From Heptranchias perlo (Eukaryota): DNA of 64,000 nt. The notes beneath the pieces are model-generated. The model searched no databases. It was not told the origin of the DNA and was given only the letters and a program-made list of their open reading frames with translations. This document shows positions 1 through 64,000 of this stretch, in pieces; within the stretch, counting starts at the first letter, position 1; each line of letters starts with the position of its first letter. The DNA is taken from assembly GCF_035084215.1 (NCBI RefSeq), contig NC_090332.1:46438001-46502000 (forward strand). The letters run 5' to 3'. The position numbers were made by a program, and so were the translations under genes.

Positions 1-857
1 TCATGACGCTTCTATGATCTATGTACCTGAACCCCTAAGTCCCTTTGGACATCCACTGTTTTTAACTTTTTACCATTTAGAAAGTACCCTGTTCTATCCT
101 TTTTTGATCCAAAGTGGATAACCTCACATTTGCCTACATTGAATTCCATTTGCCACAGTTTTGCCCATTCACCTAATCAATATCGCTTTGTAATTTTATG
201 TTTTCATCTACACTGCTTACAATGCCACCAATCTTTGTGTCATCGGCAAACTTGGATATGAGACTTTCTATGCCTTCATCTAAGTTGTTAATAAATATTG
301 TGAATAATTGAGGCCCCAAGGCGGATCCCTGTGGGACTCCACTAGTCACATCCTGCCAACGTGAGTACCTACCAGTTATCCCTACTCTGTTGCCTTTTGC
401 TCAGCCAACTTCCTAACCAAGTCCATACTTTTCCCTCGATTCCACGTGCTTCTATCTTAGCTAACAGTCTCTTATGTGGGACTTTATCAAATGCCTTCTG
501 GAAGTCTATATAAATAACATCCATTGACATTCCCCTGTCCACTACGTTAGTCACCTCTTCAAAAAATTCAATCAGGTTTGTCAGGCATGACCTACCTTTC
601 ACAAATCCATGCTGGCTCTTTCTGATTAACTGAAAAGTCGAGGTGTTCAGTCACCCTATCCTTAATTATAGACTCCAGCATTTTCCCCACAACAGATGTT
701 AGGCTAACTGGTCTATAATTCCCTGGTTTCCCTCTCTCTCCTTTCTTAAAAAGCAGAGTGACATGTGCAATTTTCCAATCTAGAGGGACAGTTCCTGAAT
801 CTAGAGAACTTTGAAAGATTATAGTTAGGGCATCTGCAATATGCTCCCCTACTTCCT
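1..857 (-). mobile_element. CR1 LINE fragment (ORF2 RT), 5'-truncated, continues beyond the window
   Basis: PGNYRPVSLTSVVGK, KGRSCLTNLIEFFE, DFQKAFDKVPH, GVPQGS, FADD motifs with disruptions. Confidence 0.9.
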
Positions 858-3800
858 TTAAAGTCTACTCAATCTTTCCTCATAGGACAACCCTCTTATC
901 CCAGGAATCAATCTACTGAACCTTTGTTGGACCACCTCCAAGGCAAGTATATCCTTCCTTGGGTAAGGAGACCAAAACTGTACACAGTGCTCCAGGTGTG
1001 GTCTCACCAAAGCCCTGTACAATTGCAGAAAGACGTCCTTACTCTTATACTCCAACCCCCTTGCAAAAGGCCAACATACCATTTGCCTTCCTAAATGCTT
1101 GCTATCCTTCCATGTTAACTTTGTGATTCATGTACAAGGATACCCAAATCCCTCTGAACACCAACATTTAAATAGTTTCTCACCATTTAAAAAATATTCT
1201 GTTTTTCTATTCTTCCTACCAAAGTGAATAACCTCACATTTCCCCACATTATACTCCATCTGCCACCTTCTTGCCCACTCACTTAACCTTCTATATCCAT
1301 ATCCAATTAGAGGGTGAGAAGGTTGGTTCTCAAACAAGCGTACTGAGCTTGAATAAAGGAGACTATGATGGTATGAGAGTGGAATTGATTAAAGTGGACT
1401 GGGAAAATAGTTTAAAGGGTAAGACGGTACATGAACAGTGGTGTTCATTTAAGGAGTTATTCTAGAACTTTCAAAAAAAAATTCCACTGAGGAAAAAAGG
1501 GTGTAAAAGAAATGACAGCCATCCGTGGCTAAGTAAAGAAATTAAGGATAGTATCCGACTAAAAACAAGGACATATAAGGTAGCCAAACTTAGTGGGAGG
1601 ATAGAAGATTGGGAAGTCTTCAAAAGACAGCAAAAAGTAACGAAAGGATTGATTAAGAAAGGGAAGATAGATTATGAAAATAAATTAGCAAAAAATATAA
1701 AAACAGATAGCAAGAGTTTCTACAGTTATATAAAAAGAAAAAGGGTGGCTAAGGCAAACGTACGTCCCTTAGAGGATGAGACCGGGAAATTAATGGTGGG
1801 AAACATGGAGATGGCAAAATTGCTGAACAAATATTTTGTTTCAGTCTTTACGGTAGAGGACACTAAGAATATCCCAACAGTGGACAAACGGGGGGCTCTA
1901 GGGGGCGAGGAGCTAAATACGATTAAAATCACTAAGGAATTGGTACTCAGTAAATTAATGGGACTCAAGGCGGATAAATCCCCTGGACCTGATGGCTTAC
2001 ATCCCAGGGTCTTGAGGGAAGTGGCAGTAGGGATTGTGGATGCTTTGGTAATAATTTTCCAAAATTCTCTGGACTCGGCAAAGGTCCCGGCAGATTGGAA
2101 AACTGCTAATGTAACACCGTTATTTAAAAAGGGTATTAGGCAGAAGGCTGGAAATTATAGACCAGTTAGCCTAACATCTGTGGTGGGTAAAATTTTGGAG
2201 TCTATTATTAAGGAGACAGTAGCGGAACATTTGGATAAACATAATTTAATAGGACAAAGTCAGCATGGCTTTATGAAGGGGAAGTCATGTCTGACAAATT
2301 TGCTTGAGTTCTTTGAGGATATAACGTACAGCGTGGATAAAGGGGAACCAGTGGACGTAGTGTATTTAGGCTTCCAGAAGGCATTCGACAAGGTGCCACA
2401 TAAAAGATTATTGCTCAAGATAAAGAATCACTGGATTGGGGGTAATATTCTGGCATGGGTGGAGGATTGGTTATCTAACAGGAAGCAGAGAGTTGGGATA
2501 AATGGTACATTCTCGGACTGGCAACCAGTAGCCAGTGGTGTTCCGCAGGGGTTGGTGCTGGGTCCCCAACTCTTTACAATCTATATTAACGATTTGGAGG
2601 AGGGGGCCGAGTGTAACATATCAAAGTTTGCAGATGATACAAAGATGGGAGGGAAAGTAGAGAGTGAGGAGGACATAAAAAACCTACAAGGGGTGAGTGG
2701 GCGGAGATTTGGCAGATGCAATACAATATTGGAAAATGTGAGGTTATGCACTTTGGCAGGAAAAATCGGAGAGCAAGTTATTAGCTCAATGGCGAGAAAC
2801 TGGAAAGTACTGCAGTACAAAGGGATCTGGGGGTCCTAGTGCAAGAAAATCAAAAGGTTAGTATGCAGGTGCAGCAGGTGATCAAGAAGGCCAACGGAAT
2901 GTTGGCTTTTATTGCTAGGGGGATAGAATATAAAAACAGGGAGGTATTGCTGCAGTTATATAAAGTATTAGTGAGACCGCACCTGGAATACTGCATACAG
3001 TTTTGGTGTCCATACTTAAGAAAAAAGACATACTTGCTCTCGAGGCAGTACAAAGGAGGTTCACTCGGTTAATCCCGGGGATGAGGGGGTGGACATATGA
3101 GGAGAGGTTGAGTAGATTGGGACTCTACTCATTGGAGTTCAGAAGAATGAGAGGCGATCTTATTGAAACATATAAGATTGTGAAGGGGCTTGATTGGGTG
3201 GATGCGGTAAGGATGTTCCCAAGGATGGGTGAAACTAGAACGAGGGGGCATAATCTTAGAATAAGGGGCTGCTCTTTCAAAACTGAGATGAGGAGAAACT
3301 TCTTCACTCAGAGGGTGGTGGGTCTGTGGAATTTGCTGCCCCAGGAGGCTGTGGAAGCTACATCATTAAATAAATTTAAAACAGAAATAGACAGTTTCCT
3401 AGAAGTAAAGGGAATTAGGGGTTACGGGGAGCGGGCAGGAAATTGGACATGATTTTAGATTTGAGGTTAGGACCAGATCAGCCATGATCTTATTGAATGG
3501 CGGAGCAGGCTCGAGGGGCCGATTGGCCTGCTCCTGCTCCTATTTCTTATGTTTTTATATCCCTTTGCAGCCTGTGTCCTCCTCACAGCTTACTTTCCCA
3601 CCTAGCTTTGTGTCATCAGCAAACTTGGATACATTTCACTCTGTCCCTTCATCTAAGTTATTAATATAGATTGTAAATAGCTGAAGCCTAAGCACTGATC
3701 CTTGCGGCACCCCACTAGTTACAGCCTGCCAGCCTGAAAATGACCCGTTTATTCCTGCATTGTTTTCTGTCCATCAACCTATACTTTATCCATGCTAAAA

Positions 3801-5150
3801 TATTACCCCCCAACCCCATGAGCCCTTATCTTATGTAACAACCTGTTGTGTGGCATCTTTTCGAATGCCTTTTGAAAATCCAAATATACTACATCCACTG
3901 GTTCCCTTTATCTAAGCTGCTAGTTACATCCTCAAAAACTAATACATTTGTCAAACACGATACCATGTTGACTCCGCCTCATCACTTGATGATTTTCGAA
4001 GTGCCCCGTCCATAATAATGGATTCCAACATTTTCCCGACGATTGATGTCAGGCTAACTGCCTGTAGGTCCCTGTTTTCTCTCTCCTTCCTTTCTTGAAT
4101 AGCAGGGTTACATTTGCTACCTTCCAACCAACTGGGACCATTCTAGAATCTAGGGTACTTTGGAAGATCACAACCAATGCATTCACTATCTCTGCAGCCA
4201 CATCTTAGAACCCCAGGACATAGGCCAAAGGCCATCAGGTCCAGGGGATTTGTCAGCTTTAAGCCCCATTAATTTCTCTAATACTTTTTCTTCATTAACT
4301 ACTTTTAAGTTCCTCACCCTTATTGGACCCTTGGTTCCCCACTATTTGATATGGTTTTTGTGTCTTCTGCTATGAAGACAGATACAAAATATTTAACATC
4401 TCTGCCATTTCCTTATTCTCCATTATAATTTCTCCTGTCTCAGCCTCTAAGGGACCAATGTTTACTTTCTCTACTGTCTTCCTTTACACATACTTGTAGA
4501 AGCTCTTACAATCTGTTTTTATATTTCTTGCTAGTTTACTCTCTCATTCTATTCACTTCTATTAATTTTATGGTCATCATTTGCTGGTTTCTAAAACTCT
4601 GCCAATCCTTAGCCTCTTCTTTTAATCGAATACTATCTTTAACTTCTTTTGTTAGCCACAGATGGATCACTTTTCCCGTAAAGATTTTATTCCTCAATGG
4701 AATGTATATTCTTTCCAAATTGAAATATTTCTTTAAATGTTCACTGTTGCTTATCTACAGTCATATTTTTTAATCTAATTTCCCAATCAACCTTTGCCAA
4801 CTCGCCTCTCATACCCATGTAATTGGCTTTATGTTTAAGACTAGTTTCAGAATTAAATACGTCACTCTTGAACTCAATGTGAAATTCTATCATGATCACT
4901 CTTCCTCATAGGATCCCTTACTATGATATTACTAATAAACCTCTCATTACACAAGACAAGATCTATAATAACCTGTTCCCTGGTTGGTTCCACAACGTAT
5001 TGTTCTCGGAGACCGTCTCAAATGCATTCTGTGAACTTGTCCTCCAAACTACTTTTGCCAATTTAATTTGCCCAGTCTATTAAGATTAAAGGCCCCCCAT
5101 GATTATTGCATTACCTCTGTTACAAGCTCCTCTTATTTCTTGATTAATAC
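858..5150 (-). mobile_element. Older CR1 LINE split by the plus-strand CR1 (pieces 858-1298 and 3556-~5150)
   Basis: LYRALVRPHLEHCVQFWSP and WARRWQMEYNVGKCEV on the left; RT reading resumes after 3556 (FADD region, GVPQGS). Confidence 0.85.
1299..3555 (+). mobile_element. Young 5'-truncated CR1 LINE, 2.26 kb, nested
   Basis: ORFs 1649-2839, 2839-3072 and 3003-3452 give a nearly continuous ORF2; CR1 3' end CCTGCTCCTATTTCTTATG; TATATCC direct repeat at 1292-1298 and 3556-3562. Confidence 0.93.
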
Positions 5151-6149
5151 TGTGTCTACCACCTATTGGTCCAGTTACCTAAAAAGATACAGAATCTGGT
5201 TGCACTCTCATTGTTCCAGTGCTTACTATTTTGGTATCATCCATTAACAGAAATGTTACTTACAATACCCTCATGCATGAGGTAGCAACAATGGGGACAA
5301 TATCAGTGTCCACTGGCTTGGACAGAAGATCCAGGAAGAAAAAAAGAAATCAGAGGCTCGTGTGCTATTTGATAACCCCTACTGCAAGATTCCAGACACT
5401 AAATATAGACACAGTGTGCACCCGCACATGAAGAATGTGCACTTTAGCACCCACCGTATTCTATCTAGCTTGAAAAACCACCTTCGGAAGAACAAAGAGA
5501 AAATTTAAGAAAAGTGAACCAACATTTTCAAAAGAATTTAAGGCAGCCCCAGTATATTAGCCTCGGAAAAATAGGTTAACAAATAAGCCTACCTCCTTAA
5601 TAAAAAACAAACACTGTTCTGGTTACATAAAGTGAACATTTATGGATAATTCTTTTTTAGCACTGGTACTATGCAACACAATCAAATTACACAATTTCCA
5701 CTACAATTTTTAAATCCTCAAATAAAGTTTACAACCCAGTCACTCAATACAGTACTTTTCTTTAAAACCCCCTCTGAATGTTGGAGGACAAGGTGGGATG
5801 GTAGATTAGCACATTGACCTTTCACCTCAGGTTCTACAATTCATATCCAGTCATGACATTGATAGGCCCTCTCTTGACTGGCTGCAAATGATCCACACAA
5901 ATATCAGTTTGGGTAGCCTCGAACAAGTTCCTAAATGGAGAAGCTGCATGCACTGAAAGATAGTCTACAGGTCACAATCTCAGAAAAAAGATTTCTCCCA
6001 GCTAAATGACAGACAGTTGAAATGATCCTCTCCTCTACAAGGTTTGTGCAAGTTATAGTAAATGGTAGCTCCAAGTTCATCCTGATGGGATTTGCCTGGG
6101 AGGTTAAGGGTAAATTGTAGAGTTGACCTCTAGGAGTTAGTGCATTTTC

Positions 6150-7490
6150 AAGTGAGTGCAAGAGAGAAGGCTGAAGTGTTTAGTGTCTTCAGCCAAAAAT
6201 GTCAAGTGGAGAATCCTACTCAGCCTCCTCCCGAGGTCTGCACCATCATACATTCCAGTATCCAGTCAACTCTGACATTATGCAGTTAGTGAGGCTATGG
6301 ACCCAAACAGCATCCTAGCTGTAGTGCTAAATCCCTGCACACCAGAACTAACCACCCCGTGGGCAAGCTAGTCCAGTGCAGCTATGACACTGGCATGTAC
6401 TCAGTGTGGGATATTACCATAGCCGCACAAAAAAAAATTATAAATCTAAGCTGGCCAATTGCTATCAACCTTCTCCCAATCATTAGAAAAAGTGGTGGAA
6501 GAAGTTATCCGTACAGCTATCAAATGGCACCTCAGTAATAACCTGCTCACCAATGCTCAATTCAAGTTCTAGGCTAACATGGCTTCAGACTTCATTACAG
6601 CCTTGATCCATACAATGACAACTGAATGCCAGCTGCCCTCAGTATAAAGGCAGCACTCAATTGAGTATAGCATCATAGAGCCCTGGCAAAACTGAGGTCA
6701 ATGGGGATCATGGGGAAAACCTCACAGTGGCTGGAATGATATATGACACAGCGAAGATGGTTGTGGGAGGTCAATCATCACAGCCCCAGCACATCACTGC
6801 AGGAGCTCCTCAGGGCAGAACTCTTAGCTCAACCATCATCAGCTTCTTCAATGATCTTTCCTTTGTCAAAAGTTCAGCAGTGGATTGTTCTGACGATTCC
6901 AGTATTCAGCTACATTCACAACTCCTTAGATAACGAAGCAGCGCTGCTGGCCTACAGGAGGACCTGGGGAACATCCAGGCTTGGGCTGACGGGTAATATT
7001 CACACATTAGTGGTGTCTCCAAGAGAAGGCCCAACCAACCTTCAATAGCTCCACCATTGCTGAATGCCCCAGCAACATCTTGGGGTGGTTTACCATTGAC
7101 TAGAAGCTTAATTGGACTTGCCATATCAACATCATGGCTACAAAAGCAGGACAGGGGCTGAGTACTCTGTGGCTGCAGGATGTACTACAGTAACTCACCA
7201 AGCTTGCTTTGATAGCACCTCCCAGCCCCGCGACCTCGACCATCCAGGAGGAGCACAATGGCAATATCACCACAAAGTTCCCTTTCCAAGTCACACTATC
7301 CTGACTTGGACATACATTGCTGTTCCTTAATCATGAGGACAAAATCCTGAAAGTCCCCATCATGGGGAAATCACCACCACAAAGACGACAGCAGATCAGG
7401 AAGGAGTCCACTGTCACCTTCACAGAGCAACCATGGATGGGCAACAAATGTTGCCTTGCCATCCCACATGTGAGCAAATTAAAAGAAAAC
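6150..7490 (+). mobile_element. Decayed CR1-group LINE, family B
   Basis: Colinear by eye with 55070-56688 (VVGGQSSQPQHITAGAPQG; 3' GATGGGCAACAAATG...). Confidence 0.8.
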
Positions 7491-7714
7491 TTCCACCGAT
7501 TATAGAGTACACGTTACAATATAGTACCAACTCTTAAGATTAAAGTGTAAATGTTAACTTTAATATTCCAAGAACATTATAATTCTCCCAACTCCCATAG
7601 CTCTTGCTGCCAAGCCACTACCCATCTAGAATAAAATCAGATATTATTTTCTTCTACATATCCTTATAAACTGGAAATAAAGGATAAGTATATCCAATAA
7701 TTCTTCAATCTCAC

Positions 7715-7909
7715 CTTGTTAATCATATTTAAAGTGCATTCGAAGACAGCATCAAATATCTGAGGAATTTCAGATGTGATATGTCCACCCAGTTTGTTCA
7801 CAATGGTTGCCATGGTGCTAAGTACTTCTGGTTCTCTAGCAGCCGGTACATTCCTCTGGTAGTCAATAAGCACTGCATCCAGCAATGGAGGAACAAAATT
7901 TTCACCTAC
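7715..7909 (-). CDS. XPO1: Exportin-1 exon 20 (last exon in window)
   Basis: VGENFVPPLLDAVLIDYQRNVPAAREPEVLSTMATIVNKLGGHITSEIPQIFDAVFECTLNMINK; tag|GTA ... AAG|gtgag; 195 nt. Confidence 0.97.
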
Positions 7910-9129
7910 CTATAACAACCAACATTGTAAAGTTTACTTTTCCACACCAATGGGAGGGTTTGAACAATAACCAAACTTAAAACAAATCTGGAAACAGACC
8001 ACAATTAGGGAGTCTTCTCTCCACCCCCCACCCCCTCCTCATTTGTAAAAGGCAGGTCATGTCTGACAAATTTAGGAGTTCTTTGAAGAAAGTAACCATA
8101 CTTGCATATTAAAAAAAAACATTAACTTAAAAAAACATTACCTTCAGTATATGGGGCATGTGTTGCATTGAAAATTTCTATGTTAACCTCCTCTAACGGG
8201 AAATGCCAATATAAAAAAAGTGTCTACATTTAACTGCAATATCTGTTACACCTGTAGGTGTCACTGTGATATGACTTGCAGTGTTAAAGGTGTTACAGCT
8301 TGCTTGAGACATAAGGCTATGGGTATTGACACCTGCCTGTCATTACTCACCAGACTTCATGGGTCTAAACAGATTTGAGTCTGCACACAGTACCAGGTGC
8401 TGCTGTAGAGGAGCTTTTAGATTCTCAGCCATCACAGTGTATCGGCCACTTTTGTAAAGGTAAACAATTAGTAAGTAAGTTTCCTTCTAATCTTAAAGAA
8501 AAATTGCACCTTCACTGGAGCTCCAGTGCCATTTCCCCCCCTCTTCTGCCCTGTCGCTGGTCACGAGGTCTGCCCGGCTTCTGATGTGGCCACTATAGCT
8601 GTTTTCTTACATCACTGGCTAGCTTCTTCAGACACCAGTTCCCACCTCTCTCAATTCGGCTATCCTGGCTGATATATAACTCCCCTCAGCAACCTGTTTC
8701 TGGCCTTGGTACTGGCCCTCGATGTAGCAAGCTCCCTTCCACAACTCCGCTCTTGTGCCAAGAGTTCCAGTAGAGCAAACGGAAGGGTGGTCCTTTATGA
8801 GTATATAATAAAAATGAAGGATGCCAGAGCTTGAAGTTTTATTTTAAAAATCAGATTTCAACAACTGATCCAAACTGAAGTCAGAGATAAACCTCAGCAA
8901 GCAAGTGAGCGTGTTTGGAGAGTTATCTACCAAAACCTTACTACTGCTCAGTCTCCCCGTCATCCACTTTTCTCCCTTTCCTCTCCACCATCCCGCTTCT
9001 GACCTCTTCACCTGCATCATCGCAGATCTCCCGTGGCCCTAGTCCAATTATCCCACACTTTCATTCCACTTGACCTGAAGACTACGGTTGCTTTTGTGCA
9101 ATGCCATAGATCAACCAAATTTTAAAAAT

Positions 9130-9900
9130 AGAAACATATAAAATAAATTATCTGCACTTGGGTATGGAGATGAGAAAACTAGAGAATGGTTAACTGAAAA
9201 GGTGTGTAAACAATTTCAGGAAGTCCCTAATAGGATAGCAGATGAAAATTTAATCTGGAGAAATGAGAGGTGATGCATTTTAGGAAAAACAAACTTAAAA
9301 AAAAAGAGGTAAAGGCACAGACACACTCAGGGGTTCTGATGTAAAAAGTAGGACGACAAGTTGATAAAACTGTTGGGGGGCAGAAAAAGCAAATGGGATC
9401 CTTAGTTTTATGAACAAGGACATTGAGTGCAACAGCAAAAAAGGTATTAATCCTACTCAAATCATCAGTTATGCCAGAGTTAGAATACTGTATTCAGTTT
9501 TGGGTCCTTACTTCAAGAAGGATGTAAAGAACACCGAGAGGGTGCAGAAAAGAATGACATCAGGAATGAGAAGCTTTATTTGAGACTAGAGAAACTGGAG
9601 CATTTTATTAGAATAAACTTAAAAGCAGATCTAATATATAGTTATGAAGAGTTTGGATAAGGTAAATAGGGAAAACTATTTCCAATGGTCAGTGAGGCAA
9701 TTAAGATCACCAAAAAGAGTGGTTAGGACATGGAATGTCTTGCCAGAAACAGTGATGAAAGCAGAATCCACAGTAATCGCTCTTAATGAGGGAAGTTGAT
9801 AAATGGGTAAGGGGATGAGTGGCTTTCAGGAGCTGACACAGGTGCAATGGACTAAATGGCTTTCTTCTGTGCTTTAAAATTCTATGATCCTGTGATTTGG
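9130..9900 (+). mobile_element. Decayed CR1 3' fragment
   Basis: TTAGAATACTGTATTCAGTTTTGG motif; 3' end AAATGGCTTTCTTCTGTGCT..TTCTATGAT. Confidence 0.7.
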
Positions 9901-10049
9901 AAGTAAATTAATTCCAACCTTCTTTGCCCTAACCTGTGCCATATATTTCCCCATTAAAAGGACTGGGAGGTATCCTGTACGTGGGTGTCTACCAATGTTG
10001 CTCTATGATAAAAGTTAATTGCTGTGCTGTTAGTTTGAGATTGAAGCCA

Positions 10050-11505
10050 AGCACATCTCCAGGCTTAAATGGTTGCCATCAGAGGGTATTAAAAGAATAC
10101 AAGCAAAGAAATTAAGGATGCAATTGTTATAATCTTCCAAAGCTTGCCAATTTCCAGCTCAATACTAGTGGATTGGAAGGCAGCATACGTGACAGTTATT
10201 GAGAATGGGAGGGAGGGAAAAAGCAAGTAACTTTACGCCTGTTAGTACTAGGCAAATTGCTAGATGCAGTGAGTACCTGTAAAAAGTACAAGCTGATTAG
10301 GGAAAGTTAGCATGGGTTTTGTGAAAGGCTGGTCACATTTAACTATTTCCAAAAGAAGCTCTGACACTGAGGTAGTAGACAAGAGGTGGATCAATGGATA
10401 GCACATTCTTGGATTTTGCAGATAATACCAAGCTAGGAGCACAATGATTTGTCAATTGTACAAACATTTATGAGAAAATAGATATAAGCAAGTAGTACAT
10501 TATTGCAGATACAGTTCAATTTGAAGTGCAAAGTAGTACGCTTTGGAAGCAAATGGGAATATTCTAAATAGTGGACAGATGGGGGTGGGGGTGAAGCAAT
10601 GGAGGGTAGATGAACAAAAAGGTATTTAGGGTGTCCAAATACACAACTTTTGAAAAAGCATTAGGTGCATAGTGATAAAAGGTTTTGGGAGGCTGGGATT
10701 CATCACAAAAAAAGAGAGGACAGGAGAGAGAAAAGGATTCCAAGGAAAGAAAAAAAAAAACTTGCTTTTTTTTTTAAAAAGCACCTTTCACAATCTTAGG
10801 ACATCCCAAAGTGCTTTACAGCCAATGGAGTACTTTTGAAGCAGTCACATAATATAGTGAAACGTGGCAACCAATTTGCATGCACTAACATCCCACAAAC
10901 AGCAATGAAATAAATGACTAGATAATCTGATTTTGTAATGTTGACCAGGACATGAAAGTACTACTGTCATTATACAGAACAGCGCTCAGACCACATTGAC
11001 TGTTGGTTTTGGGCAGCTTACAAAAGACAAATAGGCCTTGGGGTGGGCAATCCGCAATGAATTACTGGATTGATGCCTATGATGAAGGAATTTAAACTAA
11101 GAGACTGGGTAAACTTGAGCAACATTCCCTAGAGATGAGGAGGTTAAAGGACAATCTGATAAAAGTGCTTAAATAATGAAGGGAACTGACTAGGTAGATA
11201 GAGAACAACTCTTCCCCTCTAGTTAGGGAATCTAGAACATGGGCACATAATACTAAAATAAACAAAGCTGATTAAAAGCAATCCCAGAAAATCAATTCTA
11301 CACAGAAAGTTGCAAGACTAGAATGCAATACCCCAGAAAGCCGCAGATGCAGAATCAATTGAGGTGTTTAAAATAAGATAAGACAGATACTTGGAAAGTA
11401 TTTGTATTAAAAAATATGGAGAAAGGACAGGAACTGAGAGATATTGGAGCTGCTATGGCCAACGAATAAAGTACAGCAGGTTTGATGGGTTGAATGGCAA
11501 ACACT
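10050..11505 (+). mobile_element. Decayed CR1 interrupted by a SINE
   Basis: Degenerate RT motifs (CAGCATGGGTTTTGTGAAAGG-like) and a CR1 3'UTR at ~11480-11500. Confidence 0.6.
10745..10952 (-). mobile_element. DeuSINE/SacSINE1-like SINE, 3' half
   Basis: GGACATCCCAAAGTGCTTTACAGCCAATG..CCCACAAACAGCAATG shared with the other copies. Confidence 0.75.
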
Positions 11506-12150
11506 CAATTGAGAAATAAGATGGTGGATCAAAAACTTCAAGGAAAATTGCTGCAAGGTCACCTGAATAGGCTCAAACTGTTCCATTAGTTTTAGTTTTA
11601 ATGTGGGCAAATGGGCTCTAGACCAGACTCAGCAATGTGCAAAATCACCTTCAGACTGTCCAATGTCTCCAATTTATCAGAGATGCAAAATCATGGTTCT
11701 TTGATGCATTTTTAAAACGTAAATGATCAATTTCACTTCAAATTTCTTTTGGCTATTTTATCATGATTAGAATTGCAGAATCTGGGTTTGAATCTAGCCA
11801 GGACCAAAGGTCCTACAAAATACAAGTTGGGCAGTCTCAAATCAGTCCCTTGTGGGCATGGGCCAACAGCACAAAACTGCCCCTAATTTGGTACCTCTCC
11901 TCAGAAGGATGGCTGGTGTGCAAAAATTATACTGGTAATAATGGGAGTAGATGGTGCAATTCTGAGGATGGGGCAGAATAAAATGTTTACACTGCATCTT
12001 ACTATGCCATTACTAGATCTCCAGGCATTTCAAGCAGACACAGGATGTCTGAAGACACTTCATCTTAAGCACAGAAAAAAAAGTAACATTTTAATTTTCC
12101 ATGTTCATGGTTTTATGACTATTAGAAGCTACTATTCATTCATTACTTAC

Positions 12151-12257
12151 CATCTGTGGATCATTGGACCGGCTCACCCAACCAGAAATGAGCTTCAGGG
12201 TCTCCCTTTTTACTGTCCGCATACTTCTGATCAGAGGCTGTTTTGTAACCATATCAC
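12151..12257 (-). CDS. XPO1: Exportin-1 exon 19
   Basis: (G)DMVTKQPLIRSMRTVKRETLKLISGWVSRSNDPQM; tag|GT ... ATG|gtaag; 107 nt. Confidence 0.97.
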
Positions 12258-12860
12258 CTATAATATAACATCTGATATCAATACAATATGTCTAGCAAAT
12301 TAGAGACATTCATTCTGTTAAAGAATGCAACTTCCATTGTTTAAACATTTTTCACATGTCCTCTCCATTCAGGGTCAAATTGCATCCCTAAAAACTGGTT
12401 CCCTACAAATCTATCAAAACAAAAAACGTACAAAATCTGTTCATATTCTATTGAGAAGGTGCCAAGGTATATCTAGCTGCAACAATAGCAGATCATCAGT
12501 TTACACGAGAGTCAGAGACAATATACCTCTATAGACATTGCTACATGCCTGCTCACTCTAACTCCATCAACTTGGAAAGCAATGTACACCTGGCATTGGA
12601 CCTCAATTAGCATTAATGTTAATTAAGTTGAAAAACCATTTACAAGGCCGTTTTTCCTTCATTTTCATAGAATGAATTCCAACACTCTGATCAGCATCTC
12701 AAAGGAGCATTGAAACAATTAGATAGTAATATCATCAAGCAGCTCTGGAGCTCAAGATGTATAACTTGTATTGTGAAGCAATTGCTCTTACTATGATGCA
12801 TCCATCACTTCACAGCACATCATTTTTTTTTAAAAAGTACAAAACAAATATTTAACCAAC

Positions 12861-13044
12861 CATTAGTTTGAATTGCTGCTGAAATATTTTCACTGAGGCA
12901 CTTGTACACATTCAGCATATCCAGATAGATTCGACCAAGCTGGATGACAAATGGGTGACCAACTGCTTTGCAGGCGCGAACATTAGTTTTCAGAATACTG
13001 CCAAGCTGTTTTACAGTTTCGGGATCTTTAAGAATGTCAACATT
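12861..13044 (-). CDS. XPO1: Exportin-1 exon 18
   Basis: NVDILKDPETVKQLGSILKTNVRACKAVGHPFVIQLGRIYLDMLNVYKCLSENISAAIQTN; gtag|AAT ... G|gttgg (weak donor); 184 nt. Confidence 0.96.
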
Positions 13045-14857
13045 CTACAGGAAAAGGGAAAAAACAAAATCAAACAACTAGTTTGGATGCTGGAATTCTA
13101 CCACCTGTGCTTTTTGTTCACACCTGATTTTTGCTATTTTTTCATCTTTGAGACACTAGCCAAATATTAACATGTTTGAATGCTCTATTTGGAAAGTTAA
13201 TGCATTTTGAAATATTGGCAACTGTACAACCATCACAGTTTAGATTTTATCTCAAAACTTGTTCATGGCAAAAAGGCAGGTTTCAAAAGCATACAGTCTG
13301 CCAACCCTATCATGCAGCAGAGTTGGCATACCCAATGCCAACCCAAGAATTACCCCCAATTATATCACCCACTGGAGGTCACATTGAATGCCCAACATAT
13401 TTCCAATTTTTTTGAAAAGTAGGAAATATTGGACCATCATAGCAATGCACACAGGCCAAAATTAGAAGATTTAAATAAGGGTGAATAACACAGACGCAGT
13501 AAGATACTAAGCGCAATACTTTAAAATAATTTCAAAGCAGAATTAGCCCAAGGATTAATATATTCTCAAACATATTTCTTGCAGTTTGATAAGTGACAGG
13601 ACTTTTGGACTAAAAAAAGTTATTCATAGTCCTTCACAACATAATCGTTACATGGAAGATAAATTGAGTAAATCCATGGAGTTAAGACCTCCATCCAGGA
13701 CCTAAGCTAAGTAACCTGAACTTGCACCAAGGGAAACCTCTCACGTTGAACATTTCTTTGATATCAATCTGGTAGTACAACAGATCCAACACCTTGTGAG
13801 GCAAGATGTTAATGTCTGGATATTATTGCGCTTCTCCAAACTTTTCCTTTAAGTTTAGGAATGAATTAGGGATTAAATTGGTTTGGTTTGTCAATCTGCA
13901 TGCATTACCATTTCAAAGTCTGCACAAACACTTATTTTTAAAAGTGAAATTCATTTCATGCAAGGTACAAAAGGATATCTATCCCAGACACTTCTTGAAC
14001 ATGCTTATAGGTCAGTCACACATACTAATCAGACACAGAAGCATTGGAATTTTCTTAGATATAGTTAGCTCAACTGCTTTTTAAAACCAGGCTTACCATA
14101 TCTAAAAATCAAACAAAATACAAAATTGTGTCTATTTTGTCACAACCAACGCTGTGCTGCAGTTTTTCTTATTCATCCATTCCGTGTACTACTTCCCTCA
14201 AGAAAGTCAGTTGCAGCACATATGCCATACTAGGTTTTCATATTCCATAAATTCAACAAATTTACACGATTAAAAAAGCTCTGGTTGATGCTTAAAGTCT
14301 AAAAACACACAATCACAATTTCTATATAAAAAGGCAAACTTCAGTTCAGAGAGATAGAAGGAATGATTCAATTCCATTCCCAATATTTTTTTGTTAACAA
14401 TTCTAAATCAAATGTCTCATTTTTGTGTACTTGTATTTTTCCAATGCTCACAGAATATTTGCTGAAACAGAAATACAATGTGGGAAAGGGATGGGGTTAA
14501 AAAGGGAAAAGATAATCAACCTGTAAAAGGATCAATACCACAAAATCCAGTCAACTATACCATACAGCATGCTGCAAGATCCATGTTTTACAATAAAAGG
14601 TATTCAGGGCTCACTAGGGAAGCTGAATAAACACAGTTAAAAAGGAAACAGCAGTAGGGGAGGAGAGGTAGGGGAGAAACAGCATTTAAACAATTTATGT
14701 AGGGTCATGTACATCATGCCAATTACTCTGGTTTGAAACGGTTATGAAATCTCAAGAACCACTTTTCCATGTGGTAAGAGGTTGGTACACTTAACATTCA
14801 ATAAATTATATGCAGGAGTAAACTGTAGGGTATTTAAGTTAAAATGCTGTTACTTAC

Positions 14858-14992
14858 TTTAGTTGCCTGCTGAATTATACTGTCCCAGACCTGATTTGGC
14901 AGCATCATATATTTTTCTATTAAATGTTCTTGTACTGCCTGGTCAGTCTGAGCACCTATCATGTAACCAACTGCTTCATAAAATGTGTGAAC
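14858..14992 (-). CDS. XPO1: Exportin-1 exon 17
   Basis: VHTFYEAVGYMIGAQTDQAVQEHLIEKYMMLPNQVWDSIIQQATK; tag|GTT ... AAA|gtaag; 135 nt. Confidence 0.97.
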
Positions 14993-15174
14993 CTATTGAC
15001 AATGAGAAGAACAAATTTATTTTAAACCAGAATTACGTAAAGATAGTGGGAAAAGGAAAGTAAATACAAGATTTAACATTGAATCACTAACGTGTCAACC
15101 TTCCAGTCCACACATACCCTTCTAACCCTTGAATATCTAAATATAAATTCTCTTCAAAATATATGTAACCTTAC

Positions 15175-15338
15175 CTGCTGTGGCTGAAGATCACAAATGA
15201 TAGTATTGATATTATTCAGGATCTCATCAATGAATGGCATTACTTCCCCAACTTGGACCTGAACAAAGTGTCGACGACATTTTTGAGCAATTTTAATGAA
15301 AGTATCACAAGCCATATCTTGAACTCCATCATGGGTTT
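15175..15338 (-). CDS. XPO1: Exportin-1 exon 16
   Basis: (E)[54 protein letters not shown]; ttag|AA ... CAG|gtaag; 164 nt. Confidence 0.97.
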
Positions 15339-15583
15339 CTAAATTAATTTAAAAAGATTTTTATACTTAAAAAGAAAAAAAAAAACTCACTATGACTTAA
15401 CATTTTACCACAAAGACTGCTCTAAGTGACAAAGTCACAGGTTTCACTGACAAAAAAACTTTTCATCCAATTACAATTTATTCTTGGATTAACTGATCAT
15501 GCTTGCCTTGCATGAATGCAGCAAGCACAATATTACAGCAGGGGCAACTGAAGGGCATGGAGCATGTGTGCATTAGATGTCAC

Positions 15584-15880
15584 CTTGGCTAAGTTAGTGG
15601 CACTCTCACTTTAGAACCAGAAGGTTGTTGCGGTTTCAAGTCCCACTCTTGGCCACATTACATAGGATAAAACAATGCAGTAACGGAAGAGTGCCACATT
15701 ATCATGGGTGCATCCTGCAGGTGTTAATCAAGGTCTCATCTGCCTATTCCAGCAGTTCAGGTGAAAGTTATAAATAGCATGATACTCAACTTATTGCTGG
15801 GCACAGAATGGCAGTTAAGTTTGTCTGCAAACAGTTGCACCCCTATTTGCATGTGAAGCGCTTTTGGGATCTTTATGTAC
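15584..15880 (+). mobile_element. Degenerate DeuSINE/SacSINE1-like SINE
   Basis: tRNA-like head TGGCTAAGTTAGTGGCACTCTC..GTTTCAAGTCCCACT; tail GAAGCGCTTTTGGGAT. Confidence 0.6.
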
Positions 15881-18494
15881 TGACCATCTACTCTACTTGT
15901 ATACCTGGCCAGGCACAGTCAACAAAAGAAATATAACAATTTGATTTTCTTAAAAAAAAACTTGGAAGTGCAGCCTACTCTCAACATATTCTCATTTAAT
16001 GAGCACATCAGGAGGGACATTTATTACCAAGTTTTTACCTGTCCAGATTTAAAAACGAAAAAATGTCAGCTATTGATTGTACATTATTTTTCTTGTAGGG
16101 TCTCCATTCGTCAATTAATATACATTCCACAAACAGACTGGAGTAAAGCCTAGCTTAATTGGCTCTGCAGAAAACCATGCCATTCATGTATATGAAAATT
16201 TTTAACTGCAGATAGCAGGTATTCTGCACTGTATAAACCCTAGTATCTGCACCACGGTACCAGCTCCTTCTAATCTGAAGTTAAACTGAAACTGACCTCT
16301 ACAACCACCCTCCCCAACAAAAAAAATACCCCCAACAGGCCAGTGGTGATGGATGGGCGACATCATATTACGTTAAGGATGCATATCAAAGAATAGAGAC
16401 TCTACAAGATCAGTAAGCTATTTTCCTCCTTCACTAAGCATCCTCCAAATACTGTAATAGCAGAACAATGTAGCACAATTCAGGTTGGGGGGGTGGGGAG
16501 GTCCTAGGAGAGGACCAATCTTCCAAAAGGAGTATGTGCTGCAGTTATATTTAGACAGTAATGTTTAATCAACACGTGAGGTCCACCCTCTGTGGAAGTC
16601 TTAGATTTTGTCAATTGAAACCCAAATAAGTACAACCCAAAAAGCCACCATCAAATGGTCTACAATTTGTAGCCTGTCCCCAGGCTTTTTCCTTGCAAGA
16701 TACTATTGGTGCAGAATGCACTCCACATCCATTAACTATCTGCAGCTTAGTCACTAATCCTTGCACAGTAGGAATCAAATAATTACCATAAGTCAAAAAT
16801 GAGAAAGAATATAAGGCCGTGAGCATCTATTTAACAGAAATCATGTTCAAGTCCTGACTTGAGTGACAGCATTAAACAACAGGACAATTTCTTGACCAAA
16901 ATAAAACCAGGAAGCAACTTTAAATTAAGGCCTCTAAGCAAGTCCCAACCACCTTTATCAAATCAATTACAGCTGTTATACATTAAAGGTCTTGTACTTC
17001 ACTAACTCTGCAAGTCAAAGTGAACGCCAACAGTCCAGCCTTCCACAAACCTCACGTGTATACGGAGGTTTGAATGATGGGTGCATTAACTTGTAAAGAA
17101 CTAAGTTGAGGGCCTAATTGGGACCCAGTGAAGGTCTGAATGAGCACAAATAGCTTGCATGAAATGGAATGCCAACTGGTGATCCCCTAATGATTCAAAC
17201 TTAAATAATCCATAAATGACAAACACCCATAAAAATAAATATAAGACCAGGTTTTAAATTTCAACCAATGTCAAATAAGTGTTTCCCAGAGTATGCAAAG
17301 ATCACACTAGATAGACTGACTTTGCAGAATAACATGTGGGAAAGTATCAGAGCCATTATCTGTAATGTTTCACCAGGGATAATCACAGGAGCAATAGTCA
17401 TGCTCCTGATCACTACCAAATAAACAGAGCTTGAAGTGCAAATGTATAGACAGTGAGAATAGGATTGATCAGAGCTGTAATGTCTCCTACAGTAACATGG
17501 TCTGCTGTCACTCACCAAAGCTCACTATGAATAATGAACATTTGGACAAGGTACTAGAGGGCACCCAGCAAAGGGTCATTGCCTTCAGAGAAGAAAAAAT
17601 GTTGAAATACAGCTTGTTAGTTTTCATAATATTCAGAAGGTAGAATCTATATTCTTGGATTTGTGTAGGGCGGAGACAAAATAAGAACCAGGACAGATCT
17701 GTTTATCTATGTGAAATGAGGATACCAGCTTAGGCAAAATACTCCATTTCTCATGCCAATGTTCTTTCCCTCTTGTATTTTCAAATAGTTCATAGATAGG
17801 AACCATAAATTTAATGTGACTATTAACTATTTGTTTTAACATTAATGTTCAAGTATGAAGGTGGTGGTAGTTTCTAACATAACTTAAACCAGCGCACAGG
17901 AATGATTAGAGATTGTAGATGCCAAAAGGAGCACTCATCATGACCTTAAGCAATATTTCAAAATCAAATGTCATGAATTTTTGCAGTTTAGATACATCTT
18001 TAAACAAATGTTCAGGAATTCAACTTTAAAAAATTAACATCCATTAGATGTAATGCCATACCATTATTTTTTGAATAGATTCTTCCAGTGCTGAATTTTT
18101 TATGATTTTGCAATTAGGTTTATCCTACAGCTGTAGAAATGTCTGGAGAATAACAGGAAAAAGTTACGTGAAGCGGGTTGAACATTCTGAAGTTGTGTCA
18201 ATCTCAAGGGATCTGAATTTTCATGGCAAATTATGCCTTAAGATTAAACAGAGTTCATGTTAAACGTGTATTGTATATGGTCTTCAGAAGAAGCTGGTGT
18301 GATGGGCCATGTATCCCTTTCTAGTTCCATGCTTATGTTCTTATGATGTAAAATGTCTGGGAGACCCTTCAATTTCAGTCGTGGGCAAGGGATCCAAACT
18401 CCAAGAATACTAGCTGCCAGCAGTTTTCTTTTAATACACAAAATACACCTTTTTCAAAAATACATTTCTTCTTTTTCTAATCTGACAAACTTAC

Positions 18495-18651
18495 CATGCA
18501 TAAATTCAAATAGTTTGTTAACCACAGTCTTTAAAAACTTCCAGTGAGCTCTTAAGAAACGTGGGTACTGGCCCACAATATACATGATATTTGAAGCAAT
18601 AATGGCTTTGTTGTCTTTACCCCTCTTCTGTTCACACAGTCCCAAAAGATC
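18495..18651 (-). CDS. XPO1: Exportin-1 exon 15 (NES-binding groove; C528, E571)
   Basis: [52 protein letters not shown]; tag|GAT ... G|gtaag; 157 nt. Confidence 0.98.
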
Positions 18652-19049
18652 CTATGGAGTTAAAACAATGCATATATTACGACACAAATCCAAAACAGAA
18701 AATTTCAATTAAAAGGGGAGTGGAAGGAGGGGGAAAACGGAGTCCAAAAAAGTAATCCTCATCTTGATAACCACATATTATACACAAGTATAATATGCAA
18801 GTTTCCTATACTGTTGTGCTTCTGCAACAGGAACAAAAGTCAACTATAAAATAAGCAAAGTGAGGTAAAAGAAAAAATGTTGTTCACAAAGCTAAGTAGA
18901 GGAGGGAAACCATAAGGCCATCTAGCTCATTCTTCCATAGAAACCTATGATTCACCTATCACAGCATCTAACTGCTTTTGGAATGATTTGAGTTTTTGCC
19001 TCCACTACCTTACATGGAAGGCTATTCTAGATAGTAATAGATTCTAGAC

Positions 19050-20645
19050 ATTTTTTTTAAAATTCGTTCATGGGATGTGAGCGTCACTGGCGAGGCCGGC
19101 ATTTATTGCCCATCCCTAATTGCCCTCGAGAAGATGGTGGTGAGCCGCCTTCTTGAACCGCTGCAGTCTGTGTGGTGAAGGTTCTCTCAGTGCTGTTAGG
19201 AAGGGAGTTCCAGGATTTCGACCCAACGACGATGAAGGAACAGCGATATATTTCCAAGTTGGGATGGTGTGTGACTTGGAGGGGAACGTGCAGGTGGTGT
19301 TGTTCCCATGTGCCTGCTGCTCTTGTCCTTCTAGGTGGTAGAGGTCACAGGTTTGGGAGGTGCTGTTGAAGCCTTGGCGAGTTGCTGCAATGCATCCTGT
19401 GGATGGTACACACTGCAGCCACTGTGTGCCGGTGGTGAAGGGAGTGAATGGGGTGCCAATCAAGCGGGCTGCTTTGTCCTGGATGGTGTCGAGCTTCTTG
19501 AGTGTTGTTGGAGCTGCACTCATCCAGGCAAGTGGAGAATATTCCATCACACTCCTGACTTGTGCCTTGCAAATGGTGGAAAGGCTTTGGGGAGTCAGGT
19601 GGGGAGTCACTCGCTGCCCAGCCTCTGACCTATATGGCTGGTCCAGTTAAGTTTCTGATCAATGGTGACCCCCAGGATGTTGATGGTGGGGGATTCGGCG
19701 ATGGTAATGCCGTTGAATGTCATGGGGAGGTGGTTAGACCCTTGTTGGAGATGGTCATTGCCTGGCACTTATCAGCCCATGCCTGAATGTTGTCCAGGTC
19801 TTGCTGCATGCGGGCTCGGACTGCTACATTATTTGAGGGGTTGTGAATGGAACGGAACACTGTGCAGTCATCAGCGAACATCTCCATTTCTGACCATATG
19901 ATGGAGGGAAGGTCATTGATGAAGCAGCTGAAGATGGATGGGCCTAGGACACTGCCCTGAGGAACTCCTGCAGCAATGCCCTGGGGCTGAGATGATTGGT
20001 CTCCAACAACCACTACCATCTTCCTTTGTGCCAGGTATGACTCCAGCCACTGGAGAGTTTTCCCCGATTCCCATTGACTTCAATTTTACTAGGGCTCCTT
20101 GGTGCCACACTCGGTCAAATGCTGCCTTGATATCAAGGGCAGTCACCCTCACCTCACCTCTGGAATTCAGCTCTTTTGTCCATGTTTGGACCAAGGCTGT
20201 AATGAGGTCTGGAGCAGAGTGGTCCTGGCGGAACCCAAACTGAGCATCGGTGAGCAGGTTATTGGTGAGCAAGTGCCGTTTGATAGCACTGTCCATGACA
20301 CCTTCCATCACTTTGCTGACAATTGAGAGTAGACTAATGGGGCGGTAATTGGCCGGATTGGATTTGTCCTGCTTTTTGTGGACAGGACATACCTGTGCAA
20401 TTTTCCACATTGTCGGGTAGATGCCAGTGTTGTAGCTGTACTGGAACAGCTTGGCTAGAGGCGCAGCTACTTCTGGAGCACAAGTCTTCAGCACTACAGC
20501 TGGGATGTTGTCCGGGCTCATGGCCTTTGTCATATCCAGTGCACTCAGCCGTTTCTTGATATCACGTGGAGTGAATCGAATTGGCTGACGACTGGCTTCC
20601 GTGATGGTGGGGATATCAGGAGGAGGCTGAGATGGATCATCCACT
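19050..20645 (-). mobile_element. Young CR1-group LINE, family B, 5'-truncated, in XPO1 intron 14
   Basis: ORFs 19913-20644, 19720-20019, 19116-19610 (NPANYRPISLLS, LDIKAAFDRVWH, GVPQGS, FADD); A-rich 3' end. Confidence 0.92.
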
Positions 20646-21529
20646 AGTTTACCTCTTAGTGTAAAGCACTTGCAGAAACTTGGTTTTCCCCTATTCTAGA
20701 ATTTGTTCCAATGTTCTACGGATCTAAAACCTATCCTTCTACACCATCTCTCTAGCCACATTTTGATATAGGCAATCTGCTTCTGCCTAATTGGTCACTT
20801 GGTACCAATGGTAATCCTGACATTACTATCCTTAGATCTTGCTGGTTCAATCTAGAACCCAAGTCCTCAAAATTCCTCTGCAAGACCTATATCCAACCAT
20901 TTACTATTTCACTGGCTATTATATGAACTACATGAACCATGACTTCTTGCTGTTTTCATTCCCTTTCCACAAGTAGTCTACCCTCAGTTAAGGGTCTTCC
21001 CTTGGACCACTGGTTGCAGCTACAAAATCAGACTGGTTGGCCTCCAGTAATGAAATCTCCCTCTACTAATGCATGCTTATTCTCATGTATAGTTTTTTTT
21101 CCCCTCCTCTTCCCTGTGCCTACACCCCTGTCCTCATCGTAAGTGTCAAGACCTATATATACACCTATTGGACAACTCCACCCACCTTAGTTTTCTTGTA
21201 TTGATTCCTCCAGTCTCTTCTTACAGGCAGGTCACCCACATCTCGCCTGAAGACAAAAATCACCCACATCCTCCCCGCTTCTTCACTATTCTGTGAGGTG
21301 ACCAGCTTCAGGGAGGTTTCTGCTGGAAGCCCTTGCTCTTGCAAAGGCTGCATTCGGGCAACACAACGGTGACACTTCAGGAATATGCACTCCGCCTGAT
21401 TACTTTGCAGGATATCCATCATCATCCATACCGCTGTATCATTCATAGACCCTGATCCCACCATTCCCCAGCTGATGTACTAATTCTCAAGTACTAACTC
21501 ATGAATTAAACTTTCGTTTTCAACCTGTG

Positions 21530-22490
21530 GCGATAAAATGCAGGGAGACGGGAGGTGAACATTCATGGTGAGAGGCAAGGATGTGAGAGATAGCATTGTT
21601 AATGATCAACACCTCAGAAGAAGTGATAATTGAGTGGACCTAGGTATGGGCAGGAGTTTGTATGAAGGGAGAGTTAGTCTCAGAGCAAGGGAATTTGGAT
21701 ATAGTTTGAAATTAGAGAAGGGGAGTCACTCAATACCAAGACCAAGGCAAGAATCTTGGTGAAGTTAGTGTGGGGTTTGGAATGGTGGTACTCAATGAGG
21801 ATTTTAAGCAAGTGACAGGAGGAATGGAAGACTGCACAGTGCTCAAAAAGGAGAATATGTCTAAGGAATAGTGGAAAGAGTCCCAGACAGAACTTGAGAC
21901 CTGCCTCTTCACATGGTAGTTTGAGCAGAGCAAGTGATGGAGTATATAGCCAGGTGGGAAGATTTCAAAGAGAGGTAAGCAGTCATCGCCATGGTCTCTA
22001 TCAGTGCCAGGATATCTCTAGTCCTCCTGTCGGGGAATAACAGAAGTGGAAACTGGTGAGTGATTTGGTGAGAGCAAGGGTCTCCATTAGTATCAGGATG
22101 TTTAAATTCATCCACAATGAGGTCATTGATGGCAAGGACCTTGTTCACCATTAAGAATATTCTGGTTGGTGGAGTTGACACTCAAAGAATGAGCTGTTTG
22201 CTTGGTGTAGAGAACAGTGTGGGTTGTTGCTGGGTGAGCCAGGCATAGATACTGTGATAGGAGTGGGCTCATTCAAGGGACATTTGGTCCAGGGACAGTA
22301 GCAGCAAAGAAGATAGGGAGAGTGGTGTTAAGTTGGGCTAGGGATCTAGGAAGGCATTGGGGGGGGGGGGGGGGGGGGGGGGAGAAAAAGCAGGCATGGC
22401 AGTAGGAAGAGAGAATGGAGAATAGAAGCAGGGTAGGGTCCAGAAATGGCCAGAGAGAAAAGTGGGAATGACAGCTTGGATCTGGAGCAG
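21530..22490 (-). mobile_element. Decayed L2 LINE, endonuclease region
   Basis: ORF 21909-22181 VNKVLAINDLIVDE resembles the start of an L2 APE domain; purine-skewed composition. Confidence 0.5.
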
Positions 22491-22738
22491 CATCCAATTT
22501 GTGCATATAAAGTGGACAGAGACAGACCTATATTATAAATAACAGTGGTAGACTGCTGGGCATTGCGATGTTCTAGTTCTCCATATAATTATCAGATCTG
22601 GCCAATTTACTCAAAATGGATTGTTGCCATAATTTGGCAGCCCTTGTATTATTCATTTTTGCAAGAGTTGTTACCCCAACTAAAAACAGTCCCTGATACT
22701 CCATGTGAAGTCATATCAGCAACATTCAATCCACTTAC

Positions 22739-22920
22739 TTTTATTACAGTTACCAGAAATCTCTTCTCATCTTCCTCATGCATAGCGCCACTAATTGACC
22801 CAATAGCCCAACAGAGGGTGTTTAGATTCTTCCATGACCATTCAGTGCCATTCACCTGGTTGTGAAGTTTGTCAGTCATAATACGTTCAGTATCTGCATA
22901 GTCCAAATGAGTAAGGTACA
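22739..22920 (-). CDS. XPO1: Exportin-1 exon 14
   Basis: (V)[60 protein letters not shown]; gcag|TG ... AAA|gtaag; 182 nt. Confidence 0.97.
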
Positions 22921-23295
22921 CTGCAAAAAAATTAAAATTAGAGAACCATGTATTCTACTTTAGACACCATTAAGATAGTTAATATTAATATTTCTGTCAC
23001 AATTTCCTGTGCGAAGCTACATTTTTCTAAAGACAATTTGTCCAGTATTATTTAGAACAGCTTTGATTATATTGTACATTACTCAAAAATTCAAATATGT
23101 TCTATAGCAGTTTAAGCAAACTGAAGTAATGCTAATGCAGAAGAGAACAGTTACTAAAGAGTCCATGAAAATCAATTCTCTGATGCCAAGTTACATAGTA
23201 ATAATGTAGTCCCATTTTCTGGCTAAAAATACCATTGAGAAATAAATTTACCAGGATTGTTGAAACTGAAACATCCAAGAACGCGGTATCAAGTT

Positions 23296-23787
23296 TAGCG
23301 AAACCTGCAAATTACGGACACCTTAGAGATTGGCATCAGCTGTCCTTTTTTTGTTTGCAGGTGTCCTTATTTTCAAAATGGTCATTGTATGTACTGTAAA
23401 AATTGTCAGCAGAATGGAGAGTTCTTTACCCAGCATCCAGAGCAGCTGAGACACCACTCTATCCCTGGGATAGAGCCGTGCAAGCATTCAATCCCAGAGA
23501 TAGAGTGATTTCTCTGTCGCTAAGGGTACTGGGTAAAGAGCTCCCCACTCCACAAAAGCAGTTTCTTTCACAAAATCTGCTGCCGCCTTGCGCTGACCTG
23601 CGCATTCTGTGCTTTAATTTGTAAAAGGGCATGATGTGCTGAAAGCTGTCCATAGTTCATAATTTGCGTGTCCATGGTTTCACAGTGCCCCTTGTAGATT
23701 TTACCATGCAAGTTATTTGGATCTCAATAAGTATCCGTTTTGCAGGTGTCCGTTTTTTGGGAGTGTCCATTTATACAGGTTTCACTA
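23296..23787. mobile_element. Tc1/mariner (pogo/Tigger-like) MITE
   Basis: Imperfect TIRs TAGCGAAACCTGCAAATTACGGACAC vs reverse complement TAGTGAAACCTGTATAAATGGACAC; subterminal TTTGCAGGTGTCC repeats. Confidence 0.6.
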
Positions 23788-23945
23788 TACAAAATGCTGA
23801 ATATTTTTCAATAATTGTCCAAAATTGAAAAATTATGGGCTAGGAGAGATGTAGGATAGCTATTTTAAGTCATTGATATGCTTAGTTTTAAACATGATTA
23901 CATCTTCAACAATACCCTAGTTGGAGAAGGGAGGGAAAACCGTAC

Positions 23946-24084
23946 CAAGAGTTTCTCTCATATTTTTATACAAGTTGATGGAATCTGTATCCTTCATGAA
24001 CTCTCGCACAACCTCTCCTTGGTCATTTTCCACCACTAGTACTTCTTCTGGTTTGGCCATACGACTGACCATTAGAAGGCGAAC
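23946..24084 (-). CDS. XPO1: Exportin-1 exon 13 (acidic HEAT9 loop)
   Basis: [46 protein letters not shown]; caaag|GTT ... G|gtacg; 139 nt. Confidence 0.97.
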
Positions 24085-24535
24085 CTTTGAGGAAGAAGCA
24101 TCTATATATATTAAAAGTCTTGCATATGACAATTAAAAGCAGACGCTGTGGATATTAAATCATAGGGAACGATCCACATTATATACGTAAAATGATCACT
24201 ATTTAAGCAGTAATAATTTTTTCTTAAAACGTCAAGATTTTACAGACAACTATAAGGACTACTTCTGATCAAGCAAATGAACTAAGAGTGCTGTTCCACT
24301 AAGCACTTATATACAATGAAGTAGGAAAATATCTTGACCTAAACAGTAAAGCAAAAGAAATTGAATAAATTTCTTAAAAAGGACAATGATTCTAAGTGGC
24401 ATCTCTCCCTCAGGAGAGAGGGCAAATCTCAAAGAACGATACTTTAAAATATTTTAAGTGTCCGTACTACAATTAAAATTTAGGGAAGAGAGTTAATAGT
24501 ACAGATTTCTGTAAACAACCACTCTCAATGCTCAC

Positions 24536-24733
24536 CTTAGACAACACTGGCAAATAAAGTTGTCTCCTCGGAGGAACATCAAATTGTTGACTTCCAGAAA
24601 GCACAGGTGATGCAGGTGTTGAGAATGGACTTTCCCTGTAGAGTTCAGAAGCCAAATGGTTCCAATACTCCAGGCAAATTTTGAATATCTCAGTTTCCTC
24701 CACTTCAGAGACAAGCAGCATGTAATGAAGAGC
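24536..24733 (-). CDS. XPO1: Exportin-1 exon 12
   Basis: ALHYMLLVSEVEETEIFKICLEYWNHL...PPRRQLYLPVLSK; acag|GCT ... AAG|gtgag; 198 nt. Confidence 0.97.
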
Positions 24734-24850
24734 CTGTGGAATAGACAAAAGATTGCCTGAATTCAGTTCTTTTCTTTCTACAGCAGTTATGTGCAATAAT
24801 TTATACCAACATTAAGCACAATACACATTAACATTTGCTAAAACTCTTAC

Positions 24851-25009
24851 CTCCATAAGGGTTTCTCTCAGATTCAATCGTTTTTCAATAAGCTGCCCAT
24901 GTTCTTTCAAGAACGTACAAAGAAACAGGCTCAAGTTCTGGATGAAATTCTGTTCATCATCCTTTCCATTGGCATAAGCCACTCGAATATTGGTGTTCAA
25001 AGGGAGCAT
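24851..25009 (-). CDS. XPO1: Exportin-1 exon 11
   Basis: MLPLNTNIRVAYANGKDDEQNFIQNLSLFLCTFLKEHGQLIEKRLNLRETLME; ttag|ATG ... GAG|gtaag; 159 nt. Confidence 0.97.
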
Positions 25010-26587
25010 CTAACAGTAAATTTAGAAAAAAACCATCTCATGAGTATGACTCAGACTCAATCACCTATAGTCACAATTTATTCTACTCAACTGTTACACT
25101 AACACGAGCTCAAAACCCATCAAATCTAATGCTTATGAATCCCTTTCAGGCAGGAAATAATGTAACTTGCATAAAACTGCATATGAAGCACTTAAATCAG
25201 TCAGTAAGTTGTTATCCTGGAATAATGCATTGAAATCTCACTGAAGGCAGAAAGGTTGGGGGAAAATGGAAAGAGAGAAAACAAAATAAAAAATGCAAAA
25301 AAAAGGTATTAAGATACTTTAGTGCTGTTTTTCCAAATTCTGTTAATTGAACCAGGATGAGTTACTGACCACTGTAGTAGCCCTAATTCTCACTGAAGTC
25401 TTTGACACACTGCGATTATTTACCAAAACCAGCATATTCACCACTCAGTGACTTGAAGAGCCATTTTGGAGTAAGTTAGTATATTTTCAGTTCAAAAGAC
25501 AAATCTTTTTGCCTCTGGAGCCAAGAAGCTCATTTCTAAAAAAAGTAAACCCTTCCCCTCTGTACCAGAAAGTAACAGTCCCAAACTTAGACATCTTTGT
25601 AAAAAAGGAAATGCACAAACCCTCGCCCTGTCTAAGCACATCTCTCTGAAAAGTCCCTCCCAGGTCCAAGTCTTTTCACTGGCCATGGCAGCTCCTCAAC
25701 CCCACTATATACTTCTATAAAATACAATTCATAACATCATAAACCTGAAACATTAAAAGAATTCTCATGCAAAAATCATACATTTACCAATACCATAATA
25801 AAATTCCTGAACCACTCTCTTATAGACACAGACTTTTTCCTGGACCTCCTGTTTTTCACTCAGGCATTTCCAGAATGACTTTCCAGTTTCTATGCAGGGT
25901 TAGCACCCCTCAAACCTTCCTATGGGATGTCTGTGCATAAACAAGCCTTCAAATACCCCTCATTGCCACTTTGCACTGTCCTTCTCTACCACTCCTCACC
26001 ATGAAATCCTCCCAACAATTTCTCCTGGTAGCCACCATCTCAATAGAATGGGAGCTTTGAGCACACTACAAACAGTTAATCTGACATACCATTCTATTCC
26101 AGAAATACGTGCCCCTCTCTATGCCTTTATATTTTCCAAAGCAAGTTTCCATGCCTTGGTGACATGCCACTTGAAAAACACACTAAGCTGCATTTGTCAT
26201 TAACTTTTCAACACCAACTTTAATGCAGACTCTTTTCTTCCTTGATACTCAAATGGCAACAACATGCATTTTAATCCTCCTCTTCAAATAAAGTTCCAAC
26301 CCCACCTATACTCTCCCACTGCATACAGCCTACTACACCCAGTGTCTCTCCCTTCCTGTCATTGCATCAGCACAACCTCTGACTCACCATGAAGAATGCC
26401 AAGGGAGGTCAAATAAATTTTAAAATGTGTCTAATTCTAGGGAACTGATTTGTTTGTAATAGCCGTATGACTATTAATGCACTGTCTGCTGGCTGGCTTG
26501 ATGTGGAGATGCCGGTGATGGACTGGGGTGGACAAATGTAAGGAATCTTACAACACCAGGTTATAGTCCAACAAATTTATTTTAAAA

Positions 26588-26624
26588 TCACAAGCTTTCG
26601 GAGATTATCTCCTTCGTCAGATGA
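26588..26624 (-). ncRNA. Minimal type I hammerhead ribozyme (intact core) in the PLE 3' pseudo-LTR
   Basis: Minus-strand RNA UCAU-CUGACGA-A-GGAGA-UAA-UCUCC-GAAA-GC-UU-GUGA: CUGANGA and GAAA core, 5-bp stem II, palindromic AAGCUU stem III, stem I UCAU/GUGA. Confidence 0.75.
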
Positions 26625-26858
26625 ATGAATGAAAAGGTTCTCAAATCGCATATCTTATACTATGTTGGGACAGCATCACACCAATCAAAAGGTGTCGTTG
26701 TTATTCAAACAGGCCAGTCACAGAGAACAGCACGTCCCAGTACACTCGATATACATTGTGTCTTTTACACAGGCAGGCAGAAAGAAACTCAAAATGGTAG
26801 AGAGAGAGAGAGAATTTTAAAAAACATATAAATTTTTCCCCCCTTTTTGCTGGTGGGG

Positions 26859-29465
26859 TTACGTGTAGCGTGACATGAACCCAAGATCCCGGTTGAGGCC
26901 GTCCTCATGGGTGCGGAACTTGGCTATCAACTTCTGCTCGACGATTTTGCATTGTCGTGTGTCTCGAAGGCCGCCTTGGAGAACGCTTACCCGAAGATCG
27001 GTGGCTGAATGTCCTTGACTGCTAAAGTGTTCCCCGACTGGGAGGGAACCTTCCTGTTTGGCGATTGTTGCGCGGTGTCCGTTCATCCGTTGTCGCAGCG
27101 TCTGCATGGTCTCGCCAATGTACCATGCTCCTGGGCATCCTTTCCTGCAACGTATGAGGTAAACAACGTTGGCCGAGTCACAGGAGTATGAACCATGTAC
27201 CTGGTGGGTGGTGTCCTCTCGTGTGATGGTGGTATCCGTGTCGATGATCTGGCAAGTCTTGCAGAGGTTGCCGTGGCAGGGTTGTGTGGTGTCGTGGACG
27301 CTGTTCTCCTGAAAACTGGGTAACTTGCTGCGAACGATGGTCTGTTTGAGGTTGGGTGGCTGTTTAAAGGCGAGCAGTGGAGGCGTGGGGATGGCCTTAG
27401 CGAGGTGTTCATCGTCATCGATGACATGTTGAAGGCTGCGGAGAACATGGTGTAGTTTCTCCGCTCCAGGGAAGTACTGGACGACGAAGGGTACTCCGTT
27501 GGTTGCGTCCCGTGTTTGTCTTCTGAGGAGGTCTATGCGATTCTTCGCTGTGGCCCGTCGGAACGGTCGATCGACAAGTCGAGCGTCATATCCCGTTCTT
27601 ACGAGGGCGTCTTTCAGCGTCTGTAGGTGTCCATCGCGTTCCTCCTCGTCTGAGCAGATCCTGTGTATTCGTAGGGCCTGTCCATAGGGGATGGCCTCTT
27701 TGACGTGGTTGGGGTGGAAGCTGGAAAAGTGGAGCATCGTGAGGTTGTCCGTGGGCTTGCGGTAGAGTGAGGTGCTGAGGTGCCCGTCTTTGATGGAGAT
27801 TTGTGTGTCCAAGAAAGAAACCGATTCTGAGGAGTAGTCCATGGTGAGTTTGATGGTGGGATGGAACTTGTTGATGTTATCGTGTAGTCTCTTCAGTGAT
27901 TCTTCGCCGTGGGTCCATAGGAAGAAAATGTCGTCGATGTATCTGGTGTATAGCGTTGGTTGGAGGTCCTGTGCAGTGAAGAAGTCGTGCTCGAACTTGT
28001 GCATGAAAATGTTGGCGTATTGGGGTGCAAATTTGGTCCCCATGGCTGTTCCGTGTGTTTGGGTAAAGAACTGGTTATTGAAGGTGAAGACATTGTGATC
28101 CAGGATGAAGCGGATGAGTTGTAGGATGGCGTCTGGAGATTGGCTGTTGTTGGTGTTGAGTACTGAGGCTGTTGCAGCGATGCCGTCATCGTGGGGGATA
28201 CTGGTGTATAGTGCCGAGACGTCCATCGTGGTGAGAAGTGTTCCTGGTTCAACTGGTCCGTGGGTGCTGAGTTTTTGTAGGAAGTCTGTAGTGTCGCGAC
28301 AGAAGCTGGGGGTTCCCTGTACGATGGGTTTCAGGATGCCCTCGACGTATCCAGAGAGGTTCTCACACAGGGTTCCGTTGCCTGATACGATAGGACGTCC
28401 AGGTGTGTTGGCTTTGTGTATCTTTGGGAGGCAGTAGAAGTCTCCCACGCGGGGAGTACGTGGGATGAGAGTGCGTAGGATGCTTTGAAGGTCTGGATCG
28501 AAGGTCTTGATCAGTTTGTTGAGCTGGTGGGTGTGTTCTTTGGTCGGATCTGCGGGTAACCGTCTGTAGTGTTCCTGGTTGTCCAGTTGTCGGTATGCTT
28601 CTTTGCAATAGTCCGTTCTGTTCTGTATGACAATGGCTCCTCCTTTGTCCGCTGGTTTGATGACGATGTTTCGGTTGGTCTTGAGAGCGTTGATGGCGTT
28701 GCGTTGTGCTCGGGTGACATTCTGGACTGTCTTCTGAGTGCGCCTGATGAATCTGGCATTGACGCATTTCCTGACAGCTTGGGCATACATGTCAAGCTGA
28801 GGGTAGCGACCCTCCGGAGGAGTCCAGTTTGACTCTTTCCTCTTCGGTTGCTGTACCGTGGATCCCTCTGTCTGCTGTTCTGGATCATTGATTGTCTCAT
28901 TGGGTTCACTGTTGAAATCTTGGGGTTTGTGGTAAAATTCCCGAAGCCTCATTCTCCTGATGAATTCCTCTGTGTCCGCCGCGAGACCGATGCGGTCCAT
29001 TTTGGTGGTGGGGCAGAAATTGAGCCCTCGGCTGAGAACCTCGATTTCGTCTGGTTGAAGGGTGTGGTCGGACAAATTGATGATTGACTTCCCTGTGGTT
29101 GTAACCGTGGTACCGGGGGAGGCTTGATTGATGCTGGTGGTGATGCCGAGTTTCTCAAGCTTCCTGCTCTTGGTTTTCATGTAGGAAGTGTAGTTCCGTT
29201 GCCTCGTCTGTTTGGCGGTATATCGTAGCTGGTCTGCTGTGTCCTGAGTACAGGTTGAGAGTATGGACTCTATCTTGGTTTCGAGGTTGTGGCGTCTGCT
29301 GTAGAGTTGGTGTATGAGATGGTTGCAGAGTGTGCGAGAGGTACGGCGGCAGAGTCGCTCAGCGTAATCCGAGTTGTATGTGGACTTGAGTGGGTTCTTG
29401 ATCTGTAGTCCTTTCGGGATCTTGTCTGCTTTCTTGCAGCTCTGTAAAAACTTGATGTCACCCAT
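26859..29465 (-). CDS. Penelope-like reverse transcriptase / GIY-YIG endonuclease, 868 aa, uninterrupted
   Basis: IKPADKGG, LPKIHK..PGRPIVS, MDVSALYTSI, GTAMG, RYIDD, SLYRKPT; C-terminal NVVYLIRC...YIGET GIY-YIG domain with a preceding Cys-rich motif. Confidence 0.93.
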   Translation of the reverse strand: MGDIKFLQSCKKADKIPKGLQIKNPLKSTYNSDYAERLCRRTSRTLCNHLIHQLYSRRHNLETKIESILSTCTQDTADQLRYTAKQTRQRNYTSYMKTKSRKLEKLGITTSINQASPGTTVTTTGKSIINLSDHTLQPDEIEVLSRGLNFCPTTKMDRIGLAADTEEFIRRMRLREFYHKPQDFNSEPNETINDPEQQTEGSTVQQPKRKESNWTPPEGRYPQLDMYAQAVRKCVNARFIRRTQKTVQNVTRAQRNAINALKTNRNIVIKPADKGGAIVIQNRTDYCKEAYRQLDNQEHYRRLPADPTKEHTHQLNKLIKTFDPDLQSILRTLIPRTPRVGDFYCLPKIHKANTPGRPIVSGNGTLCENLSGYVEGILKPIVQGTPSFCRDTTDFLQKLSTHGPVEPGTLLTTMDVSALYTSIPHDDGIAATASVLNTNNSQSPDAILQLIRFILDHNVFTFNNQFFTQTHGTAMGTKFAPQYANIFMHKFEHDFFTAQDLQPTLYTRYIDDIFFLWTHGEESLKRLHDNINKFHPTIKLTMDYSSESVSFLDTQISIKDGHLSTSLYRKPTDNLTMLHFSSFHPNHVKEAIPYGQALRIHRICSDEEERDGHLQTLKDALVRTGYDARLVDRPFRRATAKNRIDLLRRQTRDATNGVPFVVQYFPGAEKLHHVLRSLQHVIDDDEHLAKAIPTPPLLAFKQPPNLKQTIVRSKLPSFQENSVHDTTQPCHGNLCKTCQIIDTDTTITREDTTHQVHGSYSCDSANVVYLIRCRKGCPGAWYIGETMQTLRQRMNGHRATIAKQEGSLPVGEHFSSQGHSATDLRVSVLQGGLRDTRQCKIVEQKLIAKFRTHEDGLNRDLGFMSRYT

Positions 29466-29747
29466 GAGGACGGCCTCAACCGGGATCTTGGGTTCATGTC
29501 ACGCTACACGTAACCCCACCAGCAAAAAGGGGGAAAAAATTTATATGTTTTTTAAAATTCTCTCTCTCTCTCTGCCATTTTGAGTTTCTTTCTGCCTGCC
29601 TGTGCAAAAGACACAATGTATATCGAGTGTACTGGGACGTGCTGTTCTCCGTGACTGGCCTGTTTGAATAACAACGACACCTTTTGATTGGTGTGATGCT
29701 GTCCCAACATCGTATAAGATATGCGATTTGAGAACCTTTTCATTCAT

Positions 29748-29784
29748 TCATCTGACAAAGGAGATAATCTCCGAAAGCTTGTGA
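29748..29784 (+). ncRNA. Hammerhead ribozyme copy with core mutation (CUGACAA, G8A) in the inverted pseudo-LTR
   Basis: TCAT CTGACAA A GGAGA TAA TCTCC GAAA GCTT GTGA; differs from the other copy only at 29757. Confidence 0.65.
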
Positions 29785-30898
29785 TTTTAAAATAAATTTG
29801 TTGGACTATAACCTGGTGTTGTAAGATTCCTTGCTGGCTGGCTAGCAGGGACCAATCAGATGCAAAAGTTGGTATATGATGGCCATCATCTCAGAAGCTT
29901 TCCAAACTTGCAGCTTCTTAGCCCCAGGTCCTGTTCTTCTTCATGTTCCAATCCATTGTAGCTATTGAGGCCACCCTTCCCTTTCAATCCCTGGTAGGTT
30001 ATTAAGCCTACTCACTCAAAAGTTTCAGGCTTCAACTCTGCTGAAATCAATATTTACTCAATACTTTTAAACTGCATATATAAAACACACTAATATATGC
30101 TGCTAGTATGTTTTTGTATCAAGATCATTTTGTGCTATTTTATTATTCTTCTGATAGACAATAGTGGCATTTGGTGGAATCCACAAAAAGACAAATAAAA
30201 TTTTACCAAAATATAATACGCTCAGCAGTATGGGACAGGATTCAGGGATGAGTATATAGAGGGAGTGTGACTAAATAAAAAAAATCAGTTATTTTGGGGG
30301 GGGGGGGGGGGTGGCGGGGAGGGCAGGTTACACATGTGCAAGCAAGGGAAAGATTGTAAGAATGACAGACTATGTTTTGTCCATAAGCAACAATTCAGGA
30401 GATCAACTATTTACTATATGAATTTTATTTTGTCTAAAATAATTATGTTTGTTAGCCATGGAGTAAATGGCCATTAAATTATTGAAGTTAGAGTTTTCAA
30501 TTAAAGTAGGGAGTCTCGCCCACAAAGCACAGCTAAGCTCATTTCCTTTTGTGTGGATATTTCATTTGTCATTTGCCCTAGTTGACTTTGTGGGCTGAGA
30601 GGTTTAAAAAGGCTGTTTTTTAGTAGTTCTCTCACTGATGGGTAAATCTAAGCCAGAAAAGCCAAGATCTATATCTACAGGTTTAGATGTATGCAAATTA
30701 ACGGGAACATTGATTTAAGCTTTACATGGTTCCTAAGGATCTATAGTAAGCACTTATGTGGCCCACGAAGACAAAAGTACACTGCTCCTTTAATACTTTT
30801 CCATGTACTGGTTTTAACATGTTATATGATTAATATCCAGAGATCTGTAGAGAACACATTAGAATTGCTACTTTCACAAAGGGTGGGGTTTGAAATAC

Positions 30899-31027
30899 CT
30901 GTTTCAGTTGTATCATTGTTAGTGTAAAGAGAGTAACAAACTGTTCTTCATACTGGCTGACGCTCACTCCAGCTATCTCTGTCAGGCACTTCAGGGTCAC
31001 ATTTCTGAACATGGGCACATTCAGAAA
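30899..31027 (-). CDS. XPO1: Exportin-1 exon 10
   Basis: FLNVPMFRNVTLKCLTEIAGVSVSQYEEQFVTLFTLTMIQLKQ; tag|TTT ... CAG|gtatt; 129 nt. Confidence 0.97.
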
Positions 31028-31120
31028 CTATATAAAAAAACAAAACACGTTATTTAGTTACACCTATAGTTTCTCATTTAAGGATCTTTTGCAGATCTGG
31101 AATATAAAGGATACACATAC

Positions 31121-31240
31121 CTTATAGATCAGTGTGCTAATTAGCTTTGTTTCAAAGATATACCCAAGCGGAATCCAATTTAAGAATCTCAGCAATGTTT
31201 CCAAGGTTGCTTGAACAAGAGGTGCATTTTGAGAGTTTTC
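31121..31240 (-). CDS. XPO1: Exportin-1 exon 9
   Basis: ENSQNAPLVQATLETLLRFLNWIPLGYIFETKLISTLIYK; cag|GAA ... AAG|gtatg; 120 nt. Confidence 0.97.
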
Positions 31241-31328
31241 CTGCAGCCAAAAAAAAATGTTTGATGAAATCTGCCTGAATTAAAATGAAAAAGACAGGGT
31301 TTTAAAAGATGACAAATTCCTTATTTAC

Positions 31329-31377
31329 CATGACAAACTGGCATAGCTGGAATATCTGAGAGAATTCATTGCACATG
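31329..31377 (-). CDS. XPO1: Exportin-1 exon 8
   Basis: (S)MCNEFSQIFQLCQFVM; cag|C ... ATG|gtaaa; 49 nt. Confidence 0.97.
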
Positions 31378-31485
31378 CTGCAAAGAAACAAGACGTCACT
31401 AATCAAGTAACTGGAATAAAAATTTTTTTTTTTTAAAAACCTCAAACAATATTAACTTTAATAAAATGCAATTTCCAGTTTTTAC

Positions 31486-31667
31486 CTGTCCTTCAGATGT
31501 TTTGCTTTAACTTGGGTCATCTGCCCACTGGAGAAGTCAAACACCTCCTCACTCAGCAATTTTAGAATAATCATGTTGTTCTGACACAAGCTCTCGCTGG
31601 TTCTACTTGCGCCTACAATGTCACTGATGAATGTGGGCCAGTGTTTTGGCCATTCTTGTTTCAGTAT
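31486..31667 (-). CDS. XPO1: Exportin-1 exon 7
   Basis: [32 protein letters not shown]...AKHLKD; tag|ATA ... AG|gtaaa; 182 nt. Confidence 0.97.
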
Positions 31668-33054
31668 CTACGTGTAAATAACCATAAACAGTTAAATACG
31701 TTGTGCAAAATCATAGATCTTAAAAAAAAAGCTTAAAATAGCTAACATTTTCCTCCAGTTGATCCAAATTAGCCAACATTTTGAGCCAAAAGGGTGCCAG
31801 AAATCTGATGCCACAGGCCAACCTGAAGCACATCCAGACATAAAAAAGAACCTTCCTTCTTAGTTTATAAATCTGATCAAAGTGTTGCCTGTCTAGAAGT
31901 GCAGAATCCTAGTTAACAGGAACTTGAAAACCTATCTAGGTGATCCATCCCATGCAAAACTTGGGCCAATTTATGTTCTGCTAGGATCTCCATCTCAAAG
32001 TTAGGTAGAAGCCAGGTTCAAGCTCACTAAGACATTTGCAATCAACTTAGGTTTTTTTTAAAAACACAAGTTCTTTGTACTAAGAAATACCTCCACTCAC
32101 TCAGCACCTGGTGATAACCACTATCTGTTCCAGTAGCTAAAGCCAAGCGTTTATTTTCTAGTACCAGCCAGTACAGTGTGTTTTTGGCACAACATCACAA
32201 AAAAAAATTCAATTATCACATTTGAGGCACAAGAGACAGGAAGGTGTATTGACAATCAGTACTAAAATGGTCAACACATATGGCCTATTAGCATTAAGTT
32301 TGCCTTTTGTGCAACACCCACTTCTGCTGCAACAGTTAGAGTTCCAATTTAAGCCTTTAAAGTCAAGTCTTGGTAGAGGTGATAACCTGCTGCTCATGCA
32401 AAATTATCTTGTTTGTGAAGGAAAGTCAGGGTTAGTGAACCTCCAACCACCAACGGAGCAGGTTTGCAGGATTTGTTTATACTTTGGACCCAATTCCTTC
32501 CAATTTGGCACAAAGTTCAATCTGATGTGGGAAGAGATGCCCAACTCTACTTTGCACCAACGTGAAAAGATTAAACAGGGAATATAAGCACCAGGAATGA
32601 ATGGTTACATTCAGTACAGAATTTAGATCTTGTTGTAATAGAAAACTTACTGCCACTCCCCACCAGCACCAACCCCCCCAACCCAAAAAAAAACAGAACT
32701 CAACTAGATGGCAACACTGGAGAGTAAAACAAAAAATGCTTGGGGAGAATCCTCGTTATAGAGCATAAAAGAGTCAACATTATCAAAAATATCAGGCTAT
32801 GCTCAATTTGTAACCTAGGCTTACACCTACTGCACGTTAACGTGGAGGATGCTGAACAAAGAATACTCCATGATCTACTATATACCTCCAGCATCTTGTT
32901 AAGTTCAATGTATAAAATAAGTGAGAACAAGAAGCTATCACATTCCTTTTCAAACATATACTTTATTATATTGCTGGAATAATGAAGTTTAGAAATATAC
33001 ACATACTTAAAAGTACTGTCAATGAACCTACTCACAAAGCATCTTCGATCTCAC

Positions 33055-33099
33055 CTGAACCAAAATCATGTTTAGTTTTCCAATGTAAACCTTCTCCTT
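33055..33099 (-). CDS. XPO1: Exportin-1 exon 6
   Basis: KEKVYIGKLNMILVQ; ttttag|AAG ... CAG|gtgag; 45 nt. Confidence 0.97.
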
Positions 33100-33193
33100 C
33101 TAAAACAAAAATAAATAACTCAGTAAACAATAATTATAGGCTGAAATCAGAAAGGAGAGTCTATGCGTAGTACAACTTGACGTGAAAACTTAC

Positions 33194-33255
33194 CTCAATG
33201 TTAACAGGATCAGATGACGTCTTAATAATCAATCCAACAACATATTTTTTAATAC
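33194..33255 (-). CDS. XPO1: Exportin-1 exon 5
   Basis: (G)IKKYVVGLIIKTSSDPVNIE; ttag|GT ... GAG|gtaag; 62 nt. Confidence 0.97.
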
Positions 33256-33548
33256 CTAAATGCGGTGGGAAATAAAAACCAAGTCACTAAGCAATGTAGG
33301 TGGTTTATTCATTAGTAGCAATTACGTTAGTTAATATTTTCATCCATAAAAATTAAACAACAGACCCCACCCCTCCCATAGACTGTTTTTAATAGTCACA
33401 CATACAAAAAGTGCTTTACATATAGCTCTAATTATCTATTCATGAGTGATCCATTTCCATATGTTGTCTTAGTGGAGTTTAGTGCTGCAAGGGGACCTCA
33501 CTTCCCAAAATTCTAAATGCGGCGCAGTGATGAAGTAAACGAGCTGTT

Positions 33549-33852
33549 TGAAAATACAATAATGTTTTAAATTTATTTAACAGGCTGTCCTGATCATTTT
33601 AATTCAGATTTTTTTCCTCCCTTTGAGTACTGATAACTCATTTTATCCCATCACACCACCATTTATCAGTTATAATAAACAGTACACTACACTTTCACCA
33701 TTTTACAGGTTCCTAAATCTGAAAATCAGCTGATTCATGTTTAAGACAAAATTAATAGTCAACTTAAGGGTTAGGTCACAACCAGGAATGGCATGTCTAC
33801 CATTATGTGAAGTTGCACAATGAAGCTCAAGCAGTGCTCCATCTTGTATACA
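33549..33852 (+). repeat. Direct repeat copy 1 (304 bp)
   Basis: TGAAAATACAATAATG...CCATCTTGTATACA; near-identical to 34522-34834. Confidence 0.95.
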
Positions 33853-33907
33853 TTTCAAATCAATGCAATAAACATATTTACAATAGAGATTTGGTTGTCC
33901 TTTTACA

Positions 33908-34521
33908 ATAAACACAAAAAGTTAGCACGCAGGTACAGCAAGCAATTAGGAAGGCAAATGGTAAGTTGGCCTTTATTGCAAGGGGGCTGGAGTAAGGAAG
34001 TCTTGCTACCATTGTACAGGGCTTTGGTGAGCCCACACCTGAGTACTGTGTACAGTTTTGGTCTCCTTATCAAAAGGAAGGATATACTTGCCTTACAGGC
34101 AGTGCAACGAAAGTTCACTAGATTAATTCCTGGGATGAGAAGGTTGTCCTATGAGGAGAGATTGAATAGAAAGAGCCTATATTCTCTGGAGTTTAGAAGA
34201 ATTAGAAGAATGAGAGGTGATCTCATTGAAACACAAGATTCTGAGAGGGCTTGACAGGGTAGATGCTAAGGCTGTTTTCCCTGGCTGGAGAGTCTAGAAC
34301 TAGGGGGCATAGTCTCAGGCCATTTAAGACCGATATGGGGAGGAATTTCTTCACTCAGGGTTGTGAATCTTTGGAATTCTCTACGCCAGAGAGCTGTAGA
34401 TGCTGAGTCGTTGAGTATATTCAAGGCTAAGATAGATAGATAGATTTTTGGACTCTAAGGGAATCAATGGATATGGGGATCAGGCAGGAAAAGTGGAGTG
34501 CTCCTATTTCTTATGTAATAA
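33908..34521 (+). mobile_element. 5'-truncated CR1 LINE
   Basis: LYRALVSPHL, KDILALQAVQRKFTRLIPGM; 3' end CTCCTATTTCTTATGT. Confidence 0.9.
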
Positions 34522-34834
34522 TGAAAATACAATAATGTTTTAAATTTAACAGGCTGTCCTGATCATTTTAATTCAGATTTTTTTCCTCCCTTTGAGTACT
34601 GATAAGCTAGGTATTAACTCATTTTAATCCCACCACACCACCATTTATCAGTTATAATAAACAGTACACTACACTTTCACCATTTTACAGGTTCCTAAAT
34701 CTGAAAATCAGCTGATTCATGTTGAAGACAAAATTAATAGTCAACTTAAGGGTTAGGTCACAACCAGGAATGGCATGTCTACCATTATGTGAAGTTGCAC
34801 AATGAAGCTCAAGCAGTGCTCCATCTTGTATACA
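34522..34834 (+). repeat. Direct repeat copy 2 (313 bp)
   Basis: Same sequence with small indels. Confidence 0.95.
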
Positions 34835-34939
34835 GTTTCCCCAACATGCACAGGGATATGGCAGCACCAATCTTGTTATTTCCAAAGTTTTAAAAAAAAC
34901 TGAAAACCTGCAGAAGATGTTGACATCTTTCAAAACTAA

Positions 34940-35150
34940 TCACATTTTCACTTGGACAGATATCACCATTCCTTCATCACTGGATTAAAATCCCAGGATT
35001 CCCTACCTAACACCATGGAAGCACCCTCAGCATAACGACCATAGCGTTTCACGGAGAAGGCCCACGATCACCTTTCCAGGGCAACTAAGGACTGGCAATA
35101 AGATGTAGTTTTGCCAGTGTCACCCACATACCAAGAACAAATGAAAAAAA
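34940..35150 (+). mobile_element. Family B LINE 3' fragment
   Basis: CCAGGGCAACTAAGGACTGGCAATAAGATG..CACCCACAT..A-tail. Confidence 0.7.
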
Positions 35151-35599
35151 ATTTCATTACAGATTCTGATTTGACATATAATTCTCTCAGCTCCCTCGAA
35201 TGTCAGAACAACTGCTCAGCTGACATGACCAATATGGCAAAGAAACTGCAGGCACCATCATAATCAGTTACGCATGGCTCAGAGGATAGATACACTGCTA
35301 AGCCATACACACCAAGATGATTTCAGGTTCAAATCCCACTCAGTGCTGGCTTAGCTGACTTCAGGGTACTGCAATTGGTCTCAATGCTCCTACCACAAAA
35401 TGGTCAGATAGACAGCAGGTAAAAATATATATGTAAGGCTTGAGCCCCCCCCCCCCCCCCCCACCCTGTTCCCTCCAGAAACATGGCCTGCCAACACCAA
35501 GTCTCAACTCTCTTGAAAAATGGTCAGTTGGCAAGATGCAAGAGGGTTGTCAATATCCATTCAACTAGAACCCAGAATATGCCAGTCCCTTTCAGCAGA

Positions 35600-48329: not shown

Positions 48330-49590
48330 GGGAGCATGTTGAGGCCATTCCGTGACCAATAGATGCATCGATTCCGCAGACGAGCCTCGGCCGTTATTTC
48401 TGGAATGTTCCACTCCAGACTTCAACAAACCCAGCGGCCGTACGCACCCAATCAGTGGAATTTAAATATCTACAGATTATAGGTACGCGAGCTGCACAAA
48501 AAAAGTGACTAACTCCCCTCCCCGGTGTTTACTACCCCCACCTCCCCACCACCACTTTTTCTGGTGTTCGCAAACTCAGCCCCACACAGCGGCTCCGTGT
48601 GGTAAGCTCGGGTCATGCAGGCCTATCTCTCGGCAGTTACATTATTCAGCCAGGCCTCGGCGGCGACGCAGCACCACCACCACGTAAATAATCTTAAAAC
48701 TTATTAACACTCACCCAAAATGGTTTTGTTTTGGTTAAACTGTTAGCCTCCTTCAGTCTAAATGAACGAGCTTCCACCACACACCGACTCAGCAACCTTT
48801 TAAAAATCTTACCCGACACACAGTAGTTCGGTTGAACGGGGGGGGGGGGGGGGGTGAGGGCGGGGAGGGGGGGAAGGGGCAAGAAGGAAAAAAATCAAAT
48901 GGCGGGAATTTAAAAAATACAAGCACACACTCAAGGTCGCCTCTTCCCTTTTTTTGCTTCTTTTGGTCCAAACTCAAAAAGCAAACAAAAAGCCAAGACA
49001 GTAATTGCGCTACTCGGCCACAATTTGGAACACTCACTCTCTCCTCTGCAATTTTGTTAAACTGTGCGAGTTAATAATTATAACAATTTAACAAAAATGA
49101 AAACAACCGCCGTGACCGATGCTCAATTTACTTTTTTTTTCAGAAAGATTTTTTATCTCTTCCGATTCATTTTTCGAGACCGTTTTTGTAGCAGGCCGTG
49201 TTGTACTATCAACCTCGAAAGCTTCTCTGGCAAAACTAGTAACCGGTTGTAACCGGTTCAGACTGGGAGATTCCATCTCGGTTTAGTTTTCTGCCGATAG
49301 GGCGTCAGTATCACAAACAGACCAGTCGCGCCGAGTTACGCCACGCCACGCCATACGTAACTACGCACAAGCTCTTATCAAACCCCACGCAGCAAGCATA
49401 AGCCTTGTGCGCATTAGACTCCCCACCCCCTTCCTCAAGAACATTGTTTGCGTCCCGCTGATGGAGAGGACCCGATCGAATTCATATGGTGTGCTCCAGA
49501 TGGGGTCTGTCACCGTAGAATGGACTGGAATTAACCTTGCAGGAGGTGGAGTTATACTGCGCATTATTTAATTGAGCATAGACGTGGACG
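48330..49590. promoter_or_regulatory. CpG-enriched promoter region of XPO1
   Basis: CpG density clearly above the flanks; GC/KLF-type GCCACGCC repeats ~49339-49352; ATGGCGGGAA at 48899-48908; AACCGGTT x2 at 49241-49258. Confidence 0.7.
48715..49280 (-). other. XPO1: Probable non-coding exon 1 / 5'UTR of XPO1 (5' end uncertain)
   Basis: Donor TTTTGG|gtgagt with GT at 48714-48713 (alternative TCGG|gtaaga, GT at 48812-48811) inside the CpG-rich zone upstream of exon 2; the TSS cannot be read from sequence. Confidence 0.55.
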
Positions 49591-50399
49591 TAGTAAATTA
49601 ATCATTGAAATATGTGAAAAAGCAAAAGTTGACATGACTAGCCATGCTTTCTAGTCTATCAAACTGTTTAGTGCGCTATTGGTGTTTTTAAGTTTTAAAA
49701 TATTTTTTTAAAGCTTCAAGGTAATTTACACAAGTTTGTGAAAAAATGGATCAATATAAGAATGATTCAGTAATGCTCAACTTGACTGATTTTCTGTTTA
49801 TACATCTATATATAAGTTGGTGGAGTTAAGCACAATCATGTTGCTTTAAAACAATAGTGTTTCTGTACTATCCAAGACATCAGAACTTGTTAGTTGTCAA
49901 CTGTAATATATTCATTTTTCACATTCATCCCTTGCAGAATGGTATGAAGTAGTGGAAGGACTCACAGGCTGACTAATAGTCTGACAAGTCGTGACGTGAA
50001 CACTTCTTCCGTGGCCATAACCATCTTTTTATACCGACCGATAAGGTGGTTAAGTCTATACAGCAGGAGGGTTTTATGGGCTCCAACAACCTATACGATG
50101 AGGGGCTATGCACACCCACCAGCTGCGAGTATCCCGCTGGATATCAACCCAGAGTTCAGAGCCGGAGCTCCATTCTCCACTCACCGGGATTGTCTGGAAC
50201 AGGGTTCGATCCCTACACGTGCTGACTCGGGTGGCAATGCTACTACAAAGCCGAAGGCTCATTCCACTTGTGCGATGATGAGAACCTAATATTAATTTTA
50301 AAATTTTAACCTAATTTTAAAAAGTATATGTCCCTTTCTCCCCTCCCCTCACAAGCTATAAGATTTATTGGTTTATTGGCAATAAATCCGAGAGCTCAT

Positions 50400-51507
50400 G
50401 GACTACTTTGTCACTGATTGAGACCATTTAATCAGCAGCCTCGGCTGCTTCCCTTCTAGCCCACCAAGCCACGCTTCCCCTAAGGTTCCCCCCTGCCCCA
50501 GCTCTGAATTCACGTCTTTCTCTAGTTTCTCTCCTATCTCCCCTCATGCCCTGTCCAAGCTCATCTTGACCATTAGACCCACCTCCTGCTCTCTCGACCC
50601 TATTCCCACTAAATTGCAGACCACCTAACTTCCCTTCCTGGCCCCCATGTTAGCTGATATTGTTAACCGTTCTCTCTCCTCAGATACTGTCCCCCTCCCC
50701 TTCAAAAAACCCACCCTTGACCCCTTTGTCCTTGCAAACTACAGCCCCCTCTCCAACCTCCTTTTCCTCTCCAAGTCCTTGAACAGGTTGTCGCCTCCCA
50801 AATCCGTGGCCATCTTTCTCGCAACTCCATGTTTGAACCCCTTCAATAAGGGTTCCGCCCATGCTACAGTACTGAAACGGCCCATATCAAAGTCACAAAT
50901 GATGTCTTATGTGACTGTGACCGTGGTAAACTATCCCGCCTCATCTTTCTCGATCTGTCTGCAGCCTTTGACAAGGTTGACCACACCATCCTCATCCAAA
51001 ACATCTCGTCCCTCGTCCAACTGGGTGGGACTGTGCTCACCTGGTTCCTTTCTTATCTATCCAGTTGCAGACAGAGAATCACCTGCAATGGCTTCTCTTC
51101 CGACTCCTGCACCGTTACCTCTGGAGTGTCCCCCCCCCCCCCCCCCATCGATCTATCTTTGGCCCCCTTCTGTTTCTCATCTCCATCTGCCCCTTGGCAA
51201 CATCATCTGAAAATACGACTTTAGGTTCCACATATATGCTGATGACACCCAGCTCTACCTCATCACCACCTCCCTCGACCCCTCCACTGTCTTTGATTTG
51301 TCTCGCTGCTTGTCTGATATCCAGTACTGGATGAGCAAAAATTTCCTCCAACTAAATATTGGGAAGACCGAAGCCATTGTCTTCGGTCCCCGCTACAAAC
51401 TCTGTTCTCCAGCCACCGACTCCATCCCTCTCCCTGGCCATTATCTGAGGCTGAACCAGATCATTCACAACCTTGGTGTCCTATTTGACCCTGAGATGAG
51501 CTTCTGA
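50400..51507 (+). mobile_element. L2 LINE ORF2 fragment (RT)
   Basis: LDPIPTKL, KKPTLDP..LANY, DLSAAFD, YADDTQLY, WMSKNFLQLNIGKTE across frameshifts. Confidence 0.88.
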
Positions 51508-52770
51508 CCTTTGTTCAAGAAAGGAGAGATGGATAAACTGGGTAATTATAGACCAGTTAGTCTGTCAGCTATGGGCAAACTCTTAGAATCTTGAATTTGA
51601 GATGAAAATAGTGGGTATTTAGAAATGCATGTGTTCATCAAGGACAGCCAATGTGGATTTGTCAAAGGCAAGTCGTCCTTGACAAATTTAATAGTGCTTT
51701 TGAAAAAGTCACCGACTGGATAGATAAAGGAAATGCAGCAGTACTTATTGATTTTAAGAAGGCATTCGATACTAAAATTCACAAAAGCTTATTAGAAAAA
51801 TTCAGGAGTATGGTATATGAAGAAATGTAGCAGATTGGATAGAAAGTTGCTTGCTGGGCAGGAACCAAAGAATTAGGATAAATGGATGTTGCACAAATTA
51901 GAGAAGTGTGAGAAATGATGTACTCCAGGAGCAGTCTATGTGTTCCTGGGTTCACTTTTGTTCTTGATGTATATAGATGTTTTGGATGTGAGCCTTGGGA
52001 ACACAATCTTAAAATTTGCTGATGACACAAAAGTGGGGAGTTTGGCAAACAGCAAGGAGGACATAAGGCTGTAAAGCACCTTGGGATGTCCTGAGGTCAT
52101 GAAAGACGCTATATAAACGTAAGATCTTTATTTATTTTCTTTCCAAAGAGATCTCAGGAAAACAGGTTAGCAGAATGGGCAGAGAAGTGGCAGATACAAA
52201 TTAATTTCGATAAATGTGAGTAATATATTTTGGGAATAAAAACAAAGAATGGGAGTATACACTTAATGGAAAGACATTGATAAGTGTGTATGAAGAGAGT
52301 CACCTAGGGGTTCAAATACATCATTCCATAAAGGGCAAGTGCAGGTAGATAAAGCCATAAAAAGTGCTAACAGAATTTTGGGTATTATAATAGGGGCATA
52401 GAATACAAGAGTAATTTTTAAATTATATTTTGAATTATGAAAAGTTTTGATACATTGAAGAGGGAAAGACTATTTACTCTGTTTGGGGAATCATTGCAAG
52501 TCGCCATGAATTTAAAATTCTCACTGAGAGTGAGGAGAGCACTTAGGAGAAATTTCTTTACGCAGAGGGTTGTTGGAGCATGGAATGCTTTGATATAAGG
52601 AATGATTGAGGTATAAACTTTATATCTGTTAGGAGAAAATTGTGTAAATATTTGAGTCAGAATAAGATATGGGGCTATAGGGCGAGCATAGAGATGTAGG
52701 GTTACTGTAGTAAAGAACTAACCCAACCTGATGGGCCGAATGTTCTTTTTCTGAGCTGTAAACCTCTTTG
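51508..52770 (+). mobile_element. Decayed CR1 with a SINE 3' fragment inserted at ~52066-52142
   Basis: GGTAATTATAGACCAGTTAGTCTG, TTTGCTGATGACACAAAA; 3' GGGCCGAATGTTCTTTTTCTG. Confidence 0.8.
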
Positions 52771-52847
52771 GTTATATTAGAAATTCCTGAACTATTTTTA
52801 TTGTTTGTTCTTGGGATGTGAGTGATGCTGGCACGGCCACATTTATT

Positions 52848-53068
52848 ACATAGACATAGAACGCATAGCACAGAAAGAGGCCATTCGGCCCAGCTAGTCC
52901 ATGCTGGTGTTTACGCTCCACATGAGCCTCCTCCCACCCCATGTCATATAACCCCATCAGCATAACCTTCTATTCCTTTTTCCCTTCGTGTGTTTATCTA
53001 GCTTCCCCTTAAATGCACCTATGCTATTTGCCTCAGCTACTCCTTGTTACATCGAGTTACTTCAAAAC
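52848..53068 (-). mobile_element. Short CR1 3'-end insertion inside a family B 3' fragment (~52795-53250)
   Basis: Host reads CACATTTATT|...|TATTGCCTATCCCTAG (TATT duplicated). Confidence 0.75.
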
Positions 53069-53351
53069 TATTGCCTATCCCTAGTTGCCCTGAGTGAGAA
53101 GGTGGTGGTGGGCCTTCTCCTTGCAGCCACTGGTGTCCTTGTGGTGATGGTGCTCGCACAATGGTGTTAGATAGAGAACCACAGATGTATGGCAGTATAT
53201 GCCCAAGCCAGGATGGTGTATGACTTGGAGGAGAACTTAGAAGTGTTTGGTGTTCCCACAACATTGGAAATGCAGTGGGATTGGAAAAATAGAGAATACT
53301 CAAAAGTTTTTATTCAGTCAAAAAATGTTGTTCGTTTTCATACCAATTTAG

Positions 53352-53790
53352 AAGAAAGAACTTGCATTTATTTAGTGCCTTTCACAACCTCAGGATGTCC
53401 CAAAGCGCTTCACAATGTAGTCACTGTTAAAATGTAGCAAAACGCAGCAGTCAATTTGCACGCAGCAAGGTTCTACAAACACCAGTGAGGTAAATGACTA
53501 GATACTTGGGTTTTTTGGTGATGTTGGTTAAGTGTTAAATGTTGGGTAGGACACCAGGAGTACTCCCCTGCTCTTCTTCAAATAGTGCAGTGGGTTCTTT
53601 TACTTCTGCCTGAGAGGGCAGATGGGGCTTTCACATCTCATCCAAGATACGGCAGCTCTGGCAGTGCAGCTTTCCTTCGGTACTACACTGAAATGTTGGC
53701 CTGGATTATGTGCTCAAGTCCTGGAGTGGGGTTTGAACTGATGACCTTCTGACTCAGGTCAGAGTATTTCCACTGAACCAAGGCTGATAC
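53352..53790 (-). mobile_element. Full-length DeuSINE/SacSINE1-like SINE
   Basis: Tail, central domain and tRNA-derived head (GAGTGGGGTTTGAAC..CACTGAACCA on +). Confidence 0.85.
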
Positions 53791-54299
53791 CTAACTTTAG
53801 TAATAAGTGTCCAATAAATAAATAAATTTGCTTAGTAATAACTGACTTTTGTTTTCATGGCTTACTCTGCTTTCCAACCACAAGTATTCTATAAAGTTTG
53901 AACCAAACCACACTATCTGAACTCAAAATTGAAGCTGCACTTACCTAAACAGACCAGCATGTGTCATCCAATATCTGACTTAATTGAAATGGCAAATTTA
54001 GAGAAATATCAATTTGGATCCGATCTGGATCTCCGACATGCTGGTTGGTGCTCAGTCCTCTAATACAAATGTGCACGCTTGCCCTTGCCCATTGAACAAT
54101 AATACAATTTTGTCATGGCAGTTTGAGAGAGAATTTGCAGAATTCAACTCAGTTGTGGCAGATGGGTTAAAGTAGAAAACTTGTTAGAGATTCTTTAATA
54201 CAACCAGACTTAAAATACTCCTCACGCCCTCCTGCCCCAGTAACAATGGAGGAGTTTTACAGGCCACAGACCTCTTTTACTATCAAGATATAATTCATG

Positions 54300-54676
54300 G
54301 AATTACAAAGAATCTACAGCACAAAAACAGGCCATTCGGCCTAATATGGTCAATGCCGGTGTTTATACTCCACATGTTTATACTCCACTCCTCCCACTTT
54401 AATTACCTCTTCCCACCCATCAATGCTATCTGCTTCAACCACTCAATCTTCCACATTTTCACCACTCTCTGCAAAGAAATTCCTCCTAAATTCTTTATTT
54501 GATCTGTTAGTGGCTAGCTTATATTTATGCTCCCTTGCTCTGGACTCACCCACAAATGAAAACATTCTCCACATCCACTCTACTGAACCTTTTATAATTT
54601 TAAAGACCTCTATCAAGTCTCCTTTTATTCTCTTTACCAGAGTAAAGAGCCCCAGCCTGATTAATCCTTCTTGATA
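54300..54676 (-). mobile_element. CR1 3' fragment
   Basis: RLGLFTLVKRIKGDLIEVFKII; tail CAGCACAAAAACAGGCCATTCGGCC on +. Confidence 0.8.
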
Positions 54677-54679
54677 AGA

Positions 54680-57060
54680 AAGAAAAAGAGAGACCTGATT
54701 GCACTTATATAGTGCCTTTAACGACCTCAAGACATTCAAAAGCGCTTTACAGCCATTGAAATACTTTTGAAGTGTAGGGGATCAACCCTGGTTCAATGAG
54801 GAGTGTAGAAGAGCATGCCAGGAGCAGCACCAGGTGTACCTAAAAATGAGGTGCCAACCTGGTGAAGCTACAACTCAGGACTACGTGCATGCTAAACAGC
54901 TGAAGCAACATGCTATAGACAGAGCTAAGTAATTCCACTACCAACGGATCAGATCAAAGCTCTGCAGTCCTACCACATCCAGTCGTGAATGGTGGTGGAT
55001 AATTAAACAACTAACGGGAGGAGGAGGCTCTTTAACCATCCCCATCCTCAATGATGGCGGAGTCCAGCTCGTGAGTACAAAACACAAGGCTGAAGCGTTT
55101 GCAACCATCTTCAGCCAGAAGTGCCGAGTGGATGATCCATCTTGGCCTCCTCCCAATATCTCCACCATCACAGAAGCCAGTCTTCAGCCAATCCGATTCA
55201 CTCCACGTGATATCAACGAATGGCTGAGTGCACTGGATACAGCAAAGGCTATGGATCCCGACAAAGTCAAGCTGTTCCAGTACAGCTACAACACTGGCAT
55301 CTACCCGACAATGTGGAAAATTGCCCAGGTATGTCCTGTCCACAAAAAGCAGGACAAATCCAATCCGGCCAATTACCGCCCCATCAGTCTACTCTCAATC
55401 ATCAGCAAAGTGATGAAAGGTATCATCGACAGTGCTATCAAGCGGCACTTACTCACCAATAACCTGCTCACCAATGCTCAGTTTGGGTTCCGCCAGCACC
55501 ACTCTGCTCCAGACCTCATTACAGCCTTGGTCCAAACATGGACAAAAGAGCTGAATTCCAGAGGTGAGGTGAGAGTGACTGCCCTTGATATCAAGGCAGC
55601 ATTTGACCGAGTGGCACCAAGGAGCCCTAGTAAAATTGAAATCAATGGGAATCAGGGGGAAAACTCTCCAGTGGCTGGAGTCATACCTAGCACAAAGGAA
55701 GATGGTAGTGGTTGTTTGGGGCCAATCATCTCAGCCCCAGGACATTGCTGCAGGAGTTCCTCAGGGCAGTGTCCTAGGCCCAACCATCTTCAGCTGCTTC
55801 ATCAATGACCTTCCCTCCATCATAAGGTCAGAAATGGGGATGTTCACTGATGATTGCACAGTGTTCAGTTCCATTCGCAACCCCTCAAATAATGAAGCGG
55901 ACCATGCCCGCGTGCAGCAAGTCCTGGACAACATCCAGGCTTGGGCTGATAAGTGGCAAGTAACATTCGCACCAGACAAGTGCCAGGCAATGACCATGTC
56001 CAACAAGAGAGAGTCTAACCACCTCCCCTTGACATTCAACGGCATTACCATCACCGAATCCCCCACCATTGACCAGAAACTTAACTGGACCAGCCATATA
56101 AATAGTGTGGCTACAAGAGCAGTCAGAGGCTGGGTATTCTGCGGCGAGTGACTCACCTGACTCCCCAAAGCCTTTCCACCATCTACAAGGCACAAGTCAG
56201 GAGTGTGATGGAATACTCTCCACTTGCCTGGATGAGTGCAGCTCCAACGATGCTCAAGAAGCTCGACACCATCCAGGACAATGCAGCCCGCTTGATTGGC
56301 ACCCCATCCACCACCCTAAACATTCATTCCCTTCACCACCGGCGCACAGTGGCTGCAGTGTTTACCATCCACAGGATGCATTGCAGCAACTCGCCAAGGC
56401 TTCTTCGACAGCACCTCCCAAACCCGCGACCTCTACCACCTAGAAGGCAAGGGCAGCAGGCACATGGGAACACCACCACCTGCATGCTCCCCTCCAAGTC
56501 ACACACCATCCCGACTTGGAAATATATCGCCGTTCGTTCATCGTCGCTGGGTCAAAATCCTGGAACTCCCTAACAGCACTGTGGGAGCACCTTCACCACA
56601 CGGTTTGCAACGGTTCAAGAAGGCAGCATAGGCAATAAATGCCGGCCTCGCCAGCGACACCCACGTCTCATGAACGAATTTTTAAAAAGTCATTGTTTTA
56701 ATGTAGGAAACGCGGCAACCAGTTTGCACACAGCATGGTCCCACAAATGGCAATGTGATAATTACCAGATAATCTTTTTTTTCAGTGGTGTTGGTTGAGG
56801 GATAAATATTGACCATGATACCAGGAGAACACCCCTGCTCTTCTTCAAAATAGTGCCCTGGGATCTTTTATATCCACCTGAGAGGGCAGACTCAGTTTAA
56901 GGGCCTCATCTAAAAGACAGCACCTCTGACAGTCCAGCACTCCCTCATTGCTGCACTGAAGTGTCAGCCTAGATTATGTGCTCAAGTCTCTGGACTGGGG
57001 CTTGAACCCACAACCTTCTGATTCAGAGGCAAAAGTGCTACCACTGAGCCACAGCTGACA
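54680..57060 (-). mobile_element. SacSINE1-like SINE split by a family B LINE (pieces 54680-54777 and 56689-57060)
   Basis: TTTTGAAGTGTAG| resumes as |GTCATTGTTTTAATGTAGG; head CTTGAACCCACAACCTTCTG..CACTGAGCCAC. Confidence 0.85.
54778..56688 (+). mobile_element. Young CR1-group LINE, family B, 5'-truncated
   Basis: ORFs 55071-55808, 55585-56151, 56148-56573; same 3' end CATGAACGAATTTT-A(n) as 19050-20645. Confidence 0.92.
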
Positions 57061-57097
57061 TGATAGGTCCATCCTCTCAATTATGCTAACATCCTTG

Positions 57098-57835
57098 CAA
57101 GCAAAGTGATGGACGGAGTCGTCAACAGTGCTATAAAGCACTATGTCCTCACCAATAACCTGCTCACCGATTCTCAGTTTGGATTCCGCTAGAGCCACTC
57201 AGCTCCAGATCTCATTACAGTCTTGGTTCAAACATGGACATGAGCTGATTTCCAGAGGTGAGGTGAGAGTGACTGCCCTTGACATCAAAGCAATATTCGA
57301 CCAAATGTTGAACCAAGGAGCCCTAGTAAAACTAAAGTCAATGGGGATCAGGGGAAAACTCTCCAGTGGCTGGAGTCATACCTGGTATGAAGGAAGATAG
57401 TTGTGGTTGATGGAGGCCAGTCATCTCAGCCCCAGGGCATCACTGCAGGAGTTCATCAGGGCAGCATCCTAAGCCCAACTATCTTCAGCTGCTTCAACAA
57501 TGACATTTCCTCCATTATAAGGTCAGAAGTGATGATTGCACAGCATTCACTCCATTCACAATTCCTCAGATAATGAAGCAGTCCATGCCCACATGCAGCA
57601 AGACCAGGACAACATCCAGGCTTGGGCTGATTTGTGGCAAGTAACACTTGCCCTACACAAGTGCAAGACAATGACCATCTCCAACAAGAGAGAGCTTAAC
57701 CACCTCCCCGAGACATTCAATGGCATTAGCATCACTGAGTCCCCCACCACCAACACCCTGGAGAGTCATCATTGACTAGAAACCTAACTGGACTAGCCAC
57801 ATAAATGCCGTGGCTACTAGATAGATCAGAGGCTA
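57098..57835 (+). mobile_element. Family B LINE internal fragment
   Basis: ELISRGEVRVTALDIKAIFD; QDQDNIQAWADLWQV. Confidence 0.85.
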
Positions 57836-58606
57836 AGTCACAGCAGCCTCCCACCAGCTTTGTTGAGGCCACTTGGGGAGCACCTCATAGCAGTAGCAGA
57901 ATTAGTAAACCTTTTAAGAAAAGCACTATGGGTTGATCACTTATGTGAGAAATGAATAGAAGGTAATTATTATGTTGGCCATTAACTTAATCACATTTGT
58001 CACTTTGGTCTGCTGTATAATTTAATAGGAGCTTCTGAATAGACATTGTCAATGTGTCATTGATATAGAAGTTGTCTGAATGGTTTGACTGTTCTTTTGA
58101 ACAGAATTGGTTTTGCAGTTCTGAAAAGATAAATCCAATATTAGTTTTCTTGAATTATTTTTTATACTTCTTCCAGATTAATCAGTTAAATTCCCAAGGT
58201 TGCCTGGTAACAGCAATGGAAGAGAGCTAGATTGCCAATCGGAGAGCTTGACTTTGGTTCTCATTTGCAGCTCAATTCCCAGCTCTTGCATTCTGGGTCT
58301 GAGACACGGGATACGGAGGAGAGAGGAGGAAAAACCGGTACCATGGAAGCACATCGCTTGTTATTGGAACACTGAGTGGTACTGATTAAAATTGTGGAAT
58401 AATCTTGATTCAAACTCCAGAATGTCCTCTCAGAAGGACGATAGTTCATGTGGGAGGAATAGAAGCAGTGGAGAACTAATGGGCTAATTAGGATTAAAAA
58501 TCAGCTTAAATTCATAATTTATTTACCCTCTATATAGCGCTCCCAGTTGTTTCTGAATTTCTCAAATTATTGCTAAATTTCCTTGGTTACCTTTCTGCAT
58601 GATGAT

Positions 58607-58770
58607 TTCCCTCTTTTTACACCTTCCCCCCTCCCTCCCTCCTTCCTCCTTCCTCCCTCCTTCCCCCCCTCGCTTTTTTCCCTCTCTCTCCCTCTTCCTC
58701 CTCCCTCTTTCCCTCTTTCACTTCCCTCTCCATTCCTTTTCCTCTTCCCCTTCCATCTCCCGTTCCCCCA
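58607..58770. repeat. Polypyrimidine (C/T) low-complexity tract
   Basis: About 160 bp almost entirely C/T. Confidence 0.9.
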
Positions 58771-59944
58771 AATGGGTGAAGTGAATGACTTAATAAAATT
58801 AGCTTTTAAAGAATACTTGACAAGCCTAATTTGACTTGCACATGGACCTTCTGATACTATGCATAAAATCTTTTACAGCCAGAGAGTAGTTTTCTGGGAT
58901 GTGCAGATAACATAGCATTTATACATTAGCTGAAGCATGAAAACTTACTCATCAGGAATGTACTCTAACACAATGAGTAATTTTGACCCTAAAGTATTAA
59001 CCCTGATTCAATTGATTCAAGTCAATTTCAAAGTGATTTAGGATGAAGCATCTGATTCACCAGTAGCAGAAGGACTGTCTTCTTTAGCAATGTGGCCTGT
59101 TGAGGGGATGTTGCAATTTGGATCTTATCGTATTTGTTCACAACTTTCTAACAGTTATTGCAAATAGGATACTTGATCCATGAATTCAGAGTACAGACTT
59201 TCTTTAATCCTCCATTTAATTCAGATCCGACAATCATGCGAAAAAGAACACATCGAAGTACAGGAATGCACTTAAACCTACTTGTTCAACCTTTAAGCAC
59301 AAATCTAAAACTTTATATTTGCCAAGCATGTTTGGTTTACACCATTCAAACTTTAAAACAAGTGCTGCCAGTGGTAAGTGATTGAGGACTTGGACAACAA
59401 ACACTTGTACACATTTTTGACTTTTTTGCAAATAAGGATTTGTCACTTGGCAACATACATCTACAAACATGAGGAGCGAAAAGAAGATAAACAGTCCATT
59501 TTTCAAAAATTGATTAATTTACTAAATGTCCCTTCTGTTAGTATAATTAACTCTTGGCGGGATCAGTGTGTGGAGGGGAGGCACCAGGGCAAACGACAAG
59601 CTCACATGCTGAGTCCGGAGAGATTTTAGCTCCTAGGCCTCAATTACATATGCTTGATCGGACTCCCGCTCAAATCACTGTCTGGTTGGCAGGTGGGAAT
59701 TTGGGTGGTAGGACGCCATTGCTGGGGACCTGTGGGAAAGGTCCCTGGCACAAGGTAAATCCATTGGGTGGCCCTGGGAGGGGAATCCCCATCAAAGGGA
59801 TTAGGGGGGAAGCCCAGGGCAGGGGTGGTCCAAGATTTCCTTGTGGGGCCTGGAGGAGCACTCCTGCTGCCCTTAGTGGACCAGGTATCTGGCCTGCTTT
59901 GCTCAGATTTTCTAGATATGAATGTGGCCTAGCTGGTGGCCGCC

Positions 59945-60055
59945 AAAGGCAGGTATATGGAGTTAGATCACAGATCAGCCATGATCTTATCAAATGGCGG
60001 AGCAGGCACGAGGGGCTGAATGGCCTACTCCTGTTCCTATGTTCCTATGTTCCTA
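59945..60055 (+). mobile_element. CR1 3' terminal fragment
   Basis: GATCAGCCATGATCTTATCAAATGGCGGAGCAGG..(TTCCTATG)n tail. Confidence 0.85.
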
Positions 60056-60494
60056 GAAGTCAAGTTGTTATTGGGTCACTCTCACAAACCTCTTAGCAGT
60101 TGGCTCTAGATTATACTAACAGAGGCCTAATAGCAGATTGCAAGCTTGCCTGAGTTGTTGTGCTATCTGGGAAGGCTTGATCAACAGTAGGGAAGAAAAT
60201 AAGCTGAAGACAAAAGGGGTAATAGCTTCAACAAGGAAAATTGCTACACGTATGCCTGTGTTCTGCCGCTCCCTCTTGATCTCACTGTTCCTCCTGCGGA
60301 ATCTTCCCTTCTCCTTGTTTCAGAATTAAAGAAAAAGAGTGACTCGAGTAATTCCAAATAATGGTATTTTTATTACAGAGAAAGCAACAGTTTCATAAAA
60401 CAAGAGATGTTGGAATAGATTCATATGATAGTTCATATTTTCTTTCTGTAAATATTCATTTCAATTATAGCTTAGTATTCTAATAAAAACATAA

Positions 60495-60670
60495 CGGGAA
60501 AAATGATCCAACCGTGGCTAATTAGAGAAGTTAAGGCTAGTATGAGATTAAAAGAAGAAGTTTACAATGTTGCCAAAAAGAATAGCAAGCCTGAGGATTG
60601 GGAGGACTTTAGAAATCAGCAAAGGATGACCAAGAAATTGATAAAGAGGGAAAAAATTAAATATGAGAGG
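60495..60670 (+). mobile_element. CR1 internal fragment
   Basis: QPWLIREVKASMRLKEE..EDWEDFRNQQRMTKKLIK. Confidence 0.75.
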
Positions 60671-62075
60671 AATCTACCATTCGGTACTTTATCAAACACC
60701 TTTTGAAAGTCCATATACGCCACATTAACTACATTGCCCTCATCTACCCTCTCTTACCTCATCAAAAAACTCTATCAGGTTAGTTCAACATGATTTGCCT
60801 TTAATAAATCCGTGCTGGCTTTCCCTAATCAATCCACACTCATCCACCTGACTGTTAATTCTGTCCCGGATTATCGTTTCTAAAAGTTTCCCCATCACCG
60901 AGGTTAAACTGACTGGCCTATAGTTGCTGGGTTTATCCTTGCACCCTTTTTTGAACAAGGGTGTAACATTTGCAATTCTCCAATCCTCTAGCACCACCCC
61001 TGTACCTAAGGATGTTTGGAAGATTATGGCCAGTACCTCCGCAAATTCCATCCTTACTTCCCTCAGCAATCTAGGATACATCCCATCCGGACTGGGTGAC
61101 TTATCCACTTAAAGTACAGCTAGCCTTTCTAGTATCTCGTCTTTATCAATTTTTAGCCCATCCAGTATCTCAACTATATCTTCCTTTATTAAGACTCTGG
61201 CAGCACCTTCTTCCTTGGTAAAGACAGATGCAAAGTATTCATTTCGTACCTTGGCCATCCCCTCTGCCTCCAAGAGTAGATCTCCTTTATGGTCCCTAAT
61301 TGGCCCCACCCCTCCTCCTACTACCCATTTATGATTTATATGCCTGTAGAAGACTTTTGGATTCCTTTTTATGTTGGCTGTCAGTCTATTCTCATACTCT
61401 CTCTTTGACCCTCTTACTTCCTTTTTCATTTCCCCTCTGAACATTTTGTATTCTGCCTGGTTCTCACTTGTGTTATCAAACTGACATCTGTCATACACCC
61501 CTGTTTTTCCACTTCATCTTCTTCTCTATCTCTTTTGTCATCTGGCTTTAGTTGCCCTACATTTCTGCCTCGTGGAAATGTACCTAGACTGTACCTGAAC
61601 CATCTCCTCTTTAAAGACCGCCCTCTGTTCAATTACAGTTTTACCTGCCAATCTTTGATTCCAATTTACTCGGGCCAGACATGTTCTCATCCCACTGAAA
61701 TTGGCCCTCCTCCAATTGAGTACTTTTACTTTAGAGTGGTCTGTGTCCTTTTCCATAGCTATTCTAAACCTTATGATACTATGATCGCTGTTCCCTAAAT
61801 GTTCCCCTACTGACACTTGCTCCACTTGGCCCACCACATTCTCTAGAATCAAGTCCAGCAATGCCTCCTTCCTCATTGGGCCAGAAATGTACTGGTCAAG
61901 AAAGTTATCCTGAACACATTTTAAAAATTCCTCCCCCTCTTTGCCCCTTATATTATTATTATCTCAGTCTATATTAGGATAGTTGAAGTCCCCCGTTATC
62001 ACGAAATAGCTTTTGCACCTCTCTGTAATTTTCCTGCAAATTTGTTCCTCTATATCCTTCCCAATGGACTATTTA
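60671..62075 (-). mobile_element. CR1 ORF2 fragment (end of endonuclease to RT)
   Basis: EALLDLIL..EHLGNSDHSII, DKSPSPDGMYPRLL..NYRPVSLTS. Confidence 0.9.
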
Positions 62076-62146
62076 AAGGGCCAATGCAAAAATGGAATAT
62101 GGAGGAGCTAGGAGGTTTTGGAAGGAGACAGTGAGAGTTAGTGAAG

Positions 62147-63500
62147 ATGGATTCAGGACGAGCAATGCCAGCACCCAGATTTAAAGATGCTTCCCTTGAC
62201 TTACAGCTGGGTACAGTCAGGAGCAGGAGGGAGATAATTTTCCCCAGCAATGGGAGGAAGAAACCTGCTGGTCTCACCAAGAAGGCATGATTAGAGGTGG
62301 CTGAGGATGTGAGCAGCAGGAGCATTGTATCCCTTTCTTGGATTCAGTGCAGGAAGCGGTTGAATGATTTAACCAGGTCAGGAAAAGTGACTACAGTTGC
62401 TGATTCACCTACATCCTGTGGTGTACAACACCTCCCCTCTCACTCTATCTTGCCAAGCATTCTCCATTGCATCATTCCTCTCACCCACTTAAGTTTCAAT
62501 AGCACCCATCCTTCACTTTCTATGCACTTCCTCACCTCCCCATTTATCCATTCACGTCAGGCACTCATCCCAATCCTTATGCAATGTGATGCATCTGTCT
62601 GATAGTCACCCTTATCAAGTACACTGCATCCATCAGGTGAATACATGACCTCCAGTCACTCACAGGTCTGTTCTTTTGCCCCTTGTAGGAGAAGAGAGTG
62701 CAAAAAGCAAGGGAGAGGGAGAGGACTGTAGATGGCCTGCCACAAATTACGCAGTTCACAGATGCAGAGAAGGATGGTATGGAGATAAGTGGCATATCTG
62801 CGCCCCTGTCAATCAGAGATGGAGAGACAGAGAATTCGCAGATGCCTGGTGACAGAATTAATAGTATCTCTGACACACATGCTGATTTTATTTCATTAAT
62901 GACGGAACTATGAGAAGCCTGAGTATGGTGATTGTCAAGATTGTTGGCAAAGGTCAGGATTAATTCATATCCGTTTCCTTTGTCTTCCAAGGCCTTCACC
63001 CGTAGAGCAATAGTCTGTGGATATGCCTGATGGTGATTCCTCAGAGGACCTCATTCCTTCTGAGGATGCACCATCACAGGATGTACAGCCATGCACCAGC
63101 ACAAATACTTGCACATTGGAGGGTCCGGTTAGACAGTTAGTTGCGTTTTCATCTGGTGATTCACAATTCACAAGTGAGCATGAGCAGACACAGGGTCAGC
63201 TGTGAAGAGTCAGCATCAGGGACGCACTCCTCTCCAAGCTCTGCTCAGCTGGACACAGATGCTGAACCCTGAGGGTCATCGTTAATAAGGAGTATGATAG
63301 ACTTTGCGAGGTAGTGGCTGATGTGCCATGCACACTCTTCACGATAGCGGAGCAAATGGAGGAGTCCAGCTCCAACGTCGGTGAATTGGTGTCACGTGTA
63401 ATTGCGAGAATGTCTGCCATGGAGAGAGTGGCCGCCTCCGTGGAGCTGCAAGCACGGCTCTCAAATGAGTCTATGCAGGCCTCAACAGTCAGAGCAGGGA
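62147..63500 (+). pseudogene. PIF/Harbinger Myb/SANT-like DNA-binding protein gene, decayed, with introns
   Basis: Exon 62147-62386 MDSGRAMPAPRFKDASL..REIIFPSNGRKK..KKA*LEVAEDVS..WIQCRKRLNDL (TGA at 62288 where Trp is expected); exon 62689-62848 EKRVQKARERERT; GT-AG boundaries. Confidence 0.75.
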
Positions 63501-63897
63501 TCTGAGCAGCCTGCTTCTATCTCTGCTGGAGCCACAGGAGTTGCACCACGTAGAAGCGATAAGTATTGTAAGGGAGAACTATTGTAATTCATCAAGGGTA
63601 TGCGCAAGGCTGTTTGACAAAATGTTACATTAAGTTTCCTCTTTTTTTGTAGCGGCACATAAAATGTAATGATTTGCACCACTTCCCTGTCTTACCCATT
63701 ATTGCGTCCTGAGGGCCAACTCGCCCTTTCAGTTGCTGCATGATGAATGTGAATAGATGATGGGACCCGTTGGGGGATGTGCAATGGGTGTATACGTGGA
63801 TGAAGGACTCTTTTGTGCAAAGGGTGGGAGGGGGGAGTGGTAGCGGTGGTGGAGCAGGCAAGAGGATTTCATTTTTTATTTTGTCCAGTGTGAGTCA

Positions 63898-64000
63898 CTA
63901 GCTGAAACTTCTGGCTATTAGGACATCCCTGGCAGCAATGTACATGGCTGGTCTGGCGATGGGTGCCCCATCTTCCATATTGCTCGTCGTCCTCGTCCTT
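63898..64000 (-). pseudogene. Probable C-terminus of a Harbinger (HARBI1-like) transposase, convergent with the Myb gene
   Basis: Acidic stretch then ..YIAARDVLIARSFS*; only the tail is in the window. Confidence 0.45.

Follow-up and report, generated by a model that had tools for sequence, protein, structure and literature searches.

Inverted 5′-truncated copies, tails at one end and target duplications are described for Penelope-like elements (PLEs) in PMC3846280 and in the legend of Fig. 2 of PMC8557442, and the former also describes 5′-truncated copies flanked by inverted pseudo-LTRs (pLTRs). In both sources the origin of inverted Penelope units is presented as unresolved. Hammerhead motifs that occur in pairs, one on each strand and 100-700 bp from each other, had already been noted as well (PMC4209133). 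In vitro work on PAc (Poseidon) of Anolis reports that both target strands are cut and extended, that reverse transcription has two adjacent start sites, that the protein is a predicted dimer and that the hammerhead of the element cleaved only with this protein; the available part of that report does not address head-to-head units (PMC11167929). The head-to-head architecture of PLEs is already published, and the unit that we describe here, from an intron of the exportin-1 gene (XPO1) of Heptranchias perlo, is a typical young insertion. It lies in a window of 64,000 nucleotides, the whole stretch of DNA that was analysed.

The XPO1 unit is a near-full-length Penelope-like copy together with an inverted 5′-truncated copy, both brought in by one young insertion (Table 1). 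The whole insertion occupies 26499-29832 as a single unit enclosed by one target duplication, and the duplicated 12-mer occurs at these two places and nowhere else in the window. Over 374 nt the two arms are 98% complementary; they form the longest inverted repeat of the window, with 2545 nt separating them. A preliminary description had counted about six mismatches between them by eye, and exactly six are present (26615/29757, 26661/29711, 26722/29650, 26767/29605, 26798/29574 and 26838/29534). The interval that it proposed, 26540-29832, had the arms right but missed the 41-bp tail and the 11-12-bp target duplication. A genome search for the head-to-head junction, allowing up to one mismatch, returned one match. 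Elsewhere in the window neither further Penelope pieces nor minimal hammerheads turned up, so the window holds no local unmasked control. Matches of the bordering exons to exportin-1 put the gene on the minus strand, and the antisense arm is transcribed first, as had been claimed. Without the insertion the intron would measure about 2544 nt. The exons that border it count as the 9th and 10th coding exons; their earlier naming as exons 10 and 11 presupposes one non-coding first exon, as in the human gene.

Table 1. Coordinates of the host intron, the insertion and its parts, in positions of the window.
Feature	Position	Strand	Remark
XPO1 exon downstream of the insertion	24851..25009	-	matches exportin-1 residues 297-349
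Host XPO1 intron, 5889 nt, GT..AG	25010..30898	-	
Target-site duplication, left copy (12 bp, 11 of them unambiguous)	26487..26498	+	
Penelope tail, 41 bp	26499..26539	-	at this end only; many other copies carry this tail at one of their ends
Sense arm in XPO1 pre-mRNA	26540..26913	-	3′-terminal 374 nt of the long copy, comprising the ORF end, the 3′ UTR and the hammerhead
AATAAA	26576..26581	-	directly 3′ of the hammerhead, within the sense arm
Intact minimal type I hammerhead	26588..26624	-	CUGACGA core from 26620; predicted cut between 26592 and 26591
Open frame, 868 codons	26859..29465	-	reverse transcriptase, CX4CX2C linker, C-terminal GIY-YIG
Head-to-head junction	29458..29459	.	one base of microhomology
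Antisense arm in XPO1 pre-mRNA	29459..29832	+	inverted, 5′-truncated, tail-less second copy
Second hammerhead, G8>A at 29757 (CpG to CpA)	29748..29784	+	strand opposite XPO1
Target-site duplication, right copy	29832..29843	+	
XPO1 exon upstream of the insertion	30899..31027	-	matches exportin-1 residues 254-296

On the minus strand, a stop-to-stop frame of 879 codons spans the region between the arms and enters the arms themselves. Its translation contains a reverse transcriptase (Pfam RVT_1, E 3.1e-10, above the cut-off) with a DKG motif. Read by eye, the translation ends in a GIY-YIG motif that has two cysteines between its GIY and YIG halves and is preceded by a C-X4-C-X2-C linker; a Pfam search of the translation at E 0.001 gave no GIY-YIG match. 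Judged from its sequence, the element is an endonuclease-bearing (EN+) canonical PLE, and it displays the features of that group: a single reverse transcriptase ORF, GIY-YIG, pseudo-LTRs, a one-ended tail and a hammerhead motif. The Penelope-like identity and the inverted pseudo-LTR proposed earlier hold. Its clade, assigned by motif alone, would be of the Neptune/Nematis type.

The 5′ end of the XPO1 copy differs from that of other near-full-length copies. The native first 25 codons (75 nt) are missing, the inverted arm abuts codon 26, and the in-frame ATG of the 868-codon frame (29465-29463) comes from this arm. We compared it with 19 near-full-length copies drawn from the 39 other best genome hits. 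All 19 have the native start region, the tail and a direct upstream repeat, which the XPO1 copy does not have; its ribozyme therefore has no partner in cis with which to form a dimer. Coding differences private to the XPO1 copy are synonymous in 9 cases and not in 4 (P=0.008 against a neutral share of 33%).

One hammerhead was recognised in the window by our own descriptor, on the minus strand at 26620, which gives a single XPO1-sense ribozyme; Rfam at its gathering score did not call it. The motif is laid out as a 4-bp helix I, an extra A, a 5-bp helix II, a GAAA and a helix III of a single base pair, which closes a palindromic loop of two bases. It thus combines the hallmarks of minimal type I hammerheads, namely the conserved core, the extra base after A9, the G10.1-C11.1 pair and a palindromic, vestigial helix III. 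In the predicted fold, pair probabilities are 0.75-1.0 in helix II and 0.78-0.89 in helix I, and the predicted cut lies 1583 nt ahead of the 3′ splice site. In the other arm, the mismatch at 29757 does turn the plus-strand core CUGACGA into CUGACAA. The earlier view of this motif as a mutated second ribozyme stands in so far as G8>A is likely to inactivate it, by analogy with G8C, which abolishes hammerhead activity (PMC11167929; G8 numbering as in PMC4209133 and PMC11167929), but the motif is on the strand opposite XPO1 and never occurs in the pre-mRNA of this gene.

The fate of the second core appears ordinary when set against the genome. A search of the 3.25-Gb assembly with a 32-nt pattern of the intact core gave 1233 exact matches; the same pattern with the core G>A of 29757 gave 10, and with the mirror change, a C>T that falls on the free position N7, it gave 24 (binomial P=0.024), so that the core-killing G8>A is in no genome-wide excess over the neutral C7>T. 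The smaller number of core-killing changes may reflect active sources that transmit only the harmless variant, and G8>A at 29757 would be ordinary CpG decay after insertion. When minority states were called over 133 arms, after removal of 7 self or duplicate loci, the long arm proved to hold the minority state at three of the six differences and the short arm at two, and the remaining difference was a family polymorphism. By this comparison both XPO1 arms have decayed.

The first 100 listed of the 1233 core matches fall into 76 units, and we analysed the 59 on contig C1, omitting 17 on C2. The family is young; its hammerhead-bearing ends number more than 1200, and haplotypes segregate among them. 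A script scored 29 of the 59 units as head-to-head and 30 as single; one of the latter (L072) is head-to-head with a partner arm of 90% identity, which brings the count to 30/59, a share that may be overstated as sampling by the exact intact core favours two-core units. Both ends are recognisable in 24 C1 units: every one of them has the tail at one end and one end only, and 23 have an 8-12-bp target duplication. The length of the short arm varies from 36 to 1448 nt across 22 other units, a range in which the 374 nt of the XPO1 arm is unremarkable. Divergence between the arms is greatest in the XPO1 unit (1.64%, compared with 0-1.42% in the others of 29 pairs).

The arms of one unit resemble each other far more than random pairing predicts. 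At the best segregating site of the 3′ end (equivalent to 26661/29711; 58 A and 48 C), the two arms carry discordant alleles in none of 30 other units, against 14.9 expected, and on this ground a general origin of the two arms from two independent RNAs was rejected. Haplotypes over five sites are identical in both arms in 21 of 25 units (permuted mean 5.1, maximum 12 in 20,000 shuffles). The units of both these sets come from C1 and from the best hits of the genome search. The arms also tend to end together: in 6 of 24 units their ends are no more than 6 nt apart, where permutation gives a mean of 0.33 and a maximum of 4, and equal-length arms persist in 4 of 22 units after two truncation-hotspot units are dropped (mean 0.27). 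The longer arm is the tailed one in 12/24 units and the tail-less one in 6/24, and because fold-back of a tail-primed cDNA cannot produce these six units, it was rejected as the sole route.

Taken with the features of the Anolis protein, these counts are read most simply, we infer, as double priming on one RNA. We advance this model tentatively, as a serious contender that falls somewhat short of being probable: one protein dimer would copy one RNA twice, once per target strand, at two sites that define the tail. The protein of the element would nick both target strands about 11 bp apart, and each target 3′ end would serve as primer for reverse transcription, which would begin at one or the other of two neighbouring sites. 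With one start site at the end of the tail and the other 37-41 nt inside, a tailed and a tail-less end would result, and the joining of the two cDNAs at their far ends would yield the head-to-head unit. Double priming on one RNA would thus account for the tail at one end, the shared haplotypes, the excess of equal-length arms and the longer tail-less arms. Matching haplotypes could also come from two RNAs of the same source, from antisense self-priming (PMC3846280) or from later gene conversion. As the sole discordant pair of 31 at site 26661/29711 and the most diverged of 29, the XPO1 unit may stem from a rarer two-template event or have undergone a recurrent change. A literature search, with most subscription journals and supplements outside its scope, found no paper that states the double-priming model.

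In the XPO1 pre-mRNA, the stem of about 370 bp around a 2.5-kb loop that had been proposed agrees with the geometry of the arms and with their predicted duplex. The co-fold of the arms has a predicted energy of -707.6 kcal/mol and leaves 4 of 748 nt unpaired; folded alone, the arms reach -87.6 and -92.0 kcal/mol, and the local hammerhead fold about -9. The duplex is thus predicted to form in the pre-mRNA and to cover the ribozyme. Within it, four of the six arm mismatches would stay paired as G-U and two would be true mismatches, a retention that, given five transitions, is within chance and leans only weakly towards a kept duplex.

The XPO1 transcript is spliced across the intron that holds the insertion. 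The joint 25009-30899 is present in all four RNA-like runs, with one contig in each; these are contigs of one sample from runs guessed as RNA, no listed run being recorded as such, and splicing efficiency is beyond their reach. In the DNA run of the same sample, single contigs pass from each flank into the element (depth 38 and 41), and no empty-site joint occurs among the joints listed for its DNA contigs. Among the pieces listed for three other organisms, likewise, no contig spanned the insertion site, and the empty site was not seen. The insertion is likely homozygous in the sample. With unbroken DNA contigs from flank to element and no empty-site joint listed, the spliced RNA therefore likely derives from alleles that bear the insertion. 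Splicing across the intron shows that the insertion is tolerated and does not by itself show the cause of this tolerance.

We are confident in explaining the locus as one young EN+ insertion whose predicted duplex is likely a by-product of integration. Tolerance of the insertion likely comes about because a minimal hammerhead on its own would rarely have cut by the time the intron is removed. A single minimal Schistosoma hammerhead gave no detectable cleavage, and dimers cleaved weakly (PMC4209133; reviewed in PMC6765202). Furthermore, efficient splicing has been reported for pre-mRNA that a hammerhead cuts in an intron, while splicing was reportedly aborted by a fast HDV ribozyme (PMC2995048).

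The strongest rival was put forward in the preliminary description: the antisense arm would sequester a ribozyme that otherwise cuts the XPO1 pre-mRNA, and the sense insertion would have survived for this reason. The predicted duplex covers the whole ribozyme, the antisense arm is made first, the insertion appears homozygous among the joints listed, and the short arm spans the ribozyme core here as it does in 25 of the 34 head-to-head junctions on C1. Tandem hammerhead retrozymes, which are capable of forming dimers, are also reported to be depleted from Xenopus introns (bioRxiv 10.64898/2026.07.22.740005), and this report and that on the fast HDV ribozyme indicate that intronic ribozymes can carry a cost. 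We nevertheless regard masking, physically plausible as it is, as probably incidental and as a very unlikely reason for tolerance. The XPO1-sense ribozyme is minimal, with its helix III of one base pair; the G8>A change is off the pre-mRNA and G8>A is in no excess in the genome; and about half of the sampled family has the head-to-head shape anyway. Since a lone metazoan minimal hammerhead showed no cleavage in vitro, no second sense ribozyme is present and XPO1 is spliced across the intron, there is probably no need for masking at this locus.

Any masking comes with the head-to-head shape and is not specific to XPO1. As the ribozyme end points outwards on each strand, a host transcript would produce the antisense arm first and the sense ribozyme last in either orientation of the unit. 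An evolved cis-antisense switch would be expected to have a fixed, conserved arm specific to sense-intronic copies. The XPO1 arm does not fit this picture, because arm lengths in the family vary so widely, the junction is unique and the unit reads the same in either orientation. With both arms in one intron, the duplex would also not favour exon circularisation.

A less likely reading is that the duplex matters in another way, by hiding AATAAA or cryptic splice signals or by being edited or diced and so helping to silence the family. A near-perfect duplex of about 370 bp is a plausible ADAR/Dicer substrate. Many of the A>G and T>C differences of the RNA-like contigs are also present in the DNA run, and the more than 1200 near-identical ends confound them. 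In transgenic flies, siRNAs that map to inverted regions of Penelope have been reported (PMC3681739). The intron has four AATAAA and three ATTAAA, one AATAAA being inside the arms, where the duplex could hide it; yet the other three AATAAA and all three ATTAAA lie outside them, and the intron is spliced across. The same duplex could arise in hundreds of other units, and the XPO1 locus would not be special in this respect. We consider such a role quite improbable.

That the copy was kept for a useful or still active open frame, for which the inverted arm would have supplied a new start codon, is the least credible reading despite 868 open codons and the synonymous lean, for this lean is not significant against 29 other long arms (8:4 vs 76:114, Fisher P=0.079; the long arm of L035 has 7:5 in the same count), the private-change rate is average (0.48% vs 0.53%), the junction has no second copy, all seven private variants tested are absent from the 19 near-full-length copies, and no direct upstream repeat is there to act as promoter. 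A domesticated or active frame was rejected for the same non-significant lean and for the lack of descendants of the junction.

The counts that point to double priming on one RNA are a more useful result than masking. The many ends and haplotypes of this family allow self-priming, fold-back and double priming to be told apart by counting. If double priming is true, such insertions would without exception conceal their own ribozyme in whatever host pre-mRNA contains them, whichever their orientation; that this corollary is under selection is very unlikely in our view, and if masking were under selection, a by-product of integration would act as a mechanism of tolerance. As head-to-head units are symmetric with respect to orientation, only single copies can reveal the intronic cost of an exposed hammerhead, and the genome-wide enrichment test that had been suggested for sense-intronic copies must be recast around single copies.

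Compared with published EN+ units, the XPO1 unit has the same reverse transcriptase with C-terminal GIY-YIG, inverted truncated copy, one-ended tail and short duplication; only the setting differs, in the XPO1 intron and in the chance in-frame ATG that the inverted arm contributes. As described for Neptune/Nematis, which have a CX2-5CxxC linker (PMC8557442), a C-X4-C-X2-C motif precedes GIY-YIG and two cysteines stand between its halves. The hammerhead agrees with the minimal type I motifs of metazoan PLEs in its CUGANGA core, the extra base between 9 and 10.1, G10.1-C11.1, the palindromic vestigial helix III and the short helix I (PMC4209133), whereas its helix II has 5 bp and those of schistosome families have 7-8 bp (PMC4209133). 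For the inverted copies, PMC3846280 invokes self-priming on an antisense template, and the counts reported here fit double priming at least as well. With PAc, the present family shares a hammerhead upstream of the tail and a tail that two adjacent start sites of reverse transcription would explain; the two differ in the start of the ORF, which is inside the hammerhead in PAc (PMC11167929), whereas the native ATG of the present family is at the end of the tail.

Several further features of this Penelope-like family were observed. Among the 59 units sampled on contig C1 (L031-L089), 10 of 90 arms begin within a 5-nt stretch (element positions 2829-2833) directly outside helix I of the hammerhead, in a sample of arm starts biased towards arms with an intact core. 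None of the ends listed for these units falls at the predicted hammerhead cut site. In some tail-less single copies, such as L044 and L084, a piece of inverted tail a few bases long adjoins the far target duplication, as if second priming had halted nearly at once. The 19 other near-full-length copies (L091-L109) have direct upstream repeats of 25 to >1400 nt, beyond which an inverted copy is often present; this layout suggests templates exceeding one unit in length. The arms of the older unit L031 differ from each other at 1 of 2600 positions yet are each only 96% similar to the young family, a likeness possibly due to gene conversion or a segmental event.

Coordinates of the features
Feature	Position	Description
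Arm-start stretch	window 26626-26630	element positions 2829-2833
In-frame ATG	window 29465-29463 (-)	inverted arm
CPEB3/HDV-like match	window 49954-50028 (-)	40.4 bits
Long inverted and direct repeats	window 19202-20645 and 55127-57749	other retroelement family, 84-96%
L031	C1:3119326-3125726	older head-to-head unit, two 2.6-kb arms
L044	C1:44.07 Mb	tail-less single copy with inverted-tail bases
L084	C1:176.55 Mb	tail-less single copy with inverted-tail bases

Much of XPO1 is bracketed by repeats of another retroelement family, 35-37 kb apart. An Rfam search of the window returned a CPEB3/HDV-like ribozyme match on the XPO1-sense strand. The first coding exon, near 46400, lies about 3.5 kb downstream of this match, which may be located within the first intron. 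In the XPO1 insertion itself, the inverted arm supplies an in-frame ATG to the truncated frame, from which 868 codons are open in the XPO1 sense.

What the first reader, a model, noticed from the sequence alone, without database searches (positions are those of the whole stretch)
26588..26624. Intact-core hammerhead ribozyme on the XPO1 pre-mRNA strand
Seen: the minus strand reads UCAU-CUGACGA-A-GGAGA(UAA)UCUCC-GAAA-GCUU-GUGA, giving hammerhead core boxes, stem II, a palindromic AAGCUU stem III and a 4-bp stem I; predicted cleavage follows CUU. Known: Penelope-like elements carry minimal type I hammerheads in their pseudo-LTRs, and those with palindromic stem III tend to act as dimers. Inference: XPO1 is transcribed from this strand, so every pre-mRNA of an essential gene carries a potential self-cleaving motif in intron 10. 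Cleavage could release PLE RNA from the host transcript or reduce XPO1 output.
Basis: partly seen in the sequence, partly recalled or inferred. Interest (0 to 1): 0.8.

Follow-up and report, generated by a model that had tools for sequence, protein, structure and literature searches.

The report
Jumping-gene hammerhead masked inside XPO1 intron
The small hammerhead self-cutting RNA motif is really there, but it is the standard end-piece of a Penelope-like jumping gene with about 82,000 look-alikes in this genome, and in XPO1's RNA it is predicted to be zipped shut by the element's own mirror-image copy, so it likely does nothing to XPO1.

Summary
Observation confirmed; host-effect inference not supported. 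The 37-nt minimal type I hammerhead lies in the 3' pseudo-LTR of a young 3.3-kb Penelope-like element (RT + GIY-YIG, Neptune-type zinc finger, 12-bp target duplication) in the intron after XPO1 coding exon 9, on XPO1's strand. It is common: 2,055 exact copies and 82,575 intact cores genome-wide, so about 0.7 sense-strand cores are expected in a gene this long. It is transcribed first and is predicted to pair all 37 nt. No second sense core lies in the gene as a dimer partner. The motif class is published (Cervera 2014), and this scan has reported it before in four findings on other genomes. New detail from copies: the ribozyme sits between a conserved TATA/Inr and a conserved AATAAA. 36 of 100 copy 5' ends pile up at its 5' edge and only 1 at the cut site. 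This LTR-like layout suggests short run-off cDNAs from uncut RNA, and raises a testable circle-or-jump question about how longer copies arise.

The parts
26588..26624 (-). Minimal type I hammerhead, intact core; predicted cut between 26592 and 26591
   Evidence: 2,055 exact copies
26499..29458 (-). Sense arm of the Penelope-like element; lacks the first ~79 nt of the ORF seen in tandem copies; ends at the long 'tail' end, just before the ATG of tandem copies
26859..29465 (-). Uninterrupted 868-codon frame: DKG motif, RT, CX4CxxC linker finger, GIY-YIG endonuclease; first ATG supplied in frame by the inverted arm
   Evidence: RVT_1 E 3e-10; GIY-YIG E 2e-4, 22.1 bits, just under the 22.6 cut-off
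29459..29832 (+). Inverted 5' arm (pLTR plus ORF end), 374 nt, 6 differences from the 3' arm; antisense to the ribozyme in XPO1 pre-mRNA
29748..29784 (+). Hammerhead of the inverted arm with G8A at 29757 (sporadic CpG decay; 13 such copies genome-wide)
26653..26659 (-). TATA-like box, 34-42 nt 5' of the core across subfamilies whose spacer differs
   Evidence: promoter role inferred
26621..26632 (-). Inr-like TCAT repeats overlapping stem I; the zone where copy 5' ends pile up (putative transcription start)
   Evidence: start site inferred
26576..26581 (-). AATAAA 10 nt 3' of the cut, with a GU-rich stretch at 26558-26550 (putative poly(A) signal)
   Evidence: 29 of 30 and 83 of 88 copies; function untested
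26499..26539 (-). 'Tail', present on the 3' arm only
26487..26498 (.). Target-site duplication, 3' copy (12 bp)
29832..29843 (.). Target-site duplication, 5' copy (one base shared with the arm end)
30899..31027 (-). XPO1 coding exon 9 (upstream flank)
24851..25009 (-). XPO1 coding exon 10 (downstream flank)

Best explanation
This is the ordinary minimal hammerhead carried in the pseudo-LTR of a recently inserted Penelope-like retroelement, and in XPO1 pre-mRNA it is likely inert, because it is predicted to be base-paired to the element's own inverted copy and has no second sense copy to pair with as a dimer. Shown: the element, its two head-to-head arms, the target duplication, the copy numbers, and conservation of core and stems among subfamilies. 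Inferred: the motif is kept by selection on the element, where it works, if at all, as a dimer between the two direct pLTRs of a tandem source copy about 3,040 nt apart, perhaps helped by the element's protein. Inferred: the XPO1 copy arose when both strands of a staggered 12-bp cut were extended from one source element's RNA, starting 93 and about 55 nt 3' of the scissile bond, and the two cDNAs were joined head to head. That geometry puts the antisense arm upstream of the sense ribozyme in any host transcript, whichever strand is read.
For: Element anatomy. 2,055 exact copies and 82,575 cores, controls 0 and 3. Head-to-head pairs: 21 among the first 100 exact hits and 30 among the first 100 anchor hits, counted by hand from the listings. 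19 of 20 two-arm loci have 12-14 bp duplications and 18 of 20 have one long and one short end. Arms of one insertion differ by 0.49%, arms of different insertions by 1.30%; 20 of 20 insertions agree at a column split 18:23. All 37 nt pair to 29748-29784 in the MFE fold. No partner core in the gene. In 76 copies chosen without regard to the core, variation shared by many copies falls in loop II, the stem-II closing pair and wobble-compatible stem positions. Literature: PMC4209133 (single motif inactive, dimer weak), PMC11167929 (protein-assisted; no RNA-seq read ends at the cut), PMC8557442 (inverted 5' copies, tail on one end).
Against: No RNA data for this organism: cleavage, pairing and XPO1 levels are unmeasured. 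The fold is an equilibrium prediction; the arms are 2.5 kb apart and splicing, hnRNPs or ADAR could leave a window in which the motif is free. With 82,575 cores, a partner in trans cannot be excluded. The window's arms are less alike than usual (6 of 370 against a 0.49% mean) and disagree at one shared polymorphism, so they may come from two templates. Both-sided covariation is thin: 3 of 9 pairs, mostly the closing pair, which is unpaired in 8 of 24 hand-picked rows.
Confidence: 0.85

Rival explanations
1. The ribozyme cuts some XPO1 pre-mRNAs co-transcriptionally, alone or paired in trans with another core or helped by PLE protein, lowering XPO1 output or releasing element RNA.
For: Core intact and on the XPO1 strand. 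The Anolis motif cleaves when the element's protein is added (PMC11167929). Xenopus tandem-hammerhead retrozymes are under-represented in introns (bioRxiv 10.64898/2026.07.22.740005, passages).
Against: Antisense arm upstream; no sense partner in the gene; the active dimer as I drew it scores -12.9 kcal/mol against 2 x -7.0 for monomers, secondary structure only; expected by chance; single motifs inactive in vitro (PMC4209133).
Confidence: 0.06
2. The insertion affects XPO1 by another route: a 374-bp intronic RNA duplex (A-to-I editing, slower splicing) or premature polyadenylation at the sense-strand AATAAA 10 nt past the ribozyme.
For: Duplex predicted at about -708 kcal/mol. AATAAA at 26581-26576 followed by a GU-rich stretch is the only AATAAA in the element on this strand and is kept in 29 of 30 and 83 of 88 copies.
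Against: The AATAAA lies inside the same duplex. The insertion is more than 1 kb from either exon. No RNA evidence was available.
Confidence: 0.2
3. The motif is catalytically dead or nearly so even in the element and is kept as part of the promoter/5' leader or a protein-binding site rather than as a ribozyme.
For: It overlaps the Inr-like repeats and lies between TATA and AATAAA. Copy 5' ends do not pile up at the cut (1 of 89 arms; 0 of the 18 junction copies that reach the region). Catalytic mutants did not affect insertion in vitro (PMC11167929).
Against: All catalytic positions and the AGCU palindrome are kept while the spacer upstream diverges. A cut-and-religated circle would leave no trace at the cut.
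Confidence: 0.2
4. The motif has been domesticated as a conserved intronic regulator of XPO1, like the amniote RECK-type intronic hammerheads.
For: Intronic and sense; precedent in PMC6155905 (passages).
Against: The copy is about 99% identical to many others, so it is young; it is identical to 2,054 other copies; it lacks helix III. Orthologous loci could not be examined.
Confidence: 0.02

Closest known systems
Minimal hammerheads (min-HHR) in the pLTRs of metazoan Penelope-like elements (Cervera and De la Pena 2014, PMC4209133; read parts 1-2 of 4: abstract, results, discussion)
   Same: Type I, no helix III, 4-bp helix I, unpaired base between 9 and 10.1, G10.1-C11.1, palindromic 15.2-16.2, located in the pLTR, mostly dispersed, opposite-strand pairs close together.
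   Different: Helix II is 4-5 bp (7-8 in Schistosoma). 82,575 cores here against about 4,000 in coelacanth and 9,000 in Xenopus in that paper (different search methods). No shark case came up in my one search for it.
Poseidon PAc of Anolis carolinensis (Frangieh et al. 2024, PMC11167929; read parts 1-2 of 4: main text, start of methods)
   Same: Two internal RT start sites downstream of the hammerhead that bracket the tail; both strands cut and extended; no ends at the cut site.
   Different: In PAc the ORF starts in stem II; here the ATG follows the tail, 93 nt past the cut. This element has the CX4CxxC linker finger that Poseidon lacks.
Neptune-type EN+ PLEs and inverted-arm insertions (Craig et al. 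2021, PMC8557442; Arkhipova et al. 2013, PMC3846280; Schostak et al. 2008, PMC2377424; passages only)
   Same: RT then GIY-YIG, linker finger, 5'-truncated head-to-head inverted copy, tail on one end, short target duplication; TATA plus TCACT Inr was noted in a rotifer pLTR.
   Different: Those passages do not place the ribozyme between Inr and AATAAA or map copy 5' ends against it. D. virilis Penelope has a TATA-less internal promoter.
Ultraconserved intronic type I hammerheads of amniotes, RECK/CTCL (PMC6155905, passages)
   Same: Intronic, type I.
   Different: Those are canonical and conserved across species; this one is a minimal motif in a young high-copy insertion.

Membership tests
PLE minimal type I hammerhead | Core CUGANGA ... 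GAAA ... UH | tested here: met
   H17 is U
PLE minimal type I hammerhead | Unpaired base between A9 and G10.1; G10.1-C11.1 pair | tested here: met
   A in 75 of 76; G 75, C 74 of 76
PLE minimal type I hammerhead | No monomer helix III; palindromic 15.2-16.2 | tested here: met
   AGCU invariant in 76 of 76
PLE minimal type I hammerhead | Located in a PLE pLTR | tested here: met
PLE minimal type I hammerhead | Stems I and II kept among subfamilies | tested here: inconclusive
   94.4% of cells paired and mostly wobble changes, but only 3 of 9 pairs change on both sides, in 24 hand-picked related rows; a pattern for other stem-II pairs found 6 hits against 1 control
PLE minimal type I hammerhead | Self-cleavage as dimer or with protein | not testable with these tools
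   needs bench assay; no raw RNA reads listed
Canonical type I hammerhead (Rfam models) | Match to a curated covariance model; helix III and loop-loop contacts | tested here: not met
   no hammerhead family at E<=10 in 20000-33000
EN+ Penelope-like element | Single ORF, RT then GIY-YIG with two cysteines inside the motif, DKG motif | tested here: met
   GIY-YIG just under the curated cut-off; motifs read from the translation
EN+ Penelope-like element | Direct or inverted pLTR, tail on one end, target duplication | tested here: met
Neptune clade | CX2-5CxxC finger before the endonuclease (shared with Nematis) | tested here: met
   CX4CxxC in the translation; definition from PMC8557442
Neptune clade | RT phylogeny groups with Neptune rather than Nematis | not tested
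   no named reference PLE proteins were fetched
Domesticated intronic hammerhead | Conserved at the orthologous position across species | not testable with these tools
   no relatives held for this genome; youth of the copy argues against

The most novel reading that the evidence does not exclude
The pseudo-LTR is built like a true LTR (TATA, start site, hammerhead, AATAAA, GU-rich stretch, two RT start sites, ATG). The element's RNA starts at the ribozyme's 5' edge and ends before the 3' tail, so the abundant 90-125 nt copies are strong-stop-like cDNAs, and longer copies need either a ribozyme-cut and religated RNA circle or a retrovirus-like strand jump through the repeat. The head-to-head insertion geometry then masks the ribozyme and poly(A) signal in host pre-mRNAs, letting tens of thousands of intact cores be tolerated in introns.
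Probability: 0.2. Interest if true: 0.65.

Novelty: new member of a known kind. Interest (0 to 1): 0.27.

Why it matters
For XPO1 it most likely does not matter: it is one of tens of thousands of such motifs. The family matters more than the locus. It is young, has tandem copies with a full 891-codon frame (L041), and its copy ends record where reverse transcription starts and stops relative to the ribozyme. What PLE hammerheads do in vivo is open (PMC4209133 proposes circles; PMC11167929 finds no need for cleavage in vitro). This family makes that testable with cap, 3'-end and circular-RNA sequencing. The masking geometry also predicts that single-arm sense copies, but not two-arm copies, should be depleted from introns.

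Tried and rejected
Rfam scan: no hammerhead model matched. I first read a shared allele among close copies as G8A and took it for a ribozyme-dead active lineage; genome counts (13 G8A, 30 C7T, 2,055 intact) showed this was wrong, the allele is at 26625, outside the core. The G8A/C7T imbalance (binomial p 0.014) is weak, since the C7T copies cluster on a few contigs. Pile-up of 5' ends at the cut site: not seen in the core-blind sample (1 of 89, itself an internal deletion) or in 30 of 180 tail-ATG junction copies. One search found 29 copies with a non-T before the cut; by eye 11 (10 insertions) begin there, 4 through the 4-nt stem-I microhomology, but there is no neighbouring-position control for them, so they are not counted as evidence. 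Other hammerhead families with a different stem II: 6 hits, 1 control. Expression: no RNA holder listed; the 18 runs are guessed-RNA contigs holding at most 23% of the words. Laying five of them showed relatives of the element only, no XPO1 intron flank and no usable ends. Lunse et al. 2017 (dimer paper) is not held in the library, so I saw only its citation and a summary in PMC6765202. Supplements of the cited papers were not read; those of PMC4209133 may hold closer vertebrate motifs. The effect of U at position 17 on rate was not checked beyond a search listing. The organism is a vertebrate; 'shark' rests on recalled likeness and on earlier scan notes, not on a call.

Full report
Observation. 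The predicted scissile bond is 26592/26591. On its own the 37-mer folds stems I and II (-7.8 kcal/mol, z -1.06). Rfam finds no hammerhead at E<=10 in 20000-33000, which fits a motif without helix III. It is not chance: the exact 37-mer occurs 2,055 times in the 3.25-Gb genome, reversed control 0.

Host gene. Pfam CRM1 repeats and tblastn with two exportin-1 proteins place XPO1 on the minus strand from 46429 to about 11.8 kb beyond the window's left end. The element lies in the 5,889-nt intron between coding exons 9 (31027-30899) and 10 (25009-24851). Counting one non-coding exon, implied by an acceptor-like AG before the ATG, this is intron 10.

The element. A sense arm (29458-26499) holds an uninterrupted frame with DKG, RT (E 3e-10), a CX4CxxC linker and GIY-YIG (E 2e-4, just under cut-off). 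This is an EN+ PLE of Neptune type by the definitions in PMC8557442; no tree was built. Tandem copies show a unit of about 3,040 nt whose ATG directly follows the tail. The XPO1 copy lacks the first 79 nt of that ORF and has no direct upstream pLTR. Its 5' end is an inverted copy of the 3' end, 29459-29832, 374 nt with 6 differences. A 12-bp target duplication flanks the whole. The inverted arm's core has G8A. Only 13 genome copies have this, against 30 with C7T at the same CpG, so it is sporadic decay.

How common. A core pattern finds 82,575 matches, control 3: one per 39 kb, or 0.74 on the sense strand of a 58-kb gene. An intronic core in XPO1 needs no special explanation. Four earlier findings of this scan describe the same thing in other genomes; I did not check their loci.

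Insertion geometry. Among the first 100 exact hits, 21 pairs are head to head within 3.5 kb and 2 are direct tandems. Among the first 100 hits of an anchor outside the ribozyme, 30 pairs are head to head. Of 20 multi-arm loci fetched, 19 have 12-14 bp duplications, and 18 have one arm ending about 93 nt and the other 54-59 nt 3' of the cut. These match the two RT start sites around the tail shown for Anolis PAc (PMC11167929). Arms of one insertion differ by 0.49% and arms of different insertions by 1.30%. At five polymorphic columns the arms agree in 17/17, 16/17, 17/17, 18/19 and 20/20 insertions; at two columns in simple repeats only in 11/14 and 8/15. So both arms usually come from one source. 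The window insertion is the exception at one column.

Consequence for XPO1. Pol II copies the antisense arm first. The MFE fold of 29900-26400 pairs all 37 nt of the motif to 29748-29784; the arm duplex is about -708 kcal/mol and the 37-mer duplex -66, against -7 for the hammerhead-like fold. A scan of the window plus 30 kb downstream finds no other sense core inside the coding span; two older ones lie 8 and 13 kb past the stop codon (168 N in the window and other motif families are not covered). Single min-HHRs did not cleave and dimers cleaved weakly (PMC4209133). The Anolis motif needed protein and left no RNA-seq ends. Cleavage of XPO1 RNA is therefore unlikely, though unmeasured.

Is the motif under selection in the element? 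Of 100 arms chosen by the outside anchor, 76 cover the motif without gaps; 24 were dropped as truncated, rearranged or gapped. 59 of the 76 have an intact core. Widely shared variants fall at stem I position 4 (C-G or U-G), stem II pair 3 (A-U or G-U), the closing pair and loop II. Core changes are scattered: G12A in 5, a CpG site, and C3 changes mostly at junctions. The spacer upstream diverges strongly between subfamilies. On 24 hand-picked distinct rows, 94.4% of cells pair and 3 of 9 pairs change on both sides; the rows are related and chosen, so this is supportive, not proof.

Where copies stop. In the same 100 arms, 5' ends lie 0-15 nt upstream of the anchor in 11, at the cut site (16-20) in 1, at 21-40 in 10, at 41-65 (the ribozyme's 5' edge) in 36, at 66-90 in 3 and further in 39. 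The rate is 1.85% per nt at the edge, 0.29% just beyond and 0.22% at the cut (Fisher p 6e-6). Arms are not fully independent and microhomology at the TCA repeats may contribute. Long arms carry a TATA-like box 34-42 nt before the core (37 of the 40 library arms scored; the library was filtered for TATA but is about as large as the set of 39 long arms). Inr-like TCAY repeats overlap stem I. TATA plus TCACT was noted in a rotifer pLTR (PMC3846280). AATAAA lies 10 nt past the cut in 29 of 30 core-selected and 83 of 88 anchor-selected copies, with a GU-rich stretch after it in 28 of 30; insertions lack poly(A) (1 of 100 with a run of 8 A). I infer that transcripts start at the ribozyme's 5' edge and that short copies are run-off cDNAs from uncut RNA. 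Intact ribozymes at copy ends do not exclude cleavage, because a religated circle restores the motif. Read-through of tandem copies, the published model, also explains long arms, so the circle or jump reading stays a hypothesis. Searches for this layout in print returned no paper on it, but the library is partial.

Verdict. Real motif, known class, ordinary location, probably masked. New member of a known kind. The family-level map of starts and stops is the part worth following. Papers seen: PMC4209133 and PMC11167929, parts 1-2 of 4; bioRxiv 10.64898/2026.07.22.740005, part 1 of 5 and passages; PMC8557442, PMC6765202, PMC2377424, PMC3846280, PMC6155905, passages; Lunse 2017, not seen.

Noticed in passing
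window 29465-29459: The inversion junction supplies an in-frame ATG, giving an 868-codon open frame that lacks only the first ~25 residues of the 891-codon ORF of tandem copy L041.
   Followed up: partly
window 26625: A T/A polymorphism one base 5' of stem I (A in 18 of 39 other arms) would lengthen stem I from 4 to 6 bp; the XPO1 copy has the short-stem allele.
   Followed up: partly
L113, L118, L119, L123: Inversion junctions join one arm beginning exactly at the cut site to the other arm's stem I 5' strand through 4 nt of shared sequence.
   Followed up: partly
G000:C1:4435535-4467211 (listing): Several cores spaced about 3,080 nt apart: a tandem array of another subfamily, a candidate source locus where dimers could form.
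   Followed up: no
L126-L129 (G000:C45): Four identical copies with a broken core (GAAA and U17 changed) on one contig; probably segmental duplicates.
   Followed up: no
L235/L234, about 20.3 and 25.1 kb left of the window start: Two older-subfamily cores on the XPO1 strand 8 and 13 kb past its stop codon; the second is a very short head-to-head pair.
   Followed up: partly
window 1466-3452, 19116-20695, 35936-36532, 50629-51334, 54933-56631, 60785-61963: Many broken LINE-like reverse transcriptase frames (CR1/L2-like by recalled motifs) in and around XPO1 introns.
   Followed up: no
L091/L092 (G000:C2:75226368-75226446): The tail-ATG junction is duplicated in tandem 52 nt apart, suggesting repeated priming at the RT start site.
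   Followed up: no
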